Shown here piece by piece: positions 1 through 44,887 of a DNA stretch of 44,887 nucleotides (positions within the stretch are counted from its first letter, which is position 1; the number at the start of each line of letters is the position of its first letter). Under the pieces are notes generated by a model. That model searched no databases. It was given only the letters and a program-made list of their open reading frames with translations, and was not told the DNA's origin. The stretch lies in sequence record NC_073081.1. The stretch is one strand, 5' to 3'. A program made the position numbers and the translations under genes. Source of the stretch: Escherichia phage vB_EcoS_Sponge.

Positions 1-16
1 ATTGGAGAATACTACA

Positions 17-379
17 ATGGCAAAAGCACCACTCTTCACACTTGACCCTAAGCCGACCTTTAAGCTGCAGATTGAGATCCCGCGCCCCGGTGAAAACGAA
101 CCGGGAAAAATGACGTTTACCGTGCGCCACCGCCCGATCGACGAATTTTCGCAGACCATGCAGGATACTGAGCGCAAGTTGTCGGAGTATGACGACAATG
201 ACCCTGACGGCTTTAACGTTATGGTCGAGGCCATAATGCACGTCGCTGAAGGCTGGAATCTGCCAGATGAATTTAACGCGGAGAACGTCCGCCGCCTGGT
301 GGTTAACTACCCTCGAGCGTTCGGTGTGTTCCACACGTCGTACTATCTCGAACTGATGGGATTGCGTGAAAAAAACTAA
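17..379 (+). CDS. tail assembly chaperone (gpG-like), 0-frame product
   Basis: ATG 17 (GGAG at 3-6) to TAA 377-379; acidic ~120-aa protein directly upstream of tape measure gene and, across the window junction, downstream of major tail gene. ORF track start at 2 is an in-frame TTG. Confidence 0.6.
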   Translation: MAKAPLFTLDPKPTFKLQIEIPRPGENEPGKMTFTVRHRPIDEFSQTMQDTERKLSEYDDNDPDGFNVMVEAIMHVAEGWNLPDEFNAENVRRLVVNYPRAFGVFHTSYYLELMGLREKN

Positions 380-693
380 TTGAGGCGGCGCGACGCTTTT
401 ATGGCCCGCCGCCACCCTCCGAAGATTTAGCCGCGAGTTTATGGGGGGCGGCCCCTGAAGACGTTTGCCCCCCGGTTGCACTATGGCCCGACAACGCGAA
501 GGTAGTCGCAGTCTTCACAGATTGCGCCACGCAATGGCGCACCGGATTCGGTGGCGCATACGGCATCGACTACGGCGTACTGGAATGGCTATTTAAGATG
601 CACGGCATCGAAAACGCGCAACGCGCGTTTAAAGATATCAAGCTAATGGAACGCGTTGCGCTGGATGAAATGGCGCGGCAGAACCCCGCATAA
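17..693 (+). CDS. tail assembly chaperone G-T fusion via programmed -1 ribosomal frameshift
   Basis: Slippery heptamer A_AAA_AAC at 370-376 immediately before the 0-frame stop; -1 frame then open 107 codons (KKLIEAARRF...EMARQNPA) to TAA 691-693. Matches the conserved G/G-T arrangement of tailed phages. Confidence 0.55.
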
Positions 694-697
694 CGGA

Positions 698-955
698 GCG
701 GGACAGGCGGGACGTCCCGTTTTGTCCCGCACCTCTAAAACTGCATATTTACTCACCACAATTGCATAAATTAAAAGCGGGACAGGGGTGCTGTCCCGAT
801 CTGTCCCACCCCCAAAATGTGAATGTCTATTCAGTTTTATTGCATAAAGTAAGCGGGACAAAAAGCGGGACAGAATGAGGCGGGACAAAGCGGGACAGCA
901 CCCTGTCCCCGCCAGTGCTGCCGCGGGTTTTAGCCGATCGGGACAGGCGGGACAA
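698..955. repeat. iteron cluster A: at least 7 exact GCGGGACA octamers (698, 777, 853, 865, 880, 890, 948; inverted copy 723-730) interleaved with TGCATAAA boxes
   Basis: Read directly: gcgggaca copies at listed starts, gggacgtccc palindrome 709-718, tgcataaa at 763 and 841; non-coding gap between G-T stop (693) and tape measure start (1077). Confidence 0.8.
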
Positions 956-957
956 AG

Positions 958-1013
958 CCCAGTCTTTCAGACTAGACGGGGGTCAATGGCCCCCCTCGTC
1001 TGAGACTGAATAA
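958..1013. repeat. 56-bp conserved double-hairpin core, copy A (identical to 29166-29221)
   Basis: cccagtctttcagactagacgggggtcaatggcccccctcgtctgagactgaataa; contains agtct-ttc-agact hairpin and a G5/C6 stem hairpin; exact second copy in island B. Confidence 0.85.
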
Positions 1014-1076
1014 GGTTTGTTTTAAATTCGCTGATACAATGACCGACGGCAACTGCATAAAAAGGGGGACTGCATA

Positions 1077-3719
1077 ATGGCAGATCAGGCAGCGGGCATC
1101 ACGCTCAAGGCGGACGTCGCGCAAATTAAAACGGCGAATACTGTGCTGGACACATTTGCGCAGAAATCCGAGAACACAGAACAGAAAGTCAAAAAATTAA
1201 ACGACACCCTCGGCAAGTCGAAAAAGGTCACGGGTGACGCCGCTGGCGGAATGGAAAAGTTAGCGACTGAATCTCAGCGTGCCGCCGACGGCATGACGAA
1301 ACAGGAGCGACTCGCCAGCCGATTAGGCATGTCGACCAAAAACCTGGGATTCGCATCGCGGAACGCCGCATTCCAGTTACAGGATATCGCGGTTACGCTT
1401 GAGATGGGTATGCCGGTGCACCGCGTCATGCTTCAGCAGCTACCACAGCTAACCGGCGCATTTGGCGGACTAGGTAACACGCTGCGTTATGTTGCAGGCT
1501 TCCTCGGCCCCGTAGGGATCGGCCTTGCCGCCGTAACGGCGACGTTAGGCGTGGGTGTTGCAATTACGTCCCGAGCAGAGAACCAGGTAGCGGCGCTTAA
1601 TAAGACGCTGGCACTTTCCGGTAACATTTCCGGCCTGACGGCAAACCAGATCCTGGTGCTGTCCGAGAACGCCGAGCGCATGGGCGGGTCATTTCGCAAG
1701 ACGCGTGACACAATCCAGGCGCTGGCGGCGGCGGGTGTGAAAGCAGGTGGTGACTTCGGCGCATTGGCTAAGGTAGTTAATGACTTTGCGAAGGTGTCCA
1801 GCCAGCCGATCGAGGATGTGGTAGCGGCGGTGGCGAAGCTGTCAACCGACCCCGTTGGCGGACTGCGTGCGCTGGCGGATAAGTATCACGTCGTAAACGA
1901 AGCGCAGATCCAGCAGGTACAGTCGCTCGTTGATGCGGGTCGTGAGACAGACGCAGTTGCGTTGGCTAACAAAACAGCCGCTGCGTCGTTCACCAGCATG
2001 ACCAATGAGATCAAGGCGAACATGGGTACGCTTGAGCGATCTATGAACGTCGTCACATCGGCAGCCAAATCAATGTGGGATGCCATCCTGGATGTGGGCC
2101 GCGCGCAGTCCTCCAATGAATCCGAGATGAAAGCGCGCGAATCACTGCAGCGGCTGACCACGGCTTACTATGCCGAGATGAAAGCGGTAAACGCTGCCGG
2201 TGGGGTAATGCCTGAAGCGCAGAAAGCACGTATTAACATGCTTTACAGCGAACTGGTCGCCCAGGAAAAAGTGGTGGCGTCGCTCACCCTGCGTAACCGT
2301 GCTGAGCGAGACAACGCCCGCGCCGCAGACGAATCCGCAAAGGCGAACGAGGAGGCCAACCGCACTGCCCGTGACCGCGCCGCGTTCGAGAAGGAATACG
2401 CCACCAACGCTAAGAAGCGCGCCGACGAGATCGCCCGCCTCAATTTGCTGAATAAGCGCGGCGTTATTGATGAGAAAGAACTAGCCGAGGCGGTGAAGCA
2501 GGTAAACGAGCGGTACAAAGACCCAGCCCCGAAAAAGGCCGCGGCTGTTCGCGTGGATGCCGGTATGAAAATGCTGGAAGTCGCACGGAGCGAACTGGCC
2601 CAGCTTCGAGAATCCGGCAAGCAGATCGAAGCCAACGCGTCTACGCAGACCCGCACGCAACGCGCTCAAGCGGCCTTAAACAAGCTGATCGCCGACAATG
2701 AGCAGTTAATCGCTGCGAGCAAAGAAAGAGCGCTAACGGCAGCAGAAAAGCAGCAATTAGTCGAGTTCGGGCGCGTGAAGGAAGTCCGCGAGCAGATCGT
2801 CGAAGAAGCCAAATTGCTGGATGCGAAAGAGCAGCAGGTTAAGGCGCACGCGCAGATCGATGCCTTCGTTAAGAACCAGAACGCCGAACTAAAAGCCACC
2901 GCCGCGGGGTATGCGCTTTCCACTCGCGAAGCGGCAAACCTGCGCGAAGAATTGCAGCTAATTGACCGCCTGAAGCGGGTGGGCGCTAACGATACCGATA
3001 TTGATCTGGCGGTGTCTAAGCTGCGCGAAGTGCAGGAAGCACAGACCGGTGCTAACGCCTCGCTATGGGATGGCTTCAGCCGAGGGCTTAAGGATAGCGT
3101 GGATGATATGGGTAACGGCTATACGCAGATGGCGTCACTCACAAAATTCACGTTCGGCGCTATGCAGGACACGATGAACGAGTTTTTCGAGACTGGCAAG
3201 CTGAACGCAAAGGATATGGTTAAGTCCATTCTGAGCGAATTAATCAAGCTGGCTACATCGCAGGCGTTCAAGTCCATCGTTAGCGCTTTCGGTGGCGACG
3301 GCGGCAAAAACGGATTGTTCGGCGCTATCTTCTCCGGCCTCACTAAGAATGCGGACGGCGGAGCGTACGCAGGGGGCAATCTCGCGGCCTATTCGGGGCA
3401 GGTGGTAAGCCAGCCAACCTTTTTCAGTTATGGCGTCCAGGCGTTCGCTAAGGGCGCAGGATTGATGGGCGAGGCTGGTCCAGAGGCCATCATGCCGCTG
3501 AAGCGCGGGCCGGACGGGAAACTGGGCGTTGCCGCGTCTGGCGCAGGCGGTGGTATGGTCGTGACGACTAACGTTTACACGGGGACCGGTAAAACGGATA
3601 CCAGTGTCAGCGGGCCGGATCCCCGTACCGCGCAGGCGTTCGGCAAGCAAATCACCGAGGCGGTGAAGGCCGAGATCGTGAAGGCGACGAAACCGGGTGG
3701 TGTACTTTACAAACGATGA
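1077..3719 (+). CDS. tail tape measure protein
   Basis: 880-aa ORF immediately after the G/G-T chaperone; Ala/coiled-coil rich with hydrophobic segment (GFLGPVGIGLAAVTATLGVGVAI) and Gly-rich C-terminus; AGGGGGA SD before ATG 1077. Confidence 0.85.
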   Translation: MADQAAGITLKADVAQIKTANTVLDTFAQKSENTEQKVKKLNDTLGKSKKVTGDAAGGMEKLATESQRAADGMTKQERLASRLGMSTKNLGFASRNAAFQLQDIAVTLEMGMPVHRVMLQQLPQLTGAFGGLGNTLRYVAGFLGPVGIGLAAVTATLGVGVAITSRAENQVAALNKTLALSGNISGLTANQILVLSENAERMGGSFRKTRDTIQALAAAGVKAGGDFGALAKVVNDFAKVSSQPIEDVVAAVAKLSTDPVGGLRALADKYHVVNEAQIQQVQSLVDAGRETDAVALANKTAAASFTSMTNEIKANMGTLERSMNVVTSAAKSMWDAILDVGRAQSSNESEMKARESLQRLTTAYYAEMKAVNAAGGVMPEAQKARINMLYSELVAQEKVVASLTLRNRAERDNARAADESAKANEEANRTARDRAAFEKEYATNAKKRADEIARLNLLNKRGVIDEKELAEAVKQVNERYKDPAPKKAAAVRVDAGMKMLEVARSELAQLRESGKQIEANASTQTRTQRAQAALNKLIADNEQLIAASKERALTAAEKQQLVEFGRVKEVREQIVEEAKLLDAKEQQVKAHAQIDAFVKNQNAELKATAAGYALSTREAANLREELQLIDRLKRVGANDTDIDLAVSKLREVQEAQTGANASLWDGFSRGLKDSVDDMGNGYTQMASLTKFTFGAMQDTMNEFFETGKLNAKDMVKSILSELIKLATSQAFKSIVSAFGGDGGKNGLFGAIFSGLTKNADGGAYAGGNLAAYSGQVVSQPTFFSYGVQAFAKGAGLMGEAGPEAIMPLKRGPDGKLGVAASGAGGGMVVTTNVYTGTGKTDTSVSGPDPRTAQAFGKQITEAVKAEIVKATKPGGVLYKR

Positions 3720-3753
3720 TAAAATGGCCCTCACTACAACGTGGGGGCTTTTT

Positions 3754-4353
3754 ATGTCACAAGGTACAATCACACTAACGAAAGGAAGTAAGACCGTCAC
3801 GGGCGCGGGAACGGCGTTCCTTAGCGAGATCGGGAAGGTACTCGTATTCGCCCGCATCGACGGCAACGACTACACCGGCAAAATTGCGGCATTCAACTCG
3901 AACACGGTCATTACTCTGAAAGATAACTGGGCTGGGCCAACGAAATCCGGTGCGACATATGAGCTAATCGAAGCACACGACCCGCGATCAAACGAATGGC
4001 CCTATTACTGGCACATGCAATTGCAGGGCGGTGGCGACGTGCAGTTAGCTTTCCGGTCGGAGGAATTGCAATTCGGTAATGGCTACGGACAGAACATCGC
4101 GGACGGCCCGAACGCCGAAACGAAACAGTTCCCCGTGCAATTCGTCGGGCTGACTACGGACAAGTGGTGCAACCCTAAACTGGTTTACAACTTCCTTCGC
4201 GGGCACTTCGTCAAGCCGTTTGTCGTCACCGCGCCGGATGGCGAAACAGGTTTATTCGTGGTCGAGCGTTCGAGCTTGTCGTACACGGACAACGGACACC
4301 TCACGGCAACCGTATCTGCCACCCTTAAGACTGCTATTGGATTCGTAAGATGA
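3754..4353 (+). CDS. minor tail protein (gpM-like position)
   Basis: ORF following tape measure; ATG 3754 preceded by GTGGGGG; an in-frame ATG at 3724 is also possible. Function from synteny only. Confidence 0.45.
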   Translation: MSQGTITLTKGSKTVTGAGTAFLSEIGKVLVFARIDGNDYTGKIAAFNSNTVITLKDNWAGPTKSGATYELIEAHDPRSNEWPYYWHMQLQGGGDVQLAFRSEELQFGNGYGQNIADGPNAETKQFPVQFVGLTTDKWCNPKLVYNFLRGHFVKPFVVTAPDGETGLFVVERSSLSYTDNGHLTATVSATLKTAIGFVR

Positions 4354-5138
4354 ATAAACTTTATCGCGAGGCTACGCGCTTTGACCCATCGGGTCGCGTT
4401 CGCCTGATTCACATTGACGCGCAGGACGTGGAACCAGGCGACGGTGCGATCGGCGCGGGCCATCACTATTTCCACTACTGCTTTATTCCGCACACTGCCG
4501 AGGATATTGCTGCCGCCGGTGGTGACGAGGATAAGCTAAAACCTAAATCAATCTTCTTCGGCGGGCAGGAGTTCGAATTTTGGCCCTTCGATTTGTCCGG
4601 CCTTAACTTCTCCACATCGACGGCGGCAGAACCGCAACTAACAATCGTCGATATTGGCGGCATAATAACCCGGCTGTCGCTGAACCACGACCAGCTACTT
4701 GGCGCGAAGGTTGAGATCATTGATACGTTCGCGAAGTTCCTGGATAACGGGACAGATCCAGACCCGACGCAGAAACGAATTCAGGAGTATTACATCGACT
4801 CCCAGGTGGGCCGAAATCCGGGCAAGCAAATTACCTTCGCACTATCCTCGCCTGCGGATATGGAAGGGCAGGTCGTTCCCCGTCGCCAAATCATGAATAT
4901 GTGCGAGTGGGCGCTCAACGGGAAGTACGCCAGCGGGGACGGGTGCACCTGGAACCTTGCGAAGCCTGGTATAAAGTATTATGACGAGCGAGGTAATGAA
5001 GTCATCGCGATGAACATGGACCGATGCGGCGGCTGTTTGTCAGACTGTTATCTTCGATTTGGGCAAGGGCTTGCGGACCCTAAAGCGGCGGTGCTGGACT
5101 TCGGCGGCTTTCCGGGGTCCAGATTAATTAAGGGGTAG
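4350..5138 (+). CDS. minor tail protein L-like
   Basis: ATGA overlap with upstream gene; 262 aa with Cys-rich C-terminus (CEW...GCTW...DRCGGCLSDC) as in lambda gpL; synteny H-M-L-K-I-J. Confidence 0.6.
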   Translation: MNKLYREATRFDPSGRVRLIHIDAQDVEPGDGAIGAGHHYFHYCFIPHTAEDIAAAGGDEDKLKPKSIFFGGQEFEFWPFDLSGLNFSTSTAAEPQLTIVDIGGIITRLSLNHDQLLGAKVEIIDTFAKFLDNGTDPDPTQKRIQEYYIDSQVGRNPGKQITFALSSPADMEGQVVPRRQIMNMCEWALNGKYASGDGCTWNLAKPGIKYYDERGNEVIAMNMDRCGGCLSDCYLRFGQGLADPKAAVLDFGGFPGSRLIKG

Positions 5139-5140
5139 TT

Positions 5141-5881
5141 ATGTTAACGAAAAAGGTTAAAAGCGATATCGCCGCACACGTCGCGGCGTGTCTGCCGGAA
5201 GAAGCCTGTGGCCTGGTTGTCATGGTGGGTCGTAAGCAAGTGTTCGTCCCATGTCTGAACGTATTCGAAGACCCGACCGGCGTGCGCTCCCGCAAAGACG
5301 CTTTTACGATTAGTGATATGGCCTGGATGGATGCCGAGGATATGGGCGACGTCGTGCGCGTAGTCCACTCACACCCGGGTCAGCGCGAGTTAACCCCCTC
5401 ACTGGGCGACGTTAACGGATGCAACGGCAGCGGCGTAGTGTGGACCATCACTAACGAATATGGCGACTTTATTGAGATTGACCCGGAAGACCCGCCGCTG
5501 GTAGGCCGCCGATTTGTTCTCGGAATTACGGATTGTTACGGCCTCGTCATGGACTGGCACAAAAAGCAGGGAGTAAATTTGCCAGACTTCCGCGTGCCGT
5601 ACAACTGGTGGGAGACCGGGGAGAACCTGTACATGGATAACTGGTACGGTGCAGGCTTCAGGGAATGCGAGGAGAATACGCCTGGGGCGATGGTCATCAT
5701 GCAGATTAGCGCGCCAGTGCCTAACCACGCCGGGATATTCCTTCCGGGCAACCAACTCCTACACCATATCTACGGCAGTCTGTCGAGCGTGATACCCTTC
5801 CGGTCAGGATTTTTCCGGGACAATGTGGTTAAATGGGTACGTCATAAAGACCTACCGGGGAATATAACAGAATGGCAATGA
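5141..5881 (+). CDS. tail assembly protein K-like (MPN/JAB + NlpC/P60 domains)
   Basis: JAMM-like motif HSHPG...SLGD and NlpC/P60-like Cys/His (DCYGLV ... NHAGIF); position before I and J. Confidence 0.7.
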   Translation: MLTKKVKSDIAAHVAACLPEEACGLVVMVGRKQVFVPCLNVFEDPTGVRSRKDAFTISDMAWMDAEDMGDVVRVVHSHPGQRELTPSLGDVNGCNGSGVVWTITNEYGDFIEIDPEDPPLVGRRFVLGITDCYGLVMDWHKKQGVNLPDFRVPYNWWETGENLYMDNWYGAGFRECEENTPGAMVIMQISAPVPNHAGIFLPGNQLLHHIYGSLSSVIPFRSGFFRDNVVKWVRHKDLPGNITEWQ

Positions 5882-6489
5882 CCACATTTAAATTATACGG
5901 CGTTTTAGGACGTCGATTCGGTAAAGTGCATAAGCTGGACTGCTTCACTCCGGGCGAGGGTATCACCGGCCTGTGCGTGAAGTTACCCGGCTTACAGGAC
6001 TTTCTAATGTCGGCCCACCTGGACAATATGATGTTCAAGGTGCGCAAAGGCGACCACACGATGACCGGCTATGATGAGCTGGGCGAGTTCCACGGCAACC
6101 GCGTCGTTACCATCGCTCCGGTTATGACGGGCGCAAAAAGAGGGTTGGGACAATTGCTGGCGGGTGTCGCGATCGTAGTGGCGTCGTTCTATACGGGCGG
6201 ACTTGCTACTGCCGCTTTCGGGGCTTCGGCTGCAACCGCTGCCGCTATCGGGACGGCGACGTTTTCGTTCGGGATGTCGATGGCGCTGGGTGGCGTTATG
6301 CAATTGCTGTCGCCACAACCGAAAGGATTGCAGACAAGGCAGGACGTGGATAACAAAGCGTCGTACGCGTTCGGCGGGCCAGTGAATACAACAGCGCAAG
6401 GCACGGCGCTTGGTGTATTATGGGGCGAGCGTGAGATCGGCGGCGCTATTATTTCAGCCGGAATAGTAACCGAGGACTTGAACGAATGA
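5872..6489 (+). CDS. tail assembly protein I-like
   Basis: 205-aa ORF overlapping K end and J start (ATGA at 6486); Gly/Ala-rich hydrophobic C-terminus; synteny. Confidence 0.55.
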   Translation: MAMTTFKLYGVLGRRFGKVHKLDCFTPGEGITGLCVKLPGLQDFLMSAHLDNMMFKVRKGDHTMTGYDELGEFHGNRVVTIAPVMTGAKRGLGQLLAGVAIVVASFYTGGLATAAFGASAATAAAIGTATFSFGMSMALGGVMQLLSPQPKGLQTRQDVDNKASYAFGGPVNTTAQGTALGVLWGEREIGGAIISAGIVTEDLNE

Positions 6490-9400
6490 CGATTATCTAC
6501 GACGTCACAGGGCATAAAGGCGGCGGCGGCAAACAGCACACCCCACAGGAGACGCCAGACAGCCTGCATTCGCTGGCTAAAATCCGCATCTTGCTTGCGC
6601 TGGGGGAAGGGGAATTCGAAAGTATTACCAGCGCCAGCGAATTGCGGCAGCGTGTTTACTTGGATGGAACGCCGATCCAGAACGCTGACCTGTCCGAAAA
6701 CTTCCCTGGCGCGCGTGTGGAGTTCCGCCCTGGCACACAGCACCAGGATGTGATCCACGGATTTTCAGCGGTGGAAAGTGAGCAATCTGTCGGCGTAAAA
6801 CTGGAAAACGGCACGCCGTGGGTGCGCCAGATTAACGATACCAGTCTGGACGCTGTTCGCATTCGCATCGGCATTCCAGCCCTGTACACTAACGAAGATA
6901 ATGGCGACCTGGTGGGCGGGCGCATCGACTATAAGATAGTTGTGTATACGGATAACGCCGACCCGCGTGAGTTCAGATTCGCCGCCGTTGGTAAAACAAT
7001 GTCGCTATATGAGCGCGACCACCGCATCGAATTACCTCCGAACGTTAACACCGGCTGGCGCGTGGAGGTGCACCGCATAACGGCAGACTCCACATCGGCG
7101 AAAGTGGTTAATGATATCCGGGTGCAGTCCATCACTGAGATTATTGACGCCCGCCTGCGTTACCCGCTAACCGCGCTGTTGTTTGTGGAGTTCGACGCCA
7201 AAGCGTTCCAGAACATCCCGCGCGTGTCCATCAAGTGCAAAGGCCGCAAAGTTCTAATACCGAACAACTACGACCCGATTAACCATACCTATTCCGGGGA
7301 CTGGGACGGCACGTTTAAACGCGCATGGACGGATAACCCTGCGTGGCACTGGTACGATATTTGTATTACTGAGCGCTTCGGCCTCGGTCGGCGTATCAAA
7401 CCGCAAATGTTAAACCGGTACGCGCTCTACCAGATTTCGCAGCGCTGCGATCAGTTGGTCAGCGACGGCAACGGTGGTCGAGAAATCCGCTTTAAGAATG
7501 ATATGTACATCCAGTCGCAGACAGACGCCTGGACCGTGCTTAAGGATTTGGCTGCCATCTTTGCTGGGATGACCTGGTGGGGCAACCAGATGTTGAATAT
7601 CGTCAGTGACCAACCGGTCGCAGCAGTGTCGCACACTATCACCAACGCCTCGGTAATTGATGGGCGATTCGACTACGCATCTGGTAGCCAGAAAACGCGC
7701 TATTCCACATTCGCGGTAGCATACGGCAATCCGAAAAACCACTATGAAGATGCTATCGCAACGGGGCAACGTGTCGAACTGGTACGCCGCCATAAGATTA
7801 ACCGTCTTGATATTACGGCGATCGGCTGTACGCGTGAATCTGAAGCGCAACGCCGCGGGCACTGGGCGCTAATTTCCAACCAGCTTGACCAGCAAGTTAG
7901 CTTTAAAGTTGGCATGGAAGGGTTATTCTTTATTCCAGGTAGCGTAGTCGCGATCGCGGATACAAACATTTCTGGCGGTTTTGAGACGCGCGGCGGTCGG
8001 CTGTTGTCGGACCCCGGAACGCGTACCGTGCTGAACACGGACAGCGAAATCACATTCCGCCCTGGCGATAAGTTCCTGGTGCGCACCGATAGCGGTAATG
8101 TGGAGACTCGCGAGATCGCCAGCGTCAACGGCAACAAGGTAACGCTAAAAACCGCACTGGACGCCAACCCTATTCCTGACCAGCCGTTTTGCGTTGACGG
8201 GGATGATATCCAGTTGCAAAAATTCCGCATCACCGATCTGGAATATGACGACTCTACGAGCACTTTCTCGGTGCGCGGGATTGAATATAACGATAGCAAA
8301 TATGATGCCGTTGATAATGGCGCGCGCCTAGACCCGGGCATCTTTACACAAGTGCCGGACGGTGTAATGAAGGGGCCGGAATCCGTGACTATAACTCCGT
8401 CGCAGATTTCATCGCAAGGCCAGCTAATCACCAACGTGGATATTGTTTTCCCGCCGGTGAAAGATGCCGTGGTGTATGAAATCCAGTGGAGGCGTACTAG
8501 CCTGCAGAATATGGAAATCCAGTGGGGTAACGACTGGGTGAATATCCCGCGCACGGCGTCGAATGGGGCGCACATCCCCAACGTGTTCTCCGGTAACTAC
8601 CAGGCACGCGTCCGCGCGATCGGTATGGGTGAAATCTCGTCCCCGTGGGTGTCGTCACCCATCACGCCGATCGAAGGTCGCCTCGGTGGGCTTAATGCGC
8701 CAATCATCACCAACGCGATTTCAGGTTTGCACCAGATCCTATGGAAGTGGAACCACAACAACGCCGCGACGGATATCTCCTACACAGAGCTTGAAGTGCG
8801 CAAGACGGGCGAAACGGAATGGAAATTCCTGTCCAACGTCCCATACCCTGGGGCAGAGTATGCGCAAACGTCGCTGGAGTTCGGGATTTACCAGCAGTTG
8901 CGCGCCCGTGTGGTGGATAAAATCGGCAACCGGTCGGACTGGTCGGCCCCGTTTGAAGGGCAGGTGAGTGACAAAGTTGACGAGTACATGAAGGGGCTTG
9001 AGGACGAGTTCTTGACTTCCGAGGATGGTAAACGCTTCCAGGAAGCAATCAACACGATCCCGCAGGGTATTTACGAGGCGATGCTCACCGACGCGCAGCA
9101 ATTGTTCAACGCCCGCGCCGAGTACAAGGGGATTTATGCGGAAATCTCGGTCGCGTATAACGTGGCGGCGGACGCCCACAAGGCGGTCGCTCAACTGGAG
9201 ACGTTGATCGGCACGCGACTTGATGACGCGGAAGCTGCGATCCACACGTTGCAGACCGCGCAGAGCACACAGGAACAAGCGTTCGCCCAGTATCAGCAAA
9301 CTGTTGCCGCTAAGTTCGGGGAACAGGAAGCCGCCATCCAGCAGGTACAAACGGCAACCGCAGACGTGGCGGGAGCGCTGGCGGAATATAAGACCCAGGT

Positions 9401-9905
9401 CGCGACACAGTTCGGTCAGCAGTCCGCCGCTATCGAGCAGAAGATGACGTCCTCGTTTAACCACTCTGGTGGTAGCGCCACGTATAGCCTTAAGGCGGGC
9501 GTGACGTATAACGGGACTTACTATGATGCGGGTATGCAGCTTTCCGTTGTGACGTCTGGCAACGCGGTTAAATCGCGTATTGCGTTCAAGGCGGACCAGT
9601 TCTACATCATGCACCCATCTAATGGGTCGCTTTCGTCCGCGTTTATTGTTGACGGTGGTCAGGTGTACATCGACACCGCCCGCATCAAGAATGCGTCCAT
9701 TAACTTTGCGCAGATAACGGACACGTTGCAGTCCAACAACTACGACGGCAGTACTCGAGGATGGCGCTTAGGTAAGGATGGAACGTTTATCAACCTGGGG
9801 ACTGGAAGCGGTGGTGGTACAAAGCAGACCAACACCAACTACAGCGTTAAAGACGCGAACGGTGTTTTACGCGTGCAAATTGGCGAGCTTACGGGTCGCT
9901 GGTAG
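6486..9905 (+). CDS. central tail fibre / host specificity protein J-like
   Basis: 1139-aa ORF; N-terminus HKGGGGKQHTPQETPDSLHSLAKIRILLALGEGEF resembles the gpJ N-terminus; follows K and I genes; terminator downstream. Confidence 0.85.
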   Translation: MTIIYDVTGHKGGGGKQHTPQETPDSLHSLAKIRILLALGEGEFESITSASELRQRVYLDGTPIQNADLSENFPGARVEFRPGTQHQDVIHGFSAVESEQSVGVKLENGTPWVRQINDTSLDAVRIRIGIPALYTNEDNGDLVGGRIDYKIVVYTDNADPREFRFAAVGKTMSLYERDHRIELPPNVNTGWRVEVHRITADSTSAKVVNDIRVQSITEIIDARLRYPLTALLFVEFDAKAFQNIPRVSIKCKGRKVLIPNNYDPINHTYSGDWDGTFKRAWTDNPAWHWYDICITERFGLGRRIKPQMLNRYALYQISQRCDQLVSDGNGGREIRFKNDMYIQSQTDAWTVLKDLAAIFAGMTWWGNQMLNIVSDQPVAAVSHTITNASVIDGRFDYASGSQKTRYSTFAVAYGNPKNHYEDAIATGQRVELVRRHKINRLDITAIGCTRESEAQRRGHWALISNQLDQQVSFKVGMEGLFFIPGSVVAIADTNISGGFETRGGRLLSDPGTRTVLNTDSEITFRPGDKFLVRTDSGNVETREIASVNGNKVTLKTALDANPIPDQPFCVDGDDIQLQKFRITDLEYDDSTSTFSVRGIEYNDSKYDAVDNGARLDPGIFTQVPDGVMKGPESVTITPSQISSQGQLITNVDIVFPPVKDAVVYEIQWRRTSLQNMEIQWGNDWVNIPRTASNGAHIPNVFSGNYQARVRAIGMGEISSPWVSSPITPIEGRLGGLNAPIITNAISGLHQILWKWNHNNAATDISYTELEVRKTGETEWKFLSNVPYPGAEYAQTSLEFGIYQQLRARVVDKIGNRSDWSAPFEGQVSDKVDEYMKGLEDEFLTSEDGKRFQEAINTIPQGIYEAMLTDAQQLFNARAEYKGIYAEISVAYNVAADAHKAVAQLETLIGTRLDDAEAAIHTLQTAQSTQEQAFAQYQQTVAAKFGEQEAAIQQVQTATADVAGALAEYKTQVATQFGQQSAAIEQKMTSSFNHSGGSATYSLKAGVTYNGTYYDAGMQLSVVTSGNAVKSRIAFKADQFYIMHPSNGSLSSAFIVDGGQVYIDTARIKNASINFAQITDTLQSNNYDGSTRGWRLGKDGTFINLGTGSGGGTKQTNTNYSVKDANGVLRVQIGELTGRW

Positions 9906-9908
9906 TAT

Positions 9909-9927
9909 GGGGGCTTCGGCCCCTTTT
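9909..9927 (+). terminator. intrinsic terminator after J gene
   Basis: ggggc-ttcg-gcccc hairpin followed by TTTT directly after TAG 9903-9905. Confidence 0.6.
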
Positions 9928-9940
9928 AACGAGGTTATTT

Positions 9941-10243
9941 ATGGCATTCGGTATCGCAACGTGGGACGCGCAAGGACGCCCAAACAACTACGGCATTAAA
10001 CCGGTAAGCGTGATCGGAAGGATTCATCTTGCGGAAGGACAAAAATCAGGCGCATGGTCATTCCCTGTACCGGCGGGGATGAAGGTCGGATACGTGGTCG
10101 CACTGGATAAAGGCGCGGTCGGGCCAGGACGCAGAATAACCGCCAGCGGGAACACTATCACTGTTTCCGCGGCAAGTGCGGTGGGTGGCGGGGTTTACTC
10201 CGCATCTGAATGTGACGTTATTGTTTTTGTGGAGCGAGCATAA
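9941..10243 (+). CDS. hypothetical protein (tail-associated region)
   Basis: 100-aa ORF, ATG 9941 with GAGG SD; no recognisable motif. Confidence 0.45.
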   Translation: MAFGIATWDAQGRPNNYGIKPVSVIGRIHLAEGQKSGAWSFPVPAGMKVGYVVALDKGAVGPGRRITASGNTITVSAASAVGGGVYSASECDVIVFVERA

Positions 10244-10917
10244 TGGCTAATTACGGCGCGTTGATTGACTTACCAAACGGCAACCCGTTTATCACGCCAG
10301 AATCGACGCCGTTTTGTCTATTCCGCCGTGTGGTTGTTGGGTCTTCGGCTAACGGCACTGCGCAGTCGGCGGCTGCCGATATTAATTTGGGCGGTGACTA
10401 CCCTGCAATAGCGTTTGTGAAAACTACGCACACCACCCAGCCGACCGTCGTAGGGTCTTCTCGCGTTGGTAATGTGGTGAAGGTGAGCGCCAGCAATCCA
10501 TTCGGGCAAGGCTTCACGATGACGGCTTACATCTTTGCCATATTCCCACAGACCCTTCCGCGGTGGGGCTTCGCTATTTGGGATAAGACGGGGAAGCTAG
10601 TGCTTACTAATGAGAGTCGCGTACTAAGCGATTTAGTTACCGTCGGATCGCCAGGCGCTAACGGGGGGATTAACATTGACCAGACGCTAAATGGCAGCTA
10701 CGCCGTCGCTCCAGGCATATTGGGGTCTACGCTGATCCGGTTTTTTGTGCAGGGCCAGCCGCAAGTAATATCGGTAACGGCGTACACGGGGGCCAGATTT
10801 GATGGGTCACGAACGCGTATATCGGCAGCGTCGTCGGGGAACGCCACGGGGGATGTGGTGGGGTATACTAACAACGGCAACGCGATTATGGCGATTAACA
10901 CGGCCAATTATGATTGA
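10243..10917 (+). CDS. hypothetical protein (tail-associated region)
   Basis: 224-aa ORF, TAATG overlap with upstream gene; Gly/Ser/Thr-rich, no recognisable catalytic motif. Confidence 0.45.
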   Translation: MANYGALIDLPNGNPFITPESTPFCLFRRVVVGSSANGTAQSAAADINLGGDYPAIAFVKTTHTTQPTVVGSSRVGNVVKVSASNPFGQGFTMTAYIFAIFPQTLPRWGFAIWDKTGKLVLTNESRVLSDLVTVGSPGANGGINIDQTLNGSYAVAPGILGSTLIRFFVQGQPQVISVTAYTGARFDGSRTRISAASSGNATGDVVGYTNNGNAIMAINTANYD

Positions 10918-10920
10918 AGA

Positions 10921-10943
10921 AAGCCCCGAAAGGGGCTTATTTG
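10921..10943. terminator. bidirectional hairpin terminator between convergent genes
   Basis: aagcccc-gaaa-ggggctt stem-loop followed by TTATTT on + strand; stop of the minus lipoprotein gene lies in the 3-prime arm. Confidence 0.5.
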
Positions 10944-11155
10944 CAGGTTGTGCTTTTGAAATGGTCTACAGACACGTACTGGAAGTTGAACGGGTACCCA
11001 GCCCGGAGCATTTTGTGCCCGCTAACGTCTGCAACCCCAAACACCGGGACGGAATACTCCATACCACTATTCATATATGTCGCGTCGCAGATTTTAGACG
11101 GCATACCTGCACAACCAGACAGAAGAACCGCACAAATCATAATTAAAGTTTTCAT
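10937..11155 (-). CDS. small lipoprotein, candidate receptor-blocking superinfection-exclusion protein (Llp/Cor-like by position)
   Basis: 72-aa ORF on the opposite strand inside the tail module; signal peptide with lipobox LLSGC; strong SD (AGGAG) before ATG 11155. Confidence 0.5.
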   Translation of the reverse strand: MKTLIMICAVLLSGCAGMPSKICDATYMNSGMEYSVPVFGVADVSGHKMLRAGYPFNFQYVSVDHFKSTTCK

Positions 11156-11234
11156 GTTATCATCTCCTATATTTGGTTGAGTTTAGTATTACACCGCTCA
11201 ACCGGGATTGCAACCAATTTATGAGGATTCAGCT

Positions 11235-13319
11235 ATGGCAGCGGGTACACTATCCGTAACGAATAACAGCAAGGCGGTTGTCGGGGTAGGCACGACGTTT
11301 ACCGCGTTTAAAGCTGGCGACTTCTTAACGCTGGTGGTAGGACAAGTACCCTACACCGTAGCGATTGCGTCCATTGAAAGCAACACTGCTCTTACTCTGG
11401 TGCTGCCGTTCGACGGCCCAACGGCGACCGGCCTTGCGTGGGACGGCGTTAAGCGCGATACCATGTCGCTGGCAACGATGGGCGTAACGGTCCAGGCGCA
11501 GAAAGCATTACGCTTGATGATCGCAGATGAAAACAACTGGCGTGCAATCTTCGGCGACGCTGAAGAAATCACGGTAACGCTACCGAACGGGCAAGTTATG
11601 CAGGGCATGTCGTGGGGATATTTGTCCTCCTTGCTGAAGGAAGTAGACCCCGTTGAGATGCGCAACCTTCAACAACAGGCCGAGACGGCGAAAAACCAAG
11701 CTGTTACCGCTAAGGGGCAGGCAGAATCGGCGCGCGACGCAGCTAATACGGCGAAGACTGGGGCGGAGACGGCACGCGACCAGGCTAACAATGCGAAGAC
11801 CGACGCGCAGACCGCAAAAGGCCAGGCCGAATCCGCGCGCGACGCCGCTAACACTGCGAAGACCGGGGCGGAGAATGCCCGCAACCAGGCACAAGGCTAT
11901 CGTGACGAGGCTGAAGGCTTTAAAAACCAGATTAACCCTTCGCAGTTTATGCAGAAGTCGCAAAACCTGAATGACGTTGCCGATAAAGCGAAGGCCCGCA
12001 CTAACCTGGCGTTAAATCGTTTCAACCAGCCGCGCGCCGATTTAACCGAGGTGTACTCTAACGACGACCGTACGGGGTACAAGCTGATTGTAAAAGATAA
12101 CGGCGACTGGGGTGCGATGAAACACGATGGTAGCGCGAATATGGCGCTAAGCATCGGTTTTGGTGGTACTGGCGGCAAGACCGGGGCTGAAGCACGTGCG
12201 TCGCTGAACGTATTTAAACGTGACCGAACATCACTAGGAGAGAGAGATCTGGATACTATCGACGGCAGCGGCGACGGTCCAGGGGTGTATTTCCAGGCGT
12301 CGTCAGCCGCGGCAACGTTAGCGCGCCACTACCCGGAAGCGACAGCGGGGATGCTGGAGGTATTCCAGCACGGGGCAAATGGTGAGTCGGGGGCTATCCA
12401 GCGCTACACGCCGTTTACGATCTTAGCTATTGCGCCGGAAGGCAGCCAGGAATATGCGCGCGCGGGAAAAGGCACATTCTATGTGCGGTCGAAAAACGGT
12501 AACGCCCCTAAATGGTCGCCGTGGTTGCCGTTTCAGACTGGTCTTTATGGTGGCGTTGTCAGTTATCCGGGTACGCAGGAGCGCTCAAGCTGGACGGATT
12601 ATGTCAACGTACTCGCACAACAACCAAGCAGCATGGGGACGTATAACATTCGTTCAGTAGGTTGGGTGAATGCCATCTCATCCCGACACCGTAACGGCAT
12701 CGGCGATGGCCGCAATTACGGTGTTGTTTTTGAGGATGGGCAAATGGCGGCTACCCACTACAAAAACGTAACAGTAAGAAAACAGGTAGCTGGTAACTGG
12801 ATTAACCCCGTCACGTTATGGCATACAGGAAACACCACGGTTGACAGCAACGGCTTTGTGAAGCGCGCATCCCCAATCGTGAAGGTGTTCGGGACCGGTG
12901 ATTTCGAGACTAACGACGAAAGCGAAGGATGCAAGGTCGAGAAAGTAGGCGTAGGAGAGTATCTCATCACCGGATGTATGGCGCTTAACGCTGATCTGGC
13001 CTGGGGTGGCGTGCGTGGCGGTATTGAGGTGCCGAGGGATATTAACGGTCAGCCTATTTTGTGGGTGGATTATGAAGTCAACGCAGACGGTAGTCTTCTG
13101 CTTAAGACGTTCCATCGTGAACATCACGACGCGCCGGTGTTCGCACGTAATACGGTGCCGGGTTACTCAAACGGCGACCCTATTGATATTCCTAACGATG
13201 TTTTTGTGTCAGTGCGTGTGGACATGCCAGAAGATTCGATTTACAACGTACGGGAGCGTGAGATGCGAGCGATTGCTGAGGTTGAGTTAGCAACGGGGGG
13301 TAAGGTGACCGAAGAGTGA
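11235..13319 (+). CDS. tail fibre protein
   Basis: 694 aa from ATG 11235 (GAGGA SD); track start 11208 is TTG. Contains Ala/Lys/Gln-rich coiled-coil repeats (GQAESARDAANTAKTGAE x2) typical of fibre shafts. Confidence 0.7.
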   Translation: MAAGTLSVTNNSKAVVGVGTTFTAFKAGDFLTLVVGQVPYTVAIASIESNTALTLVLPFDGPTATGLAWDGVKRDTMSLATMGVTVQAQKALRLMIADENNWRAIFGDAEEITVTLPNGQVMQGMSWGYLSSLLKEVDPVEMRNLQQQAETAKNQAVTAKGQAESARDAANTAKTGAETARDQANNAKTDAQTAKGQAESARDAANTAKTGAENARNQAQGYRDEAEGFKNQINPSQFMQKSQNLNDVADKAKARTNLALNRFNQPRADLTEVYSNDDRTGYKLIVKDNGDWGAMKHDGSANMALSIGFGGTGGKTGAEARASLNVFKRDRTSLGERDLDTIDGSGDGPGVYFQASSAAATLARHYPEATAGMLEVFQHGANGESGAIQRYTPFTILAIAPEGSQEYARAGKGTFYVRSKNGNAPKWSPWLPFQTGLYGGVVSYPGTQERSSWTDYVNVLAQQPSSMGTYNIRSVGWVNAISSRHRNGIGDGRNYGVVFEDGQMAATHYKNVTVRKQVAGNWINPVTLWHTGNTTVDSNGFVKRASPIVKVFGTGDFETNDESEGCKVEKVGVGEYLITGCMALNADLAWGGVRGGIEVPRDINGQPILWVDYEVNADGSLLLKTFHREHHDAPVFARNTVPGYSNGDPIDIPNDVFVSVRVDMPEDSIYNVREREMRAIAEVELATGGKVTEE

Positions 13320-13324
13320 AAGAA

Positions 13325-13348
13325 AGGGGCCGTGCGGCCCCTTTTTTT
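13325..13348. terminator. bidirectional intrinsic terminator between fibre gene and leftward operon
   Basis: aggggccg-tgc-ggcccct hairpin followed by T7 on + strand; convergent gene ends on both sides. Confidence 0.7.
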
Positions 13349-13922
13349 AGTTTGAGTTTTCCCAGTCCATTTTTCGCCGCACCAGCGGGCTTTCGTAATA
13401 TTCCTTACCGTCCACTTCCACCAAAGGCCAATCGTTCACGATCACGAATGGCTCCGCAATATCCTCGATCACGCCGCGCGCGCTATGTTGCCAGAACGAC
13501 ACCCCCACCAGAATAACACCGGCAACTCGACGAGTGAGATACTCGCGAGCGCAACGCGCCTCTACCAGTCCGCGACGGATGCCGCTGGTGGCTTTGACCT
13601 CATATGTCCATACGGCATCAATCATGTGTTCTTTGTAGTCGGGGCCGGACTTAACCTTGCGCTTGCCGACCATGATAATATCGCCGCGGTCGATAGTGTT
13701 AGCGCTAAACAGGCCAGTACGCATTAGCAAACCTTGTGGAATACAGCTACGCCCTCCCGCCTGCCCTTCGAGGTACATGCCTGCAAACATCTCGCCCAGC
13801 ACACCGACAAGACGGCTTTGCTTGCACGCGTCAGACTTGTATCGCCACTGGTCAAACTCGATGCTTGCTATCATTGCCGCCAGGTGGAATTGTTTACCCG
13901 ATATTTCATATTCGCCGTACAT
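13347..13922 (-). CDS. hypothetical protein with PD-(D/E)XK-like motif (putative nuclease)
   Basis: 191-aa ORF; segment SGPDYKEHMIDAVWTYEVK fits PD...(D/E)xK spacing; GAGGG SD. Confidence 0.4.
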   Translation of the reverse strand: MYGEYEISGKQFHLAAMIASIEFDQWRYKSDACKQSRLVGVLGEMFAGMYLEGQAGGRSCIPQGLLMRTGLFSANTIDRGDIIMVGKRKVKSGPDYKEHMIDAVWTYEVKATSGIRRGLVEARCAREYLTRRVAGVILVGVSFWQHSARGVIEDIAEPFVIVNDWPLVEVDGKEYYESPLVRRKMDWENSN

Positions 13923-13964
13923 TGTGTTGCCCTCATTGATGCGGGCCGAAGCCCGCGATTAGAG

Positions 13965-14486
13965 TTATTTAAGTGCGCCAGTCACCAGTGTTTTTTCCAT
14001 GTTACGGAAGTCTTCCGGCGTCAAGAGGATTTTAGATCCGTCTTCGCCGGTGAGTACGACCATAGGCTGTACGTCCTGATCTGCGATGCCAAAATTAGCG
14101 GCTTTAACCGTCTTGCCCTCAGATGAAGAAGGATGCCACGTCCCAGCGGAGGCGATGGGCCAACCTTTTAGGCTGTCGAATTGTGCTGCCGTTGTGTCGA
14201 TCTGAATCTCATCATGCACGGTCATGTAAGACTCGCCCAGCAGGGCGGCATACGCTACCAGGTCAACGATGTTATCTTCCTGGTGCTTACGGTGCTGGCG
14301 CACCAGCTTCAGGCAGATCAGGAAGGTCCAGGCTTCTTGCTCGGTAAGATCGCGCCCGGTAAGCGCGTTAAACACGGCGGCTACCTGTTTAGCGCTGCGT
14401 TCTTCTTTCGCGTTGTCATAGCCGTTTTCTTTCCCGCGCTGTTCCATAGTGGTGGCGGCGTTTTTGCAGTATTCGTATGCTTTCAT
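13965..14486 (-). CDS. hypothetical protein
   Basis: 173-aa ORF with AAGGA SD; no confident motif. Confidence 0.45.
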   Translation of the reverse strand: MKAYEYCKNAATTMEQRGKENGYDNAKEERSAKQVAAVFNALTGRDLTEQEAWTFLICLKLVRQHRKHQEDNIVDLVAYAALLGESYMTVHDEIQIDTTAAQFDSLKGWPIASAGTWHPSSSEGKTVKAANFGIADQDVQPMVVLTGEDGSKILLTPEDFRNMEKTLVTGALK

Positions 14487-14550
14487 GATGTTTTCCTTTT
14501 TAGTGGGAGGCGGTATTGCCTCCCGATGTGGTTAAGATACTGCAACCAAC

Positions 14551-15021
14551 CTATTGGTTGCGAGTGAATTTTGCAACGTTTATTGCGTAAATTTTCGGGA
14601 CTAAATCGCCGCACGCCCGACGAATTGCCGCGATGTTCTTCGGACAGTCTTCAATGATGACCAGTTCCGATACGTCCGCATAGCAGACCATTTTGAACAC
14701 AGCGCACGCCTTAAACTCTGGCGGCGGGGTGTCGTCCAGCATGTGGCGCATGAACAACCGGCCTCTAGGGAATACTTCCAATTGCTCGGCTGTGGTGCCC
14801 CGGCATTCTCGCTGCCGGTTGGTCAGGTACGCGATCTCGAAGCCTTGCTCTTTGTACATGGTCAGCAGCGGCAGCATATCCATGTTCAGATCTTCGCGTA
14901 CGTGCGCTCTGTGCCACTTCGCCCAAAAGGTGGATTTAGTTTTTATTCCCGGCACCAGGTCGGCGCGCGCATCGCTTGAACCGTTAATGACGCCATCCAA
15001 ATCACAAATCAGTAGTTTCAT
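14551..15021 (-). CDS. HAD-superfamily phosphatase (polynucleotide 3-prime-phosphatase / nucleotidase-like)
   Basis: N-terminal DxDGV motif (LICDLDGVI) characteristic of HAD hydrolases; GAGGA SD before ATG 15021. Confidence 0.6.
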   Translation of the reverse strand: MKLLICDLDGVINGSSDARADLVPGIKTKSTFWAKWHRAHVREDLNMDMLPLLTMYKEQGFEIAYLTNRQRECRGTTAEQLEVFPRGRLFMRHMLDDTPPPEFKACAVFKMVCYADVSELVIIEDCPKNIAAIRRACGDLVPKIYAINVAKFTRNQ

Positions 15022-15242
15022 TTTAATTCCTCAACCAAATCCGAACGAACAACTCTGGCGGAAAACTTGTTACACACAAGATGCCAATTTGCGGTTATGA
15101 CAAGCCAGCCGGTAAGGTCCAGACCCAGGATATATTCCGGACGTGACACTCGCTTCACACGATCGCGGCGTGGGTCGATGTTATAGTCTCTTTGCATTCG
15201 GTCTACTACCGCAGGGTCGCGGTCAACGATTAAGATATTCAA
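15018..15242 (-). CDS. hypothetical small protein (TTG start)
   Basis: 74-aa ORF; only TTG start at 15242, preceded by AAGGAG; overlaps the 3-prime end of the Dam gene by 20 nt. Confidence 0.3.
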   Translation of the reverse strand: MNILIVDRDPAVVDRMQRDYNIDPRRDRVKRVSRPEYILGLDLTGWLVITANWHLVCNKFSARVVRSDLVEELK

Positions 15243-15708
15243 GGAGTTCTCCTTCGCTCATTATTTCAATTTGTGCGCTGCCGATGGGTGGCGCTTCGTC
15301 AAAGATTATCAATTGCTGGCACTTGTTATTGCTAGGCCCGACTTCGCCGGTGACGGCGTGTATAAATCTAATCCGCCAGTCCAGAAGAATTATCAGGTTT
15401 GCAGTCTTCCGGGCCAGCTTCGCCCACTTCGTCGACGTGTCCTGATTCAGTAGCATGACAGTCCGGCGTCCGTGCGCTGCACACTCGACCCACGGCAGCG
15501 GATCGGAATACGGCGGATTGCACCACTTCCACCCTTTCAACTCTGACCAGTCCACATCAAGCGCGCTGTGCTCTGCCGTGAAGTAACGCGGTAGCAGATG
15601 GTTGGCGTCGCTTGCCGCCATATCGTAACGGAATCGGAACTTACGGCGCAGCGGTTTGAATAAAGCTGGCGGCGTGCGCCAGCTATCTTTTTGCTCACTC
15701 TTCTGCAT
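15223..15708 (-). CDS. DNA N6-adenine methyltransferase (phage Dam-like)
   Basis: WRTPPALF near N-terminus and catalytic NPPY motif (WKWCNPPYSD); 161 aa as typical for phage-type Dam. Confidence 0.8.
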   Translation of the reverse strand: MQKSEQKDSWRTPPALFKPLRRKFRFRYDMAASDANHLLPRYFTAEHSALDVDWSELKGWKWCNPPYSDPLPWVECAAHGRRTVMLLNQDTSTKWAKLARKTANLIILLDWRIRFIHAVTGEVGPSNNKCQQLIIFDEAPPIGSAQIEIMSEGELLEYLNR

Positions 15709-16159
15709 GACCTGGATCTATCGCGTATAAAGGGACTTTATTGCCGGTTTTCATAACGCGCTGGACGCGCTTTGACTCCTCGGCGCTCATTGGGCGCATA
15801 TCAGTGCTATAACCACCGTTTGATGTGTGCCGCCACGCTATCAGCACCAGATCTTTCCGGTCGATCTTAGACTGGCGGCCCTTCGGTCGCACGTACGCCT
15901 CGGCCCGTTTGCAATGCTCGCGCAGACATTCGGCAGTGATGCGGTTTAGCGCGACGGTGGTTGTGTACCCAGTGCGCTGCATAATACCCATCAACTCATA
16001 CAGCAGTTCGAAGCGCTCCTCTAATTCCTTGCGCGCCTTCTCCTCGCCTTCATAGCTCGCCAGGTAGGTGTCCGCCAGCGCGTTCGCGCGTTCGGCCTGT
16101 TCGCGGGCTTCGAGGCATTGCGCGGCCCAGTAATTTTTCTCTTCTTGTAAAATTTTCAT
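15695..16159 (-). CDS. hypothetical protein
   Basis: 154-aa ORF, GGAG SD, overlaps Dam start by 14 nt; predicted coiled coil at N-terminus. Confidence 0.45.
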   Translation of the reverse strand: MKILQEEKNYWAAQCLEAREQAERANALADTYLASYEGEEKARKELEERFELLYELMGIMQRTGYTTTVALNRITAECLREHCKRAEAYVRPKGRQSKIDRKDLVLIAWRHTSNGGYSTDMRPMSAEESKRVQRVMKTGNKVPLYAIDPGHAEE

Positions 16160-16402
16160 TTATTTAATCTCCGTAGTGCGGATTTCCTTGCGAGGAATAA
16201 ATTTGCCGTCTTTCTCGACCCAGCAAGTTCCGTAACGCCATTGGGTATTACGACCTGTTTGCTCGGCATATACGGTCTTGCATTCGTAGCGTTCCGTGTA
16301 GTAAATAGCCGCGGTAGGTACGAAAATACAAACGGCAAACATGAGGGTGAGTATCACCCAAAATCGAAGGTCGCCGTCGTAGTCGAAAAATAATGATCTC
16401 AT
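16160..16402 (-). CDS. small membrane protein
   Basis: 80-aa ORF with one hydrophobic segment (WVILTLMFAVCIFVPTAAIYY); stop abuts next start. Confidence 0.4.
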   Translation of the reverse strand: MRSLFFDYDGDLRFWVILTLMFAVCIFVPTAAIYYTERYECKTVYAEQTGRNTQWRYGTCWVEKDGKFIPRKEIRTTEIK

Positions 16403-16483
16403 TGTGTCGTCTCCGGGTATTAAAAAGGGCGTCCAAACCGGACACCCTCAATATAATGCAACCAATATGATTATGCAACCAAT

Positions 16484-16807
16484 TTACGCATAAAAGTTCG
16501 GGTCGCGTGCAACGTCTACCAGGTAAAGGTTGCTTATGCGGTTGCCGTAGTGCCCTGGAGTGCGCTGGCGGCACACAACGGCGAAGCCTGGAGGGATTGT
16601 ATTGCCCGTCTCAATAATCCACGCCACGCGTGCGCCGGACAGCGTCTTGCCGTTGCATTCGATACGTGTTCCGCCATCGGCAGTGTTGATGTTGCCAATT
16701 TTGCAGCCGGTGGATTTCAGGCGAATTACGCCGGTTTTGCTGTCGTAGGTGAATAGCTGGTTAGTCATTGCGACCGAAAAGTCGATGGCTTCGAATGAAG
16801 TATTCAT
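16484..16807 (-). CDS. HNH-type endonuclease-like protein (possibly degenerate)
   Basis: N-terminal F.YDSKTG.I.LK and C-terminal GNRISNLYLV resemble HNH_3-type homing endonucleases; the canonical His is not evident. Confidence 0.4.
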   Translation of the reverse strand: MNTSFEAIDFSVAMTNQLFTYDSKTGVIRLKSTGCKIGNINTADGGTRIECNGKTLSGARVAWIIETGNTIPPGFAVVCRQRTPGHYGNRISNLYLVDVARDPNFYA

Positions 16808-17499
16808 TTTAAATTTTCCTCGTTAACCGCTATCGCGAAGCCGCGCGGAGTGAGCGACCGGATTAATTTTGTGCGGGCTGATTTGCCTCCGAGGCGACTA
16901 TACTGCTTCGAGTACCCTTTTTCAACGAAAACAGGTCTCTTCTCGGGCATACGGAAGCCGTTGCCGGTCCATAAGCAGGTCAGCTTCGGATATGAGTCGC
17001 GGGCGTTGATGTATTCAGGGAACAACGGATGTACGTCATCCTCCGGCAGATATCCCCCATACTCCCACGGGTCGAACGAGTGATCAGGCTTGCGCCACTG
17101 GGTGGAAAGCACACTGCGCGGATTCTCAATCATATATGGCACTTCGAAGAAGTCACCCAGGTAAGCGGCGATCTTCGCGGTGCGCACCGCCTTAAGCTGA
17201 AAGGCTGGGTCTTTTGCACGCTTGCGCGGGAAAGCTGGAGCGCCGCTCACCGCCAGATCCGTGCACGGAGGGAACGCATAGATGATATCTGGCGTACCAA
17301 AATCGCCATTCATCGCGCGGTCCACGAAGTCCAGATCGATAAACTCATTGCGATACCGGATTCCGCGACCATAGATACGATAGTCAAGGTAAGACCCGTG
17401 ATCGGCTTCGGAGTAGTTAAAGCAATAACACTTATGCCCCATCTCGGCAGCACGCTCAATCATCAAACCGCTGCCGTCAAACAATGACCAGATTATCAT
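16804..17499 (-). CDS. compact DNA (cytosine-5)-methyltransferase-like protein
   Basis: Motif I-like LFDGSG, motif IV-like Pro-Cys (AFPPCTDLAVSG), motif VI-like ENP, C-terminal GFAIAV; only 231 aa; ATGA overlap with helicase stop. Confidence 0.55.
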   Translation of the reverse strand: MIIWSLFDGSGLMIERAAEMGHKCYCFNYSEADHGSYLDYRIYGRGIRYRNEFIDLDFVDRAMNGDFGTPDIIYAFPPCTDLAVSGAPAFPRKRAKDPAFQLKAVRTAKIAAYLGDFFEVPYMIENPRSVLSTQWRKPDHSFDPWEYGGYLPEDDVHPLFPEYINARDSYPKLTCLWTGNGFRMPEKRPVFVEKGYSKQYSRLGGKSARTKLIRSLTPRGFAIAVNEENLK

Positions 17500-18920
17500 T
17501 TGCGCGCCTTTTTAGCTTTCATGTATTCCATCAAGTCGTCTTGAATATCTCGCTTGCTGTCGCGACGCTCGGCGACCAATTCGTCCAGTGTCCCGCGCGC
17601 CTGGATAATGTAGACGAATACCGGTCGAGGGTGTCCGGCCTGCATCTGGCGAACCGGCCCGATACGTTCAACGATCTGCGAAAAGTGCTCAAAGTTCCAG
17701 GTATCGGAGAAGATTGCCAGGTGATGTCCGCCGTCCTGCAAGTTAAGGCCGTGGCCTGCCGATGCCGGGTGTGCAAACATGATGGGGATCTCGCCCCTGT
17801 TCCACGCTTCCATATCCTTATTGCCCTGCTTACCCTTACCCAACGCGACGCCGTGCGGAAATTTCTTCTTAAGACGTGCCAGGTCATGCTTATACTGATA
17901 CGCAACGAGCAACGGCGCGCCGTTCAACTCCTCCACGATACTTTCCAGCGCGTCCAGCTTCGCGTCGTGAATCTTCACCCACTCGTCGGTCCGTTCGCCG
18001 TCTTCATCCACCTTATACACAGCGCCGGAAGCAAGCTGAAGGCACTTAATTGTCTTCGACGCAGCGTTCGCCGCTTCCACTGTTCCGCTTTCCAGTTCGG
18101 CAAATAGCTCGCTTTCAAACTGGTCGTAAATCTTGCGGGCTTTCTTCGGCAGATCCACAACAACCGGCGTATATATTGGCTTGTCACATCCGAAGTATTC
18201 AGCCGCGTCAACGGTGAGGGATACATCAGACAGGCGTTGTTGTATTTCTTTCTCGGAGTTCTTTAGCGGGGCGTGCTGCATAGTGAAGCTGCCAGGCTTA
18301 ACCGGCTTGCTAATGAACCAGCGATCGGTAAATGCCTTATAACTACTGCCGAGTCGTTCGCCACCGTCGACAAACCACGTCTGACCCCATAAGTCTTTCA
18401 GCCCGTTTGGCGCTGGTGTGCCGGTCAGATTAATCCAGCGCTTGACGTGCTTATGTGCGATCGCCGCCAGTGCGCGTGCGCGCTTACTACCCTGCTTACT
18501 GCGGTAGCCTTTCAGCTTAGTGGATTCATCGGCAACAACGACCGTAAAGGGCCACGCATCGCCGTAATAGTCAACCAGCCACTCAACCACATCGTAGTTA
18601 ACACAAACCACGTTAGCGTCGCTCTCAAGCGCTGCAATACGGTCCTTCTCCGGCCCGGTGCCGTCTACGACCAGCAGGGATGAGAACCGCCATTTCTCCT
18701 GTTCCGGGGGCCAGGTGCCGGATGCAACGCGCAGCGGGGCCAGCACCAGTACGCGGTCCTCCTGGTTCGACAGGATGCCAGTCTGGAACATTTTATTCAG
18801 CGCCCACATTGTCGCGCCGGTTTTACCGGATCCCATTGTCGCCCATATATTACATCGCTTATGCTTGAGGATGAACGCGGTTATCAACTTCTGATATTCG
18901 CGGCGTCGGAATCTTGCCAT
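17496..18920 (-). CDS. SNF2/DEAD-like superfamily 2 helicase
   Basis: Walker A MGSGKTG, DEXH-like VVADESTKLK, C-terminal helicase region; start ATG 18920 (track start 19010 overlaps upstream gene). Confidence 0.8.
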   Translation of the reverse strand: MARFRRREYQKLITAFILKHKRCNIWATMGSGKTGATMWALNKMFQTGILSNQEDRVLVLAPLRVASGTWPPEQEKWRFSSLLVVDGTGPEKDRIAALESDANVVCVNYDVVEWLVDYYGDAWPFTVVVADESTKLKGYRSKQGSKRARALAAIAHKHVKRWINLTGTPAPNGLKDLWGQTWFVDGGERLGSSYKAFTDRWFISKPVKPGSFTMQHAPLKNSEKEIQQRLSDVSLTVDAAEYFGCDKPIYTPVVVDLPKKARKIYDQFESELFAELESGTVEAANAASKTIKCLQLASGAVYKVDEDGERTDEWVKIHDAKLDALESIVEELNGAPLLVAYQYKHDLARLKKKFPHGVALGKGKQGNKDMEAWNRGEIPIMFAHPASAGHGLNLQDGGHHLAIFSDTWNFEHFSQIVERIGPVRQMQAGHPRPVFVYIIQARGTLDELVAERRDSKRDIQDDLMEYMKAKKARK

Positions 18921-18924
18921 GTCT

Positions 18925-19149
18925 TTATTCCGCCTTTTTCCAGACTTCAGTTTCACTACCCCAGTTCCTCTTTGTGGCGTCGTAGTTGGTGGCGTGTCCG
19001 ACGTGGACACCGGTAGCCCGGAAGCTCTTAAATTTTTGCCAGCACACCGTCAACGGCAGCGGATCATTCATGCCTGCGATAAACCATACGCGATCGCCTG
19101 GTTTGCATTCGCCCAGCTTGGTGAGTCGGTAATGTTCTTTCATCGTCAT
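18925..19149 (-). CDS. hypothetical protein
   Basis: 74 aa from ATG 19149 with GGGAG SD immediately after a terminator-like hairpin; longer track ORF (to 19356) overlaps the upstream gene. Confidence 0.4.
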   Translation of the reverse strand: MTMKEHYRLTKLGECKPGDRVWFIAGMNDPLPLTVCWQKFKSFRATGVHVGHATNYDATKRNWGSETEVWKKAE

Positions 19150-19156
19150 GTCTCCC

Positions 19157-19179
19157 AAAAATGGCGGGACAAGCCCGCC
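19157..19179 (-). terminator. intra-operon hairpin terminator/attenuator
   Basis: On the minus strand: ggcggg-cttgt-cccgcc followed by AUUUUU, directly followed by SD and start of the next gene. Confidence 0.5.
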
Positions 19180-19186
19180 ATATTGA

Positions 19187-19360
19187 TTATTCTTGTTCTG
19201 CACGATAGCGGCGCTGCCGTTCGCGCTCTTTCTTATTGCGGCACGATTTGCACTCGGCCCGATGCCCGTCCGGGCTGCGCGCAGTCTTACCGGTGTATTT
19301 GTGGAACTGGGACAGCGGCTTGATGCAGCCGCAATTACTACAACGTTTTTCTTCAATCAT
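19187..19360 (-). CDS. small Cys4 zinc-ribbon protein
   Basis: 57 aa from ATG 19360 (GAGGA SD); CxxC...CxxC pattern (CSNCGC ... CKSC); basic C-terminus. Confidence 0.4.
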   Translation of the reverse strand: MIEEKRCSNCGCIKPLSQFHKYTGKTARSPDGHRAECKSCRNKKERERQRRYRAEQE

Positions 19361-19400
19361 TTCTAAAATCCTCGATAGTGCCAACCTGCACACTATACCG

Positions 19401-19679
19401 CTACGCGACCAATTCAGCAACCAATAAATCGCAGTCGGCTATGTTGTCGATAACACGAACGTCCGCACCGCGGCGGGCCATTCGCTCATGTTCACGTACC
19501 TGGTGCGGCTTCGGTTTTCCTCCGGGGCGCTTCACTTCGACGAACACTATTTTGCCGTTGATGATAATAATCAGGTCGGGCGCACCCGCGCGCCCCTCCC
19601 ATGCCAGTTTTCGGCAGAATCCGCCAACATCTTTCACCCGTCTCATCAGGTGGCTTTGAATCTTGCCTTCTGGAGTCAT
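19401..19679 (-). CDS. VRR-NUC domain nuclease
   Basis: 92 aa; PD-(D/E)XK signature APDLIIII...VFVEVKRPGGKP typical of VRR-NUC; start ATG overlaps polymerase stop (TAATG). Confidence 0.6.
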   Translation of the reverse strand: MTPEGKIQSHLMRRVKDVGGFCRKLAWEGRAGAPDLIIIINGKIVFVEVKRPGGKPKPHQVREHERMARRGADVRVIDNIADCDLLVAELVA

Positions 19680-21970
19680 TACTTCCTGTACCTGTACATA
19701 ATGTCGCCTTCGGCGGCAAGGGGGAAGCCTTTCGCCCATATAGGCAGGTCGCACATCAGCGCGCAAAGCTCCTCGGTCGTGTAGTCGTCGGTGTCCGGCA
19801 CTTCGGTGATCAATTCATCATGCACCGATAGAACGATTTCATAGCCCGCAGCTTCAACGCCAGGCATGGACCATGCGAGAATATCGCGGCACAACGCCTG
19901 TACGATGTTCTCCGTCAGTTTGCCGCCGTAGGTGTACTGGAACCCCCACTGGCGCGTCGTCTGATTCTCGCCCTGATATTTAATGCGGGTGCTGGTGCGC
20001 TTCTTGCCGGTGTCTTCGTCAATCTCGGTCGTGACCGACAGCGCGATGCCGGGGTAACTCATGATGCGCCCCGACGGCAACTCAATTTTCAACCACCACC
20101 CCGCGGCGTTCGGGTCGTCGCGCTCCTCGTCAAAGGTTGGGTCGTGCTTCGCCTTCGTACGGACAATCTTGAGCGCTTTTCTACCGTCCGGGCGAACGGT
20201 AGCGCCAGCCCAGTATGCTTTGCCCGGATTGCGTATTGCACACAACACCGCGTCCTCAAGCTCGGCCCAAAAGGCTACCGTCTTCGGGTGCGCCTCTCGC
20301 CACATGCGTTTAATCGCATCACACGTAAGCCATACGTTTTTCGGCAGTATGTAAGTCGGGCGCTCGTCCTTCTTGCCCGGCTTCGGCGGTCGCTTCGCTT
20401 CGTTAATGCGGGCGTACTCATAACCCCGTTTAGCCGCTGCCCAAATGTGATCGGGGAATGTGCCCTTCATTACGTCCGCCATCGCGTAAAGGTCGAGGCC
20501 CAGGTTTTTAGCGAACTGCAAGAACGCCGCGACGCCGCCACCATAGCCCAGCCCCAATTCGCACGCCTTACCGATCTGGCGTAAGTCCTTGCGGTTAGCT
20601 TTAATGTAGTCCGGGTCCAGGCCGAACATCTTACCGGCAGTCTCACAATAGATATCGCGACCGGCCTTAAACACCATTAGCGCGGTTTTCTCGCCAGCGA
20701 TCCAGGCGAGGCCACGCCCTTCCACGTTGGAATAGTCCGCTACGACAAACTTCTTACCCTTAGCCGGAATGATGCACCCGCGAACGGTCGAGGCGGTCAG
20801 CTTAGATATGTCATACGCCCAGTGTGCGGTCCCGCGTAACAGGGAGTTGATGCCGTTGGTGAGCATGTGCGACCGGACCCAAAACGAGACGTCGCTCTCG
20901 CCTTCGCGGCGCTTAATCTTCCCTTCGTGGTCGTCGCTATACTCGCCGCGTGCCAGGTTTTGAGGCTGGAAGCCTTTACCGGCCCAGCGTAGCGTGCGCT
21001 TTGCACCACCATACTGAAGACACCCACGGCGTCTACCATCGGCAGACAGACCATTAACGAGCGGATTGTACTTAGTCGATGCCGTTGATGACGCGCCGAG
21101 GCGCATTTCGATAAGCGCTTTGCCTTCGTCGGGGAAGTCCGGGTCTTCAAGCAAGTCGTTAAGTGTGGATTTCTGCGCGTTGTGGATCGTGAACGCCGGG
21201 GCGATATCACGCAGGATTGGCAGGAAGTCATTGCCTGTCAGTTTACCGCCAAATCGCTCCCAGGCTTCTTCCTTCAATTCTTCCTTATGCGCCTGCACCG
21301 CTTTGATCGCGGCGTTCGCCAGTTCAACGTCCACATAGAAGCCGCGGTCGTTGATCAACTGGTCGATAAGCAGGATTTCATCTTCCTTCGGAGTATTACC
21401 CCAGTCCGGTATGCGCCAGTAGACTTCACGCATTGCGATAATATCCAGCGCGGCATAGCGCAGAAATTTGGCCCATTCTTCCGGGTGAGTCTCGCGGGTG
21501 TATCGGCGGATTTTGTAGGTCTTAGGGGTGGGCTTACAGAATCGTTTAATCAGCGCCTTGCCTGCCTTATCCTTCGCGTGCTCTGCGTCAACGCCCAGCA
21601 CCTGGCACTGCATATCGAGGCTACCGGGCAGCGCGTGGCGAAAGGCCATAATCATGGTGTCTTCGATCTGGCTTACCGGCAGGTCGATTCCCCACTTCTC
21701 ACGGATAACCAAGCGGTCAAACAGGAGGCCGTTAGCCATCACGATTTTTGCTTTCTTGCGGGATACCTGACGGAGCGCCTTGCGCAGTTCCCGCGGCATT
21801 GTTGGGGATTCAGTGGCATCCCATGTCTGCACGCGGCCCTCGTCGATGGCGTATGTGCAAATCATAATCTCGGTGGTTGGGTGCTCTGCGTAGGCGTACG
21901 CCCCTACTTTCTTCAGGTCAACCCCGCTGAATGTCTCGGTGTCGAGAAACAGGCGTTCGAAGTCTTTCAT
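19679..21970 (-). CDS. family A DNA polymerase with 3-prime-5-prime exonuclease domain
   Basis: Exo I LFLDTET; Pol A motif A VADYSNVEGRG, motif B RQIGKACELGLGYGGG, motif C SVHDELI; 763 aa. Confidence 0.9.
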   Translation of the reverse strand: MKDFERLFLDTETFSGVDLKKVGAYAYAEHPTTEIMICTYAIDEGRVQTWDATESPTMPRELRKALRQVSRKKAKIVMANGLLFDRLVIREKWGIDLPVSQIEDTMIMAFRHALPGSLDMQCQVLGVDAEHAKDKAGKALIKRFCKPTPKTYKIRRYTRETHPEEWAKFLRYAALDIIAMREVYWRIPDWGNTPKEDEILLIDQLINDRGFYVDVELANAAIKAVQAHKEELKEEAWERFGGKLTGNDFLPILRDIAPAFTIHNAQKSTLNDLLEDPDFPDEGKALIEMRLGASSTASTKYNPLVNGLSADGRRRGCLQYGGAKRTLRWAGKGFQPQNLARGEYSDDHEGKIKRREGESDVSFWVRSHMLTNGINSLLRGTAHWAYDISKLTASTVRGCIIPAKGKKFVVADYSNVEGRGLAWIAGEKTALMVFKAGRDIYCETAGKMFGLDPDYIKANRKDLRQIGKACELGLGYGGGVAAFLQFAKNLGLDLYAMADVMKGTFPDHIWAAAKRGYEYARINEAKRPPKPGKKDERPTYILPKNVWLTCDAIKRMWREAHPKTVAFWAELEDAVLCAIRNPGKAYWAGATVRPDGRKALKIVRTKAKHDPTFDEERDDPNAAGWWLKIELPSGRIMSYPGIALSVTTEIDEDTGKKRTSTRIKYQGENQTTRQWGFQYTYGGKLTENIVQALCRDILAWSMPGVEAAGYEIVLSVHDELITEVPDTDDYTTEELCALMCDLPIWAKGFPLAAEGDIMYRYRK

Positions 21971-22137
21971 TGCTTAATCCTCACTACGGCGTCGGCGCTG
22001 CCGATCATGGAGAAGATACCGTCGGAAAGGGTTATCTCCTCGCCGTTGTTGCGAATCTCGGCAACGGTGAAATATTCCCCCAGTAGCTTGGACCATACTC
22101 GCATTCCGACTTTTACTTCGCTGGCTTTAATGCGCAT
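21967..22137 (-). CDS. small hypothetical protein
   Basis: 56-aa ORF (MRIKASEVKVGMRVW...), AGGA SD, stop overlaps polymerase start (ATGA). Below the 60-aa track cut-off. Confidence 0.35.
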   Translation of the reverse strand: MRIKASEVKVGMRVWSKLLGEYFTVAEIRNNGEEITLSDGIFSMIGSADAVVRIKQ

Positions 22138-22196
22138 TTTTCATTGTCCTATTAAAAAAGCCCGCATTAAGCGGGCTTGAATAGTGGGCTTTGCCC

Positions 22197-22979
22197 TTAA
22201 CGGCGGCGACGTTTACGTGGTGCTTCGTCTTCGTCGTCGTCCTCATCTTCGTCATCGCGTGGCTTACGACGTTTACGAGGTTTCTCATCTTCATCTTCGT
22301 CGTCGTCATCGCGGCGCTTGGATTTTTTGGACTTGCGCGGCTTGTCGTCTTCGTCATCGTCATCACGACGTTTTGACTTTTTGGACTTGCGCGGGCTTTC
22401 ATCTTCGTCATCGTCGCCCAGGTCTTCGTCTGAGCAAGAAGACCCGCCACCGCCGAAGGCTTCGCCGTCATCGCGGAAGCGCAGACCCAAAAGACCAGCA
22501 CCGAGTCCCTTGCCGTTGGTATTGTTCCACGCCCAAATATCCAGGGACACATTGCAATAACAACCGGAGTAGATCTCCTGGCCTTCGATCTCGTCGCCTT
22601 CTACGGTCAGACCTTGTTCCGTCTGCTTCTCGCCGAGTGACGTTTGAATGATCGGCTGTTTGAACGATTTGGCGTTGATGTACAACATGCCTTCGAATTC
22701 TTCGGTTACTTCGTCGCGCTCGTCACCGTCGCGAACTGCGCATTCCTTAGAATCCTGGGCGTAGTGGCGGTCCATCCACTTATCAGCATTCTTCTCGGAT
22801 TTCAGCTTGTCGGTGAGCACTGCGCGCGCTGCCGCTTCCACTTTGTCCACCTGCGGATCTTCTTTATCAAGGAGAATCACTGCACGGTATGCCGGTTTTT
22901 GTCCATCCTGTTTAGGGGTATCACGTTCCCAAATTTTAAGGAAACATACGCGCACATTTTTCAGGTTGACTTTAGCCAT
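22197..22979 (-). CDS. DUF2815-like single-strand DNA-binding protein with charged low-complexity C-terminal tail
   Basis: N-terminus MAKVNLKNVRVCF typical of DUF2815; ATG 22979 with GAGGA SD; C-terminal DDDDED/PRKSKKSKRR repeats encoded by a tandem ~54-bp DNA repeat (about 22325-22420). Confidence 0.55.
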   Translation of the reverse strand: MAKVNLKNVRVCFLKIWERDTPKQDGQKPAYRAVILLDKEDPQVDKVEAAARAVLTDKLKSEKNADKWMDRHYAQDSKECAVRDGDERDEVTEEFEGMLYINAKSFKQPIIQTSLGEKQTEQGLTVEGDEIEGQEIYSGCYCNVSLDIWAWNNTNGKGLGAGLLGLRFRDDGEAFGGGGSSCSDEDLGDDDEDESPRKSKKSKRRDDDDEDDKPRKSKKSKRRDDDDEDEDEKPRKRRKPRDDEDEDDDEDEAPRKRRRR

Positions 22980-23069
22980 TTTCCAATTCCTCATTTTCAC
23001 ATGTATCGGGGTTATTATGAGCCACCCCGTTCGGCTTGGTTGCTAATCTACTTGGTTGCGCCTAAGCGG

Positions 23070-23312
23070 TCAAGCACTTTTATTAAAAAGATTTCTGGTC
23101 ACGTAGTTGGTAGCGTTCTCGACCCAGCTTAACGGCGGTCGGTCGATGTTCTTCTCCACCCAGTCGACGGCAGCGTCACTATATCCGTCGTCAAGCCAGC
23201 GGGTCGGATGGCGAATCATCCAGGCTACCATTAACACGCCTTGCACGCAATGCAGGATAAAGCCCAGCGCGCCGAGCAAAAACATCAATAAGATCGCAAA
23301 TACTTTATTCAT
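23070..23312 (-). CDS. small membrane protein
   Basis: 80-aa ORF with two hydrophobic segments; overlaps exonuclease stop. Confidence 0.4.
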   Translation of the reverse strand: MNKVFAILLMFLLGALGFILHCVQGVLMVAWMIRHPTRWLDDGYSDAAVDWVEKNIDRPPLSWVENATNYVTRNLFNKSA

Positions 23313-24735
23313 TGCTTAAGTCCTCGTCAGTAGCTTCCGACCACGCAGGGCGCGGGTCGTCGATCGGTGCTAACACCGGTTTGGCGGGTGCGCGCGTGAT
23401 TTTAGCACACAGCTTCGCCCACACTTTCGGTTTTTCGTCCTTCAGTACCTTCTCGGCATCGGTCGGGCTGAGCAATGTTTCTTTGTACATCACATCGCGC
23501 TTGATCCGGGCCTTCGTGAAGATTTCAATCACTTCGCTCTCGTCCGCCCACTTACGGATCCCTTCCTTACCGGCAACCATCTTGAGGCCCAGCGATTCGC
23601 CATCGCCCGCCATGACCGCCTTGAATACCGCGGACTCGATAGCCTTGATGTGCTGGCGCATCGCATCAAGGCCTTCATAAGCCTTGCGCAGTTCCGCCGC
23701 GCTCATAGCGCCGGGGGCCGCTTCTTTCTTACCACGCTTCGCACGTCGGGCCGCCTTCCGGGCTTCGCGGGCCATATTGCGGTCGTGATTGGCGCATTCT
23801 TCCTCGGTCGCCACGCTCACGTCGTCGCCCAGGTCTTCGTCGGTTGCCGTTGGCGGTGTCATCGTGTCGATTGCGGCCTTCGCCCGGACGCTGCACTGGT
23901 CCGCAAATCTGCACCACTGGCACGCATCAACGCTGGGCCGGAAGTCTGCGCGGGTGAGTCCCTTCTTGCCTCGGGAATACGCCTCCAGTGCGGCAATAGC
24001 GCGCTTGGATGCAAACTTCGCGAATATCTCCAGCGCTTCTACCGAAATATCCCACTCCGACGCCCCGCCGCAATACGGCTGGAAGATAACCAGGCGAACG
24101 GTCGTAATGTCGTACATAGTTTGCAGCTTGCGTAGCAGGCCGAGCGCGTACAACATAAGCTGTTTGTTTTCTTTCGCCTCGACCTTATGCCGCCCAGTCT
24201 TCAGGTCGCCAACAATCAGCATGTACGTGCCGTCGGTCTTCTTCATTACCATGACCATATCGGCAGTACCGAACGTTTTAATCCTGTTGCCGTCGATCTC
24301 GAAGCCTGAATGAAGGACGCGGGTCAGGTCGGCGCGCATCTCAAGCTGAACAAACTCCGCCACTTCAAGGAGCGGTCGCCAGTGGTCGATGTATGCATCG
24401 CACTGTTTCACCATATCGTCGTTGACCAGTACGCCGCCTTTCGGTGCTTTTGGGTGGGCCTTTACCGGTCCCTTGCCTTCGTTCTCGACGTAACATCCTT
24501 TATACGTCTTCGCAGTTATTTTCTTCTCACCGGCGATAATGCGGTTTAGCACGACTTCAGATACGGTGTGCATACTCGTACCGTTAATCGCGGCTTGCCC
24601 GGATTCGTTCGGGATATCTTTTTCGACCACCAGGGCGGCAGGGCAACCCATCCATTTTTTAGCACCGGATGGTCCGAGTAATGAATGTTCCGTATTGCTA
24701 CCGGATTGCGTTTTACGTTTTGGTTTAATCGCCAT
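23305..24735 (-). CDS. Cas4/RecB-like PD-(D/E)XK exonuclease (DUF2800-like)
   Basis: GDLKTG, QLMLYALGL (QxxxY) and Cys cluster CQWCRFADQC characteristic of RecB-family/Cas4-like nucleases; 476 aa. Confidence 0.65.
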   Translation of the reverse strand: MAIKPKRKTQSGSNTEHSLLGPSGAKKWMGCPAALVVEKDIPNESGQAAINGTSMHTVSEVVLNRIIAGEKKITAKTYKGCYVENEGKGPVKAHPKAPKGGVLVNDDMVKQCDAYIDHWRPLLEVAEFVQLEMRADLTRVLHSGFEIDGNRIKTFGTADMVMVMKKTDGTYMLIVGDLKTGRHKVEAKENKQLMLYALGLLRKLQTMYDITTVRLVIFQPYCGGASEWDISVEALEIFAKFASKRAIAALEAYSRGKKGLTRADFRPSVDACQWCRFADQCSVRAKAAIDTMTPPTATDEDLGDDVSVATEEECANHDRNMAREARKAARRAKRGKKEAAPGAMSAAELRKAYEGLDAMRQHIKAIESAVFKAVMAGDGESLGLKMVAGKEGIRKWADESEVIEIFTKARIKRDVMYKETLLSPTDAEKVLKDEKPKVWAKLCAKITRAPAKPVLAPIDDPRPAWSEATDEDLSNE

Positions 24736-24923
24736 TATTCCACCCTTGAAAACTGAGCTATATAATAATCGTGTTTAACATTTGCCTTCTTCGCTGCTTC
24801 GTTCATGGTTGAAGCAAGTTCGCTGGCTTGCGTCCAGCAGCTAACCCAGTTCTGATTCATAACGATTTCGGGTTGCTCATCGCCGGTAATACGGCAGCGA
24901 AATAAAACAAAGAATGTAGCCAT
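24735..24923 (-). CDS. hypothetical small protein
   Basis: 62-aa ORF, GGGAG SD, stop overlaps exonuclease start. Confidence 0.35.
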   Translation of the reverse strand: MATFFVLFRCRITGDEQPEIVMNQNWVSCWTQASELASTMNEAAKKANVKHDYYIAQFSRVE

Positions 24924-25175
24924 TTATTTTGTCTCCCAGCGGTCAATTGTTTTTGCTTCTGATGCAACGGCGAATCGAACATATTCCAGGTTGGAATCCG
25001 CCCAAATATAAAAGTCGGGATTAGTAAAGGTGGTGCGCTTAATTTGCGCGGGGGTGTTGCGGCGTTTATCAATTACGGCAACGCGCGATTGAAAGCTGCC
25101 GATGCGTTCGAATAGCCAATAATATGGGCGCTGGTCGCGGGAATCCACCGCCTCGATTAGCGTGAAGCGTGCCAT
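24924..25175 (-). CDS. hypothetical protein
   Basis: 83-aa ORF; GAGGA SD placed directly after a terminator hairpin. Confidence 0.4.
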   Translation of the reverse strand: MARFTLIEAVDSRDQRPYYWLFERIGSFQSRVAVIDKRRNTPAQIKRTTFTNPDFYIWADSNLEYVRFAVASEAKTIDRWETK

Positions 25176-25188
25176 TGTCTCGTCCTCT

Positions 25189-25215
25189 AAAAATAGGCCC
25201 GCAGATTAGCGGGCC
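25189..25215 (-). terminator. intra-operon hairpin terminator/attenuator
   Basis: Minus strand: ggcccgc-taatct-gcgggcc followed by UAUUUUU, then SD and ATG of next gene. Confidence 0.5.
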
Positions 25216-25223
25216 GGATAATA

Positions 25224-25349
25224 TTAATCTTCACCGCCGAGTTGTATATAAACCTCGTCCGGGTCGTCGCCTCTTTCTTCGCAGAAGGCGGTGAATGCCG
25301 CCCAATTTTCCGCTATGAAATCGAGCATGATTCTCATTTCATAGTCCAT
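25224..25349 (-). CDS. hypothetical small protein (41 aa)
   Basis: ATG 25349 to TAA 25224 (MDYEMRIMLDFIAENWAAFTAFCEERGDDPDEVYIQLGGED); not in the ORF track (under 60 aa). Confidence 0.25.
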   Translation of the reverse strand: MDYEMRIMLDFIAENWAAFTAFCEERGDDPDEVYIQLGGED

Positions 25350-25353
25350 GATA

Positions 25354-25866
25354 TTAATCTTCCAGTTCGAAATAAGTTTCGACGATTTCTTTTAGCTCTT
25401 TGTGGAAGTCTTCGACGTCGTCATCTTCCAGCTTAGCGATTGATTTGATCTCGAACGATTCCAGCAGGTCGTCGAATTCGTCGTTCGCATCGTCGTCGTC
25501 ACCACCGGCAATAATCGCGGCATACTGTTTGATCTCGTCGCGCATCTCTGCCAGCGGATCGGCATCTTTCTTGCCTTTGCCTTTTGCCGGTGCTTTTTTA
25601 GACTTAGCCGGTTTTTCGTCTTCGGCATCGTCGTCATCTTCTACGACTTCTTTTTTAGCCTTACCTTTCGCCGGTGCTTTTTTAGATTTAGCCGGTTTTT
25701 CGTCTTCAGCTTCATCGTCGTCATCTTCGACAACTTCTTTTTTGGCCTTAGACGGCTTCTTATCTTCCTGTTTACCAACGGCAGCGCCAACGGCTTCATA
25801 ATGCTTTGCAATGGTTTCCAGTGCTACTACTCCGCGAGTGATCAGGTTTACGATTTGCTCAAACAT
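25354..25866 (-). CDS. first leftward early gene: acidic/lysine-rich tandem-repeat protein
   Basis: ATG 25866 with GGAGAT SD; 29-aa unit KKEVVEDDDDEAEDEKPAKSKKAPAKGKA repeated twice (87-bp DNA repeat about 25571-25744); strongly acidic C-terminus. Confidence 0.55.
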   Translation of the reverse strand: MFEQIVNLITRGVVALETIAKHYEAVGAAVGKQEDKKPSKAKKEVVEDDDDEAEDEKPAKSKKAPAKGKAKKEVVEDDDDAEDEKPAKSKKAPAKGKGKKDADPLAEMRDEIKQYAAIIAGGDDDDANDEFDDLLESFEIKSIAKLEDDDVEDFHKELKEIVETYFELED

Positions 25867-26089
25867 GGTATATCTCCGATTGGTTAAGTTTAGGTGTCGG
25901 CAGTTAACTTCGTCGGTGGCCTTAACATATTGCCAGGTTACGCGTTCTCCCGTTCGGGTAGTGGACCTGGTTATATAATCACGGTTGGGAATCCTGACAC
26001 TTCGATCCGGCCCCTGCGTTGCCCCTCTCCAGTTTGCGTCCTGCATCCTGTCTCTCCAGTTTGCGATAGATTGGTTGTCGACGGAGTGA

Positions 26090-26119
26090 ATGATAGATTG
26101 GTTGCAGGATGGGTGTCAA
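26090..26119 (-). promoter_or_regulatory. putative sigma70-type leftward early promoter
   Basis: On minus strand: -35 TTGACA (26119-26114), 18-bp spacer, -10 TATCAT (26095-26090); GCAACCAAT motif copy lies in the spacer. Confidence 0.45.
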
Positions 26120-26130
26120 CAACTAATTTC

Positions 26131-26164
26131 AAAAAAAAGCGCCGAGGCAAAATGCAACGGCGCT
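26131..26164 (-). terminator. minus-strand intrinsic terminator with no upstream gene (possible end of a short RNA)
   Basis: Stem agcgccg/cggcgct (26138-44 / 26158-64) followed on minus strand by U8 (plus A-run 26131-38). Confidence 0.5.
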
Positions 26165-26234
26165 AACCAATAAGAGACAATGAGACGGGAATTATTATTA
26201 CACGCGTGCGCGCCCGTTTCAATATCCAAAGGAT

Positions 26235-26263
26235 TTGACACCTTGTGGTTTTAGGTGTAGTTT
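26235..26263 (+). promoter_or_regulatory. putative sigma70-type rightward early promoter
   Basis: -35 TTGACA at 26235-26240 (perfect consensus), 17-bp spacer, weak -10 TAGTTT at 26258-26263; 32 bp upstream of ATG 26295. Confidence 0.4.
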
Positions 26264-26294
26264 CATTGGTCATTAACCAACAGGAGACTGAATT

Positions 26295-26624
26295 ATGAAT
26301 ATCAAAGAAGCAATTGAAGTGTTATCTAATGCAATCCGCGGCGAAGCGGGTAAATCCTGGTATTACACAAATGCGGTGGATACTCTGTTATTTGAAGTGT
26401 CCAGATTATCGCGTGCTGAGAAGGAGCTTACCGCGAAGCTGGAATTGCTCAACGGCACGGCAGCAAGCAAGCTGCAAAAACACAATGAAGAAATGGAAGA
26501 ATACAAAAAACAGGTTATCCGTCTACGTGAGGAAGGTAAATCCTGGGCGATGATTGCCGAGTTGACCGGAATTAATCAGAGCACAGTGCGCTCCTGGGTA
26601 CGCAATAATAAAACTTCTAAGTAA
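26295..26624 (+). CDS. early helix-turn-helix DNA-binding protein
   Basis: 109-aa ORF, AGGAG SD; C-terminal HTH-like segment KSWAMIAELTGINQSTVRSWV; coiled-coil N-terminus. Confidence 0.5.
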   Translation: MNIKEAIEVLSNAIRGEAGKSWYYTNAVDTLLFEVSRLSRAEKELTAKLELLNGTAASKLQKHNEEMEEYKKQVIRLREEGKSWAMIAELTGINQSTVRSWVRNNKTSK

Positions 26625-26634
26625 GGCCACGGCA

Positions 26635-28899
26635 ATGAGCTTAATTAAATTCGCTGTAACAAGACCCGCTAAAAAAGGCGAAAAAGCCAGGGCGGAAAAC
26701 TTCCAGATGACGACCGATGAATTTTTCGAATTTATCAAAGATGCGAAAGAGATATCGTCTGTGCATATCAACAAGACGGAAGATAAAGCCGAGTATGCGC
26801 GCCGCAAGCGTAAGGCCGATGGCATCGTAGCGTATACCAGTGACGGCTTACGCCGCAAGACCAGTGCGGTGGACCGCTCGATCCTGTTCTTCGATATTGA
26901 CCGTACCGACACCCGCACCCTACGCCGCTGCCGTAAGGCTTTCATCGACGCGGGGCTGGAGCACGTATTTCACACCACAACCGGCGACCGCCACCCGCTG
27001 AAAGGCGGCACGCGTTGCGCTCGATTCCTGGTACTCACGGACAAGCCTGTACCGGCTGAAGACCTGGGCCGTGTCCAGTATGCGCTATTACACCAACTTG
27101 GTCTGTCAGATGTGGACTTCGACGATTGCACGAAAGACACAAACCGCCTGATGTACCTGCCACACCAGCAGTCTGTTATTAAGTGCCACTACGGCAAGCG
27201 TGCCCGCGTCCGTCGTCTGCTTCGCCTGGCTGATAAGTTGGGCGTGGAGAAGGAGGAAGTACGCCGCGAGCTTACCCAGGGCGACGACGCAGTGGCAGAC
27301 GGCATTCTGGACTGGTGCTTCCAGGCAGGATTCGAGGCGTTATCTTCCGGTCGCGGTTATGAAGTGCCGTGCCCGAACGAACATCTGCACAGCGGCGAAG
27401 GGTCGACGGCTATCATGGTCAAGGATGGCGAGATCCGTTTCAAGTGTATGCACACCGGCAACGAGTGTTGCTCGGAACTGAACAGACACCAGCACCTGGC
27501 GCTACGTCTTATCGGGATCCCGGACCACCTGAACGTCGAGCCGCACAACATGTCACGTAAGCAAATCGCCGCCATCCTTCCGGGACTGGACGATGAGGAA
27601 GTGGAATCGTGCTATGAACATATCGTTGATGCGGTCGGAGACGGCGACGAGTACGGCGTGTGTACTGATGCAGACCTGGACAACGAGCCGGTCGCACTGT
27701 TCAGTAAGCACGACCCGATCATCGAAGGCCTGGTCAACTTCAAATCGACCTGGTATCTCGCCGGTGAGTCGAACATTGGCAAGTCGTTCTACGTGCTGGG
27801 CCAGATGGCGTCAGTATCTGCCGGTATTCCGTTTGGCGGGGCGAAGGTCGTCCAGTGCCACAACTTCTATTTCGATGCGGAAGGTGGCGAAGCCTCCAAC
27901 CAGCGTAAGGAAGCACTGCAGATCAAATATGAGCACGACCTGGACAAGCTGCACATTATCGATCTGCAATCACGCGGCTGGGATATCACCAGCAAATCCG
28001 GCTTGCGTGAAGTTATCAGCTTCATCAACCGCACCGCTAACGGCGAGCCGGTTGGCCTGGTGGCGTTCGACTCACTCAACCAGACTGTTGCGCTGCGGTC
28101 CGCCGATGCAAAACCGTTCGACGAGAACAACGCCAGCGATATGGGCGAAGTGGTCAAAGCGCTGAAGGCCATTGCGGAAAATACAGGCGGCAGTGCGGGC
28201 GTCATCCACCACCCGGCGAAAGGTTCAAACGGCAGCAGATCTCCCCGCGGGTCCGGCGCGCTGCATGGTGCTGTCGATTCTGCGTTCTTCCTGGAACAGC
28301 CGGACGACAACCAGCCCGGACAATTGAACCTGTATCATGAGAAGTCACGTAATGGCATCAAGCAAGCGCCGCGCGGATTCGTCCTGCTCAAGTGCAAGGT
28401 TAAGGTGGATCTCCGCAAGTCCGAAGCGTTCGAAGCCCACCAGTCCACCAGCACCGGGCCGGACTTCGGTGATGTGGTTGCCGGTTGGGACGTCAAGCCG
28501 ATCGCATCCACGCCACGCGACGAGACTCTTTACCTCGTACCTGTCGCCCTTGCACCGTTCGCCATCGAACAGGCGAAGGCCGCGGGCAAGGCCGCAGTTA
28601 AGGAAGAGAACTCCGCAGGACCGCGCAACGAAAAAGAGAAAGTGCTTTATGCGGCACTGGAAAAACTGATGGAAGATAACCCGGACCATACCGGATTCAG
28701 TAAATCGGCAATTGTCCGCCAGGCTGGGCTTGCGAAAGGTGGCACATCGACGAAGGCAATTGACGATATGGTGGAGCGCGGCGTGCTAGGTTTTTATACA
28801 GATCCGCATACCGGGGCCATCTATGGGTCGTCGAATATCGTCATAAAAACGAATATACCCATCACGCTTTCGGCGACCGATGACGACCTTAAAGATTAA
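26635..28899 (+). CDS. primase-helicase-like replication initiator (Zn-binding motif + P-loop NTPase + C-terminal DNA-binding-like region)
   Basis: Cys/His cluster CPNEHLH...KCMHTGNECC; Walker A GESNIGKSF; Walker B-like GLVAFDSLN; HTH-like C-terminal segment FSKSAIVRQAGLAKGG; 754 aa. Confidence 0.65.
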   Translation: MSLIKFAVTRPAKKGEKARAENFQMTTDEFFEFIKDAKEISSVHINKTEDKAEYARRKRKADGIVAYTSDGLRRKTSAVDRSILFFDIDRTDTRTLRRCRKAFIDAGLEHVFHTTTGDRHPLKGGTRCARFLVLTDKPVPAEDLGRVQYALLHQLGLSDVDFDDCTKDTNRLMYLPHQQSVIKCHYGKRARVRRLLRLADKLGVEKEEVRRELTQGDDAVADGILDWCFQAGFEALSSGRGYEVPCPNEHLHSGEGSTAIMVKDGEIRFKCMHTGNECCSELNRHQHLALRLIGIPDHLNVEPHNMSRKQIAAILPGLDDEEVESCYEHIVDAVGDGDEYGVCTDADLDNEPVALFSKHDPIIEGLVNFKSTWYLAGESNIGKSFYVLGQMASVSAGIPFGGAKVVQCHNFYFDAEGGEASNQRKEALQIKYEHDLDKLHIIDLQSRGWDITSKSGLREVISFINRTANGEPVGLVAFDSLNQTVALRSADAKPFDENNASDMGEVVKALKAIAENTGGSAGVIHHPAKGSNGSRSPRGSGALHGAVDSAFFLEQPDDNQPGQLNLYHEKSRNGIKQAPRGFVLLKCKVKVDLRKSEAFEAHQSTSTGPDFGDVVAGWDVKPIASTPRDETLYLVPVALAPFAIEQAKAAGKAAVKEENSAGPRNEKEKVLYAALEKLMEDNPDHTGFSKSAIVRQAGLAKGGTSTKAIDDMVERGVLGFYTDPHTGAIYGSSNIVIKTNIPITLSATDDDLKD

Positions 28900-29009
28900 A
28901 TTTTGCGCGCATTGGTTGCCGATATGTGGATTCCCATATCGCTAAAAGACTAAATTTTGCGCGCATTGGTTGCCATTTTGAGTGTTTTTATCCAGTCGCA
29001 TTGGTTGCC
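28897..29009. repeat. three direct repeats containing GCGCATTGGTTGCC (two as 24-bp units TAAATTTTGCGCGCATTGGTTGCC)
   Basis: Units at 28897-28920 and 28951-28974 plus shorter copy 28998-29009; palindrome gatatg-N8-catatc at 28921-28940. Confidence 0.8.
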
Positions 29010-29060
29010 GTGTAGTGTAAATATATTGAATAGTTATGCAGATTTCGTGCATAAACCAAA

Positions 29061-29161
29061 CGGGACAGAAAGCGGGACAAACACGAGGCGGGACAAAGCG
29101 GGACAGCACTCCAGTCCCGCCCCGGATGGCGCGGCTTCCGGAGGAGCGGGACAGCGGGACA
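29061..29161. repeat. iteron cluster B: 5 exact GCGGGACA octamers (29072, 29088, 29098, 29146, 29154) plus partial/inverted copies
   Basis: Read directly; preceded by a TGCATAAA box at 29048-29055; lies in a ~535-bp non-coding region after the primase-helicase gene. Confidence 0.8.
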
Positions 29162-29165
29162 GCAC

Positions 29166-29221
29166 CCCAGTCTTTCAGACTAGACGGGGGTCAATGGCCC
29201 CCCTCGTCTGAGACTGAATAA
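29166..29221. repeat. 56-bp conserved double-hairpin core, copy B (identical to 958-1013)
   Basis: Exact match of cccagtctttcagactagacgggggtcaatggcccccctcgtctgagactgaataa. Confidence 0.85.
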
Positions 29222-29433
29222 AATCCGGAGATTGCAAAATACACGGCAGCATGATGCGAAGTGCGGCCGACGACGAACTAGGCAACCAATGCAGGTTGTA
29301 TTATGCTGAGTGAAAAATGCGGTTTGCAGTCACAGCAGATAGCGATCAACTTTTTCATGCGCGTGATTAATATTGGTTGCACCCACCCAGGCACCCTGCT
29401 ATATTGGTTGCACACCAACATGAGGACAGAACA

Positions 29434-29760
29434 ATGAAAGCGATTATCTGGAATTACGCAATGGCGATGGCGAAGGCACAAGAAGCGGCGGAGTTCGCCG
29501 GTGAAGGAGCGGAAGCGGTCGAAAGACTATCGGCAGCGTGGTCCGTTGTTCGCGTCACGCAGCAGGCCATCGCCTGTATGCTGGAGCGCCGCTTCGACAC
29601 GATGGCGGAGATCCAGCCGTTGGCGAACGCAATCCAGGACTACGCGCTTGCATTTGCCCGTGAGCGCCTGGCGTATCGCTTCGGGGTCGGTGAGACGGCA
29701 GCGACAAACATCGCCCGGATTAAAGCCCAGCGCGAACTATTCGCCCAGCTTGCGAAATAA
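29434..29760 (+). CDS. hypothetical protein
   Basis: 108 aa from ATG 29434 (GAGGA SD); track start 29377 is TTG inside the repeat region. Confidence 0.45.
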   Translation: MKAIIWNYAMAMAKAQEAAEFAGEGAEAVERLSAAWSVVRVTQQAIACMLERRFDTMAEIQPLANAIQDYALAFARERLAYRFGVGETAATNIARIKAQRELFAQLAK

Positions 29761-29769
29761 GGGGCCAAA

Positions 29770-30039
29770 ATGGACCGCAGACGAGCTAAACAGCTTTCGT
29801 GGCATATTCCACTGCATTGCATACGAATATTGGCTAAGAATGCGATTGAGGGTGATTCTGTGTTCTGGAGCTATCGCGACGATGTGAAGCCACTAACGCA
29901 GACTCGCTATCTGCACCAGTTCGCCAGGGAGCACGGATTCGCCGTCAAAACATCCTTGCAACCAATTGGCATCCGTATTACATTACGCCGGAAGCCCGCC
30001 GTTGAGCGGGTAGGCAAACACTGGAGACTGAGCAAATGA
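29770..30039 (+). CDS. hypothetical protein
   Basis: 89-aa ORF; contains an internal GCAACCAAT copy (29958-29966). Confidence 0.4.
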   Translation: MDRRRAKQLSWHIPLHCIRILAKNAIEGDSVFWSYRDDVKPLTQTRYLHQFAREHGFAVKTSLQPIGIRITLRRKPAVERVGKHWRLSK

Positions 30040-30179
30040 CACCAGCACTAATGGCGGGATTCTCGCAGAAGTTTATTTCTGTTGATGCCTGCATAGCAGA
30101 TTATGAGATGGACGGCATCGCTACTGTATGCGATGGCGACACGAAAACTGCCGATGAGATTGAGGAGACAGAGCAATGA
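30036..30179 (+). CDS. hypothetical small protein (47 aa)
   Basis: ATGA-coupled to flanking genes on both sides; acidic; under track cut-off. Confidence 0.3.
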   Translation: MTPALMAGFSQKFISVDACIADYEMDGIATVCDGDTKTADEIEETEQ

Positions 30180-30733
30180 AATTACTATTCCGCCGCAAAT
30201 CGGACGGGCGCATTCTTAAGCCGATACAGACCCTGGACGCATACGTGCGCCTACAACAACCGGCAAACAAAAAAGTATTCCGCGCGCCAACAAGCACGCT
30301 GCCGCAGTTCTTCACGGTACACGCCCACGATATCGAGCGCGGAGATGTGCTGCGTGATATTCGCGACGGCAGTATGTGGATCGTCGAGTATGTCGGGCTT
30401 CATGGCCTGCGTATGCAATCCCGCAAGGATGGCGTAGCCGGTATGACTTACTTCGGCCTCGTAAATTACGAGCGAGTGGGTCGCAAATACTGCCTTCGTG
30501 ACCGCCAGCCGCATGAGCGCGTTGAGTTCCGCAAGTCACAGCCAGCCTACGCAACCTACGACTCCCACCAGGTGCAGGCGAGGATGAAACGCGCCGCGCA
30601 CGAAATCGTCAATCGCTTTGATGCCGTGACGAATGCGCAACGCCATGCGCAGGAATACGGCGTCGGATTCATCCGGGTGGAACAAGACGGCAGCATGAAA
30701 GCCATCGACCCGCGCTCGGTGATTCTGAAATGA
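30176..30733 (+). CDS. hypothetical protein
   Basis: 185-aa ORF, translationally coupled (ATGA) at both ends. Confidence 0.45.
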   Translation: MKLLFRRKSDGRILKPIQTLDAYVRLQQPANKKVFRAPTSTLPQFFTVHAHDIERGDVLRDIRDGSMWIVEYVGLHGLRMQSRKDGVAGMTYFGLVNYERVGRKYCLRDRQPHERVEFRKSQPAYATYDSHQVQARMKRAAHEIVNRFDAVTNAQRHAQEYGVGFIRVEQDGSMKAIDPRSVILK

Positions 30734-30876
30734 GCGCGTCTATCCGTGATATGCTGATGCATAACCGCTTTGAGGTAGGCGGTCGGGTATTTCGCAATTA
30801 CTTCGTGGCGCGTGCATGGGCGCGCCATATTGGCAAACCGGAAGGGGCAATTCGATGTTATACGTCTTCGCGGTAG
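30730..30876 (+). CDS. hypothetical small protein (48 aa)
   Basis: ATG 30730 overlapping upstream stop; basic protein. Confidence 0.3.
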   Translation: MSASIRDMLMHNRFEVGGRVFRNYFVARAWARHIGKPEGAIRCYTSSR

Positions 30877-30956
30877 TATGTGGCGGTAGTCTGGCGGCCC
30901 TGGTGCTGTTGGCGTCGGTTATTAGTCTGGTTAAATACCTATGGGGCAGATTATGA
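30855..30956 (+). CDS. small hydrophobic membrane peptide (33 aa)
   Basis: MLYVFAVVCGGSLAALVLLASVISLVKYLWGRL; GAAGGGG SD; overlaps neighbours. Confidence 0.25.
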   Translation: MLYVFAVVCGGSLAALVLLASVISLVKYLWGRL

Positions 30957-31240
30957 TTCATGATGTGATTTATTGGTTTGGTTTGATCTGCGGGCTGTGC
31001 CTGCTTACCGCGGTGCTGGTGGGCGTCCTGATGTTCGTAGTATGGCCCGCCGTGGAGGCCGCCAGCATTACCCGCATGACGTTCGAGATCTACAAGCGCC
31101 GTGGAATAACGGAGCACCCGACCAGGCTTCGTATGTGGTGGCTATGGTACCGGGATATGATAGGCGGTCGAACATTCGAAGCCGTCAGATCGGGAGGATG
31201 GGAGTGGAAAGGCGTCGGCAAGTGGTCCATTTTCGATTAA
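30953..31240 (+). CDS. membrane protein (2 predicted TM segments)
   Basis: 95 aa from ATG 30953; hydrophobic segments WFGLICGLCLLTAVLVGVLMFVVW. Confidence 0.4.
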   Translation: MIHDVIYWFGLICGLCLLTAVLVGVLMFVVWPAVEAASITRMTFEIYKRRGITEHPTRLRMWWLWYRDMIGGRTFEAVRSGGWEWKGVGKWSIFD

Positions 31241-31257
31241 TTATGCAAGCGTGATAT

Positions 31258-31292
31258 AGTCCCAGTGAGATAAAACTTACTGGGACTTTTTT
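31258..31292 (+). terminator. strong hairpin + T6 immediately upstream of holin start codon
   Basis: Stem agtcccagt/actgggact (31258-66 / 31279-87), 12-nt loop, T-run to 31292; ATG at 31293 with no SD. Confidence 0.55.
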
Positions 31293-31583
31293 ATGGATAA
31301 GCTAAACGAGTGGTTATTCGCCCTTGCGTGTCTTGCTGGCGGCTTCGTAGGCGCACGCATTCATGGCGAGGCAACGAAAGGGCCGTTGAACTTCGTTTTA
31401 TATGTCGTAGTTGGCTTCCTGTGTGCCATATTTGGCGCACCGGCTATTGCCGAGTGGGCTGGTTTGTCGGGGGAGCGCACTGTCGCCGGTTTGGGCTTCG
31501 TAACCGCAATCTTCTGGATGCCAATCGCCGACCGGATCAGGGAGACTATTGCGTCGTTCCGACTTCCGGGGGGTGCAAAATGA
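31293..31583 (+). CDS. holin-like membrane protein (3 predicted TM segments)
   Basis: 96 aa, three hydrophobic segments and charged C-terminus; directly upstream of endolysin. Confidence 0.55.
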   Translation: MDKLNEWLFALACLAGGFVGARIHGEATKGPLNFVLYVVVGFLCAIFGAPAIAEWAGLSGERTVAGLGFVTAIFWMPIADRIRETIASFRLPGGAK

Positions 31584-31825
31584 TTATCTCCGTCCTGTTG
31601 TTTGTTATCATCGGGGCTTCGTCCCTGTTTAACGTGTATGCGCCGTCCGTCCGGGATGGCATTTTCGGTCGGGTGCTGTATCTGTTAACGGCAATGGTCT
31701 GTATTATCGGATTGCTGCAAACAGGCGACGTATCGGATACCACCTGGACCGCGTTAATCTGGCTGTTTGCATTGCGCACCCTGCGTAATGCTGTTTTGAA
31801 TGGGGTAAAACATGCGATTCAGTGA
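31580..31825 (+). CDS. second holin/antiholin-like membrane protein
   Basis: 81 aa, ATGA-coupled to the holin gene; hydrophobic segments; overlaps endolysin start. Confidence 0.45.
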   Translation: MIISVLLFVIIGASSLFNVYAPSVRDGIFGRVLYLLTAMVCIIGLLQTGDVSDTTWTALIWLFALRTLRNAVLNGVKHAIQ

Positions 31826-32303
31826 CAACGGTCTACGATTTACGGCAGCATGGGAGGCTTTCAGCCCGGTGCCGTATTTCGCGACCAAGAAAGAGCAGGC
31901 CCGCGGCCTGTACACCTGGGGCTATGGTCACACCGGAACTAACCCGCCACGAAGCATTACCCGTGCAGAAGCGCTGGAACTGCTCAAGCGAGATGTGGCG
32001 TATGCCGAGGACTGGGTGAACAAATACGCACATCCGAGCATTAACCAGGCGCAATTCGACGCGCTGGTGGACCTGGTAATCAATGCCGGTCCTGGTCCGA
32101 TCGTACCGGATGACGTCGCGAATGATTTCGATGATGCGGTGCGACTGGGCGACTGGGCGAAGGTACGAGCTACTCTGCCGCAGTTCCGCAAGCAAGGTGG
32201 CGAAGTGCTTAAGGGTCTGGTGCGCCGTGCAATCGGCAGGCAAGCGCTATTCGATGGTAAGCAGTGGGACGTTGCCGAGCGAATCGGGCGTAACGCAGCA
32301 TAA
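31812..32303 (+). CDS. endolysin, GH24 phage lysozyme family
   Basis: Conserved pattern NGL..L...EAF....Y....GLYTWGYGHTG and NQAQFDALVDLVINAG with C-terminal RRAIGRQALF, as in P22/T4-type lysozymes. Confidence 0.8.
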   Translation: MRFSDNGLRFTAAWEAFSPVPYFATKKEQARGLYTWGYGHTGTNPPRSITRAEALELLKRDVAYAEDWVNKYAHPSINQAQFDALVDLVINAGPGPIVPDDVANDFDDAVRLGDWAKVRATLPQFRKQGGEVLKGLVRRAIGRQALFDGKQWDVAERIGRNAA

Positions 32304-32319
32304 TACGAGGTAACACAGT

Positions 32320-32487
32320 ATGTTAAAAAGCATTCTTGATCATAACGCTGACGCGCTCGCCGCGCTGGCTAAAACCGAAGACCCTGGCGCACGCGCTATC
32401 ATCGCGGACTCTATCAACCACGCTGGGGTCTTCGATGCGAAGCTGCCAAGCCCGCCACCGCCGGAAGAACCCGGCCCCGCAGCGTAA
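32320..32487 (+). CDS. hypothetical small protein (55 aa)
   Basis: ATG 32320 to TAA 32485-32487; Pro-rich C-terminus; followed by terminator; under track cut-off. Confidence 0.3.
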   Translation: MLKSILDHNADALAALAKTEDPGARAIIADSINHAGVFDAKLPSPPPPEEPGPAA

Positions 32488-32494
32488 ACAATCA

Positions 32495-32518
32495 AGCCCG
32501 GATAATACCGGGCTTTTT
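32495..32518 (+). terminator. intrinsic terminator after lysis cassette
   Basis: agcccgg-ataata-ccgggct followed by TTTTT. Confidence 0.7.
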
Positions 32519-32582
32519 ATTGCTTGACTCGCAACCAACATAGACGCCATACTGCAACCAACCAATGAGAGGAGTAATCAAG

Positions 32583-32663
32583 ATGGCACGTAAAGATATT
32601 TGGGTATTAGCGATCTGGACCACCGCGGCTTTTATCGGTATGGTTATTTGCGAATTGCTATAA
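32583..32663 (+). CDS. 26-aa hydrophobic peptide
   Basis: MARKDIWVLAIWTTAAFIGMVICELL; strong SD AGGAG 8 nt upstream; two GCAACCAA motif copies just upstream. Confidence 0.35.
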   Translation: MARKDIWVLAIWTTAAFIGMVICELL

Positions 32664-32724
32664 CCCGCCGCAATATGGACCGTGGTATATTGTCCTCGGT
32701 CCCATAATCAGGAAGTGGATTAAT

Positions 32725-33867
32725 ATGCACCCGCAAACTAAAATCACCGACGAGCAATTGATCGCCGAGTTGCAATCCGGCACTACCGCGAAAGAGATTG
32801 CGAAGAAGTACGGTCTTTCCCTACGAAATGTCTACATGCGCAAAGCCCGCCTGTCGAAGAAAGGTATTGGTCATGGTAACGATGCCGTAATCCGTAAGCG
32901 CGTTGCCGATGGCTTCGGCGTTAAGCGCGTATCCGCCCTGGTGCGCGGCAATGGCGAAGAGGTCATGTCGTGGGTTATCACTGAGCAGGACAAGGAGCGC
33001 CAGCTTGAAGCCATGCGCGCTGTTGTCGAGGGCATGAACAGCGAAATCACACCGGCAGCACCAGTAAGCGCCCCGCCAGTCCCGATCCAGGCGCTCGACC
33101 TACTCAACCTATACACTGTGTCAGACTTCCACCTGGGCATGTTGGCCTGGGGCGAGGAGACTGGCGAAGACTGGGATATGGCGATTGCCGAAGACCTGTT
33201 CTACCGCTGGTTTGTCGAAGCCTTCGCACGCGCACCGGACGCAGGCACTGCCGTAATTAATATCCTCGGAGATATGGCCCACTTTGACAGCCTTGACGCC
33301 GTCACACCGGCAAGTGGTCACGTACTGGACGCGGATACCCGCTACCAGAAACTGGTCCGCTACATGATCCGCATGGTGCGCAACGTGGTAGACCTGGCGC
33401 TGCAAAAACACCACAAAGTCAAACTGCTAATCGTCCAGGGTAATCATGACGAGTCAGGCATGATTTGGCTTGCTGAGATGTTCAATACCCTGTATGAGAA
33501 CGAGCCACGCGTCGATGTGGACACGTCCCCGGACGTCTACAAAATGGTGCAGCACGGTAAGACCACGCTATTTTTCCACCACGGACACAAAGCGCGATTC
33601 GATGTTATCGAGCAGGTTATGATCGCTAAATTTAGACAGGCATTCGGGTCGAGCGAATACAGCTACGCGCACGTAGGCCATTTGCACCACCAGAAGATTG
33701 TTGAATCCCGCAACATGATTGTTGAACAGCACAGGACGCTCGCAGCGAAAGACGCCTACGCCAGTCGTGGCGGATGGATGTCCGGTCGCAGCGCAAACGT
33801 CATCACCTATAGCGCCAACTACGGCGAAGTAGCGCGCTTAACCATTAGCCCGGAAATGTTGAAATGA
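32725..33867 (+). CDS. HTH domain fused to calcineurin-like metallophosphoesterase (Mre11/SbcD-type motifs)
   Basis: N-terminal HTH-like TAKEIAKKYGLSLRNVYMRK; phosphoesterase motifs DFH, GDMAHFD, GNHD, HHGH, GHLH in canonical order; 380 aa. Confidence 0.6.
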   Translation: MHPQTKITDEQLIAELQSGTTAKEIAKKYGLSLRNVYMRKARLSKKGIGHGNDAVIRKRVADGFGVKRVSALVRGNGEEVMSWVITEQDKERQLEAMRAVVEGMNSEITPAAPVSAPPVPIQALDLLNLYTVSDFHLGMLAWGEETGEDWDMAIAEDLFYRWFVEAFARAPDAGTAVINILGDMAHFDSLDAVTPASGHVLDADTRYQKLVRYMIRMVRNVVDLALQKHHKVKLLIVQGNHDESGMIWLAEMFNTLYENEPRVDVDTSPDVYKMVQHGKTTLFFHHGHKARFDVIEQVMIAKFRQAFGSSEYSYAHVGHLHHQKIVESRNMIVEQHRTLAAKDAYASRGGWMSGRSANVITYSANYGEVARLTISPEMLK

Positions 33868-34076
33868 TCAGACAAGTATTCATGAGCACGCAGGCCACCC
33901 GCCTGAAAGAACTACGCAAACAACTCGAAGGCTTGCGCCGATTTGAACGAACGGCAGCGGCAGTCGGAATGTCGATGGACGAGAGGATCGAAATACTGTC
34001 GCAAATACGCTACACAGAAGGCGCGATAAGAGAAGTACAAAGCATGTTAACCCGATACTACGGGCGCGACGTTTAA
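33864..34076 (+). CDS. hypothetical small protein
   Basis: 70-aa ORF, ATGA-coupled to upstream gene; predicted coiled coil. Confidence 0.4.
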   Translation: MIRQVFMSTQATRLKELRKQLEGLRRFERTAAAVGMSMDERIEILSQIRYTEGAIREVQSMLTRYYGRDV

Positions 34077-34094
34077 ACCGCATAGCCTGCCGAT

Positions 34095-34123
34095 TTGGTG
34101 GGCTTTTTTGTGCCTGTTATAAT
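34095..34123 (+). promoter_or_regulatory. putative extended -10 promoter upstream of terminase genes
   Basis: TGtTATAAT (34115-34123) with TTGgtg 17 bp upstream (34095-34100). Confidence 0.3.
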
Positions 34124-34193
34124 CCCACTTAGATGGCAGGGCCGTCTCCTATGTTGCCGATGGTCGGCGCATATGAACAAAAGGGCTTATATT

Positions 34194-34745
34194 ATGGCAG
34201 AAATCAAAGTTAAGGGCCGACGCGCCAAACTGGACGGACGAGTAGCAGTAACCCCGCGCCGTAAACCAGGCGAGCAAACAGAGCATACCAATCTCGGACC
34301 TGAAATCGAGTACGGAAAGCGCCGTAAAGGCGGCAAATGTGGACGACCTACTGACTACCGATCCGTTTACTGCGACCAGCTTCGCCGCTATTTTGCCGAC
34401 GCCGACGCCTGGCAGGTCAACTACTCCGATAAAGGCGCTGCGCAAGTAATCCCTCGCAACAAAATGCCAACCTTCGGTCGATTTGCCGCGGAAATCGGTG
34501 TGGGCGTCGCTTGCCTGTATCGCTGGGCGCGCGCACATGAGGAGTTCGCCGAGGCGATGGCGGACGCGATGGAGTTGCAGAAAACCTTCCTGATGGAAGC
34601 TGGCGGCGTGACCATCGCGGCGGGCTTCGCGACCTTCCTGCTTAAAGCCAACCACGGCGTCCGCGACGATATCCAACTGGATGACGACGAAGATGATAAC
34701 GGCGATGTTGTTGTCGAACCTACCGGCAAAGGCCAGGGCGAATAA
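34194..34745 (+). CDS. terminase small subunit
   Basis: 183 aa immediately upstream of and TAATG-coupled to large terminase; basic N-terminus, HTH-like segment (GRFAAEIGVGVACLYRWARAHEEF), acidic C-terminus. Confidence 0.6.
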   Translation: MAEIKVKGRRAKLDGRVAVTPRRKPGEQTEHTNLGPEIEYGKRRKGGKCGRPTDYRSVYCDQLRRYFADADAWQVNYSDKGAAQVIPRNKMPTFGRFAAEIGVGVACLYRWARAHEEFAEAMADAMELQKTFLMEAGGVTIAAGFATFLLKANHGVRDDIQLDDDEDDNGDVVVEPTGKGQGE

Positions 34746-36130
34746 TGCGTAACTATGCGGCAGAACACCGCGCACTGGAACGCGCGATCGCAAAGCGCAA
34801 CAGACCACCACGCCCGACACGCGTTGCGCAGGCGGTGCGTCTTTACCAGCCTGATTGCCTACCGCACCAGGTTGAACTACTGCGGGACACGAAGACTAAA
34901 ATCCTCGGCCTGTGCTCTGGCTTCGGCGGCGGCAAGTCATGGGTCGCAGCCCGTAAGGTAATCCAGCTTTTAACCCTGAACCCTGGTCATGATGGCATCG
35001 TTACAGAGCCGACTATTCCACTCCTGGTTAAGATCATGTACCCGGAATTGGAAAAGGCTTTCGACGAGGCTGGCTTCCGGTGGAAGTTCAACAAGCAGGA
35101 CAAGATCTATAGCGTTCTGGTGAAAGGCAAATGGACTCGCGTTATCTGTGAGTCGATGGAGAACTATACCCGCCTGATCGGGGTTAACGCCGCGTGGATT
35201 GTTGCCGATGAGTTCGACACCACGAAGCAAGACGTCGCAATGGCGGCATACCACAAATTGCTAGGTCGTCTGCGTGCGGGCGTGGTCCGTCAGTTTGTCA
35301 TTGTATCCACGCCGGAAGGCTTCCGGGCAATGTATCAAATTTTCGAGGTGGAGAAGGATAGCCAGAAACGTTTGATCCGGGCGAAGACCACCGACAACCA
35401 CCATTTACCGGCAGACTTTATCGACACGCTGCGCAGTCAGTACCCGGCCAACCTGATTGATGCGTACCTGAACGGCCTGTTTGTTAACCTTACGTCGGGC
35501 GCGGTGTACAAGATGTTCAACCGCGAGGAGAACGCCAGCACCGAAGAAGTGCAGCCGGACGACACGCTGATTATCGGTATGGACTTTAACGTCACTAAAA
35601 TGGCGGCGGTCGTATACGTCCGACGGCAGCGAATCACAGAGAACAAGGAGTTCCGCGACGAGATTCACGCGGTGGATGAATTTGTGGACCTGTTCGACAC
35701 CCCGGCTATGATTGCGGCGATCGAGGAGCGCTACCCCGATCATTGTGCCGCCGGTCGTGTTGTCGTCTACCCGGATAGCAGCGGCAAATCCCGCAAGACG
35801 GTCAACGCGTCGTCGTCCGATATCGCGCAACTGGAAGATGCGGGCTTCAATGTGGAATATGACAGCGTTAACCCACCTGTGAAAGACCGATTGATCGCGA
35901 TGAATACGATGATGTGCAACTCGAAGGGCGTGCGCCAGTATTTTGTCAACCTGGATAAATGCCCTACACTAGCGAAATGTCTGGAACAGCAGGTTTACGA
36001 CCTGAAGAAAGGCGAGCCGGATAAAACTGCCGGTGTAGACCACATGAACGATGCCGCGGGCTACCCTATTGCGCACTTGTTCCCTGTGATTCGTCCGATC
36101 GCCGTTGTTCCAACCGTAGACTTCTACTAA
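34745..36130 (+). CDS. terminase large subunit
   Basis: Walker A GFGGGKS, Walker B WIVADEFD, C-terminal nuclease-like acidic residues; 461 aa; followed by portal gene. Confidence 0.85.
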   Translation: MRNYAAEHRALERAIAKRNRPPRPTRVAQAVRLYQPDCLPHQVELLRDTKTKILGLCSGFGGGKSWVAARKVIQLLTLNPGHDGIVTEPTIPLLVKIMYPELEKAFDEAGFRWKFNKQDKIYSVLVKGKWTRVICESMENYTRLIGVNAAWIVADEFDTTKQDVAMAAYHKLLGRLRAGVVRQFVIVSTPEGFRAMYQIFEVEKDSQKRLIRAKTTDNHHLPADFIDTLRSQYPANLIDAYLNGLFVNLTSGAVYKMFNREENASTEEVQPDDTLIIGMDFNVTKMAAVVYVRRQRITENKEFRDEIHAVDEFVDLFDTPAMIAAIEERYPDHCAAGRVVVYPDSSGKSRKTVNASSSDIAQLEDAGFNVEYDSVNPPVKDRLIAMNTMMCNSKGVRQYFVNLDKCPTLAKCLEQQVYDLKKGEPDKTAGVDHMNDAAGYPIAHLFPVIRPIAVVPTVDFY

Positions 36131-36141
36131 GGAAACCAACC

Positions 36142-37662
36142 ATGACCGTTAACGTTGACAACCAGCACCCGCTCTATGCGCGCATCTCGCCAGAGTGGAA
36201 AATGATCCGTGATTGTGTAGCAGGGGAGCGCGCCGTGAAGGCGTGCGGCCCCTTGTACCTGCCGCATCCAGCAAGCGGCGACACCACCGACCCGAAATCA
36301 CGGGCACGCTATAAGGCATATAAGCAACGTGCTGTCTTCCTGAACGCCACCGCCCGCACACTGAATGCACTATTAGGCGTGGCCTTCGCCAAGCCTGTGA
36401 GTATGGACCTTTCCGGGGCAATGGCTGACCTGATTGATGACGTAGACGGCAGCGGGATGCCACTGGCGCAACTCCTGCGCGGCGCTATGTCGGAAGTGCT
36501 GCAATCGGGCCGCGCTGGCTTTATGGTGGACTACGACCGCCAGGCTAACTTTGATGAACTGGGTAACGTAGTGCCGCAGACAGCCGCTGAAATGGCGACA
36601 CACCGCCCGCTTATCCGCTTGTACACGGCAGAACAGATCATCAACTGGCGGCAGACCCACGGTATTGACACGCTAATCGTGCTGAAGGAGACGGACGAAA
36701 TCAGCACCGAAGACCCGGACGACTTCGCAAACCACGAAGTAACGATCTGGACCGAGCTTCGCATGATTGCAGGTAAGGCCCACGCCCGCCGCTGGTTTTA
36801 CAACGCTGACACGTCCGAGGTGCAGATGGACTTGCCGCGAGGCTTCACCCGCACCGACCTTGTACCATTGGTGGATGCCTCCGGTAATGCGCTAACTCAA
36901 CTGCCATTTTGCTGGTGTGGCGCGGTGGACAACAACGCGACACCGGACGCCGCACCGCTGGCGGATATTGCGTCCATCAACATTAAGCACTACAACGCCG
37001 AAGCGGACGTCGCCGAGATTGCGCACATCGTGGGGCAACCTACCCTCATTGCGACTGGTCTTACCCAATCATGGGCGGACAAGAACCTGAAAGGCGGCAT
37101 CGCGCTCGGGGCAACTAAGGGCGTTATCCTGGGCCAGAACATGGACGCCAAACTGCTTCAGGCGGAGGAGCGCAACTTGTCTGTTGCCCTATGTGAGCGC
37201 CGAGAATTGCAAATGGCTAAACTGGGCGCGGCCCTGGTCGAGAAGGGGACCGCACCTAAGACGGCAACCGAGGCGGCCTATGATGCACAGACTGATAACA
37301 GTATCCTGTCACTGATTGCCGGTAACGTCGAGAAGGCTTTCAACCGTGCGCTGCAAATCGTCAAGCTGTTCACGGGCGACACCGCAGATCAACGCGTAAC
37401 GCTGAATAAGTTCTACACCGAAATCACGGTTGACGCACAGCTTATGACCGCAATGATGGCGGGTGTGCAGACTGGTACGGTCCGTCTGGCGGACTTTATC
37501 AAGTGGATGATGGCCCAGGGCGTTATTGATGACTCGCAAACCGTCGAGCAGGTGGAAGACGAACTGCGAAATCAGAATCCATTGCCTCAAATGTCCCCGG
37601 ATGCGGTAGAATCGACCGAAGAAGCCCCGGACGAGGTAGCGGACAATGGCGAAGACAATTAA
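36142..37662 (+). CDS. portal protein
   Basis: 506-aa ORF directly after large terminase; acidic C-terminus; synteny. Confidence 0.75.
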   Translation: MTVNVDNQHPLYARISPEWKMIRDCVAGERAVKACGPLYLPHPASGDTTDPKSRARYKAYKQRAVFLNATARTLNALLGVAFAKPVSMDLSGAMADLIDDVDGSGMPLAQLLRGAMSEVLQSGRAGFMVDYDRQANFDELGNVVPQTAAEMATHRPLIRLYTAEQIINWRQTHGIDTLIVLKETDEISTEDPDDFANHEVTIWTELRMIAGKAHARRWFYNADTSEVQMDLPRGFTRTDLVPLVDASGNALTQLPFCWCGAVDNNATPDAAPLADIASINIKHYNAEADVAEIAHIVGQPTLIATGLTQSWADKNLKGGIALGATKGVILGQNMDAKLLQAEERNLSVALCERRELQMAKLGAALVEKGTAPKTATEAAYDAQTDNSILSLIAGNVEKAFNRALQIVKLFTGDTADQRVTLNKFYTEITVDAQLMTAMMAGVQTGTVRLADFIKWMMAQGVIDDSQTVEQVEDELRNQNPLPQMSPDAVESTEEAPDEVADNGEDN

Positions 37663-38749
37663 TCAATATATGGCGGATCGAATGATCCGCCGTCACATCT
37701 TCACCCAGCGCCTGAGTAATGACCAGGCGCGGAGGGTGTTGGCTATGTGGGAGAAGTTCCGGCCCACGTTACTGGGTAAGCTGACCGAGTTACTTGATGG
37801 TAAAAAGTCCATGAACAACAAGGCACTTACCACTCTGTTAACGCAACTCGACAAGACCGTCAAAACGGAACTGCGCACCGAGTTTAAGGCGTTGGCTGAA
37901 AGCCTTCAGGAGTTCGCCGACACCGAGGCCGATTATCTCGCCGACACATTAACGGCAGCGATCCAGCCGGTGGTCGCCGTACCGGCGGTCGAGGTGGTTG
38001 GCGTAGTGACCGGTGCGCAGATCGCAGCGACGGCAATGAAAAACCCGTTCCAGGGTAATACGATGATGCAATGGCCTGACTCACTTTCTGAGTGGACCAG
38101 GACGCAGATCGGTAATCAGGTGCGGGCGGGATTCATCCAGGGCAAGCCAACGATGGAAATTATCGCGGACGTGAGGCGCTCGCTAGGCGGTCGTAGTGCG
38201 CAAGCCATCTCAAGCGTTGTTAAGTCCGCAGTAAACCACTATGCGGCGACTGCCCGCGAACTAATGGTAAAAGCAAATGACGATATTCTCGAGGGTCGCC
38301 AATGGTTATCTACATTGGACACACATACTTCTCCCATGTGCCAGCTACGCGATCGCCTGTTTTATCCGGTTGATGTTACTCCCGACACCAAAGGAAAGCG
38401 CGGCGGGAAAGTGGTGGCTGGATCACAATATGGCGCTGGTCCTGGCAAGCTGCATTATTGCTGCCGTTCGACGGAGACGTGGAAAGTCAAAGGTATGGAA
38501 GATTGGCCCAGTGGTAAGCGTCCGGCACTGAAGGCTGACGCAGGCAGATTGCTGAGCGAGCAGGTAGACGCGCAGACTGATTTCTTCTCATGGGTGCAGC
38601 GCCAGCCGCGCCATATCCTGGAGGAGTTATATGGAGTGCAACGCGCCGACCAGATTATGCGCGGCGTGAAAGTGCCGAAGATGTTTACCGATTCTGGCGA
38701 ACTGATGACTATTGCGCAGCTTAAAAACCGGGGGTTATGGCGTGATTAA
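37646..38749 (+). CDS. head morphogenesis / minor head protein
   Basis: 367-aa ORF overlapping portal end; position (portal to minor head to scaffold to capsid). Confidence 0.5.
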   Translation: MAKTINQYMADRMIRRHIFTQRLSNDQARRVLAMWEKFRPTLLGKLTELLDGKKSMNNKALTTLLTQLDKTVKTELRTEFKALAESLQEFADTEADYLADTLTAAIQPVVAVPAVEVVGVVTGAQIAATAMKNPFQGNTMMQWPDSLSEWTRTQIGNQVRAGFIQGKPTMEIIADVRRSLGGRSAQAISSVVKSAVNHYAATARELMVKANDDILEGRQWLSTLDTHTSPMCQLRDRLFYPVDVTPDTKGKRGGKVVAGSQYGAGPGKLHYCCRSTETWKVKGMEDWPSGKRPALKADAGRLLSEQVDAQTDFFSWVQRQPRHILEELYGVQRADQIMRGVKVPKMFTDSGELMTIAQLKNRGLWRD

Positions 38750-39071
38750 ATATGCAGCAATCGGACTGGTTATCGGTCTGGTGGTAGGATTCTGGCTAGG
38801 TGACTCCTATCGTGCTGGCGTAGTGGCGGAGGCGGCGCAAGAAGCGCAAGCCGAAGCCCAACGGCAGCAAACTAAAGTTATTGAGCGCTCCGTGCAGGCC
38901 GAACAAGCCCGCGACGTAGAATACCGGACTATAACGAAAGAGGTTGTTAAATATGTTACGCGCCCTAACCGCCCTGATTGTAGTTTTGATGCTGAGCGCG
39001 TGCGGATCAAGCAACGTGCCGTTGATGCCGCTAACGGAGTCGGCACTGCGTCCGCCGTGCAAGTTCGATAG
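38742..39071 (+). CDS. i-spanin (Rz-like)
   Basis: N-terminal TM segment IKYAAIGLVIGLVVGFWLG followed by charged coiled coil (AQEAQAEAQRQQ); GTG 38742 start assumed (TTG 38712 also in frame). Confidence 0.5.
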   Translation: MIKYAAIGLVIGLVVGFWLGDSYRAGVVAEAAQEAQAEAQRQQTKVIERSVQAEQARDVEYRTITKEVVKYVTRPNRPDCSFDAERVRIKQRAVDAANGVGTASAVQVR

Positions 39072-39183
39072 CCCGTCCGCAGACCCCGACGAGGATTTGA
39101 TGATTGACGTGAAAAATATGGAATGTGGGGCGAAGCTAAGGGCGCAGGTGCTGGAGTTGCAGCAAATAATTAAGGGGCCGTAA
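38953..39183 (+). CDS. o-spanin (Rz1-like lipoprotein), overlapping i-spanin in +1 frame
   Basis: Signal peptide with lipobox LSAC, Pro-rich mature region; starts inside the i-spanin gene and extends beyond it. Confidence 0.5.
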   Translation: MLRALTALIVVLMLSACGSSNVPLMPLTESALRPPCKFDSPSADPDEDLMIDVKNMECGAKLRAQVLELQQIIKGP

Positions 39184-39194
39184 TGGCCCCTTTT
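39174..39194. terminator. bidirectional intrinsic terminator
   Basis: ggggcc-gtaat-ggcccc followed by TTTT on + strand; convergent minus gene ends at 39197. Confidence 0.65.
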
Positions 39195-39196
39195 CG

Positions 39197-39961
39197 TTAG
39201 CGCGGAATGCCGCAAATCTCGTTAAGTGTTTTCACGTCCAGCGCCACTGCCGTGGATTTTGGCTTGTCCGGGTACGGGATGAATTGCTCGACTTCAGGCC
39301 ATGCCTTAATAAGCTTCTTGTCAGTATTGTGCAGGTCCAGTACACCGGTAACGGTGAGTTTGAACGCATCATACTTCGCGCGCAACTCGCGACGGGCCTT
39401 GTCGTTGCGGTCCAGGCGCTTACAGAAGTCATGATCTGCAGGGTAGTCTACGCGACCGCGAGGGAGATATATCGGCAGCGCTTTCCCGTCCTCGTCCACT
39501 TCGCACACTGACGCGAGCATAACTGCCTCGAACCCAGGAACGATATCGCCGAGATCAGGCGCTAGCTTATTCATATATTTCTCTTCCCAGTACCCGCGAT
39601 GTATGCGGTATTGGCGACCGTCGCCGCTCAATGACAAGGTGCGAACATTGCCGCCTGCGTTGATTTCAAAGGTTGCGTTATAGACGCTGCCGATACCCTT
39701 CGGGCGGTCGGAGTTATAACTATACGTCGCCTTGTTGGTGTATACGCTGACGCCGTACATCTGCGACTGGTCATCGCGGATTAACAGGATATGCTCGCGG
39801 AGCGCTGCGAACGTGCGAATGCCTTCCGGCATACAGTCCAGCGTGATTGCGTACGCCAGGTCGCGAGAGTCCATCATGATTGTTTTGGCTTCGGTAGCGA
39901 TTTCGTGGTCGCGCAGGATGTTAGCCAGAATCTGGTTTTTAATGTCTTTTGTCAGTCTCAT
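39197..39961 (-). CDS. hypothetical protein encoded antisense within the head module (moron-like)
   Basis: 254 aa from ATG 39961 (GAGGA SD); lone minus-strand gene between spanins and scaffold, own terminator; no recognisable motif. Confidence 0.5.
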   Translation of the reverse strand: MRLTKDIKNQILANILRDHEIATEAKTIMMDSRDLAYAITLDCMPEGIRTFAALREHILLIRDDQSQMYGVSVYTNKATYSYNSDRPKGIGSVYNATFEINAGGNVRTLSLSGDGRQYRIHRGYWEEKYMNKLAPDLGDIVPGFEAVMLASVCEVDEDGKALPIYLPRGRVDYPADHDFCKRLDRNDKARRELRAKYDAFKLTVTGVLDLHNTDKKLIKAWPEVEQFIPYPDKPKSTAVALDVKTLNEICGIPR

Positions 39962-40110
39962 TTTTGTGTCCTCGTTGTTGGTGTGCAACCAATATAGTGC
40001 AACCAATACGCGGATTGCAAGCGAATTTTGCGATTATTTTTATCGCTGATAATATTAGAAGCGTGAAGTCGAGCGGGTGGCCTGCTCTGCCACAATCCCA
40101 GGGGGATAGC

Positions 40111-40815
40111 ATGAAACTTACTAAAGCAGAATATGACGCGTTGCCGGAAGGTATGAAGGCGCTTTTTGTTGCCGATGGCGACGGGTATAAATCAACGTTC
40201 ATGACCGCAGAAGAAGTACAGGCGGAAATCAAGGGTCTGAAAGAAAACAACGCGAAGCTGGTGAGCGAGAAGAAAGCAGAAGCCGAACGCCGCGCCGAAG
40301 CTGAGCGCCTTGCGAAAGAGAAAGAGGAAGCCGCCGCGCGCAAAAATGGCGACCTCGAAGCGATCGATAAGTCCTGGAAGGATAAGTTTGCGAAACACGA
40401 AGCAGATACATCGGGAAAAATCGAAGCCTACCGCAAGCAGATCCACGACCTAACCATCGGCAGCGCTGCCAAAGACCTGGCATCGAAGCTATTCGGTAAG
40501 AATGCTGGCATCATGCAACGCCACGTAATGGACCGCCTGACGCTGGAAGACGGCGAAGATGGCAGCTTGAAAGTGCGTGTCTTGCAGGATGGCAAACCGT
40601 CCGCGCTGACTATGGAAGAGCTTGAAAAAGAGTTCCGTAATAACGCCGATTTTGCATCCGTCCTGGCAGGCACGCCAGCCGGTGGCGCGCCTAGCAAACC
40701 GACGCAGGTTGTCGAAGATGTGAAGTCGAAAATCACTATGGGCCACAGCTTCGGTATCACTGACCTTACGAAACAGGCAGGTGAAATCATCGCTAAGATG
40801 GGCGACGACGAGTAA
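40111..40815 (+). CDS. scaffolding protein
   Basis: 234 aa, highly charged, Ala/Glu/Lys coiled coil (AEAERRAEAERLAKEKEEAAARK); immediately upstream of major capsid gene; GGGGGA SD. Confidence 0.6.
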   Translation: MKLTKAEYDALPEGMKALFVADGDGYKSTFMTAEEVQAEIKGLKENNAKLVSEKKAEAERRAEAERLAKEKEEAAARKNGDLEAIDKSWKDKFAKHEADTSGKIEAYRKQIHDLTIGSAAKDLASKLFGKNAGIMQRHVMDRLTLEDGEDGSLKVRVLQDGKPSALTMEELEKEFRNNADFASVLAGTPAGGAPSKPTQVVEDVKSKITMGHSFGITDLTKQAGEIIAKMGDDE

Positions 40816-40820
40816 GCAGA

Positions 40821-40844
40821 TTGCCCGCGAAAGCGGGCAATTTT
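40821..40844 (+). terminator. hairpin attenuator between scaffold and capsid genes
   Basis: ttgcccgc-gaaa-gcgggcaa followed by TTTT. Confidence 0.5.
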
Positions 40845-40912
40845 GCGAGCGCGTAAATCTAAGGTAACATTAACGTCACTGGGCGAATGCTCACAACTCA
40901 AAGGATTTCGAT

Positions 40913-42013
40913 ATGTCTTTAACAGTGTTCCAGCGTAAACTCGTTACCGCGGTTACGCAAATGATCCCCGACAACCTGAACGTTTTCAACGCCGCCGCCA
41001 ATGGCGCTGTTGTTCTCGGTACTGGTGAAGTGCTGAAGGACGTTATTGAGAAAATGTCCGTAGGCTTGATCGCCAACCTCGTTACCGACCGTAACGCCTA
41101 CGCCCCTGTCGGCACTCCGGCAACCGCGAAAGTTCTGGCGCGTATGCTGACCAACTCGGTTAACCTTTCCGCAAAAGTGGGTCCGGTAGCAATCACTAAG
41201 GCTATGATGGCTAAGATCGAAACCAACGTTAACAGCGTTGCGGCTGAGATTGCGGCACAGGCTACTCAAGCGATTATGCTGCACTACCTGAAAGCTGGTA
41301 TCGGCGCAAGTAAAGCGGCGATCGAAAGCAACGCAGCGGCAAAATACACCCAACCGGCGCGCGTTGACGGCGTTGGCGGTCGTACCTTCCCGACCCTGGC
41401 AGACTTCCCGCTGGCGGCTTCTAAGTTTGGCGATCAGGCGTCTTTGATTAAGTCCTGGTTTATGGACGGCGTTACCTGGGCAAACTTCATTGCGTACCAG
41501 GCACTCCCTTCCGCTGAACAGGTATTCGCAATTGGCGATCTACAGGTAATGGGTGATGGCCTGGGCCGTCGATTCATTATCTCCGATGCCGCTGCCGATG
41601 CTATGGGCGCTGGTAACATGCTGGGTCTGGTTCCTGGCGCGGTTGCAGTTACCACCAACGGCCTCGATATGCTGGCGCAGGAGAAAGGCGGTAACGAGAA
41701 CATCGAACGCTGGTGGCAGGGCGAGTTCGACTTCAACGTGGCCGTTAAAGGCTACCGACTGAAGGCGTCCGCTCGTACCCCGATCGAAGGTGTGCGCTCG
41801 TTCAAACTGGACGATATTACCACTTCCGCTAACTGGGAACTGGACCAGGGCCAGGTAGACAACGCACCGGCAACCGTGCAGGACGTTGGCGCTGTGGGTG
41901 ATGGCGATACTAAAGGCCGTCGTAAGACCCAGGCCGCACAGGCAGTGCCTACCCGTCACATCAAGGAAACGGCTGGCGTACTGGTTACGCTGACTGCGAC
42001 TACCGCGTCTTAA
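40913..42013 (+). CDS. major capsid protein
   Basis: 366-aa ORF after scaffold, AAGGA SD, strong terminator downstream; typical size and position. Confidence 0.7.
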   Translation: MSLTVFQRKLVTAVTQMIPDNLNVFNAAANGAVVLGTGEVLKDVIEKMSVGLIANLVTDRNAYAPVGTPATAKVLARMLTNSVNLSAKVGPVAITKAMMAKIETNVNSVAAEIAAQATQAIMLHYLKAGIGASKAAIESNAAAKYTQPARVDGVGGRTFPTLADFPLAASKFGDQASLIKSWFMDGVTWANFIAYQALPSAEQVFAIGDLQVMGDGLGRRFIISDAAADAMGAGNMLGLVPGAVAVTTNGLDMLAQEKGGNENIERWWQGEFDFNVAVKGYRLKASARTPIEGVRSFKLDDITTSANWELDQGQVDNAPATVQDVGAVGDGDTKGRRKTQAAQAVPTRHIKETAGVLVTLTATTAS

Positions 42014-42032
42014 CGGGCGCAAATCCCAAAGG

Positions 42033-42056
42033 GGCGGGCTTATGCCCGCCTTTTTT
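42033..42056 (+). terminator. strong intrinsic terminator after major capsid gene
   Basis: ggcgggc-ttat-gcccgcc followed by T6. Confidence 0.75.
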
Positions 42057-42071
42057 ATAGGAGTGAATACA

Positions 42072-42572
42072 ATGTATGGTGACCCGCAAACCTTTATTGA
42101 TTATGCCGCTGCGCGAGGCGTTGAAGTCACGCTGAGCGATGCAACGCGACACCTTACCGTCGCTAATGACTTCCTTAACGGCATCAACTGGATCGGAGAA
42201 CCCGCAGACCAGACTGGCATCGACGCATGGCCCCGCATCAATTACCAATCGGACGGTAAGCCGGTGCGCGACACGCTCACTGAAGTTGTGGCAGTAGTGC
42301 CTGCAGGGCAGATCGTAGATTTTGCATCAATCCCCATTGCCGTCGAGCAAGCCGTTTACAGGTTGGCGATGTTGGTGGCGGACGAGGTCGATATTTCTCC
42401 TGTTGGCAGTGGTAAGGAGACTATCCGTGAAACTGTCGGCCCGATCACGATGGAATATGACCCTGCGACGATTGGTAGCGGTGTCTCGTTCCCGTGGTGG
42501 GATGGCTTGCTGGGCCACTGGATTGGCTTAGACGGCAACGCAGCGGGTAATTTTGATGTATTCCGGGGGTAA
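42072..42572 (+). CDS. head-tail connector / neck protein (hypothetical)
   Basis: 166 aa from ATG 42072 (AGGAG SD); position between capsid and tail genes. Confidence 0.45.
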   Translation: MYGDPQTFIDYAAARGVEVTLSDATRHLTVANDFLNGINWIGEPADQTGIDAWPRINYQSDGKPVRDTLTEVVAVVPAGQIVDFASIPIAVEQAVYRLAMLVADEVDISPVGSGKETIRETVGPITMEYDPATIGSGVSFPWWDGLLGHWIGLDGNAAGNFDVFRG

Positions 42573-42676
42573 TATGAATCCTGCATTACTGGCGGCTATT
42601 ATCGCCGCAAATACTAAACGCCAACCAGAACCGGAGCCAGCACCAGAACCAGAACCACCGGTACAGGAGGATGATA

Positions 42677-43030
42677 ATGGCGGGCTTTAATTACGCAGGA
42701 TTAAAGCGGAAAGTGAATCCGCTGATTAAAAAGTTCGGCATGACCGTTACGGTTACGCGTCCTGGGTCGGTTGACCGCGTAGACGGCGACGAAGTGATAA
42801 TCCCGCCAACGTCGTTCGACGTCATCGGTCTTCGAGAGGAGTACAAGCCGAGCGAGATCGACGGGACGCGTATCGTTGCCGGTGATGTGAAGTTTTTGTG
42901 TCAGGCCGTCAAGCAGGTAAAGGTCGGGGATTTGGTTAGCCTGAACAATACAGACTACCGGGTTATCAATCCCAACCCCCTGCAACCGGCGGGCCAGACC
43001 ATGCTGTTTCAACTACAGCTAAGGGGCTAA
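42677..43030 (+). CDS. head-tail joining protein (hypothetical)
   Basis: 117 aa from ATG 42677, 7 nt after AGGAGG; synteny only. Confidence 0.45.
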   Translation: MAGFNYAGLKRKVNPLIKKFGMTVTVTRPGSVDRVDGDEVIIPPTSFDVIGLREEYKPSEIDGTRIVAGDVKFLCQAVKQVKVGDLVSLNNTDYRVINPNPLQPAGQTMLFQLQLRG

Positions 43031-43031
43031 C

Positions 43032-43625
43032 GTGGCTGAAGTCTACTCGTTCGCCGCCACTATTGCTACGTGGGTGGATAAGACGAAGGAGAACAACGAC
43101 AAGGCGGTGCGGGCGTACGGTATGCAAATACTCGGACGCCTGATCGAGATCTCCCCAGTGGGCGACCCCCGCCGGTGGAAAATTAACAGGGCTTACGCGC
43201 TCGCCCGCCAGCACGCAAACAAGGTGAACGCCGCACAGCGTCGCAAGAATGGCGGCAAACTGAAGCGTGGACAGAAGAAGCACGCAAGTGTGCTGGTATC
43301 ATTCAAGACTAAAAACGGCAACGTCACGTTCCGCCAGCGTGGCTGGGCTGCGAAGAATTACACCGGCGGACGCTTCCGGGGAAACTGGCAGGTTACGTTC
43401 GACCGCCCGGCTGTTGGCGCTATTGACCGCGTGGACAAGGCCGGAACGGCAACATTAGCCGCTGGGCGTGAAGTGTTAGCGCACTATGATTCGAGTGAAT
43501 ACGGGTCGATCTGGTTTACTAACAACGTGCCATACGCGCAGCGACTTGAGTATGGCTGGAGTAAACAAGCGCCAGCGGGGATTGTTCGCGTCGTAGCGGC
43601 AGAAATTAATTCGAAGGTGAAATAA
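43032..43625 (+). CDS. neck / tail completion protein (hypothetical)
   Basis: 197-aa ORF with GTG start after AAGGGG; synteny only. Confidence 0.45.
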   Translation: MAEVYSFAATIATWVDKTKENNDKAVRAYGMQILGRLIEISPVGDPRRWKINRAYALARQHANKVNAAQRRKNGGKLKRGQKKHASVLVSFKTKNGNVTFRQRGWAAKNYTGGRFRGNWQVTFDRPAVGAIDRVDKAGTATLAAGREVLAHYDSSEYGSIWFTNNVPYAQRLEYGWSKQAPAGIVRVVAAEINSKVK

Positions 43626-44047
43626 TGAGCAATACCGCAATCCGCAAAGCGCTTAACAGCGTGGTTGAAGAGTTATCGGCAAGCCTGAGCACAAGCCAGC
43701 GTCCGATTAGGGTTAACTGGGAGAACGTGAGCGGCGACCACGCAAACGGCAGCGGTGTCTACCTGGAGCCGTACCTGCTACCGGCCCCGACCCAGTTTGT
43801 GGGCTTACAGCAGAAGGGTCGGATCTATGCTGGCGTATATCAGGCTGCCGTGGTGTTTCCCGCAGGAACTGGAACACAGTACGCGAGCGAACTGGCGGAC
43901 GCCATCGCTACGTCTGATAAGTGGCTGGCGGTGAAGATTTCCGGTGCGTCATTTCAGCTTCAGGACGCGCCATACACCAGTTCAGTGATTGAAGACGTTG
44001 ATCGCGCCCGCATCGTGGTTACAGTACCCTACACCTGTTGCGCCTGA
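43625..44047 (+). CDS. tail terminator-like protein (hypothetical)
   Basis: 140-aa ORF TAATG-coupled to upstream gene; immediately before major tail gene. Confidence 0.45.
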   Translation: MSNTAIRKALNSVVEELSASLSTSQRPIRVNWENVSGDHANGSGVYLEPYLLPAPTQFVGLQQKGRIYAGVYQAAVVFPAGTGTQYASELADAIATSDKWLAVKISGASFQLQDAPYTSSVIEDVDRARIVVTVPYTCCA

Positions 44048-44108
44048 TTTGGCGCTATTCTGCGCGTGCTGTATCATTAAACCGTATATCTAAACAGGAG
44101 CGTTCATT

Positions 44109-44834
44109 ATGGGTTATCAACTTCCTAACGGGTCTAGCGTCCAGATTGGGTCCGTACTGGGCAACGGCATCGCTGTTACGGCAGCTACCAACGCCGCCGC
44201 GTCGATCTCCGACCTTACGCAAGGTTGCGTAATTACCTGCGCGGAGTCTCACGGTCTGGCTGTTGGCGACGTTGTTATGTTCACTAAAACCCCGTGGGTC
44301 CGTGCGCTGAACCGCGCGTTCATCGTTGGTAAAGTATCGAGGAACGACGTTACACTGGCGCGCTTCGATACTCAAGACGCCACCAAATACCCGACCGGTG
44401 CTTTCGGCGTAGGCACACCAGGCGAGGTGGTGAAGGTGTCGAGCTTTATCGACTTCCCGTATATCACTAACGTTGCTGTGTCGGGTGGCGATCAGCAGAC
44501 GACTACCTTCCAGCCGTTGCAGGTGAATACCGCGATCAGTCTGAATACCACGAAAAACCCGTTGGTCCAGACCTACACTTTCACCCACGACGAAGAAGAC
44601 CCGATCCGCCCGATTCTGGAAGACCTGGACGACACACAGAAAACCACTGTGATTAAGTTCACTAACCCGGCAGCGGCAAGCGGCAAAGGTGAGATCCGCA
44701 TTTACCCGGCTAAGGTGTCTTTCCAGAAGATTCCATCGGCTGAAGTAAACAACGTGGAGACGGTGGAGTCCACTCTGACCATGCAATCCGATATGGTTAT
44801 TTACCGTAAGGACCTGGTTGAAGCGCTGTCGTAA
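44109..44834 (+). CDS. major tail protein
   Basis: 241-aa ORF with AGGAG SD, followed by strong terminator; lies just upstream, across the window junction, of the G/G-T chaperone and tape measure genes. Confidence 0.65.
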   Translation: MGYQLPNGSSVQIGSVLGNGIAVTAATNAAASISDLTQGCVITCAESHGLAVGDVVMFTKTPWVRALNRAFIVGKVSRNDVTLARFDTQDATKYPTGAFGVGTPGEVVKVSSFIDFPYITNVAVSGGDQQTTTFQPLQVNTAISLNTTKNPLVQTYTFTHDEEDPIRPILEDLDDTQKTTVIKFTNPAAASGKGEIRIYPAKVSFQKIPSAEVNNVETVESTLTMQSDMVIYRKDLVEALS

Positions 44835-44864
44835 TTTGGTCGCTTAAATAGCGGGTGTTAATAT

Positions 44865-44887
44865 GGGGCCAGTACGGCCCCTTTTTT
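44865..44887 (+). terminator. intrinsic terminator after major tail gene
   Basis: ggggcc-agtac-ggcccc followed by T6 at window end. Confidence 0.7.

Follow-up and report, generated by a model that had tools for sequence, protein, structure and literature searches.

The interval between the diverging first genes of Escherichia phage vB_EcoS_Sponge, a Dhillonvirus (HK578-like coliphage), contains a structured leader RNA that folds on the minus strand, lies close to the leftward early promoter, and is present in some Dhillonviruses and missing from others. The whole 44,887-nt sequence that was analyzed (NC_073081.1) is referred to here as the window. A sequence-only reading of this DNA had taken positions 25867 to 26090 as promoter and spacer DNA; this part is instead occupied by a covarying RNA that is common to several phage families. 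Of everything in the interval, the leader is the most notable feature, and that reading overlooked it.

The best overall explanation is that the interval forms a compact Dhillonvirus early control region of four working parts, with the leader acting in cis, and that the leader is a gene-independent, portable RNA module exchanged among siphophages of Enterobacterales; we give this joint reading a probability of about 55%. In such a region, a rightward sigma-70-type promoter would fire into the operon of the helix-turn-helix (HTH) protein and the primase-helicase, while a leftward promoter placed back to back with it would be halted after ~57 nt by a strong intrinsic terminator, leaving a small RNA whose 5′ segment is free and invariant. 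A strong leftward early promoter would follow directly after this terminator, whose T-tract occupies the place of an UP element, and the transcript of this promoter would open, within a few bases of the start, with an RNA domain of several helices, the 5′ and 3′ ends of the domain pairing in a closing helix. The leader most likely works in cis on the early mRNA that it heads and may control stability, translation, or elongation through a host or phage factor.

The earlier description of the interval as a divergent early control region was borne out by the first genes at its two edges, which point away from each other, and every sequence feature listed in that description is present at the position assigned to it (Table 1). 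The first plus-strand gene encodes a protein with an HTH_23 / Sigma70_r4_2 domain. Conservation was computed over 22 distinct Dhillonvirus sequences, in which the third codon positions of the two flanking genes are 82% and 67% identical. Three consensus-type promoters in the region, namely a plus-strand promoter at the rightward site and one promoter each at the short-RNA and leftward early sites, are already annotated in the HK578 record, and the terminator is annotated in records CS16 and WF5505. Neither an account of Dhillonvirus transcription nor a Dhillonvirus transcriptome turned up in literature searches that used names and sequence strings.

Table 1. Features between the diverging first genes (window positions)
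Feature	Position	Strand	Detail
First minus-strand gene, 171 aa	ATG 25866	-	Left edge of the interval
Leader tail	25867..25895	-	ACCUAAACUUAACCAAUCGGAGAUAUACC; A/C-rich, unstructured; holds the TAACCAAUCGGAGA box and the Shine-Dalgarno sequence of the 171-aa gene
Structured 5′ leader RNA, candidate new family	25896..26082	-	Covariance model, covariation
27-nt insertion	26050..26076	-	AACCAAUCUAUCGCAAACUGGAGAGAC; private to Sponge
Leftward early promoter, PL-like	26090..26119	-	TTGACA-18-TATCAT, 11/12 matches; -35 at 26119-26114
Predicted short RNA, ~57 nt	26130..26187	-	Unpaired 5′ part, terminator hairpin, U8
Terminator hairpin	Arms 26138-26149 and 26153-26164; T8 26137-26130	-	Fold
Short-RNA promoter	26194..26222	-	-35 TTGAAA 26222-17, 17-nt spacer, -10 AATAAT 26199-94
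Rightward early promoter candidate	26235..26263	+	-35 TTGACA 26235-40, 17-nt spacer, -10 TAGTTT 26258-63
TAACCAACAGGAGA box	26274..26287	+	Covers the Shine-Dalgarno sequence of the 109-aa HTH gene
TAACCAAYNRGAGA copies	25886-73 (-), 26164-77 (+), 26274-87 (+)		Exact, zero mismatch
First plus-strand gene, 109-aa HTH protein	Start 26295	+	Right edge of the interval

Fold and distribution of the leader RNA

The leader is generally ~160 to 165 nt long and reaches 187 nt in Sponge. Helix P1 joins a 5′ strand, GUCGAC (26082-77), to a 3′ strand, GCCGAC (25901-25896), the latter preceded by the invariant CCGACGAAG. The remaining elements are P2, a hairpin with an AGGA loop; P3, a long-range pairing of GG(A/G)GC with GC(U/C)ACC; P4, in which ACG pairs with CGU; the hairpin P5; and P6, a stem with the internal loops CACU and AGAACGC and a tip loop that is mostly of the GNRA type (GAAA or GCAA in most sequences, GAAC in Sponge, ACCA in the tunus type). 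The unpaired segments GGAGAGG, AGAACGC, and CCGACGAAG are near-invariant. The tail between the leader and the start codon is 98.7% identical among Dhillonviruses, and a comparable ACC...UUAAC(C)A tail is seen in other families.

Support for this fold comes from covariation. A covariance model of the leader matched the window once, at 26059-25886 (160 bits; E value, ~1e-38). RNAalifold gave 32 pairs, of which 14 are compensatory (double changes). In an alignment that was itself fitted to the model, 98% of cells pair, compared with 30 to 46% in slid controls, and the covariation score is 0.379, compared with at most 0.065 in the controls. Covariation is seen in P1 over at least 5 sequence classes, the strands of this helix pairing at -11.5 kcal/mol with their own partners and at -7.9 kcal/mol with partners from other classes. 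Within the Dhillonviruses, pair 25968/25935 changes from A-U to U-A in two sequences and to C-G in one, and compensatory changes of this kind arise independently inside leader copies that are otherwise 98% identical. The fold contains invariant G-U pairs, so the opposite strand could not form it. Thermodynamic stability was no better than that of shuffled sequence (z = +1.46 and -0.05); these scores give the fold no support, and covariation was relied on instead. The covariation statistics rest on few independent events, since the leader sequences represent only about 8 to 10 lineages. A pairwise column scan of the alignment for a pseudoknot yielded nothing beyond two-state signals that reflect clade structure. 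In Rfam 15, no family matched the window at the gathering threshold and nothing matched over the leader at E values up to 10; leaders from five other lineages had no match at E values up to 1. No description of this RNA was found in the literature by name or sequence-string searches.

Beyond the Dhillonviruses, the leader is found in Drexlerviridae, Murrayvirus, Sortsnevirus, and unclassified phages, and IMG/VR contains copies of it as well. It occupies gaps of ~240 nt in tunus, PHB17, JLBYU07, Alux-21, Lumpael, MQ-4, KMI8, IME279, and slyngel, always in the same orientation as the flanking genes. In each of the 14 lineages with recovered upstream sequence, a -10-like box precedes it by a few bases; it always lies 25 to 50 nt before a start codon, no terminator ever follows it, and it is present in one copy per genome. 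The Alux-21 and MQ-4 lineages carry an extra GC hairpin directly after it. Neither the upstream nor the downstream proteins belong to a common family across the leader lineages. Among the Dhillonviruses, 5 of 21 distinct sequences have the same promoter and gene without the leader core, so about a quarter do without it and the leader is an optional, portable module; these relatives keep the gene and a downstream terminator, and the leader is therefore not required for expression of the operon. No sequence similar to the leader was found in E. coli genomes. When genome contigs were searched with a 15-nt leader core, the matches listed were chance matches, none of them having a downstream CCGACGAAG or a profile match, and a looser pattern likewise gave only chance matches in viral sequences.

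The direct repeats reported by the sequence-only reading are present in this part of the interval: CTCTCCAGTTTGCG occurs twice (26025 and 26052), as does GATAGATTGGTTG (26065 and 26092), both at 27-nt spacing. Both exist because of a single 27-nt insertion, which copies 12 nt from the promoter spacer/-10 region together with 13 nt from the leader. No other Dhillonvirus sequence has this insertion, and no record among 50,697 phage records reached 80% coverage of a 65-nt query laid across it. A regulatory role for the repeats did not hold up, as they are products of one insertion private to this phage; with the insertion absent from all other records, their interpretation as conserved iterons was rejected.

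Promoters and the predicted short RNA

Perfect TTGACA -35 hexamers had been noted for both directions, and both are in place. The rightward site has a weak -10 element that keeps only T-12, A-11, and T-7 (9/12 matches for the whole site), which is why it was absent from the list produced by a consensus scan. Its predicted start at ~26270 would leave a 5′ untranslated region (UTR) of ~25 nt before the ATG of the HTH gene. The -35 element is 100% identical across the 22 Dhillonvirus sequences, the spacer and -10 element 86%, and the UTR 78%. On the minus strand, the leftward early promoter carries a GCAACCAAT box in its spacer and is kept in all Dhillonviruses examined; the T8/GAAATT sequence of the terminator sits directly upstream of its -35 hexamer, in the UP-element position. 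The other minus-strand site noted earlier, TTGAAA-17-AATAAT, matches the consensus at 10/12 positions and has an extended -10 (TGt) and a GC-rich spacer with the palindrome CACGCGTG (26208-26201). It stands back to back with the rightward promoter, 12 bp separating the two -35 hexamers, and positions 26200-26222 are 99.6% identical across the same sequences.

Sigma-70 hexamers at 16- to 18-bp spacing are present at the promoter sites in the interval, all of which are conserved. Promoter-like sites were no more numerous than in shuffled sequence (2 compared with 2.5 in the region; 10 compared with 13.2 over 16.7 kb), and it is because of their conservation, not of site counts, that we regard these promoters as going beyond chance. 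The two minus-strand promoters are also the two best consensus matches in the 16.7 kb, the leftward early promoter being the best.

Downstream of the TTGAAA site lies the minus-strand terminator that the sequence-only reading had called an orphan; the hairpin and the T8 tract are present, and no gene lies upstream. Its outer stem has seven G-C-rich pairs, the arms extend over 12 nt, and the predicted energy is -16.4 kcal/mol. A GC-rich hairpin followed by a U-tract is found on the minus strand, and the plus-strand reading lacks a U-tract. A terminator scan overlooked this hairpin because its rule allows loops of 3 to 8 nt only. With a 5′ end inferred from the position of the -10 element, the predicted short RNA begins with 26187-26165, CUCAUUGUCUCUUAUUGGUUA, and continues into the stem at 26164-26138, with inner GCA/UGC pairs; the 24 nt on the 5′ side of the hairpin are predicted to be unpaired. 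The 23-nt body at 26165-26187 is 100% invariant among the 22 sequences, and the terminator is 95.6% identical, with variation confined to the loop and to the length of the U-tract (8 to 12). All 153 records matching the cassette of promoter, body, and terminator are Dhillonvirus-like (83 to 99% identity). Because the cassette is kept in every one of them, the short minus-strand RNA proposed earlier is plausible at a predicted length of ~57 nt: a small-RNA arrangement is predicted, with a short noncoding transcript between its own promoter and its own terminator, and a conserved cassette with an invariant body has plausibly the look expected of a real RNA gene of this size. Rfam returned only sub-threshold, terminator-like matches to the predicted short RNA. 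A plus-strand open reading frame of 24 codons (26180-26254) was rejected, as an indel in relatives breaks it.

Small regulatory RNAs of tens of nucleotides are known from other phages, namely lambda OOP, P22 sar, and P1/P7 c4. The predicted short RNA resembles them in having its own sigma-70 promoter and intrinsic terminator inside an early or immunity control region, and it resembles c4 in that its complement occurs at ribosome-binding sites elsewhere, so that it could act in trans. It has no sequence or Rfam similarity to any of the three and, unlike OOP and sar, does not overlap an opposite-strand mRNA. In addition, Sponge is virulent and has no immunity region, and both the short RNA and its targets are predicted.

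The motif copies pointed out earlier comprise three exact TAACCAAYNRGAGA copies in the window, and these are also its best complements to a 15-nt seed of the short RNA, each with 14/15 pairs by gapless pair counting; at the two flanking ribosome-binding boxes, 13 and 12 of the pairs are Watson-Crick. Duplexes between the short RNA and these ribosome-binding sites are predicted at -15.9 kcal/mol, against a background of 131 translation-initiation regions with a mean of -9.4 and a standard deviation of 3.3, which places them within the top ~6% only (8/131), the seed being anti-Shine-Dalgarno-like. In relatives, HK578 excepted, the duplexes range from -15.4 to -22.7 kcal/mol. No compensatory changes between seed and target were seen, because the seed is invariant. 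A duplex scan with long target windows was dropped, as it was dominated by spurious long interior loops. Less firmly than the cis role of the leader, we infer that the small RNA may pair with the TAACCAAYNRGAGA boxes over the ribosome-binding sites of both diverging first genes.

The AACCAA boxes could instead be a protein-binding site. AACCAAT is overrepresented genome-wide (20 copies; 5.3 expected) and is found close to each promoter as well as within the spacer of the leftward one, the neighboring 109-aa protein has an HTH domain, and the box at the plus-strand gene varies in relatives while the seed of the short RNA does not. It is possible, if doubtful, that the cassette has no RNA function at all, with the terminator insulating the leftward promoter, its T-tract (directly upstream of the -35 hexamer of an 11/12 promoter) serving as an UP element, and the boxes being DNA operators, perhaps for the 109-aa protein. 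However, an insulator has no need of 23 invariant nucleotides between the -10 element and the hairpin, and the promoter of the short transcript has itself been conserved rather than lost.

Possible roles of the leader

For the leader itself, a cis-acting device at the 5′ end of the early mRNA is our best guess. It showed neither an expression platform nor an alternative pairing with the ribosome-binding site. A bolder proposal, which we hold only tentatively, is that the leader represents a new class of promoter-proximal, gene-independent device passed between phage families, which would reprogram the transcription or translation machinery or act as a decoy for a host factor or defense, and which in Dhillonviruses would work together with the 57-nt RNA pairing at the ribosome-binding sites of both first genes.

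Clearly less probable than a cis role is a free-standing noncoding RNA that is released by processing and acts in trans, for example, as a decoy or inhibitor of a host factor or defense. P1 closes a discrete domain, the RNA is optional in Dhillonviruses and common to unrelated families, a distribution typical of accessory anti-host functions, and its neighbors are unrelated small early genes; the extra GC hairpin in Alux-21 and MQ-4 would also fit. The leader further contains several GGA motifs, which resemble CsrA-type binding sites: AGGA(U) lies in the loop of the 5′-proximal P2 hairpin, and others lie in GGAGAGG and CAGGAUU. The likeness to CsrB/RsmZ and to CsrA-bound leaders is a lead only, as RNAs of the CsrB/RsmZ type are repeated series of simple hairpins and the leader is a single complex fold. 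Against release as a separate RNA stand the missing terminator after the leader and its fixed place 25 to 50 nt before a start codon; moreover, no processing site is known, and E. coli offers no similar sequence to mimic.

Two further cis-acting possibilities appear unlikely, and to about the same degree. The leader could be an RNA for processive antitermination that binds polymerase as it emerges and lets it read through downstream terminators. Such an RNA is exemplified by HK022 put, which consists of two stem-loops in ~70 nt. Like putL and putR, the leader is a cis-located, promoter-proximal structured RNA in early operons, in every lineage and irrespective of the identity of the downstream gene, and in Sponge the same operon contains downstream intrinsic terminators at 25215-25196 and 22178-22158. 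However, the covariance model had no match in the HK022 genome at E values up to 10, a ~160-nt multi-helix junction with 6 helices differs from two stem-loops, and each genome has a single copy. In addition, Dhillonviruses without the leader retain the downstream terminator, and tunus, Lumpael, and MQ-4 have no clear intrinsic terminators downstream.

Alternatively, the leader could be a riboswitch aptamer that binds a small molecule or ion and tunes early expression. Its location in a 5′ UTR, its junction-rich multi-helix fold closed by P1 and backed by covariation, its near-invariant unpaired junction nucleotides, and its tetraloop are all features of riboswitch aptamers and of cis-regulatory leaders in Rfam. 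The downstream genes, however, have neither a protein family nor a pathway in common, the leader lacks an expression platform in the form of a terminator or an anti-Shine-Dalgarno sequence, and no Rfam riboswitch matched.

It is improbable that the repeats and the conserved block are DNA elements of a replication origin, either iterons or the template of a primer transcript. The region adjoins the primase-helicase operon, the cumulative GC skew has its minimum at 24 to 26 kb, and the transcript is G-rich; however, the repeats stem from the private 27-nt insertion, the skew simply tracks gene orientation, the G-U pairs and the mostly GNRA tip loop indicate a folded RNA, and positions 28888-29172, which contain 33-nt repeats and GCGGGACA iterons, make a far better candidate. 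The coding interpretation, in which the conserved block is an N-terminal extension of the 171-aa protein from an ATG at 26046, can be set aside as very improbable: an in-frame open reading frame (25354..26046) exists, the frame is open in all Dhillonvirus copies, and some records place a coding sequence over the block, yet relatives without the leader begin the same protein at MFEQ with their own GGAGA, the ATG at 26046 is situated within the P2 loop and directly abuts AGGA, the core (98.3% identical) has substitutions spread 4/3/4 over the codon positions with no third-position bias and includes compensatory pair changes, the L028-type elements have stops in that frame, and the tunus-type and PHB17 elements (five sequences) have stops in all frames.

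Relation to catalogued phage RNAs and significance

A catalogue of 10,006 candidate structured RNAs from IMG/VR, unnamed and uncharacterized, has been published (Fremin, Bhatt and Kyrpides 2023, PMC10690425). The leader is like its entries in being an intergenic phage RNA that covaries and was identified through comparative genomics. The examples described in that paper are tied to GP20 and GP32 genes, whereas the leader is tied to no gene.

The leader corrects annotations that lay a protein-coding extension over an RNA. Dhillonviruses and T1-like phages, which belong to the coliphages isolated most often, feature in the BASEL collection and in screens of defense systems; how they regulate their early genes has hardly been studied. 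Natural relatives that share the same promoter and gene, some having the leader and others not, are ready-made controls, and a complex RNA with strong backing from covariation at the 5′ end of an early transcript offers a testable handle on how these phages control or protect their first transcripts.

Layout of the divergent early region

The window phage, a virulent E. coli siphophage resembling HK578, belongs to Dhillonvirus, and 173 phage records match the 1.4 kb around the interval between its diverging early genes (25867-26294) at 80 to 99% identity. The leftward genes occupy the stretch between about 13.3 kb and 25866, and the rightward genes begin at 26295. The true start of the first leftward gene is the ATG at 25866, not 26046, since relatives annotate it there and phages without the leader described below begin the same protein there; the interval is therefore a divergent early control region, as the sequence-only reading had held. 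That reading was partly supported: its short RNA is plausible, whereas its direct repeats are not regulatory, and the main content of the interval, a structured leader RNA at the 5' end of the leftward early transcript, was overlooked.

Every element it had listed was found where it had been placed, including a strong minus-strand terminator. Neither the promoters nor the terminator is unusual, and some of them had been annotated before: the HK578 record carries three consensus promoters in this region, and the CS16 and WF5505 records carry the terminator. Promoter-like sites were no more numerous than in shuffles, and the functional case therefore depends on conservation. The palindrome CACGCGTG, kept in most relatives examined and altered by single-base changes in two, could be an operator.

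Features of the divergent region and of related sites; identity is to the window, among 22 distinct Dhillonvirus sequences
Feature	Position	Strand	Description
Leftward early promoter	26119-26090	minus	TTGACA-18-TATCAT; 11/12 consensus matches
Short-RNA promoter	26222-26194	minus	TTGAAA-17-AATAAT; 10/12 matches, extended -10 TG
Conserved segment	26200-26222		99.6% identity
Candidate operator	26201-26208		8-bp palindrome in GC-rich spacer of short-RNA promoter
Invariant segment	26165-26187		100% invariant
Terminator hairpin	26164-26138 (stem), then U8	minus	-16.4 kcal/mol fold; 24 nt on 5' side unpaired; 95.6% identity, variation confined to loop and U-tract length
Rightward -35	26235-26240	plus	TTGACA, 100% identity; -10 weak (TAGTTT)
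Flanking genes			Third codon positions, 82% and 67% identity
27-nt insertion	26076-26050	minus	AACCAATCTATCGCAAACTGGAGAGAC
Leader, covariance-model hit	26059-25886	minus	160 bits; one copy in window
First leftward gene	25354-25866	minus	171-aa product, very acidic
Tandem repeat in 171-aa protein	about 25560-25740		KKEVVEDDDD...EKPAKSKKAPAKGK; repeat_region annotated there in phage welsh
First rightward gene	26295-26624	plus	109-aa product
Leftward operon terminator	25196-25215	minus	7 G-C pairs, then TATTTTT; annotated also in CS16 and WF5505
Leftward operon terminator	22158-22178	minus
AACCAAT sites	11212, 14553, 16460, 16477, 19419, 25879, 26070, 26097, 26165, 28911, 28965, 29000, 29284, 29372, 29403, 29960, 30972, 32560, 39987, 40001		20 copies
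Inverted box pair	14541-14562		Near-perfect palindrome GCAACCAAT-AGG-TTGGTTGC, between two leftward genes
Replication-origin candidate	28888-29172, on to about 29420		Just after primase-helicase gene

The direct repeats, of 14 and 13 nt at 27-nt spacing, are present; both were made by one composite 27-nt insertion, in which segments of the promoter spacer and of the leader are duplicated. This insertion is absent from every other Dhillonvirus sequence compared, and no phage record covers at least 80% of a 65-nt query spanning it. The repeats are thus a private duplication of this phage rather than iterons or operators.

The 109-aa protein, whose gene is followed rightward by that of the primase-helicase, carries a C-terminal helix-turn-helix (HTH) that exceeds the Pfam cut-offs for both HTH_23 and Sigma70_r4_2. 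Its public names (transposase, resolvase, Gam-like nuclease inhibitor, hypothetical protein) look unreliable, as the product is only a small HTH protein. No Pfam family matches the 171-aa protein, which is assigned to PHROG 3127, a group of unknown function. The strong intrinsic terminators within the leftward early operon imply read-through control or internal promoters.

A predicted short RNA and the AACCAA boxes

The short-RNA cassette runs from its minus-strand promoter through 23 invariant nucleotides to the hairpin and U8-12. It was found in 153 records, each of them Dhillonvirus-like, among them phages in which the rightward gene (HK578) or the leftward leader (WF5505, JLBYU37) differs. 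Promoter and terminator of the RNA of about 55 to 60 nt proposed earlier are conserved; the RNA itself is predicted, is likely to be produced, and is a new candidate of a known RNA kind. A plus-strand 24-codon ORF across the cassette is disrupted by an indel in relatives and was rejected.

The free 5' part of the short RNA, GUCUCUUAUUGGUUA, is antisense to the box TAACCAAYNRGAGA. The window holds three perfect copies of this box and no more: one in the short RNA's own gene and one in the Shine-Dalgarno region of each diverging first gene. These two Shine-Dalgarno boxes are the RNA's best complements in the whole window (each forms 14/15 pairs, with 13 Watson-Crick pairs in one and 12 in the other). 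Predicted duplexes are retained in relatives despite a varying rightward box: -15.9 kcal/mol with the leftward gene, and -15.4 to -22.7 kcal/mol with the rightward gene in all but HK578. These energies fall within only the top ~6% of a background of 131 translation-initiation regions, and the seed, the 15-nt pairing segment, resembles an anti-Shine-Dalgarno sequence. Pairing with the ribosome-binding boxes is a possible but doubtful mechanism. As a real alternative, the boxes may serve as DNA sites at which a phage regulator binds, possibly the adjacent 109-aa HTH, sigma-region-4-like protein. They belong to a motif over-represented genome-wide, the heptamer AACCAAT, mostly found as GCAACCAAT (20 copies in the window against 5.3 expected; 0/100 shuffles reach 20). 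Its copies cluster intergenically in both orientations, often with a -10-like TATRNT directly after, and one lies between the -35 and -10 elements of the leftward early promoter.

With the private insertion, this phage gains a second AACCAAT box immediately downstream of where leftward transcription starts, and two inverted copies form the palindrome at 14541-14562. A better replication-origin candidate than the interval is the stretch 28888-29172, extending to about 29420, which has three CGCATTGGTTGCC boxes, a pair of 33-nt direct repeats 54 nt apart, and consecutive short repeats of the GCGGGACA type.

Fold of the leader RNA

RNAalifold analysis of 15 diverse aligned leader copies gave a 32-pair structure in which 14 pairs show compensatory changes, and a covariance model was built from the same alignment. 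Among 33 distinct sequences, fitted to this model and so biased toward the structure, 98% of alignment cells pair (30 to 46% with partners slid), 14 pairs show double changes (1 to 4 in slid controls), and the covariation score is 0.379 (at most 0.065 in slid controls). Further support is independent of the fit. P6 has four to five pair types at each position, and one P6 pair changes among near-identical Dhillonvirus copies from A-U to U-A twice and to C-G once; P3 switches from A-U to G-C in two separate lineages. In the closing helix P1, the transcript 5' end pairs with the segment after an invariant CCGACGAAG and covaries in at least five sequence classes (-11.5 kcal/mol with its own partner, -7.9 with other-class partners). 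Invariant G-U pairs and a P6 tip loop of GAAA or GCAA in most sequences (GAAC in the window, ACCA in the tunus type) show that it is the minus strand that folds, and they indicate RNA. Minimum-free-energy z-scores of the leader were unremarkable.

In several public records the first leftward CDS is extended across 25867-26046 (minus strand), or a hypothetical protein is annotated there, for example gp46 of Sodalis phage SO-1. The evidence indicates that this stretch is noncoding: substitutions are distributed evenly among codon positions, in other families that frame, or every frame, of the homologous elements is interrupted by stops, and relatives lacking the structured leader make the same first protein from the downstream start. 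The AUG at 26046 lies in the P2 loop.

Distribution and possible role of the leader

BLAST of the interval found 25880-26040 at ≥99% identity in 73 Dhillonvirus records and 25979-26030 at 92 to 94% in Drexlerviridae and other phages, and the covariance model recovered 37 copies from viral and metagenome contigs. In tunus, PHB17, JLBYU07, Alux-21, Lumpael, MQ-4, KMI8, IME279, and slyngel, the leader sits in a gap of about 240 nt, in the orientation of the flanking genes in all nine. In 14/14 lineages with upstream sequence recovered, only a few bases separate the leader from a preceding -10-like box. Its neighboring genes share no protein family, and 5 of 21 distinct Dhillonvirus sequences lack it, so that it is a portable, optional, promoter-proximal module.

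The leader has no match in Rfam 15, and nothing similar was found in E. coli genomes or in the genome of HK022, which carries put RNAs. Its core sequence appeared in no paper text in a literature text search. It is a candidate new RNA family, and Fremin et al. 2023 (PMC10690425) may already have it in their set of 10,006 unnamed candidates.

Such a distribution speaks against a gene-specific operator and against a classical riboswitch, and it weakens a put-like role. It fits both a trans-acting accessory RNA, carried on the early transcript, and a general device acting in cis at the 5' end, which would affect stability, ribosome loading, or modification of the polymerase via a bound factor. 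We slightly favor the cis device, since no terminator ever follows the leader and a start codon always lies 25 to 50 nt downstream, after an A/C-rich unstructured tail. The Dhillonviruses without it (WF5505, L189, 1454-1720; JLBYU37, L190, 1201-1467; also L006, L008, and L012) keep the same leftward promoter, first gene, and downstream terminator, with a leader of only about 50 nt in which a small hairpin replaces the structured core, and are natural controls.

Follow-up and report, generated by a model that had tools for sequence, protein, structure and literature searches.

What is the long non-coding gap behind the helicase-primase gene of Escherichia phage vB_EcoS_Sponge, and what does its repeat-rich counterpart elsewhere in the genome have to do with it? 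The original prediction held that the two form a bipartite replication origin resembling the ori/crr pair of satellite phage P4, with the helicase-primase as the binding protein, in an arrangement that could not be assigned to a described system. We addressed this in the window, the whole stretch of 44,887 nucleotides analysed here (NC_073081.1), which was assigned to Dhillonvirus.

Two islands share a repeat module

We counted 16 exact copies of the octamer GCGGGACA in the whole window, compared to 1.96 ± 1.43 in dinucleotide shuffles (n = 100), none of which reached 16 and the highest of which held 6. Thirteen of the copies fall within two non-coding islands (Table 1), eight in 698-954 and five, all in direct orientation as predicted, in 29072-29161. 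The remaining three copies are scattered in coding sequence (17589 on the minus strand, 19164 and 34882 on the plus strand). The islands lie ~28 kb apart, or about 17 kb via the other side of the circle. Island B was confirmed as non-coding over 534 bp, and a 61-aa ORF within it (29036-29221) is unconserved in island A, phiEap-2 and the related locus L138 when the sequences are read by eye. Island A is delimited by the T part of the tail-chaperone frameshift ORF, which ends at 693, and the tape-measure ATG at 1077.

Table 1 Features of the two islands and the neighbouring genes in the window.
Feature	Position	Strand	Description
Island A	694..1076	+	383-bp non-coding, tail-chaperone (G/GT) ORF to tape-measure gene
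Island-A-specific sub-cluster	698..809	.	nested octamer palindrome 698-730; TGCATA boxes 742, 763; octamer hairpin 777-799
Module A	819..1013	+	GTGAAT-N18-CATAAA box 819-848; octamers 853, 865, 880, 890; hairpin to 912; octamers 938 (7/8) and 947; core 958-1013
Small HTH protein	26295..26624	+	Sigma70 region 4 / HTH_23-like; upstream of helicase-primase
Helicase-primase gene	26635..28899	+	754 aa; Pfam AAA_25 E=2e-19; PHROG 3228 replicative helicase-primase
Predicted winged helix, candidate iteron reader	28630..28845	+	aa ~666-737
Island B	28900..29433	+	534-bp non-coding, helicase-primase stop to ATG of next gene (29434)
ATTGGTTGC boxes	28911..29411	.	28911, 28965, 29000 (+); 29282 (-); 29372, 29403 (+)
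AT-rich box segment, module B	29026..29055	+	TGAATA 29027; inverted TATGCA 29035; TGCATAAA 29048-29055
Iteron block 1, module B	29060..29105	+	octamers 29060 (ACGGGACA, 7/8), 29072, 29088, 29098
Iteron/anti-iteron hairpin	29098..29120	+	GCGGGAC..GTCCCGC (inverted GTCCCGC at 29114-29120)
Iteron block 2, module B	29146..29161	+	two abutting octamers (29146, 29154)
Core palindrome	29166..29221	.	one long imperfect hairpin with a TGAATA box at its end; same sequence as 958-1013
Candidate promoter	TTGCAC (29376-81)-17-TATATT (29399-404)		among ATTGGTTGC boxes

The octamers and an identical core had been reported to recur at 698-1013, and alignment of the islands extends this to a paralogous module of ~200 nt in which the elements keep their order and spacing. 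An AT-rich segment of TG(C/A)ATA boxes comes first. Four phased octamers follow, the module then runs through a hairpin of octamer and anti-octamer and a spacer to a further pair of octamers, and a palindromic hairpin of 56 nt stands last; island A carries, in addition, an extra sub-cluster upstream. Spacings are 12, 16 and 10 bp in the first iteron block of module B, and 12, 15/16, 10 and 8-9 bp across the window modules. Both modules are oriented like their flanking operons. Immediately 5' of the first iteron, the AT content is 70% and 73% in the two modules (29010-29059 is 70% AT vs 45.5% for the genome), and the predicted TGCATAAA box is present there. The box pattern GAATAGTTATGCA-N7/8-GTG(C/A)ATA is kept in phiEap-2, PhiSTP2 and the loci L132-L141, even where the repeats differ. 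We regard this segment as a candidate DNA-unwinding element, host-factor site or weak promoter. Two 8/9 matches to a DnaA box occur in it (29034-42 and 29046-54), at a frequency expected by chance (58 in the window vs 58.6 expected).

The core at 29166-29221, described earlier as a double hairpin, is present and folds best as one long imperfect hairpin (z-score -4.4). Its stems are invariant among Dhillonviruses and its loop is variable; compensatory changes occur in L138, L140 and phiEap-2. The minus strand folds equally well or slightly better, and the core palindrome thus behaves as DNA, with a conserved structure that both strands form equally well. The iteron/anti-iteron hairpin is stable as DNA (-11.2 kcal/mol, z-score -3.8). 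Automated annotation in phage CS16 marks this hairpin as a terminator, but it has no T-tract; there is no U-tract 3' of the core hairpin, and the hairpins of both islands lack T-tracts. Rfam gave no match that reached the gathering threshold, either in the window or for 7 related loci. Neither island looks like a gene, terminator or known RNA.

An RNA product has to be weighed all the same. A -35/-10-like pair, TGAAT-N18-CATAAA, opens each module and is conserved; in both islands, as in relatives, it stands at a constant distance from the first octamer. As a weak promoter it could produce an RNA of ~170 nt with six GGGACA and a stable end hairpin, acting in trans as a protein sponge or small RNA, or in cis, ahead of the tail and lysis/packaging operons, by put-like anti-termination or operon insulation. 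The modules lie just upstream of long operons, co-oriented with the surrounding genes; folded as RNA they are more stable than shuffles (z-scores -2.8 and -1.9), and the compensatory changes would also suit a structured transcript. However, a promoter scan found no sigma70-type site in either island, the missing U-tract and Rfam match speak against this reading, and an antisense core that folds as well or slightly better is untypical of an RNA-only structure. We consider it unlikely that the module is primarily a transcription unit or leader, although the shared orientation and the conserved -35/-10-like start mean that the modules may have a transcribed function.

Conservation of the module and its partner gene

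Island B matches 157 phage records at 80-93% identity, and each of these records has the module in two or more places. Database entries for Dhillonviruses come in many circular permutations. When 22 modules of 12 genomes are compared, the octamers prove nearly invariant and the spacers vary. Copies of A from different genomes are 87% identical, compared to 79% for A against B both within and between genomes, which indicates that the duplication is old and that both copies have been kept. phiEap-2 and PhiSTP2, close relatives outside the genus, have a single island and none before the tape-measure gene despite similar gene order. The proposed bipartite layout is therefore sound as anatomy, with two islands in this genome, but it is a Dhillonvirus-specific duplication and not a requirement of the system.

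Both loci have been annotated before. In Sodalis phage SO-1 (NC_013600), the GenBank repeat_region features 'region A' and 'region B' mark the same two loci, orthologous to the window islands at ~88% identity, and the note runs, in part, 'direct, inverted and palindromic repeat sequences; sequence similarity with region A/B; possible ...'. Our literature search found no analysis of the motif, partner protein or distribution of these SO-1 regions.

To look beyond the genus, viral contigs were scanned for GCGGGACANNGCGGGACA; outside Dhillonvirus, 57 loci reached the threshold of at least 5 heptamers in 400 bp and were kept (GC 42-72%). The helicase-primase was the sole protein family common to the cluster loci (52 of 58, counting the window), most of which lie on unrelated contigs; no extra family, regulators included, co-occurred with the clusters across unrelated loci. 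The heptamer cluster abuts or overlaps the 3' end of the helicase-primase gene in most loci. In many unrelated ones the first repeats lie inside the helicase-primase coding sequence without a promoter box, which again argues against an RNA. The distance between neighbouring heptamers, taken across 52 unrelated loci, peaks at 9-12 bp with weaker groups near 21-25, 31-35 and 40-44 bp. The repeats thus show helical phasing, and a period of ~10-11 bp points to recognition of double-stranded DNA rather than of a transcript.

pac/cosB and parC-type sites, too, typically contain phased direct repeats. The arrays could on this basis be packaging, partition or other non-initiation nucleoprotein sites, such as a pac site for the terminase small subunit or a centromere-like element, and the circular permutation of the Dhillonvirus records would fit as well. 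Yet the clusters track the helicase-primase and not terminase genes in those 52 of 58 loci, neither of the two copies in the genome is near the terminase genes (34095-36130), and the window, from a virulent phage, holds no partition genes. We regard a packaging or partition role as very improbable.

Candidate readers of the repeats

In the 754-aa protein, an N-terminal region with a Cys/His motif resembling a zinc-binding site precedes an AAA_25 RepA-like helicase at aa 357-531; a predicted winged helix follows, and the tail is acidic. Pfam gives AAA_25 only, and no Toprim or Prim-Pol domain was found; the N-terminus has no similarity to RepB' in Pfam or PHROG. In a profile search its best sequence relative in the PDB was RSF1010 RepA (1G8Y), a weak match (E=0.08). 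AlphaFold2, run on a 52-sequence alignment, modelled the C-terminal winged helix with pLDDT values of 77-92 (means of ten-residue blocks) and the topology H-b-H-H-b-wing-b. Foldseek ranks 1-14 were all winged-helix/HTH DNA-binding domains (MarR, histone H1, LexA, ORC), and the P4 alpha origin-binding domain was absent from the top 50 matches. Of the P4-like layout that had been proposed, the C-terminal winged helix is borne out as a prediction, while the helicase is AAA_25/RepA-like and not SF3/D5, and the C-terminus shows no specific match to a P4 alpha-type DNA-binding domain. We take the C-terminal winged helix as the likely candidate for reading the octamers.

Comparison of lineages bears on this assignment. 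Relatives whose proteins are 43-69% identical keep the architecture and change the repeat: lineages with 66-69% identical proteins carry GCGGGACA, GTGTGGCA, GGGTGCCA or GTGTGCCA, and the repeat is ACGGACAA in phiEap-2, GGGGGAGA in PhiSTP2 and TTCCGCACA in Tsm2, with at least 7 variants across related lineages. This co-variation of repeat identity with helicase-primase lineage is a further point against an RNA. Four columns of the helicase-primase alignment (612, 665, 704 and 733) are fixed in GCGGGACA lineages and different in all others. All four fall within the last 150 aa, and two are in the winged helix, T704 at the start of the predicted recognition helix and S733 in the wing; winged-helix sequences in the 66-69% group differ only modestly between lineages with different repeats. 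Because the lineages equal clades, this correlation between residue and repeat is confounded by phylogeny.

Independent support comes from the other helicase family. Among 75 AAA_25 helicase loci sampled without bias, repeats of the xxGGACA type go together with a C-terminal 'D-T-x-K-K-A-F-x-R' motif; the two loci with GGTGACA or CGTGACA read K-Q-A or R-Q-A there instead, a K-to-Q change alongside G-to-T in the repeat. Some contigs with CGGGACA clusters pair Prim-Pol with AAA_25, and other cluster loci with Toprim_3 and D5_N have a protein type different from that of the window. The C-terminal domains of the CGGGACA-linked helicase-primases (Dhillon, 'KKAF' and SF3 types) show no profile similarity to one another. 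Three dissimilar domain types behind one repeat are awkward for the idea that a lineage-specific C-terminal domain reads it.

The small HTH protein encoded at 26295 was the other candidate. Its HTH does not vary among lineages whose repeats are GCGGGACA, GTGTGGCA and GGGTGCCA, and a constant HTH alongside switching repeats makes it an unlikely octamer reader. The ATTGGTTGC motif is conserved wherever the small HTH is, and from this pattern of conservation the protein probably reads ATTGGTTGC instead. Three GCGCATTGGTTGCC repeats had been listed with the island; two are exact and the third has one mismatch (ATTGGTTGC at 28911, 28965 and 29000). Genome-wide, ATTGGTTGC occurs at 27 sites with at most one mismatch vs 12.3 expected, and it is a second, promoter-associated motif that lies outside the iteron set.

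These data also bear on whether the octamers are operators through which a phage or host regulator times the middle and late operons, with the hairpins as terminators or insulators and replication starting elsewhere. The islands do stand at operon boundaries, an HTH gene is nearby, the promoter-associated ATTGGTTGC shares the same gap and the octamer hairpin is listed as a terminator in one phage record. Against this, the nearby HTH stays invariant while the repeat switches, the helicase-primase and no regulator family accompanies the clusters in unrelated loci, the hairpins have no T-tracts, and phiEap-2 and PhiSTP2 do without an island before their tape-measure genes. We hold such a regulatory role to be highly unlikely.

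A probable iteron-type origin and its nearest analogues

The evidence supports the view that the islands are arrays of repeats that act in cis, are coupled to the helicase-primase gene and have an origin-like anatomy. Of the general traits of iteron origins, conserved, phased direct repeats with freely varying spacers and an adjacent AT-rich segment are seen here, besides a palindrome. We think it probable, with some reserve, that each island serves the phage's own helicase-primase as an iteron-type origin, or else as an origin-like site for loading the helicase. GC skew tracks the orientation of the genes, with a minimum ~3 kb away at a divergent promoter region, and for that reason provides no independent support for an origin.

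From this anatomy we infer how initiation at the islands might proceed. The C-terminal winged helix of the RepA-like helicase-primase would bind the six GCGGGACA octamers of a module, which, at about one helical turn apart, would place several protomers on the same face of the DNA. The oligomer would then destabilise the adjoining 70%-AT TG(C/A)ATA segment, extrude the 56-bp palindrome, or both, and the hexameric helicase ring could close on the exposed single strands. First primers would be made by the N-terminal primase part, with the hairpin possibly serving as an ssi-like signal, before a T7-like phage replisome of a Pol I-family polymerase and a gp2.5-like SSB takes over; the conserved acidic DDDLKD tail of the helicase-primase may be a docking peptide. 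Island A, the old duplicate of the module in the gap between the tail-chaperone and tape-measure genes, would be a second origin or a crr-like cis enhancer. As an origin, it would sit inside a late tail operon, which is unusual.

The view that the arrangement could not be assigned to a described system did not stand. Iteron origins are known 3' of initiator genes, as are stem-loop origins 3' of genes for primase-helicases (pRN1, BIP-1; PMC4234260), and the window arrangement can be assigned to these described kinds. The element is of a known kind, so far undescribed for this phage group, in which both regions already carried the repeat annotation of NC_013600. By analogy, the best reading is an origin that a self-loading RepA-like (AAA_25) helicase-primase would use in the manner of P4 ori/crr, RSF1010 oriV and the pRN1 origin, the protein itself standing outside the P4-alpha family. 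P4 alpha is a multifunctional primase-helicase with a C-terminal winged-helix origin-binding domain, and its octamer iterons form two clusters (PMC4234260). The window likewise has two separated clusters of one short iteron, with 8 and 5 exact octamers, a likeness of anatomy alone; a C-terminal winged helix is predicted in its protein. In contrast to P4, the helicase is of the AAA_25/RepA-like type and not SF3/D5, no Toprim was detected, the iteron is unrelated (GCGGGACA here vs TGTTCACC in P4), and each island is a complete module with its palindrome, 28 kb apart, and sister phages have one island.

RSF1010 (IncQ) oriV combines iterons, an AT-rich region and the ssiA/ssiB hairpins with the RepA helicase, RepB' primase and RepC initiator (PMC4234260). 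The window shares with it the AAA_25 helicase family, with 1G8Y as the best, if weak, PDB match, and an origin in which iterons are combined with an AT-rich segment and with hairpins that might serve for priming. It differs in that a single polypeptide combines the helicase, the primase and the presumed reader of the iterons, and in that each module has one palindrome, with the copies co-oriented, whereas RSF1010 has two ssi sites on opposite strands. In pRN1, a stem-loop just 3' of the primase-helicase gene is required for replication, Bordetella phage BIP-1 has the same stem-loop anatomy at this position, and no iterons were seen by the authors in pRN1 (PMC4234260). We found that the BPP-1 stem-loop is built of inverted ACGAGGCAA repeat pairs around an AT-rich centre. 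As with pRN1 ORF904 and BIP-1, the window presents a gene for a small DNA-binding protein, a multidomain primase-helicase with a C-terminal winged helix, here a predicted one, and then a long stem-loop. However, the Prim-Pol and SF3 domains of those systems were not detected in its protein, and, unlike pRN1, it has six phased direct repeats and a separate palindrome. SaPI/PICI and PLE satellites carry iterons immediately 3' of rep/repA, with iteron specificity matched to the cognate initiator. They resemble the window in having the origin beside the initiator gene; they are satellites with SF3-type or RepA_N-type initiators, whereas the window is an autonomous virulent phage with a RepA-like helicase-primase.

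Clusters of xGG(N)ACA lie beside phage helicase-primases of at least three unrelated architectures (Prim-Pol with AAA_25, Zn-ribbon/Toprim with AAA_25, and Toprim with SF3) in hosts of 37-72% GC. More tentatively, and at what we judge to be rather long odds, the module could be an instance of one widespread, so far undescribed origin grammar shared across initiator types. Such a grammar would consist of phased xGG(N)ACA repeats that start at or inside the 3' end of the initiator gene, closed by a palindrome built of the repeats and often accompanied by an alternating purine-pyrimidine tract close by. If so, either the cassette passes horizontally from one initiator family to another, the winged-helix readers being interchangeable, or the GGACA core is read by a common factor, supplied by the host or formed by a conserved surface on the helicase ring. 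The Dhillonviruses would then have duplicated this cassette into the tail operon as a second firing site.

Two paralogous repeat islands

The window is a circularly permuted, Dhillonvirus-type E. coli siphophage genome, and the presence of repeat islands in it was confirmed. We counted the octamer GCGGGACA genome-wide and observed 16 copies, concentrated in the islands, compared to 1.96 +/- 1.43 in dinucleotide-preserving shuffles (shuffle maximum 6). Of these copies, 13 lie in the two islands, eight in 698-954 and five in 29072-29161, and the other three are scattered in coding sequence and probably represent chance or coding coincidence. With the relaxed heptamer CGGGACA, two further octamer copies matching at 7/8 positions were picked up, at 938 and 29060. 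The predicted positions of the TGCATAAA box, of the repeats containing ATTGGTTGC and of the 56-nt core, identical in both islands, were confirmed; the core, originally described as a double hairpin, instead folds best as a single long imperfect hairpin. Before island A, a reading frame of 105 open codons directly follows ORF 2-379 and lacks a start codon upstream of 598; it resembles the T part of the programmed frameshift in G/GT tail-assembly chaperones. In a separate group of IMG/VR contigs, a double octamer lies ~0.5-1.5 kb from a homologue of the helicase encoded at 17496-19010.

Coordinates of the islands, the genes beside them and the associated sequence elements in the window
Feature	Position	Description
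Open frame before island A	379-693	
Island A	694-1076	flanked by the frameshifted tail-chaperone ORF (ends 693) and the tape-measure ATG at 1077
Upstream sub-cluster	698-809	octamer palindromes, specific to island A
Island B	28900-29433	534-bp gap from the helicase-primase stop codon (gene 26635-28899, 754 aa) to the next ATG
Core	958-1013; 29166-29221	56-nt palindrome
Isolated exact GCGGGACA	17589(-); 19164(+); 34882(+)	helicase gene; small ORF; large terminase gene
TG(C/A)ATA, island A	742, 763, 828(-), 841, 1007, 1054, 1071	
TG(C/A)ATA, island B	29027, 29035(-), 29048, 29215	
ATTGGTTGC sites	11210, 14553, 16458/16475, 19417, 26097, 28911-29411, 29958, 39985/39999	1-mismatch copies in addition
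Small HTH protein gene	26295-26624	
Helicase-primase N-terminus	26635-27234	aa 1-200
Helicase-primase acidic tail	28873-28896	aa 747-754, DDDL(K/A/E)D
61-aa ORF	29036-29221	
Alternating purine-pyrimidine tract	29356-29365	CATGCGCGTG only
Plausible promoter	29376; 29399	TTGCAC-17-TATATT

Alignment of the two islands revealed a common order and spacing of elements that extends well beyond the octamers and core. Each module consists of a TGAAT-N18-CATAAA box within a 70-73% AT segment (genome 45.5% AT), four direct octamers at spacings of 12, 15/16 and 10 bp, a hairpin formed by the fourth octamer and its inverted copy, an island-type-specific spacer, two further octamers and the 56-nt core with a terminal TG(A/C)ATA box. 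The two islands (~0.9 kb) hold 11 copies of TG(C/A)ATA vs 1.36/kb genome-wide; the hexamer flanks every module and is kept in relatives with different iterons. The box segment, the AT-rich stretch 5' of the first octamers, contains two 8/9 matches to DnaA boxes, which is the chance frequency, and the likeness of TG(C/A)ATA to such boxes is without statistical support. GC skew is uninformative on the origin, since it tracks gene orientation and transcription and shows no separate origin signal.

A 537-bp query matched 157 phage records at 80-93% identity, with at least two matching places in every one of them. Across 22 aligned modules from 12 Dhillonvirus genomes, the octamers and core stems are almost invariant, and the spacers and core loop are variable. 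Between genomes, A modules are 87% and B modules 89% identical, compared to 79% for A against B, a value that is the same within and between genomes. The duplication is therefore older than the radiation of the genus. Both copies have been kept, and gene conversion has not homogenised them.

We consider it improbable that the module acts as an RNA. The TGAAT-N18-CATAAA pair may act as a weak promoter, though it went uncalled in our consensus scans, which found no sigma70 promoter in either island. Several findings favour a function as DNA: on the minus strand, the core hairpin has the same or slightly higher stability (window and three diverged relatives), the repeats are helically phased and start inside the coding region at many loci, neither hairpin is followed by a T-tract, and the window and seven related loci gave no Rfam match at the gathering threshold. 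The octamer hairpin is labelled a terminator in one other phage record; in our search for intrinsic terminators, the terminator-like sites were only unrelated or minus-strand ones. The 61-aa ORF is open in the window and in contig L132. In island A, contig L138 and phiEap-2, its frame closes within a few codons, and we rejected it as a gene for this reason.

Repeat switching and the candidate reader

We compared the DNA 3' of the gene across a graded series of relatives of the window's helicase-primase. The repeat is GCGGGACA in the Dhillonviruses and in P0012 and P0013 (protein 69% identical to that of the window), GTGTGGCA in P0008 and P0010 (68-69%), GGGTGCCA in P0009 and P0014 (66-68%) and GTGTGCCA in P0011 (68%). 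At greater distance, it is (A/G)CGGACAA in Enterobacter phage phiEap-2 (43%), GGGGGAGA in Salmonella phage PhiSTP2 (44%) and TTCCGCACA, in a different arrangement, in Serratia phage Tsm2 (46%). The box segment, repeat positions, repeat/anti-repeat hairpin and long terminal hairpin are common to these lineages except Tsm2 and the contigs L133 and L134, the latter two of which stop within the island. Such a concerted change of all repeats at constant geometry would be the signature of one specific reading partner. In Kagunavirus and Jerseyvirus relatives (~31% identity), the module is absent and a terminator and a divergent Cro-like gene are found instead. Since phiEap-2 and PhiSTP2 have neither a gap before the tape-measure gene nor a second cluster of their own repeat, the second island is Dhillonvirus-specific. 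Looking for a switched island A in the lineages with other repeats, we scanned viral and JGI metagenome contigs for a junction of GTGTGGCA and core, with no match.

Two proteins were weighed as readers of the octamers. The small protein encoded upstream of the helicase-primase resembles Sigma70 region 4 / HTH_23, and its HTH is identical across the GCGGGACA, GTGTGGCA and GGGTGCCA lineages; because it is unchanged across these switches, we rejected it as the octamer reader. It would fit ATTGGTTGC better, which is conserved in exactly the same lineages, and the two look like a regulator/promoter pair. ATTGGTTGC is dispersed genome-wide (27 sites with at most one mismatch vs 12.3 expected), is often paired, lies between long ORFs at the positions checked and overlaps the -35 of a plausible promoter in island B. 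In phiEap-2 and PhiSTP2, an HTH_3 protein replaces the small HTH protein and ATTGGTTGC gives way to TGTTGGCTG-like boxes.

Four columns of the helicase-primase alignment (612, 665, 704 and 733), all within the last 150 residues, do not vary among the GCGGGACA lineages and carry other residues in each of the remaining lineages. These correlations are not phylogenetically independent, because the repeat lineages coincide with clades. AlphaFold2 with a 52-sequence alignment predicts a winged helix at aa ~666-737 (pLDDT 77-92 as ten-residue block means), in which the recognition helix begins at T704 and the wing contains S733; the single-sequence prediction of the C-terminal domain reached a pLDDT of 38. 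The top structural neighbours are all winged-helix/HTH DNA binders (MarR family, histone H1, LexA, ORC), none of them a specific match (best E=6e-3). PDB sequence searches with the C-terminal domain returned no specific relative, and a word-index search using the last 155 aa as query found a single fragment.

As an independent check, we turned to the other large helicase family and sampled 75 AAA_25 helicase loci without bias, choosing them by protein and not by motif. At least four CGGGACA copies lie downstream in 18 of the 75, and many others carry the one-letter variants CCGGACA, CAGGACA, TGGGACA, GGTGACA or CGTGACA. The proteins of repeat-bearing loci all end in a C-terminal 'D-T-x-K-K-A-F-x-R' motif, those of loci without such repeats have a different C-terminal helix, and in the only two loci with a G-T-GACA repeat K-Q-A or R-Q-A replaces K-K-A.

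Elsewhere in the protein, the acidic tail is kept in relatives 43-46% identical and is reminiscent of the partner-docking C-terminal tails of T7 gp4, gp2.5 and bacterial SSB; genes for both a gp2.5-like SSB and a Pol I-type polymerase are present in the phage. The N-terminus is mosaic among Dhillonvirus-level homologues: P0003 and P0005-P0007 are 91-100% identical from aa 201 and 34-70% identical in the first 200 aa, which suggests replacement of the N-terminal domain with the octamer unchanged.

Heptamer clusters beside other helicase-primases

Scanning IMG/VR contigs for GCGGGACANNGCGGGACA yielded at least 120 stretches. The matches listed include ~28 Dhillonviruses and 57 other loci (at least five CGGGACA within 400 bp) that have no nucleotide similarity to the window and a GC content of 42-72%. 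When all ORFs within ~3 kb of the heptamer clusters were grouped into families, the helicase-primase was the only family in common, present at 52 of 58 loci among the matches listed (window counted), and in most of the 52 its 3' end adjoins or overlaps the cluster. The usual layout is a stop codon, direct heptamers and then a GC-rich palindrome with two heptamers per arm. Neighbouring heptamers are most often 9-12 bp apart, with smaller groups around 21-25, 31-35 and 40-44 bp, which points to one face of the double helix; the search pattern imposed one 10-bp spacing per locus, and the 9-, 11- and 12-bp classes were not imposed.

The cluster-linked proteins are not uniform in architecture. We found Prim-Pol+PriCT_2+AAA_25, AAA_25 after a zinc-ribbon/Toprim-like N-terminus (read by eye; Pfam gave AAA_25 only), Zn_Ribbon_Prim with an SF3-like ATPase, and the P4-alpha-like DUF7146+Toprim_3+D5_N+DUF5906. 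CGGGACA arrays adjoin Dhillon-type, 'KKAF'-type and SF3-type C-terminal domains, among which hhalign found no similarity. The three domains may be winged helices that are convergent or have diverged very far; alternatively, the GGACA core is read by something else. The same repeat and palindrome grammar is seen in two isolated phages, Idiomarinaceae phage 1N2-2 (CGGTACA x8 and a terminal palindrome) and Vibrio phage 1.076.O (GGACA repeats and a palindrome).

The helicase gene itself contains the first heptamers in its 3' end in L009, L012, L060, L070 and similar unrelated contigs; CGGGACA there provides Arg-Asp codons of the C-terminal domain (e.g. 'ERDILRDT', 'KFNRDI'), and coding sequence and putative binding site overlap. 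Alternating purine-pyrimidine tracts, which are Z-DNA-prone, reach at least 14 nt near 23% of heptamer clusters vs 4.3% of control windows from the same loci (L032; L089, 71 nt; L040; L080, 47 nt; L103, 26 nt; L132, 20 nt) and could belong to an unwinding region.

Relation to known replication systems and significance

Both loci had been noticed earlier. The GenBank record of Sodalis phage SO-1 annotates them as repeat_region, 'region A' and 'region B', with the note 'direct, inverted and palindromic repeat sequences; sequence similarity with region A/B; possible ...'. The element is thus of a known kind and partly annotated, without explanation. In the literature on Dhillonvirus, HK578 and SO-1, we found no description or analysis of these regions, nor of a Dhillonvirus replication origin, and matches to the motif string were primer sequences only.

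Satellite phage P4 has octamer iterons in ori and crr, to which its alpha primase-helicase binds through a winged helix. The proposed analogy to P4 stands for mechanism and layout and fails for protein family: unlike P4 alpha, the window helicase is AAA_25, with RSF1010 RepA as its closest solved relative (a weak match). RSF1010 oriV combines iterons, an AT-rich region and ssi hairpins with the RepA helicase and RepB' primase, and replication of pRN1 requires a stem-loop just 3' of its primase-helicase gene (PMC4234260). Bordetella phage BIP-1 has the same anatomy as pRN1, and its large stem-loop has been proposed as the origin (PMC4234260). In BPP-1 (L223, record positions ~26,400-26,560), the stem-loop consists of the 9-mer ACGAGGCAA in two inverted pairs around an AT-rich centre, and is therefore iteron-like and not a plain hairpin. 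Contig L027, tried as BPP-1-like, had no nucleotide match in the phage collection. By analogy, the logic of the module would match P4, RSF1010 oriV and pRN1; the window differs from pRN1 in that its protein is not of the Prim-Pol/SF3 type, and from RSF1010 in that it lacks opposed ssi sites and apparently also separate initiator proteins.

The best-supported interpretation, which we hold to be reasonably likely, is that the islands are iteron-type origins. The arrangement had been considered unassignable to any described system; it fits the general class of iteron origins beside an initiator gene, and on sequence grounds the module may best be filed as a new member of that class, in which helicase, primase and presumed origin reader would be fused in one protein. 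The less usual features are that an ancient duplication placed a module in the tail operon, that repeats switch in a natural series, and that GGACA-type arrays recur beside unrelated helicase-primases, posing the question of which factor recognises the conserved GGACA core. With putative initiators 66-69% identical, four different 8-mers and one architecture, the series could reveal how initiator-iteron specificity evolves in a winged helix. Dhillonviruses are common E. coli phages that feature in many studies of defence systems and in the BASEL collection, and the candidate origin module and reader domain make origin mapping directly testable and open a route to ori-based plasmid amplification or interference and engineered replication specificity. 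Related repeats beside very different helicase-primases of metagenomic phages suggest that a general rule could serve to annotate origins in the thousands of phage genomes still uncharacterised.

Follow-up and report, generated by a model that had tools for sequence, protein, structure and literature searches.

The window analysed here, the whole 44,887-nt stretch of DNA from Escherichia phage vB_EcoS_Sponge (NC_073081.1), belongs to a Dhillonvirus (HK578-like E. coli siphophage); its region 30100–32400 matched 155 phage records at 80–94% identity, nearly all of them Escherichia phages of the genus Dhillonvirus, including TH13, jat and Oekolampad/Bas18. Replication and modification functions are encoded on the − strand (13347–26046). 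From 26295 onwards the + strand carries a helicase gene and a set of small genes, followed by the lysis genes, an exonuclease gene and then the terminase, head and tail genes. The lysis cassette (31293–32487) is flanked by terminators at 31258–31292 and 32494–32520, the second of which is also annotated as a terminator in phage PTXU06. The first gene of the cassette (31293–31583, + strand, 96 aa) had no match in Pfam or NCBIfam and belongs to PHROG 2359 'holin' (E = 8.5e-32); relatives annotate it as holin. It encodes a small membrane protein of a PHROG family labelled holin, with an endolysin gene adjacent, and by family and neighbourhood its product is most probably a holin. That neighbourhood comprises a second holin-like gene (31580–31825, + strand, 81 aa; PHROG 2508 'holin', E = 1.9e-27), which has its own Shine-Dalgarno (SD) sequence, GGGGGGTG, with an energy of −10.7 kcal/mol, and an endolysin gene (31812–32303, + strand, 163 aa; Pfam PF00959 Phage_lysozyme, E = 6.4e-21). 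The final gene of the cassette is a 55-aa ORF (32320–32487, + strand) of the function-less family PHROG 11068. No spanin genes were found among ten further ORFs of the window; HK578-like phages are assigned to the Jersey spanin family in the literature.

The cassette is preceded by an operon (29434–31240) whose last gene (30953–31240, + strand, 95–99 aa) belongs to PHROG 2531 and has an N-terminal hydrophobic segment. Two of the ORFs in this part are hydrophobic, one of 33 aa at 30855–30956 and one of 95–99 aa at 30941/30953–31240, and not three, as an earlier note on this DNA had counted at 30855–31240; a 48-aa ORF at 30730–30876 is not hydrophobic. The upstream membrane ORFs have either no PHROG or one whose function is unknown. 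They are deleted in phages Teewinot and Pubbukkers, which retain everything from about 31205 on, and the deletion in Pubbukkers is bounded by short GGCGTCGG repeats. No counterpart of these ORFs was found before the holin-proximal module described below in K1ind1 (Kagunavirus) or S100 (Jerseyvirus). Their position before the terminator and their loss in Teewinot and Pubbukkers, with the module kept, argue against the part in lysis control that had been proposed for them; they appear to be dispensable, and although they may have some role, nothing links them to lysis control.

Eighteen nucleotides past the TAA stop codon of the co-directional 99-aa gene begins an RNA hairpin with the sequence AGTCCCAGTGAG-ATAAAA-CTTACTGGGACT (31258–31287, + strand). 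Its 5′ arm (31258–31269) and 3′ arm (31276–31287) enclose a 6-nt loop (31270–31275) and form 12 pairs, six of them G-C and one G·U, with a computed energy of −19.8 kcal/mol for the hairpin by itself. The 96-nt stretch around it folds at −33 kcal/mol, compared with −17.6 ± 3.2 kcal/mol for shuffled sequences (z = −4.8; 0/200 shuffles were as good), and in a consensus scan the segment 31258–31292 ranked first among the terminator-like sites in 26–36 kb. A T6 tract (31287–31292, + strand), present as T6–T7 in every Dhillonvirus locus, would complete an intrinsic terminator for upstream transcripts, and the holin ATG (31293–31295) follows with zero bases between. Judged by its sequence, the holin-proximal hairpin with its T6 is a canonical intrinsic terminator, and in PTXU06 (NC_073064) the site carries an ARNOLD annotation as a putative terminator. 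The sequence, the fold statistics and the scan rank all confirm the terminator-like hairpin abutting the holin ATG that the earlier note had pointed out. The stem and the T6 that it described are real, with the amendment that its nine base pairs are the perfect lower part of a full stem of 12; the abutment also stands, with the T6 ending at 31292 and the ATG opening at 31293. The minimum-energy fold also shows a long-range pairing of GCAAGCG with codons 9–12 of the holin gene, which was given no weight, since the LM40P1 lineage has a wholly different sequence at these codons. The sole Rfam match at the site was the cyanobacterial sRNA NsiR1 (RF02399; E = 0.018, its 28.1 bits falling below the gathering score of 39), presumably due to the terminator-like hairpin; we regard it as a chance match and rejected it as the identity of the hairpin.

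These features could describe a plain operon-end terminator that abuts the holin gene by an accident of compaction and does no more than close the upstream operon and stabilise its 3′ end. The holin would then be translated independently of an SD, for instance by way of a U-rich leader that binds ribosomal protein S1, or the hairpin would be a processing site that frees the ribosome site. The canonical anatomy and the annotation in NC_073064, which is simply that of a terminator, favour such a reading; RNase III substrates typically have a longer stem than these 12 bp, which speaks against the processing site. Further evidence on this reading comes from the start codon and from conservation within and beyond the genus.

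Because an in-frame stop codon (TGA, 31266–31268) lies upstream and the next possible start is Met76, the ATG at 31293 is the sole start for a full-length holin. Holin homologues with 25–71% identity have the same aligned start, M-D-(K/L/D), and in other genera the codon at this position is TTG or GTG besides ATG. The ORF geometry and the conserved N-termini together rule out a wrongly annotated start, one of the two explanations that the earlier note had offered for the abutment. The holin N-terminus (MDKLNEWLF) has a single Met, with the next at residue 76, and contains no dual-start motif of the lambda S type. The only SD-like bases are a weak GGGA (31282–31285, + strand) 7 nt before the ATG, which sits in the 3′ arm of the hairpin, where it pairs with TCCC (31260–31263). 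Pairing of this GGGA with the 3′ end of 16S rRNA is worth −3.9 kcal/mol and ranks 37 of the 44 starts scored in the genome. The holin gene is therefore weakly endowed with an SD rather than lacking one, as had been stated, and the sequence in question lies inside the 3′ arm.

Conservation within the genus was profiled over 25 loci with 23 distinct sequences. Within 30941–31680, no stretch is better conserved than the 52-nt spacer that precedes the holin gene; identity to the window is 0.95–0.99 per 20 nt across 31221–31300, versus 0.6–0.9 in the flanking genes, and variation in the stem-loop falls mainly in the loop. The divergent LM40P1 lineage, which has 68% identity over the region and a different holin N-terminus (MEVFHKLDEW), still carries TGATATAGT / AATTATGCAGTCGTGATATAGT, the hairpin, the T6 and the abutting ATG; its hairpin differs by a C insertion in the 5′ arm and an A-to-G substitution in the 3′ arm. 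The 20 nt that precede the stem are under as much constraint as the stem. On this sequence comparison, terminator function by itself does not account for the conserved 20 nt, and the plain-terminator reading leaves them unexplained.

The conserved segment contains an extended −10-like element, TGaTATAGT (31252–31260, + strand), made up of a TG at 31252–31253 and the hexamer TATAGT at 31255–31260; it overlaps the hairpin 5′ arm, sharing its final three bases with the start of that arm. The hexamer matches the consensus at 5/6 positions, including −11A and −7T, and the TG occupies −15/−14. TGaTATAGT is identical in all 24 Dhillonvirus loci, the divergent LM40P1 lineage included. From the −10 geometry, transcription is predicted to start at the G at 31267 (+ strand), 7 nt after the hexamer and at the top of the 5′ arm; across all lineages the predicted start falls at the end or top of the 5′ arm or in the loop, and the base there is a purine in most lineages and T in two. 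An alignment of 11 representatives (35 nt upstream to 20 nt downstream; 55 columns) has as its only invariant bases TGnTAnnnTCC. The TGnTAnnnT corresponds to −15T, −14G, −12T, −11A and −7T, and the remaining invariant CC belongs to the anti-SD; since the lineages of the four genera are related by descent, the conservation of the five bases does not amount to four independent observations. All of a, c, g and t were found across lineages at the base between the TG and the hexamer.

Extended −10 promoters need TG at −15/−14, −12T, −11A and −7T, and tolerate a poor −35 region. The −35 region is poor in every lineage, with 2/6 matches here (TTCGAT) and 3–4/6 at best elsewhere. A consensus promoter scan did not call the site at 31252, and it called no + strand promoter-like site in 30733–31251 either. 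TGaTATAGT is thus a candidate sigma70 extended −10 promoter, with the critical positions kept, the non-contacted base drifting and no recognisable −35 element.

The position of the predicted start bears directly on access to the holin ribosome site. Opening this site (−18 to +12) was computed to cost 19.7 kcal/mol in an RNA begun 120 nt upstream versus 2.7 kcal/mol in an RNA begun at 31267, and in six other lineages 14–23 kcal/mol with the full hairpin versus 6–10 kcal/mol from the predicted start. The short leader starting at 31267 is no more structured than shuffled sequences (z = +1.2). In the modelled read-through RNA the SD would be paired away in the hairpin, as in translational masking of the T4 gene e type.

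The locus was then compared with those of holin homologues traced by exhaustive protein search. A homologous module precedes a homologous holin gene in Kagunavirus, Jerseyvirus and Cornellvirus-type phages. In Kagunavirus (28 IMG/VR contigs and K1ind1) it reads cgTG[g/c]TATCCTCCAG-(about 22 nt)-CTGGAGGAttcatcTTG, and in Jerseyvirus (S100 and 10 contigs) aaaTG[c/t]TAATCTCCGAA-(loop)-TTCGGAGATTTTTTattGTG, a canonical terminator ending 3 nt before the start codon. In Cornellvirus-type Salmonella phages (four contigs and Shemara) it reads TG[a/c/t]TAAYCTCCGTA-(loop)-TACGGAGtcctc.caccgATG, with TACGGAGtcc on the 3′ side. The SD equivalents in the 3′ arms of these three groups are GGAGGA, GGAGA or GGAG, and in Shemara the holin ribosome-binding site annotated by the depositors is the GGAG of the 3′ arm. 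The T-run is confined to Dhillonvirus and Jerseyvirus, whereas the SD lies in the 3′ arm in all lineages. What the lineages share is, on this comparison, an SD-burying hairpin, the putative terminator function being found in two genera only. The genes upstream of the module are unrelated among Dhillonvirus, K1ind1 and S100, and the module therefore belongs to the holin cassette.

The stem varies between genera by compensatory double changes at pair positions 7, 8, 12, 13 and 14; position 8, for example, changes from G-C to C-G, and position 12 is C-G, A-T or G-C, while single changes give G·U. For counting these pairs, the sequences were registered on the invariant T-C-C in the 5′ arm and on the A-G-G with which it pairs, MAFFT having put the 3′ arms of the genera out of register. 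Because a G·U pair corresponds to an A-C mismatch on the other strand, the helix acts in the sense-strand RNA and not as a protein-binding DNA palindrome. The structure-controlled initiation that had been raised for the holin is supported, the only SD-like bases sitting in a 3′ arm whose arrangement is conserved with covariation across four genera. Among more distant holin homologues, those of Pantoea phages MED16 and LIET2 are preceded at 45–60 nt by an ordinary terminator, with a separate SD, an arrangement that agrees with the plain-terminator reading; LIET2 also has a perfect TATAAT between its terminator and SD. No obvious element was found before the holin gene of Pectobacterium phage Arno18, also a distant homologue, and the locus of an intermediate homologue, P0005 (54% identity), was not found in viral, metagenome and genome collections. 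In the lineages without a T-run, where the hairpin cannot be a terminator, hairpin and SD persist with a leader that is not U-rich, and with the constraint upstream of the stem this makes a plain terminator in the Dhillonvirus spacer very improbable.

The −10 motif recurs elsewhere in the genome. Six copies of TGNTATANT are present, against 2.8 ± 1.6 expected, and 8/100 shuffled genomes reach six; the total count is thus not significantly above chance, and only the placement of the copies is striking. Five of the six are intergenic in a genome that is ~85% coding, both the coding figure and the intergenic test using an approximate gene map. Four lie ahead of + strand gene starts: 29 nt before 29434, 33 nt before 31293 (holin), 34 nt before 32725 (exonuclease) and 80 nt before 34203 (terminase small subunit). 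These sites are conserved across the genus, the divergent lineage included. The first of these, TGcTATATT (29397–29405, + strand), is an extended −10-like element before the upstream operon 29434–31240, whose transcripts would enter the hairpin. The last forms a sister junction (34084–34123, + strand) ahead of the terminase and structural genes, in which a terminator (34084–34110) is followed by TGtTATAAT (34115–34123). A 13-nt sequence, TGNTATARTCCCA, occurs in exactly two copies, one before the holin gene and one before the terminase genes just past the terminator at 34084–34110, and both copies are conserved. A TCCCA discriminator common to the putative holin and terminase promoters was considered and rejected as a general requirement, the LM40P1 lineage having TGATATAATcaaga at the terminase site. 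A further junction of a terminator and a promoter-like sequence lies at 32494–32553.

The succession of three good terminators on the + strand could be taken to indicate regulated antitermination, in which a phage protein or RNA factor would permit late read-through at the holin terminator and also at 32494 and 34084, much as Q does at lambda tR′. The gene order, with lysis, terminase, head and tail genes on one strand, resembles that of the lambda late region. We consider such a control highly unlikely. No neighbour resembling Q, N or another antiterminator was detected in Pfam, PHROGs, NCBIfam or a PDB sequence search, which is weak evidence with most neighbours belonging to function-less families. 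Between a promoter and the holin terminator there is also no space for a promoter-proximal engagement site. All three terminators come with an overlapping or following promoter-like element, which would make antitermination unnecessary, and the holin SD would still be masked in the read-through RNA.

We favour a model, which we judge probable though well short of certain, in which the spacer before the holin gene combines a terminator, a mask for the ribosome site and an embedded promoter for the lysis mRNA. We infer promoter activity, start site, termination efficiency, translational effect and timing in this model from the anatomy, conservation, covariation, −10 placement and computed folding energies observed at the locus. 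Transcripts of the upstream operon, from the promoter-like site at 29397, would fold the 12-bp hairpin followed by U6, and most polymerases would stop at ~31291–31295; any read-through RNA would retain the hairpin with the GGGA buried, and the holin would not be translated from it. Host sigma70 polymerase acting at the extended −10 promoter (31252–31260) would start a second RNA at ~31267. Such an RNA would be without the 5′ arm and would thus form no terminator, leaving a 26-nt unstructured leader with the SD free. A transcript started upstream of the hairpin would still form the terminator; one started inside the hairpin would escape it. The holin, the second holin, the endolysin and the 55-aa ORF would constitute their own transcription unit ending at 32494–32520; because terminators bracket the cassette, it needs a promoter of its own. 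Published promoter, terminator and transcript mapping for Dhillonvirus, Kagunavirus and Jerseyvirus consists, in the literature searched, of software predictions only, and no paper there describes the element for Dhillonvirus or Guernseyvirinae.

The lysis genes had previously been suggested to depend on read-through, which is probably not their main route, given the invariant extended −10 that overlaps the 5′ arm and the recurrence of the motif at three other + strand starts. The strongest form of that suggestion has no internal promoter at all: the hairpin would mask the SD, and the resulting low holin translation would act as a long lysis clock, comparable to lambda S. Several observations agree with it. 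The stem that takes up the SD in its 3′ arm is conserved and covaries; in Kagunavirus and Cornellvirus, which are without the T-run, a full-length read-through RNA must exist; the weak TTG and GTG starts of relatives and the weak SD here fit selection for low holin output; and in lambda S an upstream stem-loop controls access to the SD. The difficulty is that read-through alone leaves unexplained both the invariant TGnTA...T and the occurrence of the motif 29–80 nt before three other + strand starts. An opening cost of 19.7 kcal/mol combined with a strong terminator would, moreover, nearly silence the holin, and the second holin and the endolysin, being on the same transcript, would be starved of mRNA. 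We therefore regard exclusive read-through as unlikely.

A holin synthesised too early kills the host ahead of progeny production, so lysis genes must stay silent while upstream genes are transcribed. Nothing found in the sequence accounts for late timing of the holin, since a constitutive sigma70 promoter would act from the start of infection. An extension of the embedded-promoter model would have the element sort transcripts by source and set lysis timing, as a clock shared by Dhillonvirus and Guernseyvirinae; we put this forward as a speculation that is quite unlikely to be right as a whole. The + strand units after the early region would all use −35-independent extended −10 promoters (29397, 31252, 32683 and 34115), and early read-in would both terminate at the embedded holin promoter and occlude it. 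Holin synthesis might then begin once upstream transcription wanes, or once a phage factor shifts polymerase to −35-independent promoters.

If the embedded-promoter model is true, ~45 nt suffice to terminate transcription, mask a ribosome site and initiate transcription in widespread siphophages of E. coli and Salmonella, many of which belong to therapy and biocontrol collections. The poor or absent holin ribosome sites of their annotations would be explained, and the element would offer a small natural part combining insulator and promoter. The T4 gene e principle would extend to host-sigma70 promoters and to holins. For annotation, a terminator that abuts a start codon should not be taken as evidence for a wrong start.

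Two lambda systems share single features with the holin-proximal element. In lambda pR′-tR′, about 200 nt separate the promoter from tR′ downstream of it; transcription covers the whole terminator, and polymerase needs Q to get past. The two have in common an intrinsic terminator between upstream genes and a holin gene heading a late region, but here there is no room for such a layout and no Q-like protein was found. At lambda S, a stem-loop just upstream of the holin start includes SD bases and tunes both initiation and lysis timing. The lambda stem-loop divides initiation between the Met1 and Met3 starts of holin and antiholin, however, whereas the holin of the window (MDKLNEW) has a single Met; the lambda stem is also short, with no terminator and no promoter.

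The closest parallel is T4 gene e (and likewise soc, 49 and I-TevI), in which an inhibitory hairpin covers the initiation region and a late promoter lies in its 5′ strand (PMC3014915, citing McPheeters et al. 1986). In both cases a lysis gene follows earlier-expressed genes, and in long transcripts a helix sequesters the SD or AUG. Both also have, in the DNA of the 5′ strand, a promoter (here a putative one) consisting of a −10 element only, from which short transcripts are, or would be, translated, and in both the arrangement is conserved among relatives. The promoters differ, that of the phages studied here being a predicted host sigma70 extended −10 (TGnTATAnT) and that of T4 a gp55-dependent late TATAAATA. 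The controlled gene here encodes a holin and in T4 an endolysin, the helix of Dhillonvirus and Jerseyvirus appears to double as a U-tract intrinsic terminator, and the present case is known from sequence alone. A 2026 preprint deals with coupled or overlapping promoters and terminators in bacteria (bioRxiv 10.64898/2026.08.19.745784); the likeness is that termination and initiation signals share one short stretch of DNA, and the difference is that at the holin site the two would be interleaved, with the −10 before the hairpin and the start within it, and would also mask a ribosome site. The logic of the holin element thus appears to be that already known from T4 gene e, and its fusion with an intrinsic terminator is, by comparison among these systems, apparently new.

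Upstream of the holin element, the spacer before the holin ATG at 31293 that carries a -10-like site, a hairpin and a T6 tract, lie small genes for hydrophobic membrane proteins. These genes are absent from the Dhillonvirus relatives Teewinot and Pubbukkers (loci L018 and L019), which shows that they are dispensable. The deletion junction in Pubbukkers falls at short direct repeats, GGCGTCGG, located at 30908 and 31211 in the window.

The 9-mer ATTGGTTGC is present in 15 exact copies and 12 further copies with one mismatch, compared with an expectation of 12.3 ± 3.6 for the window at one mismatch or fewer. Its copies cluster in non-coding stretches and were located at 26070, 26097, 28911, 28965, 29000, 29282, 29372, 29403 and 29958, within 32531–32566, and at 16458/16475, 19405/19417, 39985/39999 and 14542/14553. 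They flank or overlap promoter-like sites in the divergent early region, at the extended -10-like site 29397 and at TTGACT-18-CATACT (32524). No copy was found near the holin element, the nearest being those at 29958 and 32531. ATTGGTTGC looks like an operator or iteron to which a DNA-binding protein of the phage would bind. The 530-nt non-coding stretch 3' of the helicase gene contains tandem GCGGGACA(G/A) repeats (29055–29165), a possible sign of a replication origin.

The + strand block opens with a gene (26295–26624) whose 109-aa product bears a weak resemblance, below threshold, to helix-turn-helix and sigma-70 region 4 domains, including a match to TIGR02937 that is below the cutoff (E = 1.7e-4); this product is a candidate regulator of transcription in the phage. 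The sequence TGTTATAGT at 15179–15187, a sixth TGNTATANT site, is on the + strand in a gap within the - strand gene block and may be an antisense or orphan promoter.

The extended -10-like site TGgTATATT at 32683, before the exonuclease gene, is conserved across Dhillonvirus. It is enclosed in the window by the inverted repeat GGACCG ... CGGTCC (32672–32705), the counterpart of which in Oekolampad (Bas18) is GACCGTGG ... CCACGGTC. The interval that separates the lysis-cassette terminator from the exonuclease gene holds an unannotated-looking 26-aa hydrophobic ORF, MARKDIWVLAIWTTAAFIGMVICELL (32583–32663), which has a good SD (GAGGAG, -8.6 kcal/mol) and gave no match in a PHROG search. A small hairpin, GATGGC-AGG-GCCGTC (34132–34146), is located just 3' of the terminase promoter-like site TGtTATAAT, and the divergent LM40P1 lineage (L021, about 6000) has GGTGG-TTGGG-CCACC in its place at an identical position. 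The changes between the two hairpins are compensatory, which points to conservation of a structure in the 5' leader.

The scanned ORFs of the window yielded no spanin-family matches; the literature assigns HK578-like phages to a family of overlapped two-component spanins, the Jersey family.

Follow-up and report, generated by a model that had tools for sequence, protein, structure and literature searches.

The DNA analysed here, referred to throughout as the window, is a stretch of 44,887 nucleotides from a Dhillonvirus, one of the HK578-like siphophages of E. coli, and within the long rightward block of its right-hand part one gene runs in the opposite direction. When the RefSeq annotation of phage slur05 was mapped onto the window, all mapped genes from 26295 to 44831 were found on the plus strand with the exception of this one, which bears out the original prediction that it is the sole minus-strand gene between 26.3 and 44.9 kb. 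It is situated between the spanin genes Rz/Rz1 and the scaffold gene, and the features found at the locus are as follows.

39172 to 39192, both strands: G+C-rich hairpin, predicted terminator, AAGGGGCC-GTAAT-GGCCCCTT, with an 8-bp stem that includes 6 G-C pairs
39197 to 39961, minus strand: nmad5 coding sequence, 254 aa, matching Pfam PF18757 (Nmad5) with an E value of 2.9e-59 over residues 1-253
39962 to 39975, minus strand: empty cargo-slot junction (the CCAACAACGAGGA region), at which relatives carry an inserted gene of 53-170 aa
39969 to 39973, minus strand: Shine-Dalgarno sequence GAGGA (TCCTC on the plus strand), 7 nt 5' of the ATG and kept in all relatives
39976 to 39996, minus strand: 21-nt block TATATTGGTTGCACACCAACA, made up of the -10 hexamer TATATT (39991-39996), the proximal motif copy and the leader
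39985 to 40007, plus strand: two copies of GCAACCAAT (39985-39993 and 39999-40007), putative operator sites
39991 to 40020, minus strand: sigma-70-like leftward promoter, TTGCAA (40015-40020), an 18-nt spacer and TATATT (39991-39996)

The listing of open reading frames gives a longer minus-strand frame from 39197 to 40006 that starts at a TTG and would encode 269 aa. With the ATG at 39959-39961 the product has 254 aa and starts with MRLTK, as every homologue does, and the gene bounds of 39197-39961 are therefore correct; the TTG start can be ruled out as a genuine N-terminal extension on the same grounds and since the extension crosses the promoter. The 334-aa annotation of the orthologue in phage SM_S22 was likewise ruled out as a genuine extension, its extra 80 residues passing through the promoter. 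These bounds, the gene's own Shine-Dalgarno sequence and the two upstream copies of GCAACCAAT had all been proposed previously and all are confirmed from the sequence.

It had also been stated that the product has no recognisable motif, and this is wrong. The 254-aa protein matches the Nmad5 profile from end to end, with residues 1-253 aligned to positions 1-206 of 206 and a score of 201 bits against a cut-off of 27, so that the gathering threshold of PF18757 is exceeded over the whole domain; it also matches PHROG 1965, which is labelled "unknown function". The signature of PF18757 consists of an N-terminal MRLT together with a C-terminal T-x3-L-x3-W-P-E and L-N-x3-G-(L/I)-P, and the protein has all of the signature residues (R2, L3, T213, L217, W221, P222, E223, L246, N247, G251 and P253), 11 positions that are each 83-99% conserved among 159 representatives of the family. 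Searches of NCBIfam and PADLOC with Nmad5 returned zero matches, comparison of its profile with PDB chains gave nothing significant (best E 0.23) and an Rfam scan across the whole window found zero RNA families. The homology and structure searches called for by the original prediction have thus yielded a Pfam and PHROG family and no solved structural relative. The gene shares with its Dhillonvirus counterparts both high identity and a syntenic arrangement, Rz/Rz1 followed by an opposite-strand nmad5 and then the scaffold gene, and as judged from these features it is the Dhillonvirus orthologue of nmad5, a gene that was known previously, and not a novel insertion.

The distribution of the gene among related phages supports the same view. 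A search with 1.7 kb around the gene matched 157 phage records, nearly all of them from Dhillonvirus phages of Escherichia or Shigella, and 136 of the 157 span at least 80% of this stretch, with nucleotide identities of 80-99%. There are 148 phage records with an Nmad5 of at least 60% identity and 155 with a Dhillonvirus-type portal of at least 90%, which places nmad5 in ~148 of 155 Dhillonvirus-type records. Across 13 alleles the dN/dS of nmad5 is 0.12, falling to 0.056 in the C-terminal third of the gene and rising to 0.17 in its middle. Almost the whole genus has the gene, which is under purifying selection, and the strain-to-strain presence or absence that had been put forward for checking is not what relatives display.

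The description of the gene as a moron-like insertion can therefore be upheld in part. Classical morons, such as lom and bor of lambda or the cassettes of HK97-type phages, have their own promoter and terminator inside a late structural region, and on its sequence features nmad5 has them too within a foreign operon. It differs from them in being fixed across the genus under purifying selection, and in belonging to an old family of early, replication and recombination regions. The independent leftward unit, with its promoter, Shine-Dalgarno sequence and hairpin, is as had been described, and the corresponding junction is uninterrupted in phage phiES15; what does not hold is the mobility of the gene itself, since close relatives are not polymorphic for its presence and it is the adjacent cargo slot that varies instead.

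This slot lies between the CACACCAACA promoter block and the Shine-Dalgarno sequence of nmad5. The spacer from the scaffold gene to nmad5 is 148-150 bp long in the window, in slur05, in SM_S22 and in three IMG/VR contigs, and other relatives have in this place one of at least four unrelated cargo genes, of 109, 170, 135 and 53 aa; in three of the four cargo types the gene is followed by a GGGGCGAAAGCCCC hairpin. In phage EP23 the cargo gene is flanked by a 13-nt direct repeat, CCAACAACGAGGA, and recombining its two copies reproduces the sequence of the window exactly. Searches of the cargo genes against Pfam, PHROGs and PADLOC gave nothing useful other than for the 170-aa cargo of EP23, which matches phrog_3007 ("RusA-like") and has a sub-threshold match to DNA_pol3_beta_2. 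A slot with fixed boundaries that is either vacant or filled by one of at least four unrelated genes behaves just as a classical moron site does, and the moron-like, swappable element of this locus is this slot, vacant in the window and located upstream of nmad5, rather than nmad5.

The hairpin beyond the 3' end of the gene, which overlaps the stop codon of Rz1, the lipoprotein spanin, had been read as a bidirectional terminator. The structure is real, with a folding energy of ~-22 kcal/mol on either strand (z -2.3 and -2.7), and it is kept in 11 relatives, among which the basal A-T pair of the stem is replaced by G-C, a compensatory change. It is followed by TTTTCGTT on the plus strand and by AAUUAUUUGC on the minus strand; that it acts in both directions is plausible, with the stronger effect in the rightward one. 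The hairpin would then end both of the converging transcripts, the rightward one through TerL, portal, MuF and Rz/Rz1 and the leftward one of nmad5.

At the other end of the unit the leftward promoter is the sole promoter-like site between 38600 and 40400. It matches the consensus at 9 of 12 positions, for which ~1.5 sites are expected by chance, and whilst this expectation would leave the promoter weak by itself, its conservation across relatives supports it: the block heads the leftward unit in all of them, with or without a cargo gene next to it. One of the two copies of GCAACCAAT overlaps the -10 hexamer and the other is within the spacer of the promoter, a pair that is also kept upstream of nmad5 in L018, whose Nmad5 is only 65% identical. 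The window contains 15 exact copies of GCAACCAAT against 0.58 expected, a number that 0 of 100 shuffles reach, and 13-14 of the 15 are non-coding. They are found in the divergent region at 26.1 kb, upstream of several genes of the replication region and upstream of the tail-fibre gene, with six copies in a gene-free stretch of 534 bp after the helicase-primase gene. The same 534-bp stretch also carries 33-nt and GCGGGACA repeats. Furthermore, the TATATTGGTTGCACACCAACA block occurs exactly twice in the window (0 expected), at 39976-39996 on the minus strand and at 29400-29420 on the plus strand, where it precedes a plus-strand gene at ~29434-29760.

We infer from this distribution that GCAACCAAT has a regulatory function across the genome, as the operator to which a DNA-binding protein of the phage binds, and that nmad5 is part of its circuit. 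A candidate for the protein that binds it is the 109-aa HTH protein encoded at 26295-26624. Nmad5 itself was considered for this role and is unlikely to fill it, as contig L003 has Nmad5 without enrichment of the motif and the HTH protein is the better candidate. A literature search for transcriptome or expression data from Dhillonvirus found none. The nmad5 unit would be driven by host RNA polymerase from a sigma-70-type promoter that two copies of GCAACCAAT overlap, and with the motif concentrated in early and replication intergenic regions we would anticipate that nmad5 is expressed together with early or middle genes and not with the head genes that surround it.

In other phages Nmad5 normally accompanies genes of replication and recombination. 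Seven contigs from another group of phages (L003 and L020-L025) encode replication proteins that share 47-67% identity and their order with those of the window, and in these contigs Nmad5 is inside the replication operon, between the homologue of the 230-aa protein of the window (p230) and a DUF2800 exonuclease, after which come SSB, PolA and an SNF2 helicase; at the corresponding position of its replication operon the window has three small ORFs. Elsewhere Nmad5 follows genes for an amino-acid:DNA transferase (ADDT) and a 5-hmdU kinase (HMUDK), with PolA (L027), is accompanied by genes for a PD-(D/E)XK nuclease, a RecT-like protein and an SbcC-like ATPase (L028), or is found with a T7-like helicase-primase, PolA and a 5'-3' exonuclease (L029). 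In the lambdoid phage HK542 it stands immediately behind N in the pL operon, with cIII, Erf and Abc2 after it, and it occurs in Stx phages too. Phage C130_2, in which Nmad5 is followed by holin and endolysin, shows the association with replication and recombination to be a tendency and no rule. In the M6/SN1-like phages Nmad5 heads a thymidine-hypermodification cassette (PMC9476957). The common denominator of these settings is an early replication or recombination region, of which base modification is a subset.

The M6/SN1-like phages of Pseudomonas can be compared in detail. Their proteins belong to the same family, with the C-terminal T-x3-L-x3-WPE and LN-x3-G(L/I)P and the N-terminal MRLT, and the Pseudomonas phage matches align over residues 160-253 at 37-40% identity. 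They have a 5-hmdU kinase, an aGPT-Pplase and rSAM and PLP enzymes adjoining Nmad5 upstream of PolA, whereas none of these is present here; the Dhillonvirus nmad5 is separated from the polymerase region, and its product is ~40-50 aa longer, with an insert in the central sheet (residues ~115-160).

As regards how the gene came to its present place, phiES15, whose head module is related, has nothing inserted at the MuF/scaffold junction, whilst Pectobacterium phage Pappous has seven small genes and a tRNA there. The Dhillonvirus leftward unit appears to be a deep-time insertion at a hot spot that is now fixed in the genus; nmad5 would have moved from the replication operon to a small leftward unit at this junction, the direction of the move being the one that parsimony favours. 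A location flanked by the genes for a MuF-like head morphogenesis protein and the scaffold might suggest a protein of head assembly or structure. Apart from its location nothing points to such a role, which we regard as very improbable indeed: the gene is on the opposite strand, it has its own promoter with a motif mainly of early and replication intergenic regions, phiES15 with its related head module does without a gene at the junction, its homologues elsewhere are in replication, recombination or early regions, and deletion mutants are viable (PMC11846954).

Those mutants come from the study that has provided the genetics of the Dhillonvirus orthologue (Yamashita et al. 2025, Commun Biol 8:290; PMC11846954), in which the change K216E in nmad5 allowed phages SM_A8 and SM_S22 to escape the defence protein Tmn. 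In the numbering of SM_S22 the change is given as K296E (PMC11846954), and since the 334-aa ORF has an over-extended start, K296 equals K216. When the escape mutation was reverted sensitivity to Tmn returned, whilst deletion of nmad5 gave a viable phage that did not escape Tmn and, in an SM_S22 background that lacked anti-Tmn, left Tmn sensitivity unaltered; nmad5 was also found to be toxic to E. coli and attempts to clone it failed (PMC11846954). We had considered that anti-Tmn might adjoin nmad5, and this was rejected, anti-Tmn being ORF35 of SM_S22 and nmad5 CDS6.

The gene of the window is the same one, at the same position. As in SM_A8 (PP920553, 5047-5811) and SM_S22 (PP627283), the protein has 254 aa and is encoded on the minus strand between Rz/Rz1 and the scaffold gene, and with both records compared it is 87% identical to the Nmad5 of each. 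The ~13% of residues that differ are mainly between 49 and 148, whilst K216 is present in the window, in a block, HNTDKKLIKAWPE, that is identical to SM_A8 and SM_S22, and a wider block, HNTDKKLIKAWPEVEQFIP, is likewise unchanged between the three. SM_S22 also shares the empty-slot layout and the same promoter and motif block, in which SM_A8 differs, having a cargo gene upstream of nmad5 where the window has none. The published data make nmad5 the locus of Tmn escape and not a demonstrated anti-defence gene. The role in host interaction, exclusion or anti-defence that had been suggested for the lone gene is therefore sustained insofar as Tmn escape has been traced to K216E and the phage can do without the gene, and weakened insofar as its deletion neither kills the phage nor gives escape.

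What the protein does can be approached from its predicted structure. An AF2 model built from a 30-sequence alignment has a pLDDT of 75.6 and a pTM of 0.71, with three segments below a pLDDT of 50. At its N-terminus are three helices, followed by a central sheet whose insert is of low confidence; beyond the sheet come a long helix (178-209), short helices (214-227) and a tethered C-terminal helix (243-250). No solved structural relative of the modelled fold was found and no similarity to an enzyme, in what is a moderate-confidence model. The positions conserved among the 159 family representatives are R2, L3, G104, T213, L217, W221, P222, E223, P229, L246, N247, G251 and P253, and they include no catalytic set of His, Asp or Cys. 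The C-terminal ones make up a module, T213-x3-L217-x3-W221-P222-E223 ... L246-N247-x3-G251-I/L-P253, and K216 is inside it, one residue before L217. The model and the pattern of conservation suggest that Nmad5 is non-catalytic; it may serve in binding or as an adaptor, its N-terminal part being helical, its centre a beta sheet and its conserved C-terminal module the working surface, the partner of which would be a conserved component of host or phage.

This differs from the role that the name of the family implies. Both that name and the 2025 paper (PMC11846954) assume that Nmad5 has a part in modification, and if it were a DNA base-modification enzyme, or an essential cofactor of one, Tmn might sense the modification. 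The thymidine-hypermodification cassette that Nmad5 heads in M6/SN1-like phages (PMC9476957) and the ADDT and 5-hmdU kinase genes that it comes after in L027 would agree with this. The nucleotide-modification neighbourhood on which the name is based is absent from the Dhillonvirus locus, and as that basis is contextual, membership of the family by sequence holds. Neither the window nor slur05 has a gene for a hydroxymethylase, HMUDK, aGPT-Pplase or ADDT, or any other gene of such a pathway, their only methylases being of the Dam type. Nmad5 is also found in lambdoid and Stx phages, and these are not known to hypermodify their DNA. Dhillonviruses are comparatively sensitive to type I and type II restriction (PMC8594841). 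Given the lack of modification genes and of catalytic residues, and this sensitivity, "DNA modification enzyme" is rejected as the default description; and as neither a structural likeness to any enzyme nor conserved catalytic residues are found, and the survival of Tmn sensitivity in the nmad5 deletion is hard to square with sensing of a modification that Nmad5 makes, we consider this explanation improbable.

A different precedent is offered by the RIIB protein of T-even phages. It has been reported in a 2026 preprint that T2 RIIB, an early and replisome-associated protein, activates Tmn directly and that a single residue can separate Tmn binding from Tmn activation (PMC13001434). The parallel is that in T2 and T4, too, Tmn escape was traced to one phage protein in which one residue change abolishes defence (PMC13001434), and that RIIB, like Nmad5, is a non-essential accessory protein, Nmad5 for its part tending to replication and recombination modules and probably being expressed early. 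The two differ in that nonsense mutants of RIIB escape Tmn whereas deletion of nmad5 does not lead to escape, and in that direct binding and sufficiency have been demonstrated for RIIB alone; the general sequence and structure searches with Nmad5 brought up no relationship between the two.

By analogy with RIIB, the published genetics can be accommodated by a model in which Nmad5 binds Tmn. Wild-type Nmad5 would engage the defence protein productively, and Nmad5 with K216E would keep binding Tmn, lose the ability to activate it and block its activation by a second trigger. A mutant protein that binds without activating and blocks a second trigger in this way would explain why the point mutant escapes and the deletion does not.

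The partner of Nmad5 could also be sought in the host, with no role for the protein in the replication machinery of the phage. Nmad5 would then be a host-directed early accessory or anti-defence protein that binds and disables a conserved host factor, as do Gam, Abc2 and Ral from comparable positions in their genomes. That the gene is dispensable, and that its cloning is toxic to E. coli (PMC11846954), would suit such a protein, and it has an independent putative promoter and adjoins a hypervariable cargo slot, as is typical of accessory genes. In HK542 it is located in the interval from N to cIII beside the anti-RecBCD gene Abc2, and the lambdoids are not known to have a phage polymerase or helicase that Nmad5 could partner. 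The C-terminal motif is kept across phages of Escherichia, Pseudomonas, Vibrio, Bordetella, Edwardsiella and an alphaproteobacterium, which fits a conserved host target. However, no defence system is known to be inhibited by wild-type Nmad5, deletion of the gene left Tmn sensitivity unchanged (PMC11846954), the searches of PADLOC and NCBIfam had zero matches, and strong purifying selection with the functional site as its most conserved part is not the arms-race signature that is common in anti-defence genes. A host-directed Nmad5 has the timing and the non-catalytic binding in common with the explanation that we prefer, differing in the partner alone, and we think it rather unlikely, if the most serious of the alternatives to our own.

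The preferred explanation as a whole is that nmad5 is a relocated gene in a motif-linked early unit, that its product is a non-enzymatic binding protein and that the Tmn model accounts for its genetics, and we believe that this is probably correct. A bolder form of it, which is possible but doubtful, would make Nmad5 a widespread non-enzymatic early protein with a new fold, whose C-terminal module is read by the membrane NTPase Tmn and which is the siphophage counterpart of the T-even RIIB; K216E would be a dominant decoy, and the leftward unit an early-promoter exchange slot that supplies genes of counter-defence.

Whilst the nmad5 family and the published genetics of the Dhillonvirus orthologue were already known, there are some modest new points, namely the probable relocation from a replication operon, a putative motif-controlled promoter that is shared with a second gene, a precisely delimited cargo slot and the finding of no support for an enzymatic role. 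If the preferred explanation is right, then Tmn escape would be a matter of protein recognition rather than of the sensing of modified DNA. The tie between nmad5 and the GCAACCAAT circuit leads to a prediction of timing that can be tested. Finally, the slot bounded by direct repeats would be a natural site for engineering, and a place in which new accessory or counter-defence genes may be sought in Dhillonvirus phages used for therapy.

The gene for the Nmad5 protein (nmad5, 254 aa) has been annotated with different starts in related phages, and the 334-aa "nmad5" ORF at 2006-3010 of SM_S22 (PP627283) was rejected because its start is over-called: the 80 N-terminal residues run through the promoter and then, in antisense, into the scaffold gene. 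With the SM_S22 start over-called by 80 residues, the published Tmn escape mutation K296E (PMC11846954) is therefore K216E of the real 254-aa protein.

The nearest allele, at 99.2% identity, lies in MG065648.1, a 35-kb unannotated record titled "Campylobacter phage A144", which is probably a Dhillonvirus sequence with a wrong host label. Further afield, the lambdoid phage HK542 (NC_019769) encodes at 3695-4318 an Nmad5-like protein that is 33% identical in its C-terminal third, and the lambdoid gene is the first after N in the pL operon; Stx1 and Stx2 phage records also match Nmad5, the matching stretch being without annotation. DNA hypermodification is not known from the lambdoid phages that carry an Nmad5-like protein.

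Within the head region nmad5 is neighboured by the spanin genes, some 6.5 kb distant from the holin and endolysin (31.3-32.3 kb), unlike the arrangement in phiES15 where the spanins adjoin the endolysin. The last codons of Rz1 make the shared terminator hairpin.

Spanins of the window
38742-39183: Rz/Rz1 spanin pair, 3' of the MuF-like head gene
38953-39183: Rz1, lipobox LSAC, overlapping Rz out of frame

On the other side, the slot between the promoter block and nmad5, empty in the window, accommodates cargo genes in relatives, of at least four unrelated kinds (109, 170, 135 and 53 aa). The 170-aa gene is labelled "RusA-like" or "DNA pol III beta" depending on the record, and has a sub-threshold match to DNA_pol3_beta_2 (sliding clamp).

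Cargo genes upstream of nmad5 in relatives
L001, 4303-4632
L002, 4344-4856
also present in L012, L014 and L016

The promoter/leader block of nmad5 occurs a second time in the window, ahead of another gene, and the two genes are probably co-regulated; a duplication of this block may have accompanied the relocation of nmad5. This second copy falls in 534 bp without genes (28900-29433), immediately 3' of the helicase-primase gene, where six copies of the presumed operator motif GCAACCAAT are also found and which resembles a regulatory hub or an origin of the iteron type.

Features after the helicase-primase gene
28888-28920 and 28942-28974: 33-nt direct repeat in two copies, 54 bp apart
29065-29172: GCGGGACA repeat cluster
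29400-29420, plus strand: 21-nt promoter/leader block TATATTGGTTGCACACCAACA, as before nmad5
29434-29760, plus strand: gene of 106-108 aa, preceded by the TATATTGGTTGCACACCAACA block

A candidate GCAACCAAT-binding regulator is encoded shortly upstream of the helicase-primase gene, adjoining the motif-bearing divergent promoter region, and is annotated in relatives as "transposase".

Candidate regulator
26295-26624, plus strand: HTH protein, 109 aa, sigma-70 region-4 / HTH_23-like

Because a near-perfect palindrome, GCAACCAAT-AGG-TTGGTTGC, lies at 14542-14561 with a minus-strand gene on either side, the putative binder is suggested to be a dimer that recognises inverted half-sites at some loci and direct repeats at others. 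The 7-mer core CAACCAA is 4- to 6-fold enriched (11-16 copies vs ~2.5 expected) in L020-L025, IMG/VR contigs of a distinct phage group with the replication module in common; this enrichment is absent in L003, a further contig of that group. The putative regulator-motif pair seems to predate the genus, yet not to be universal.
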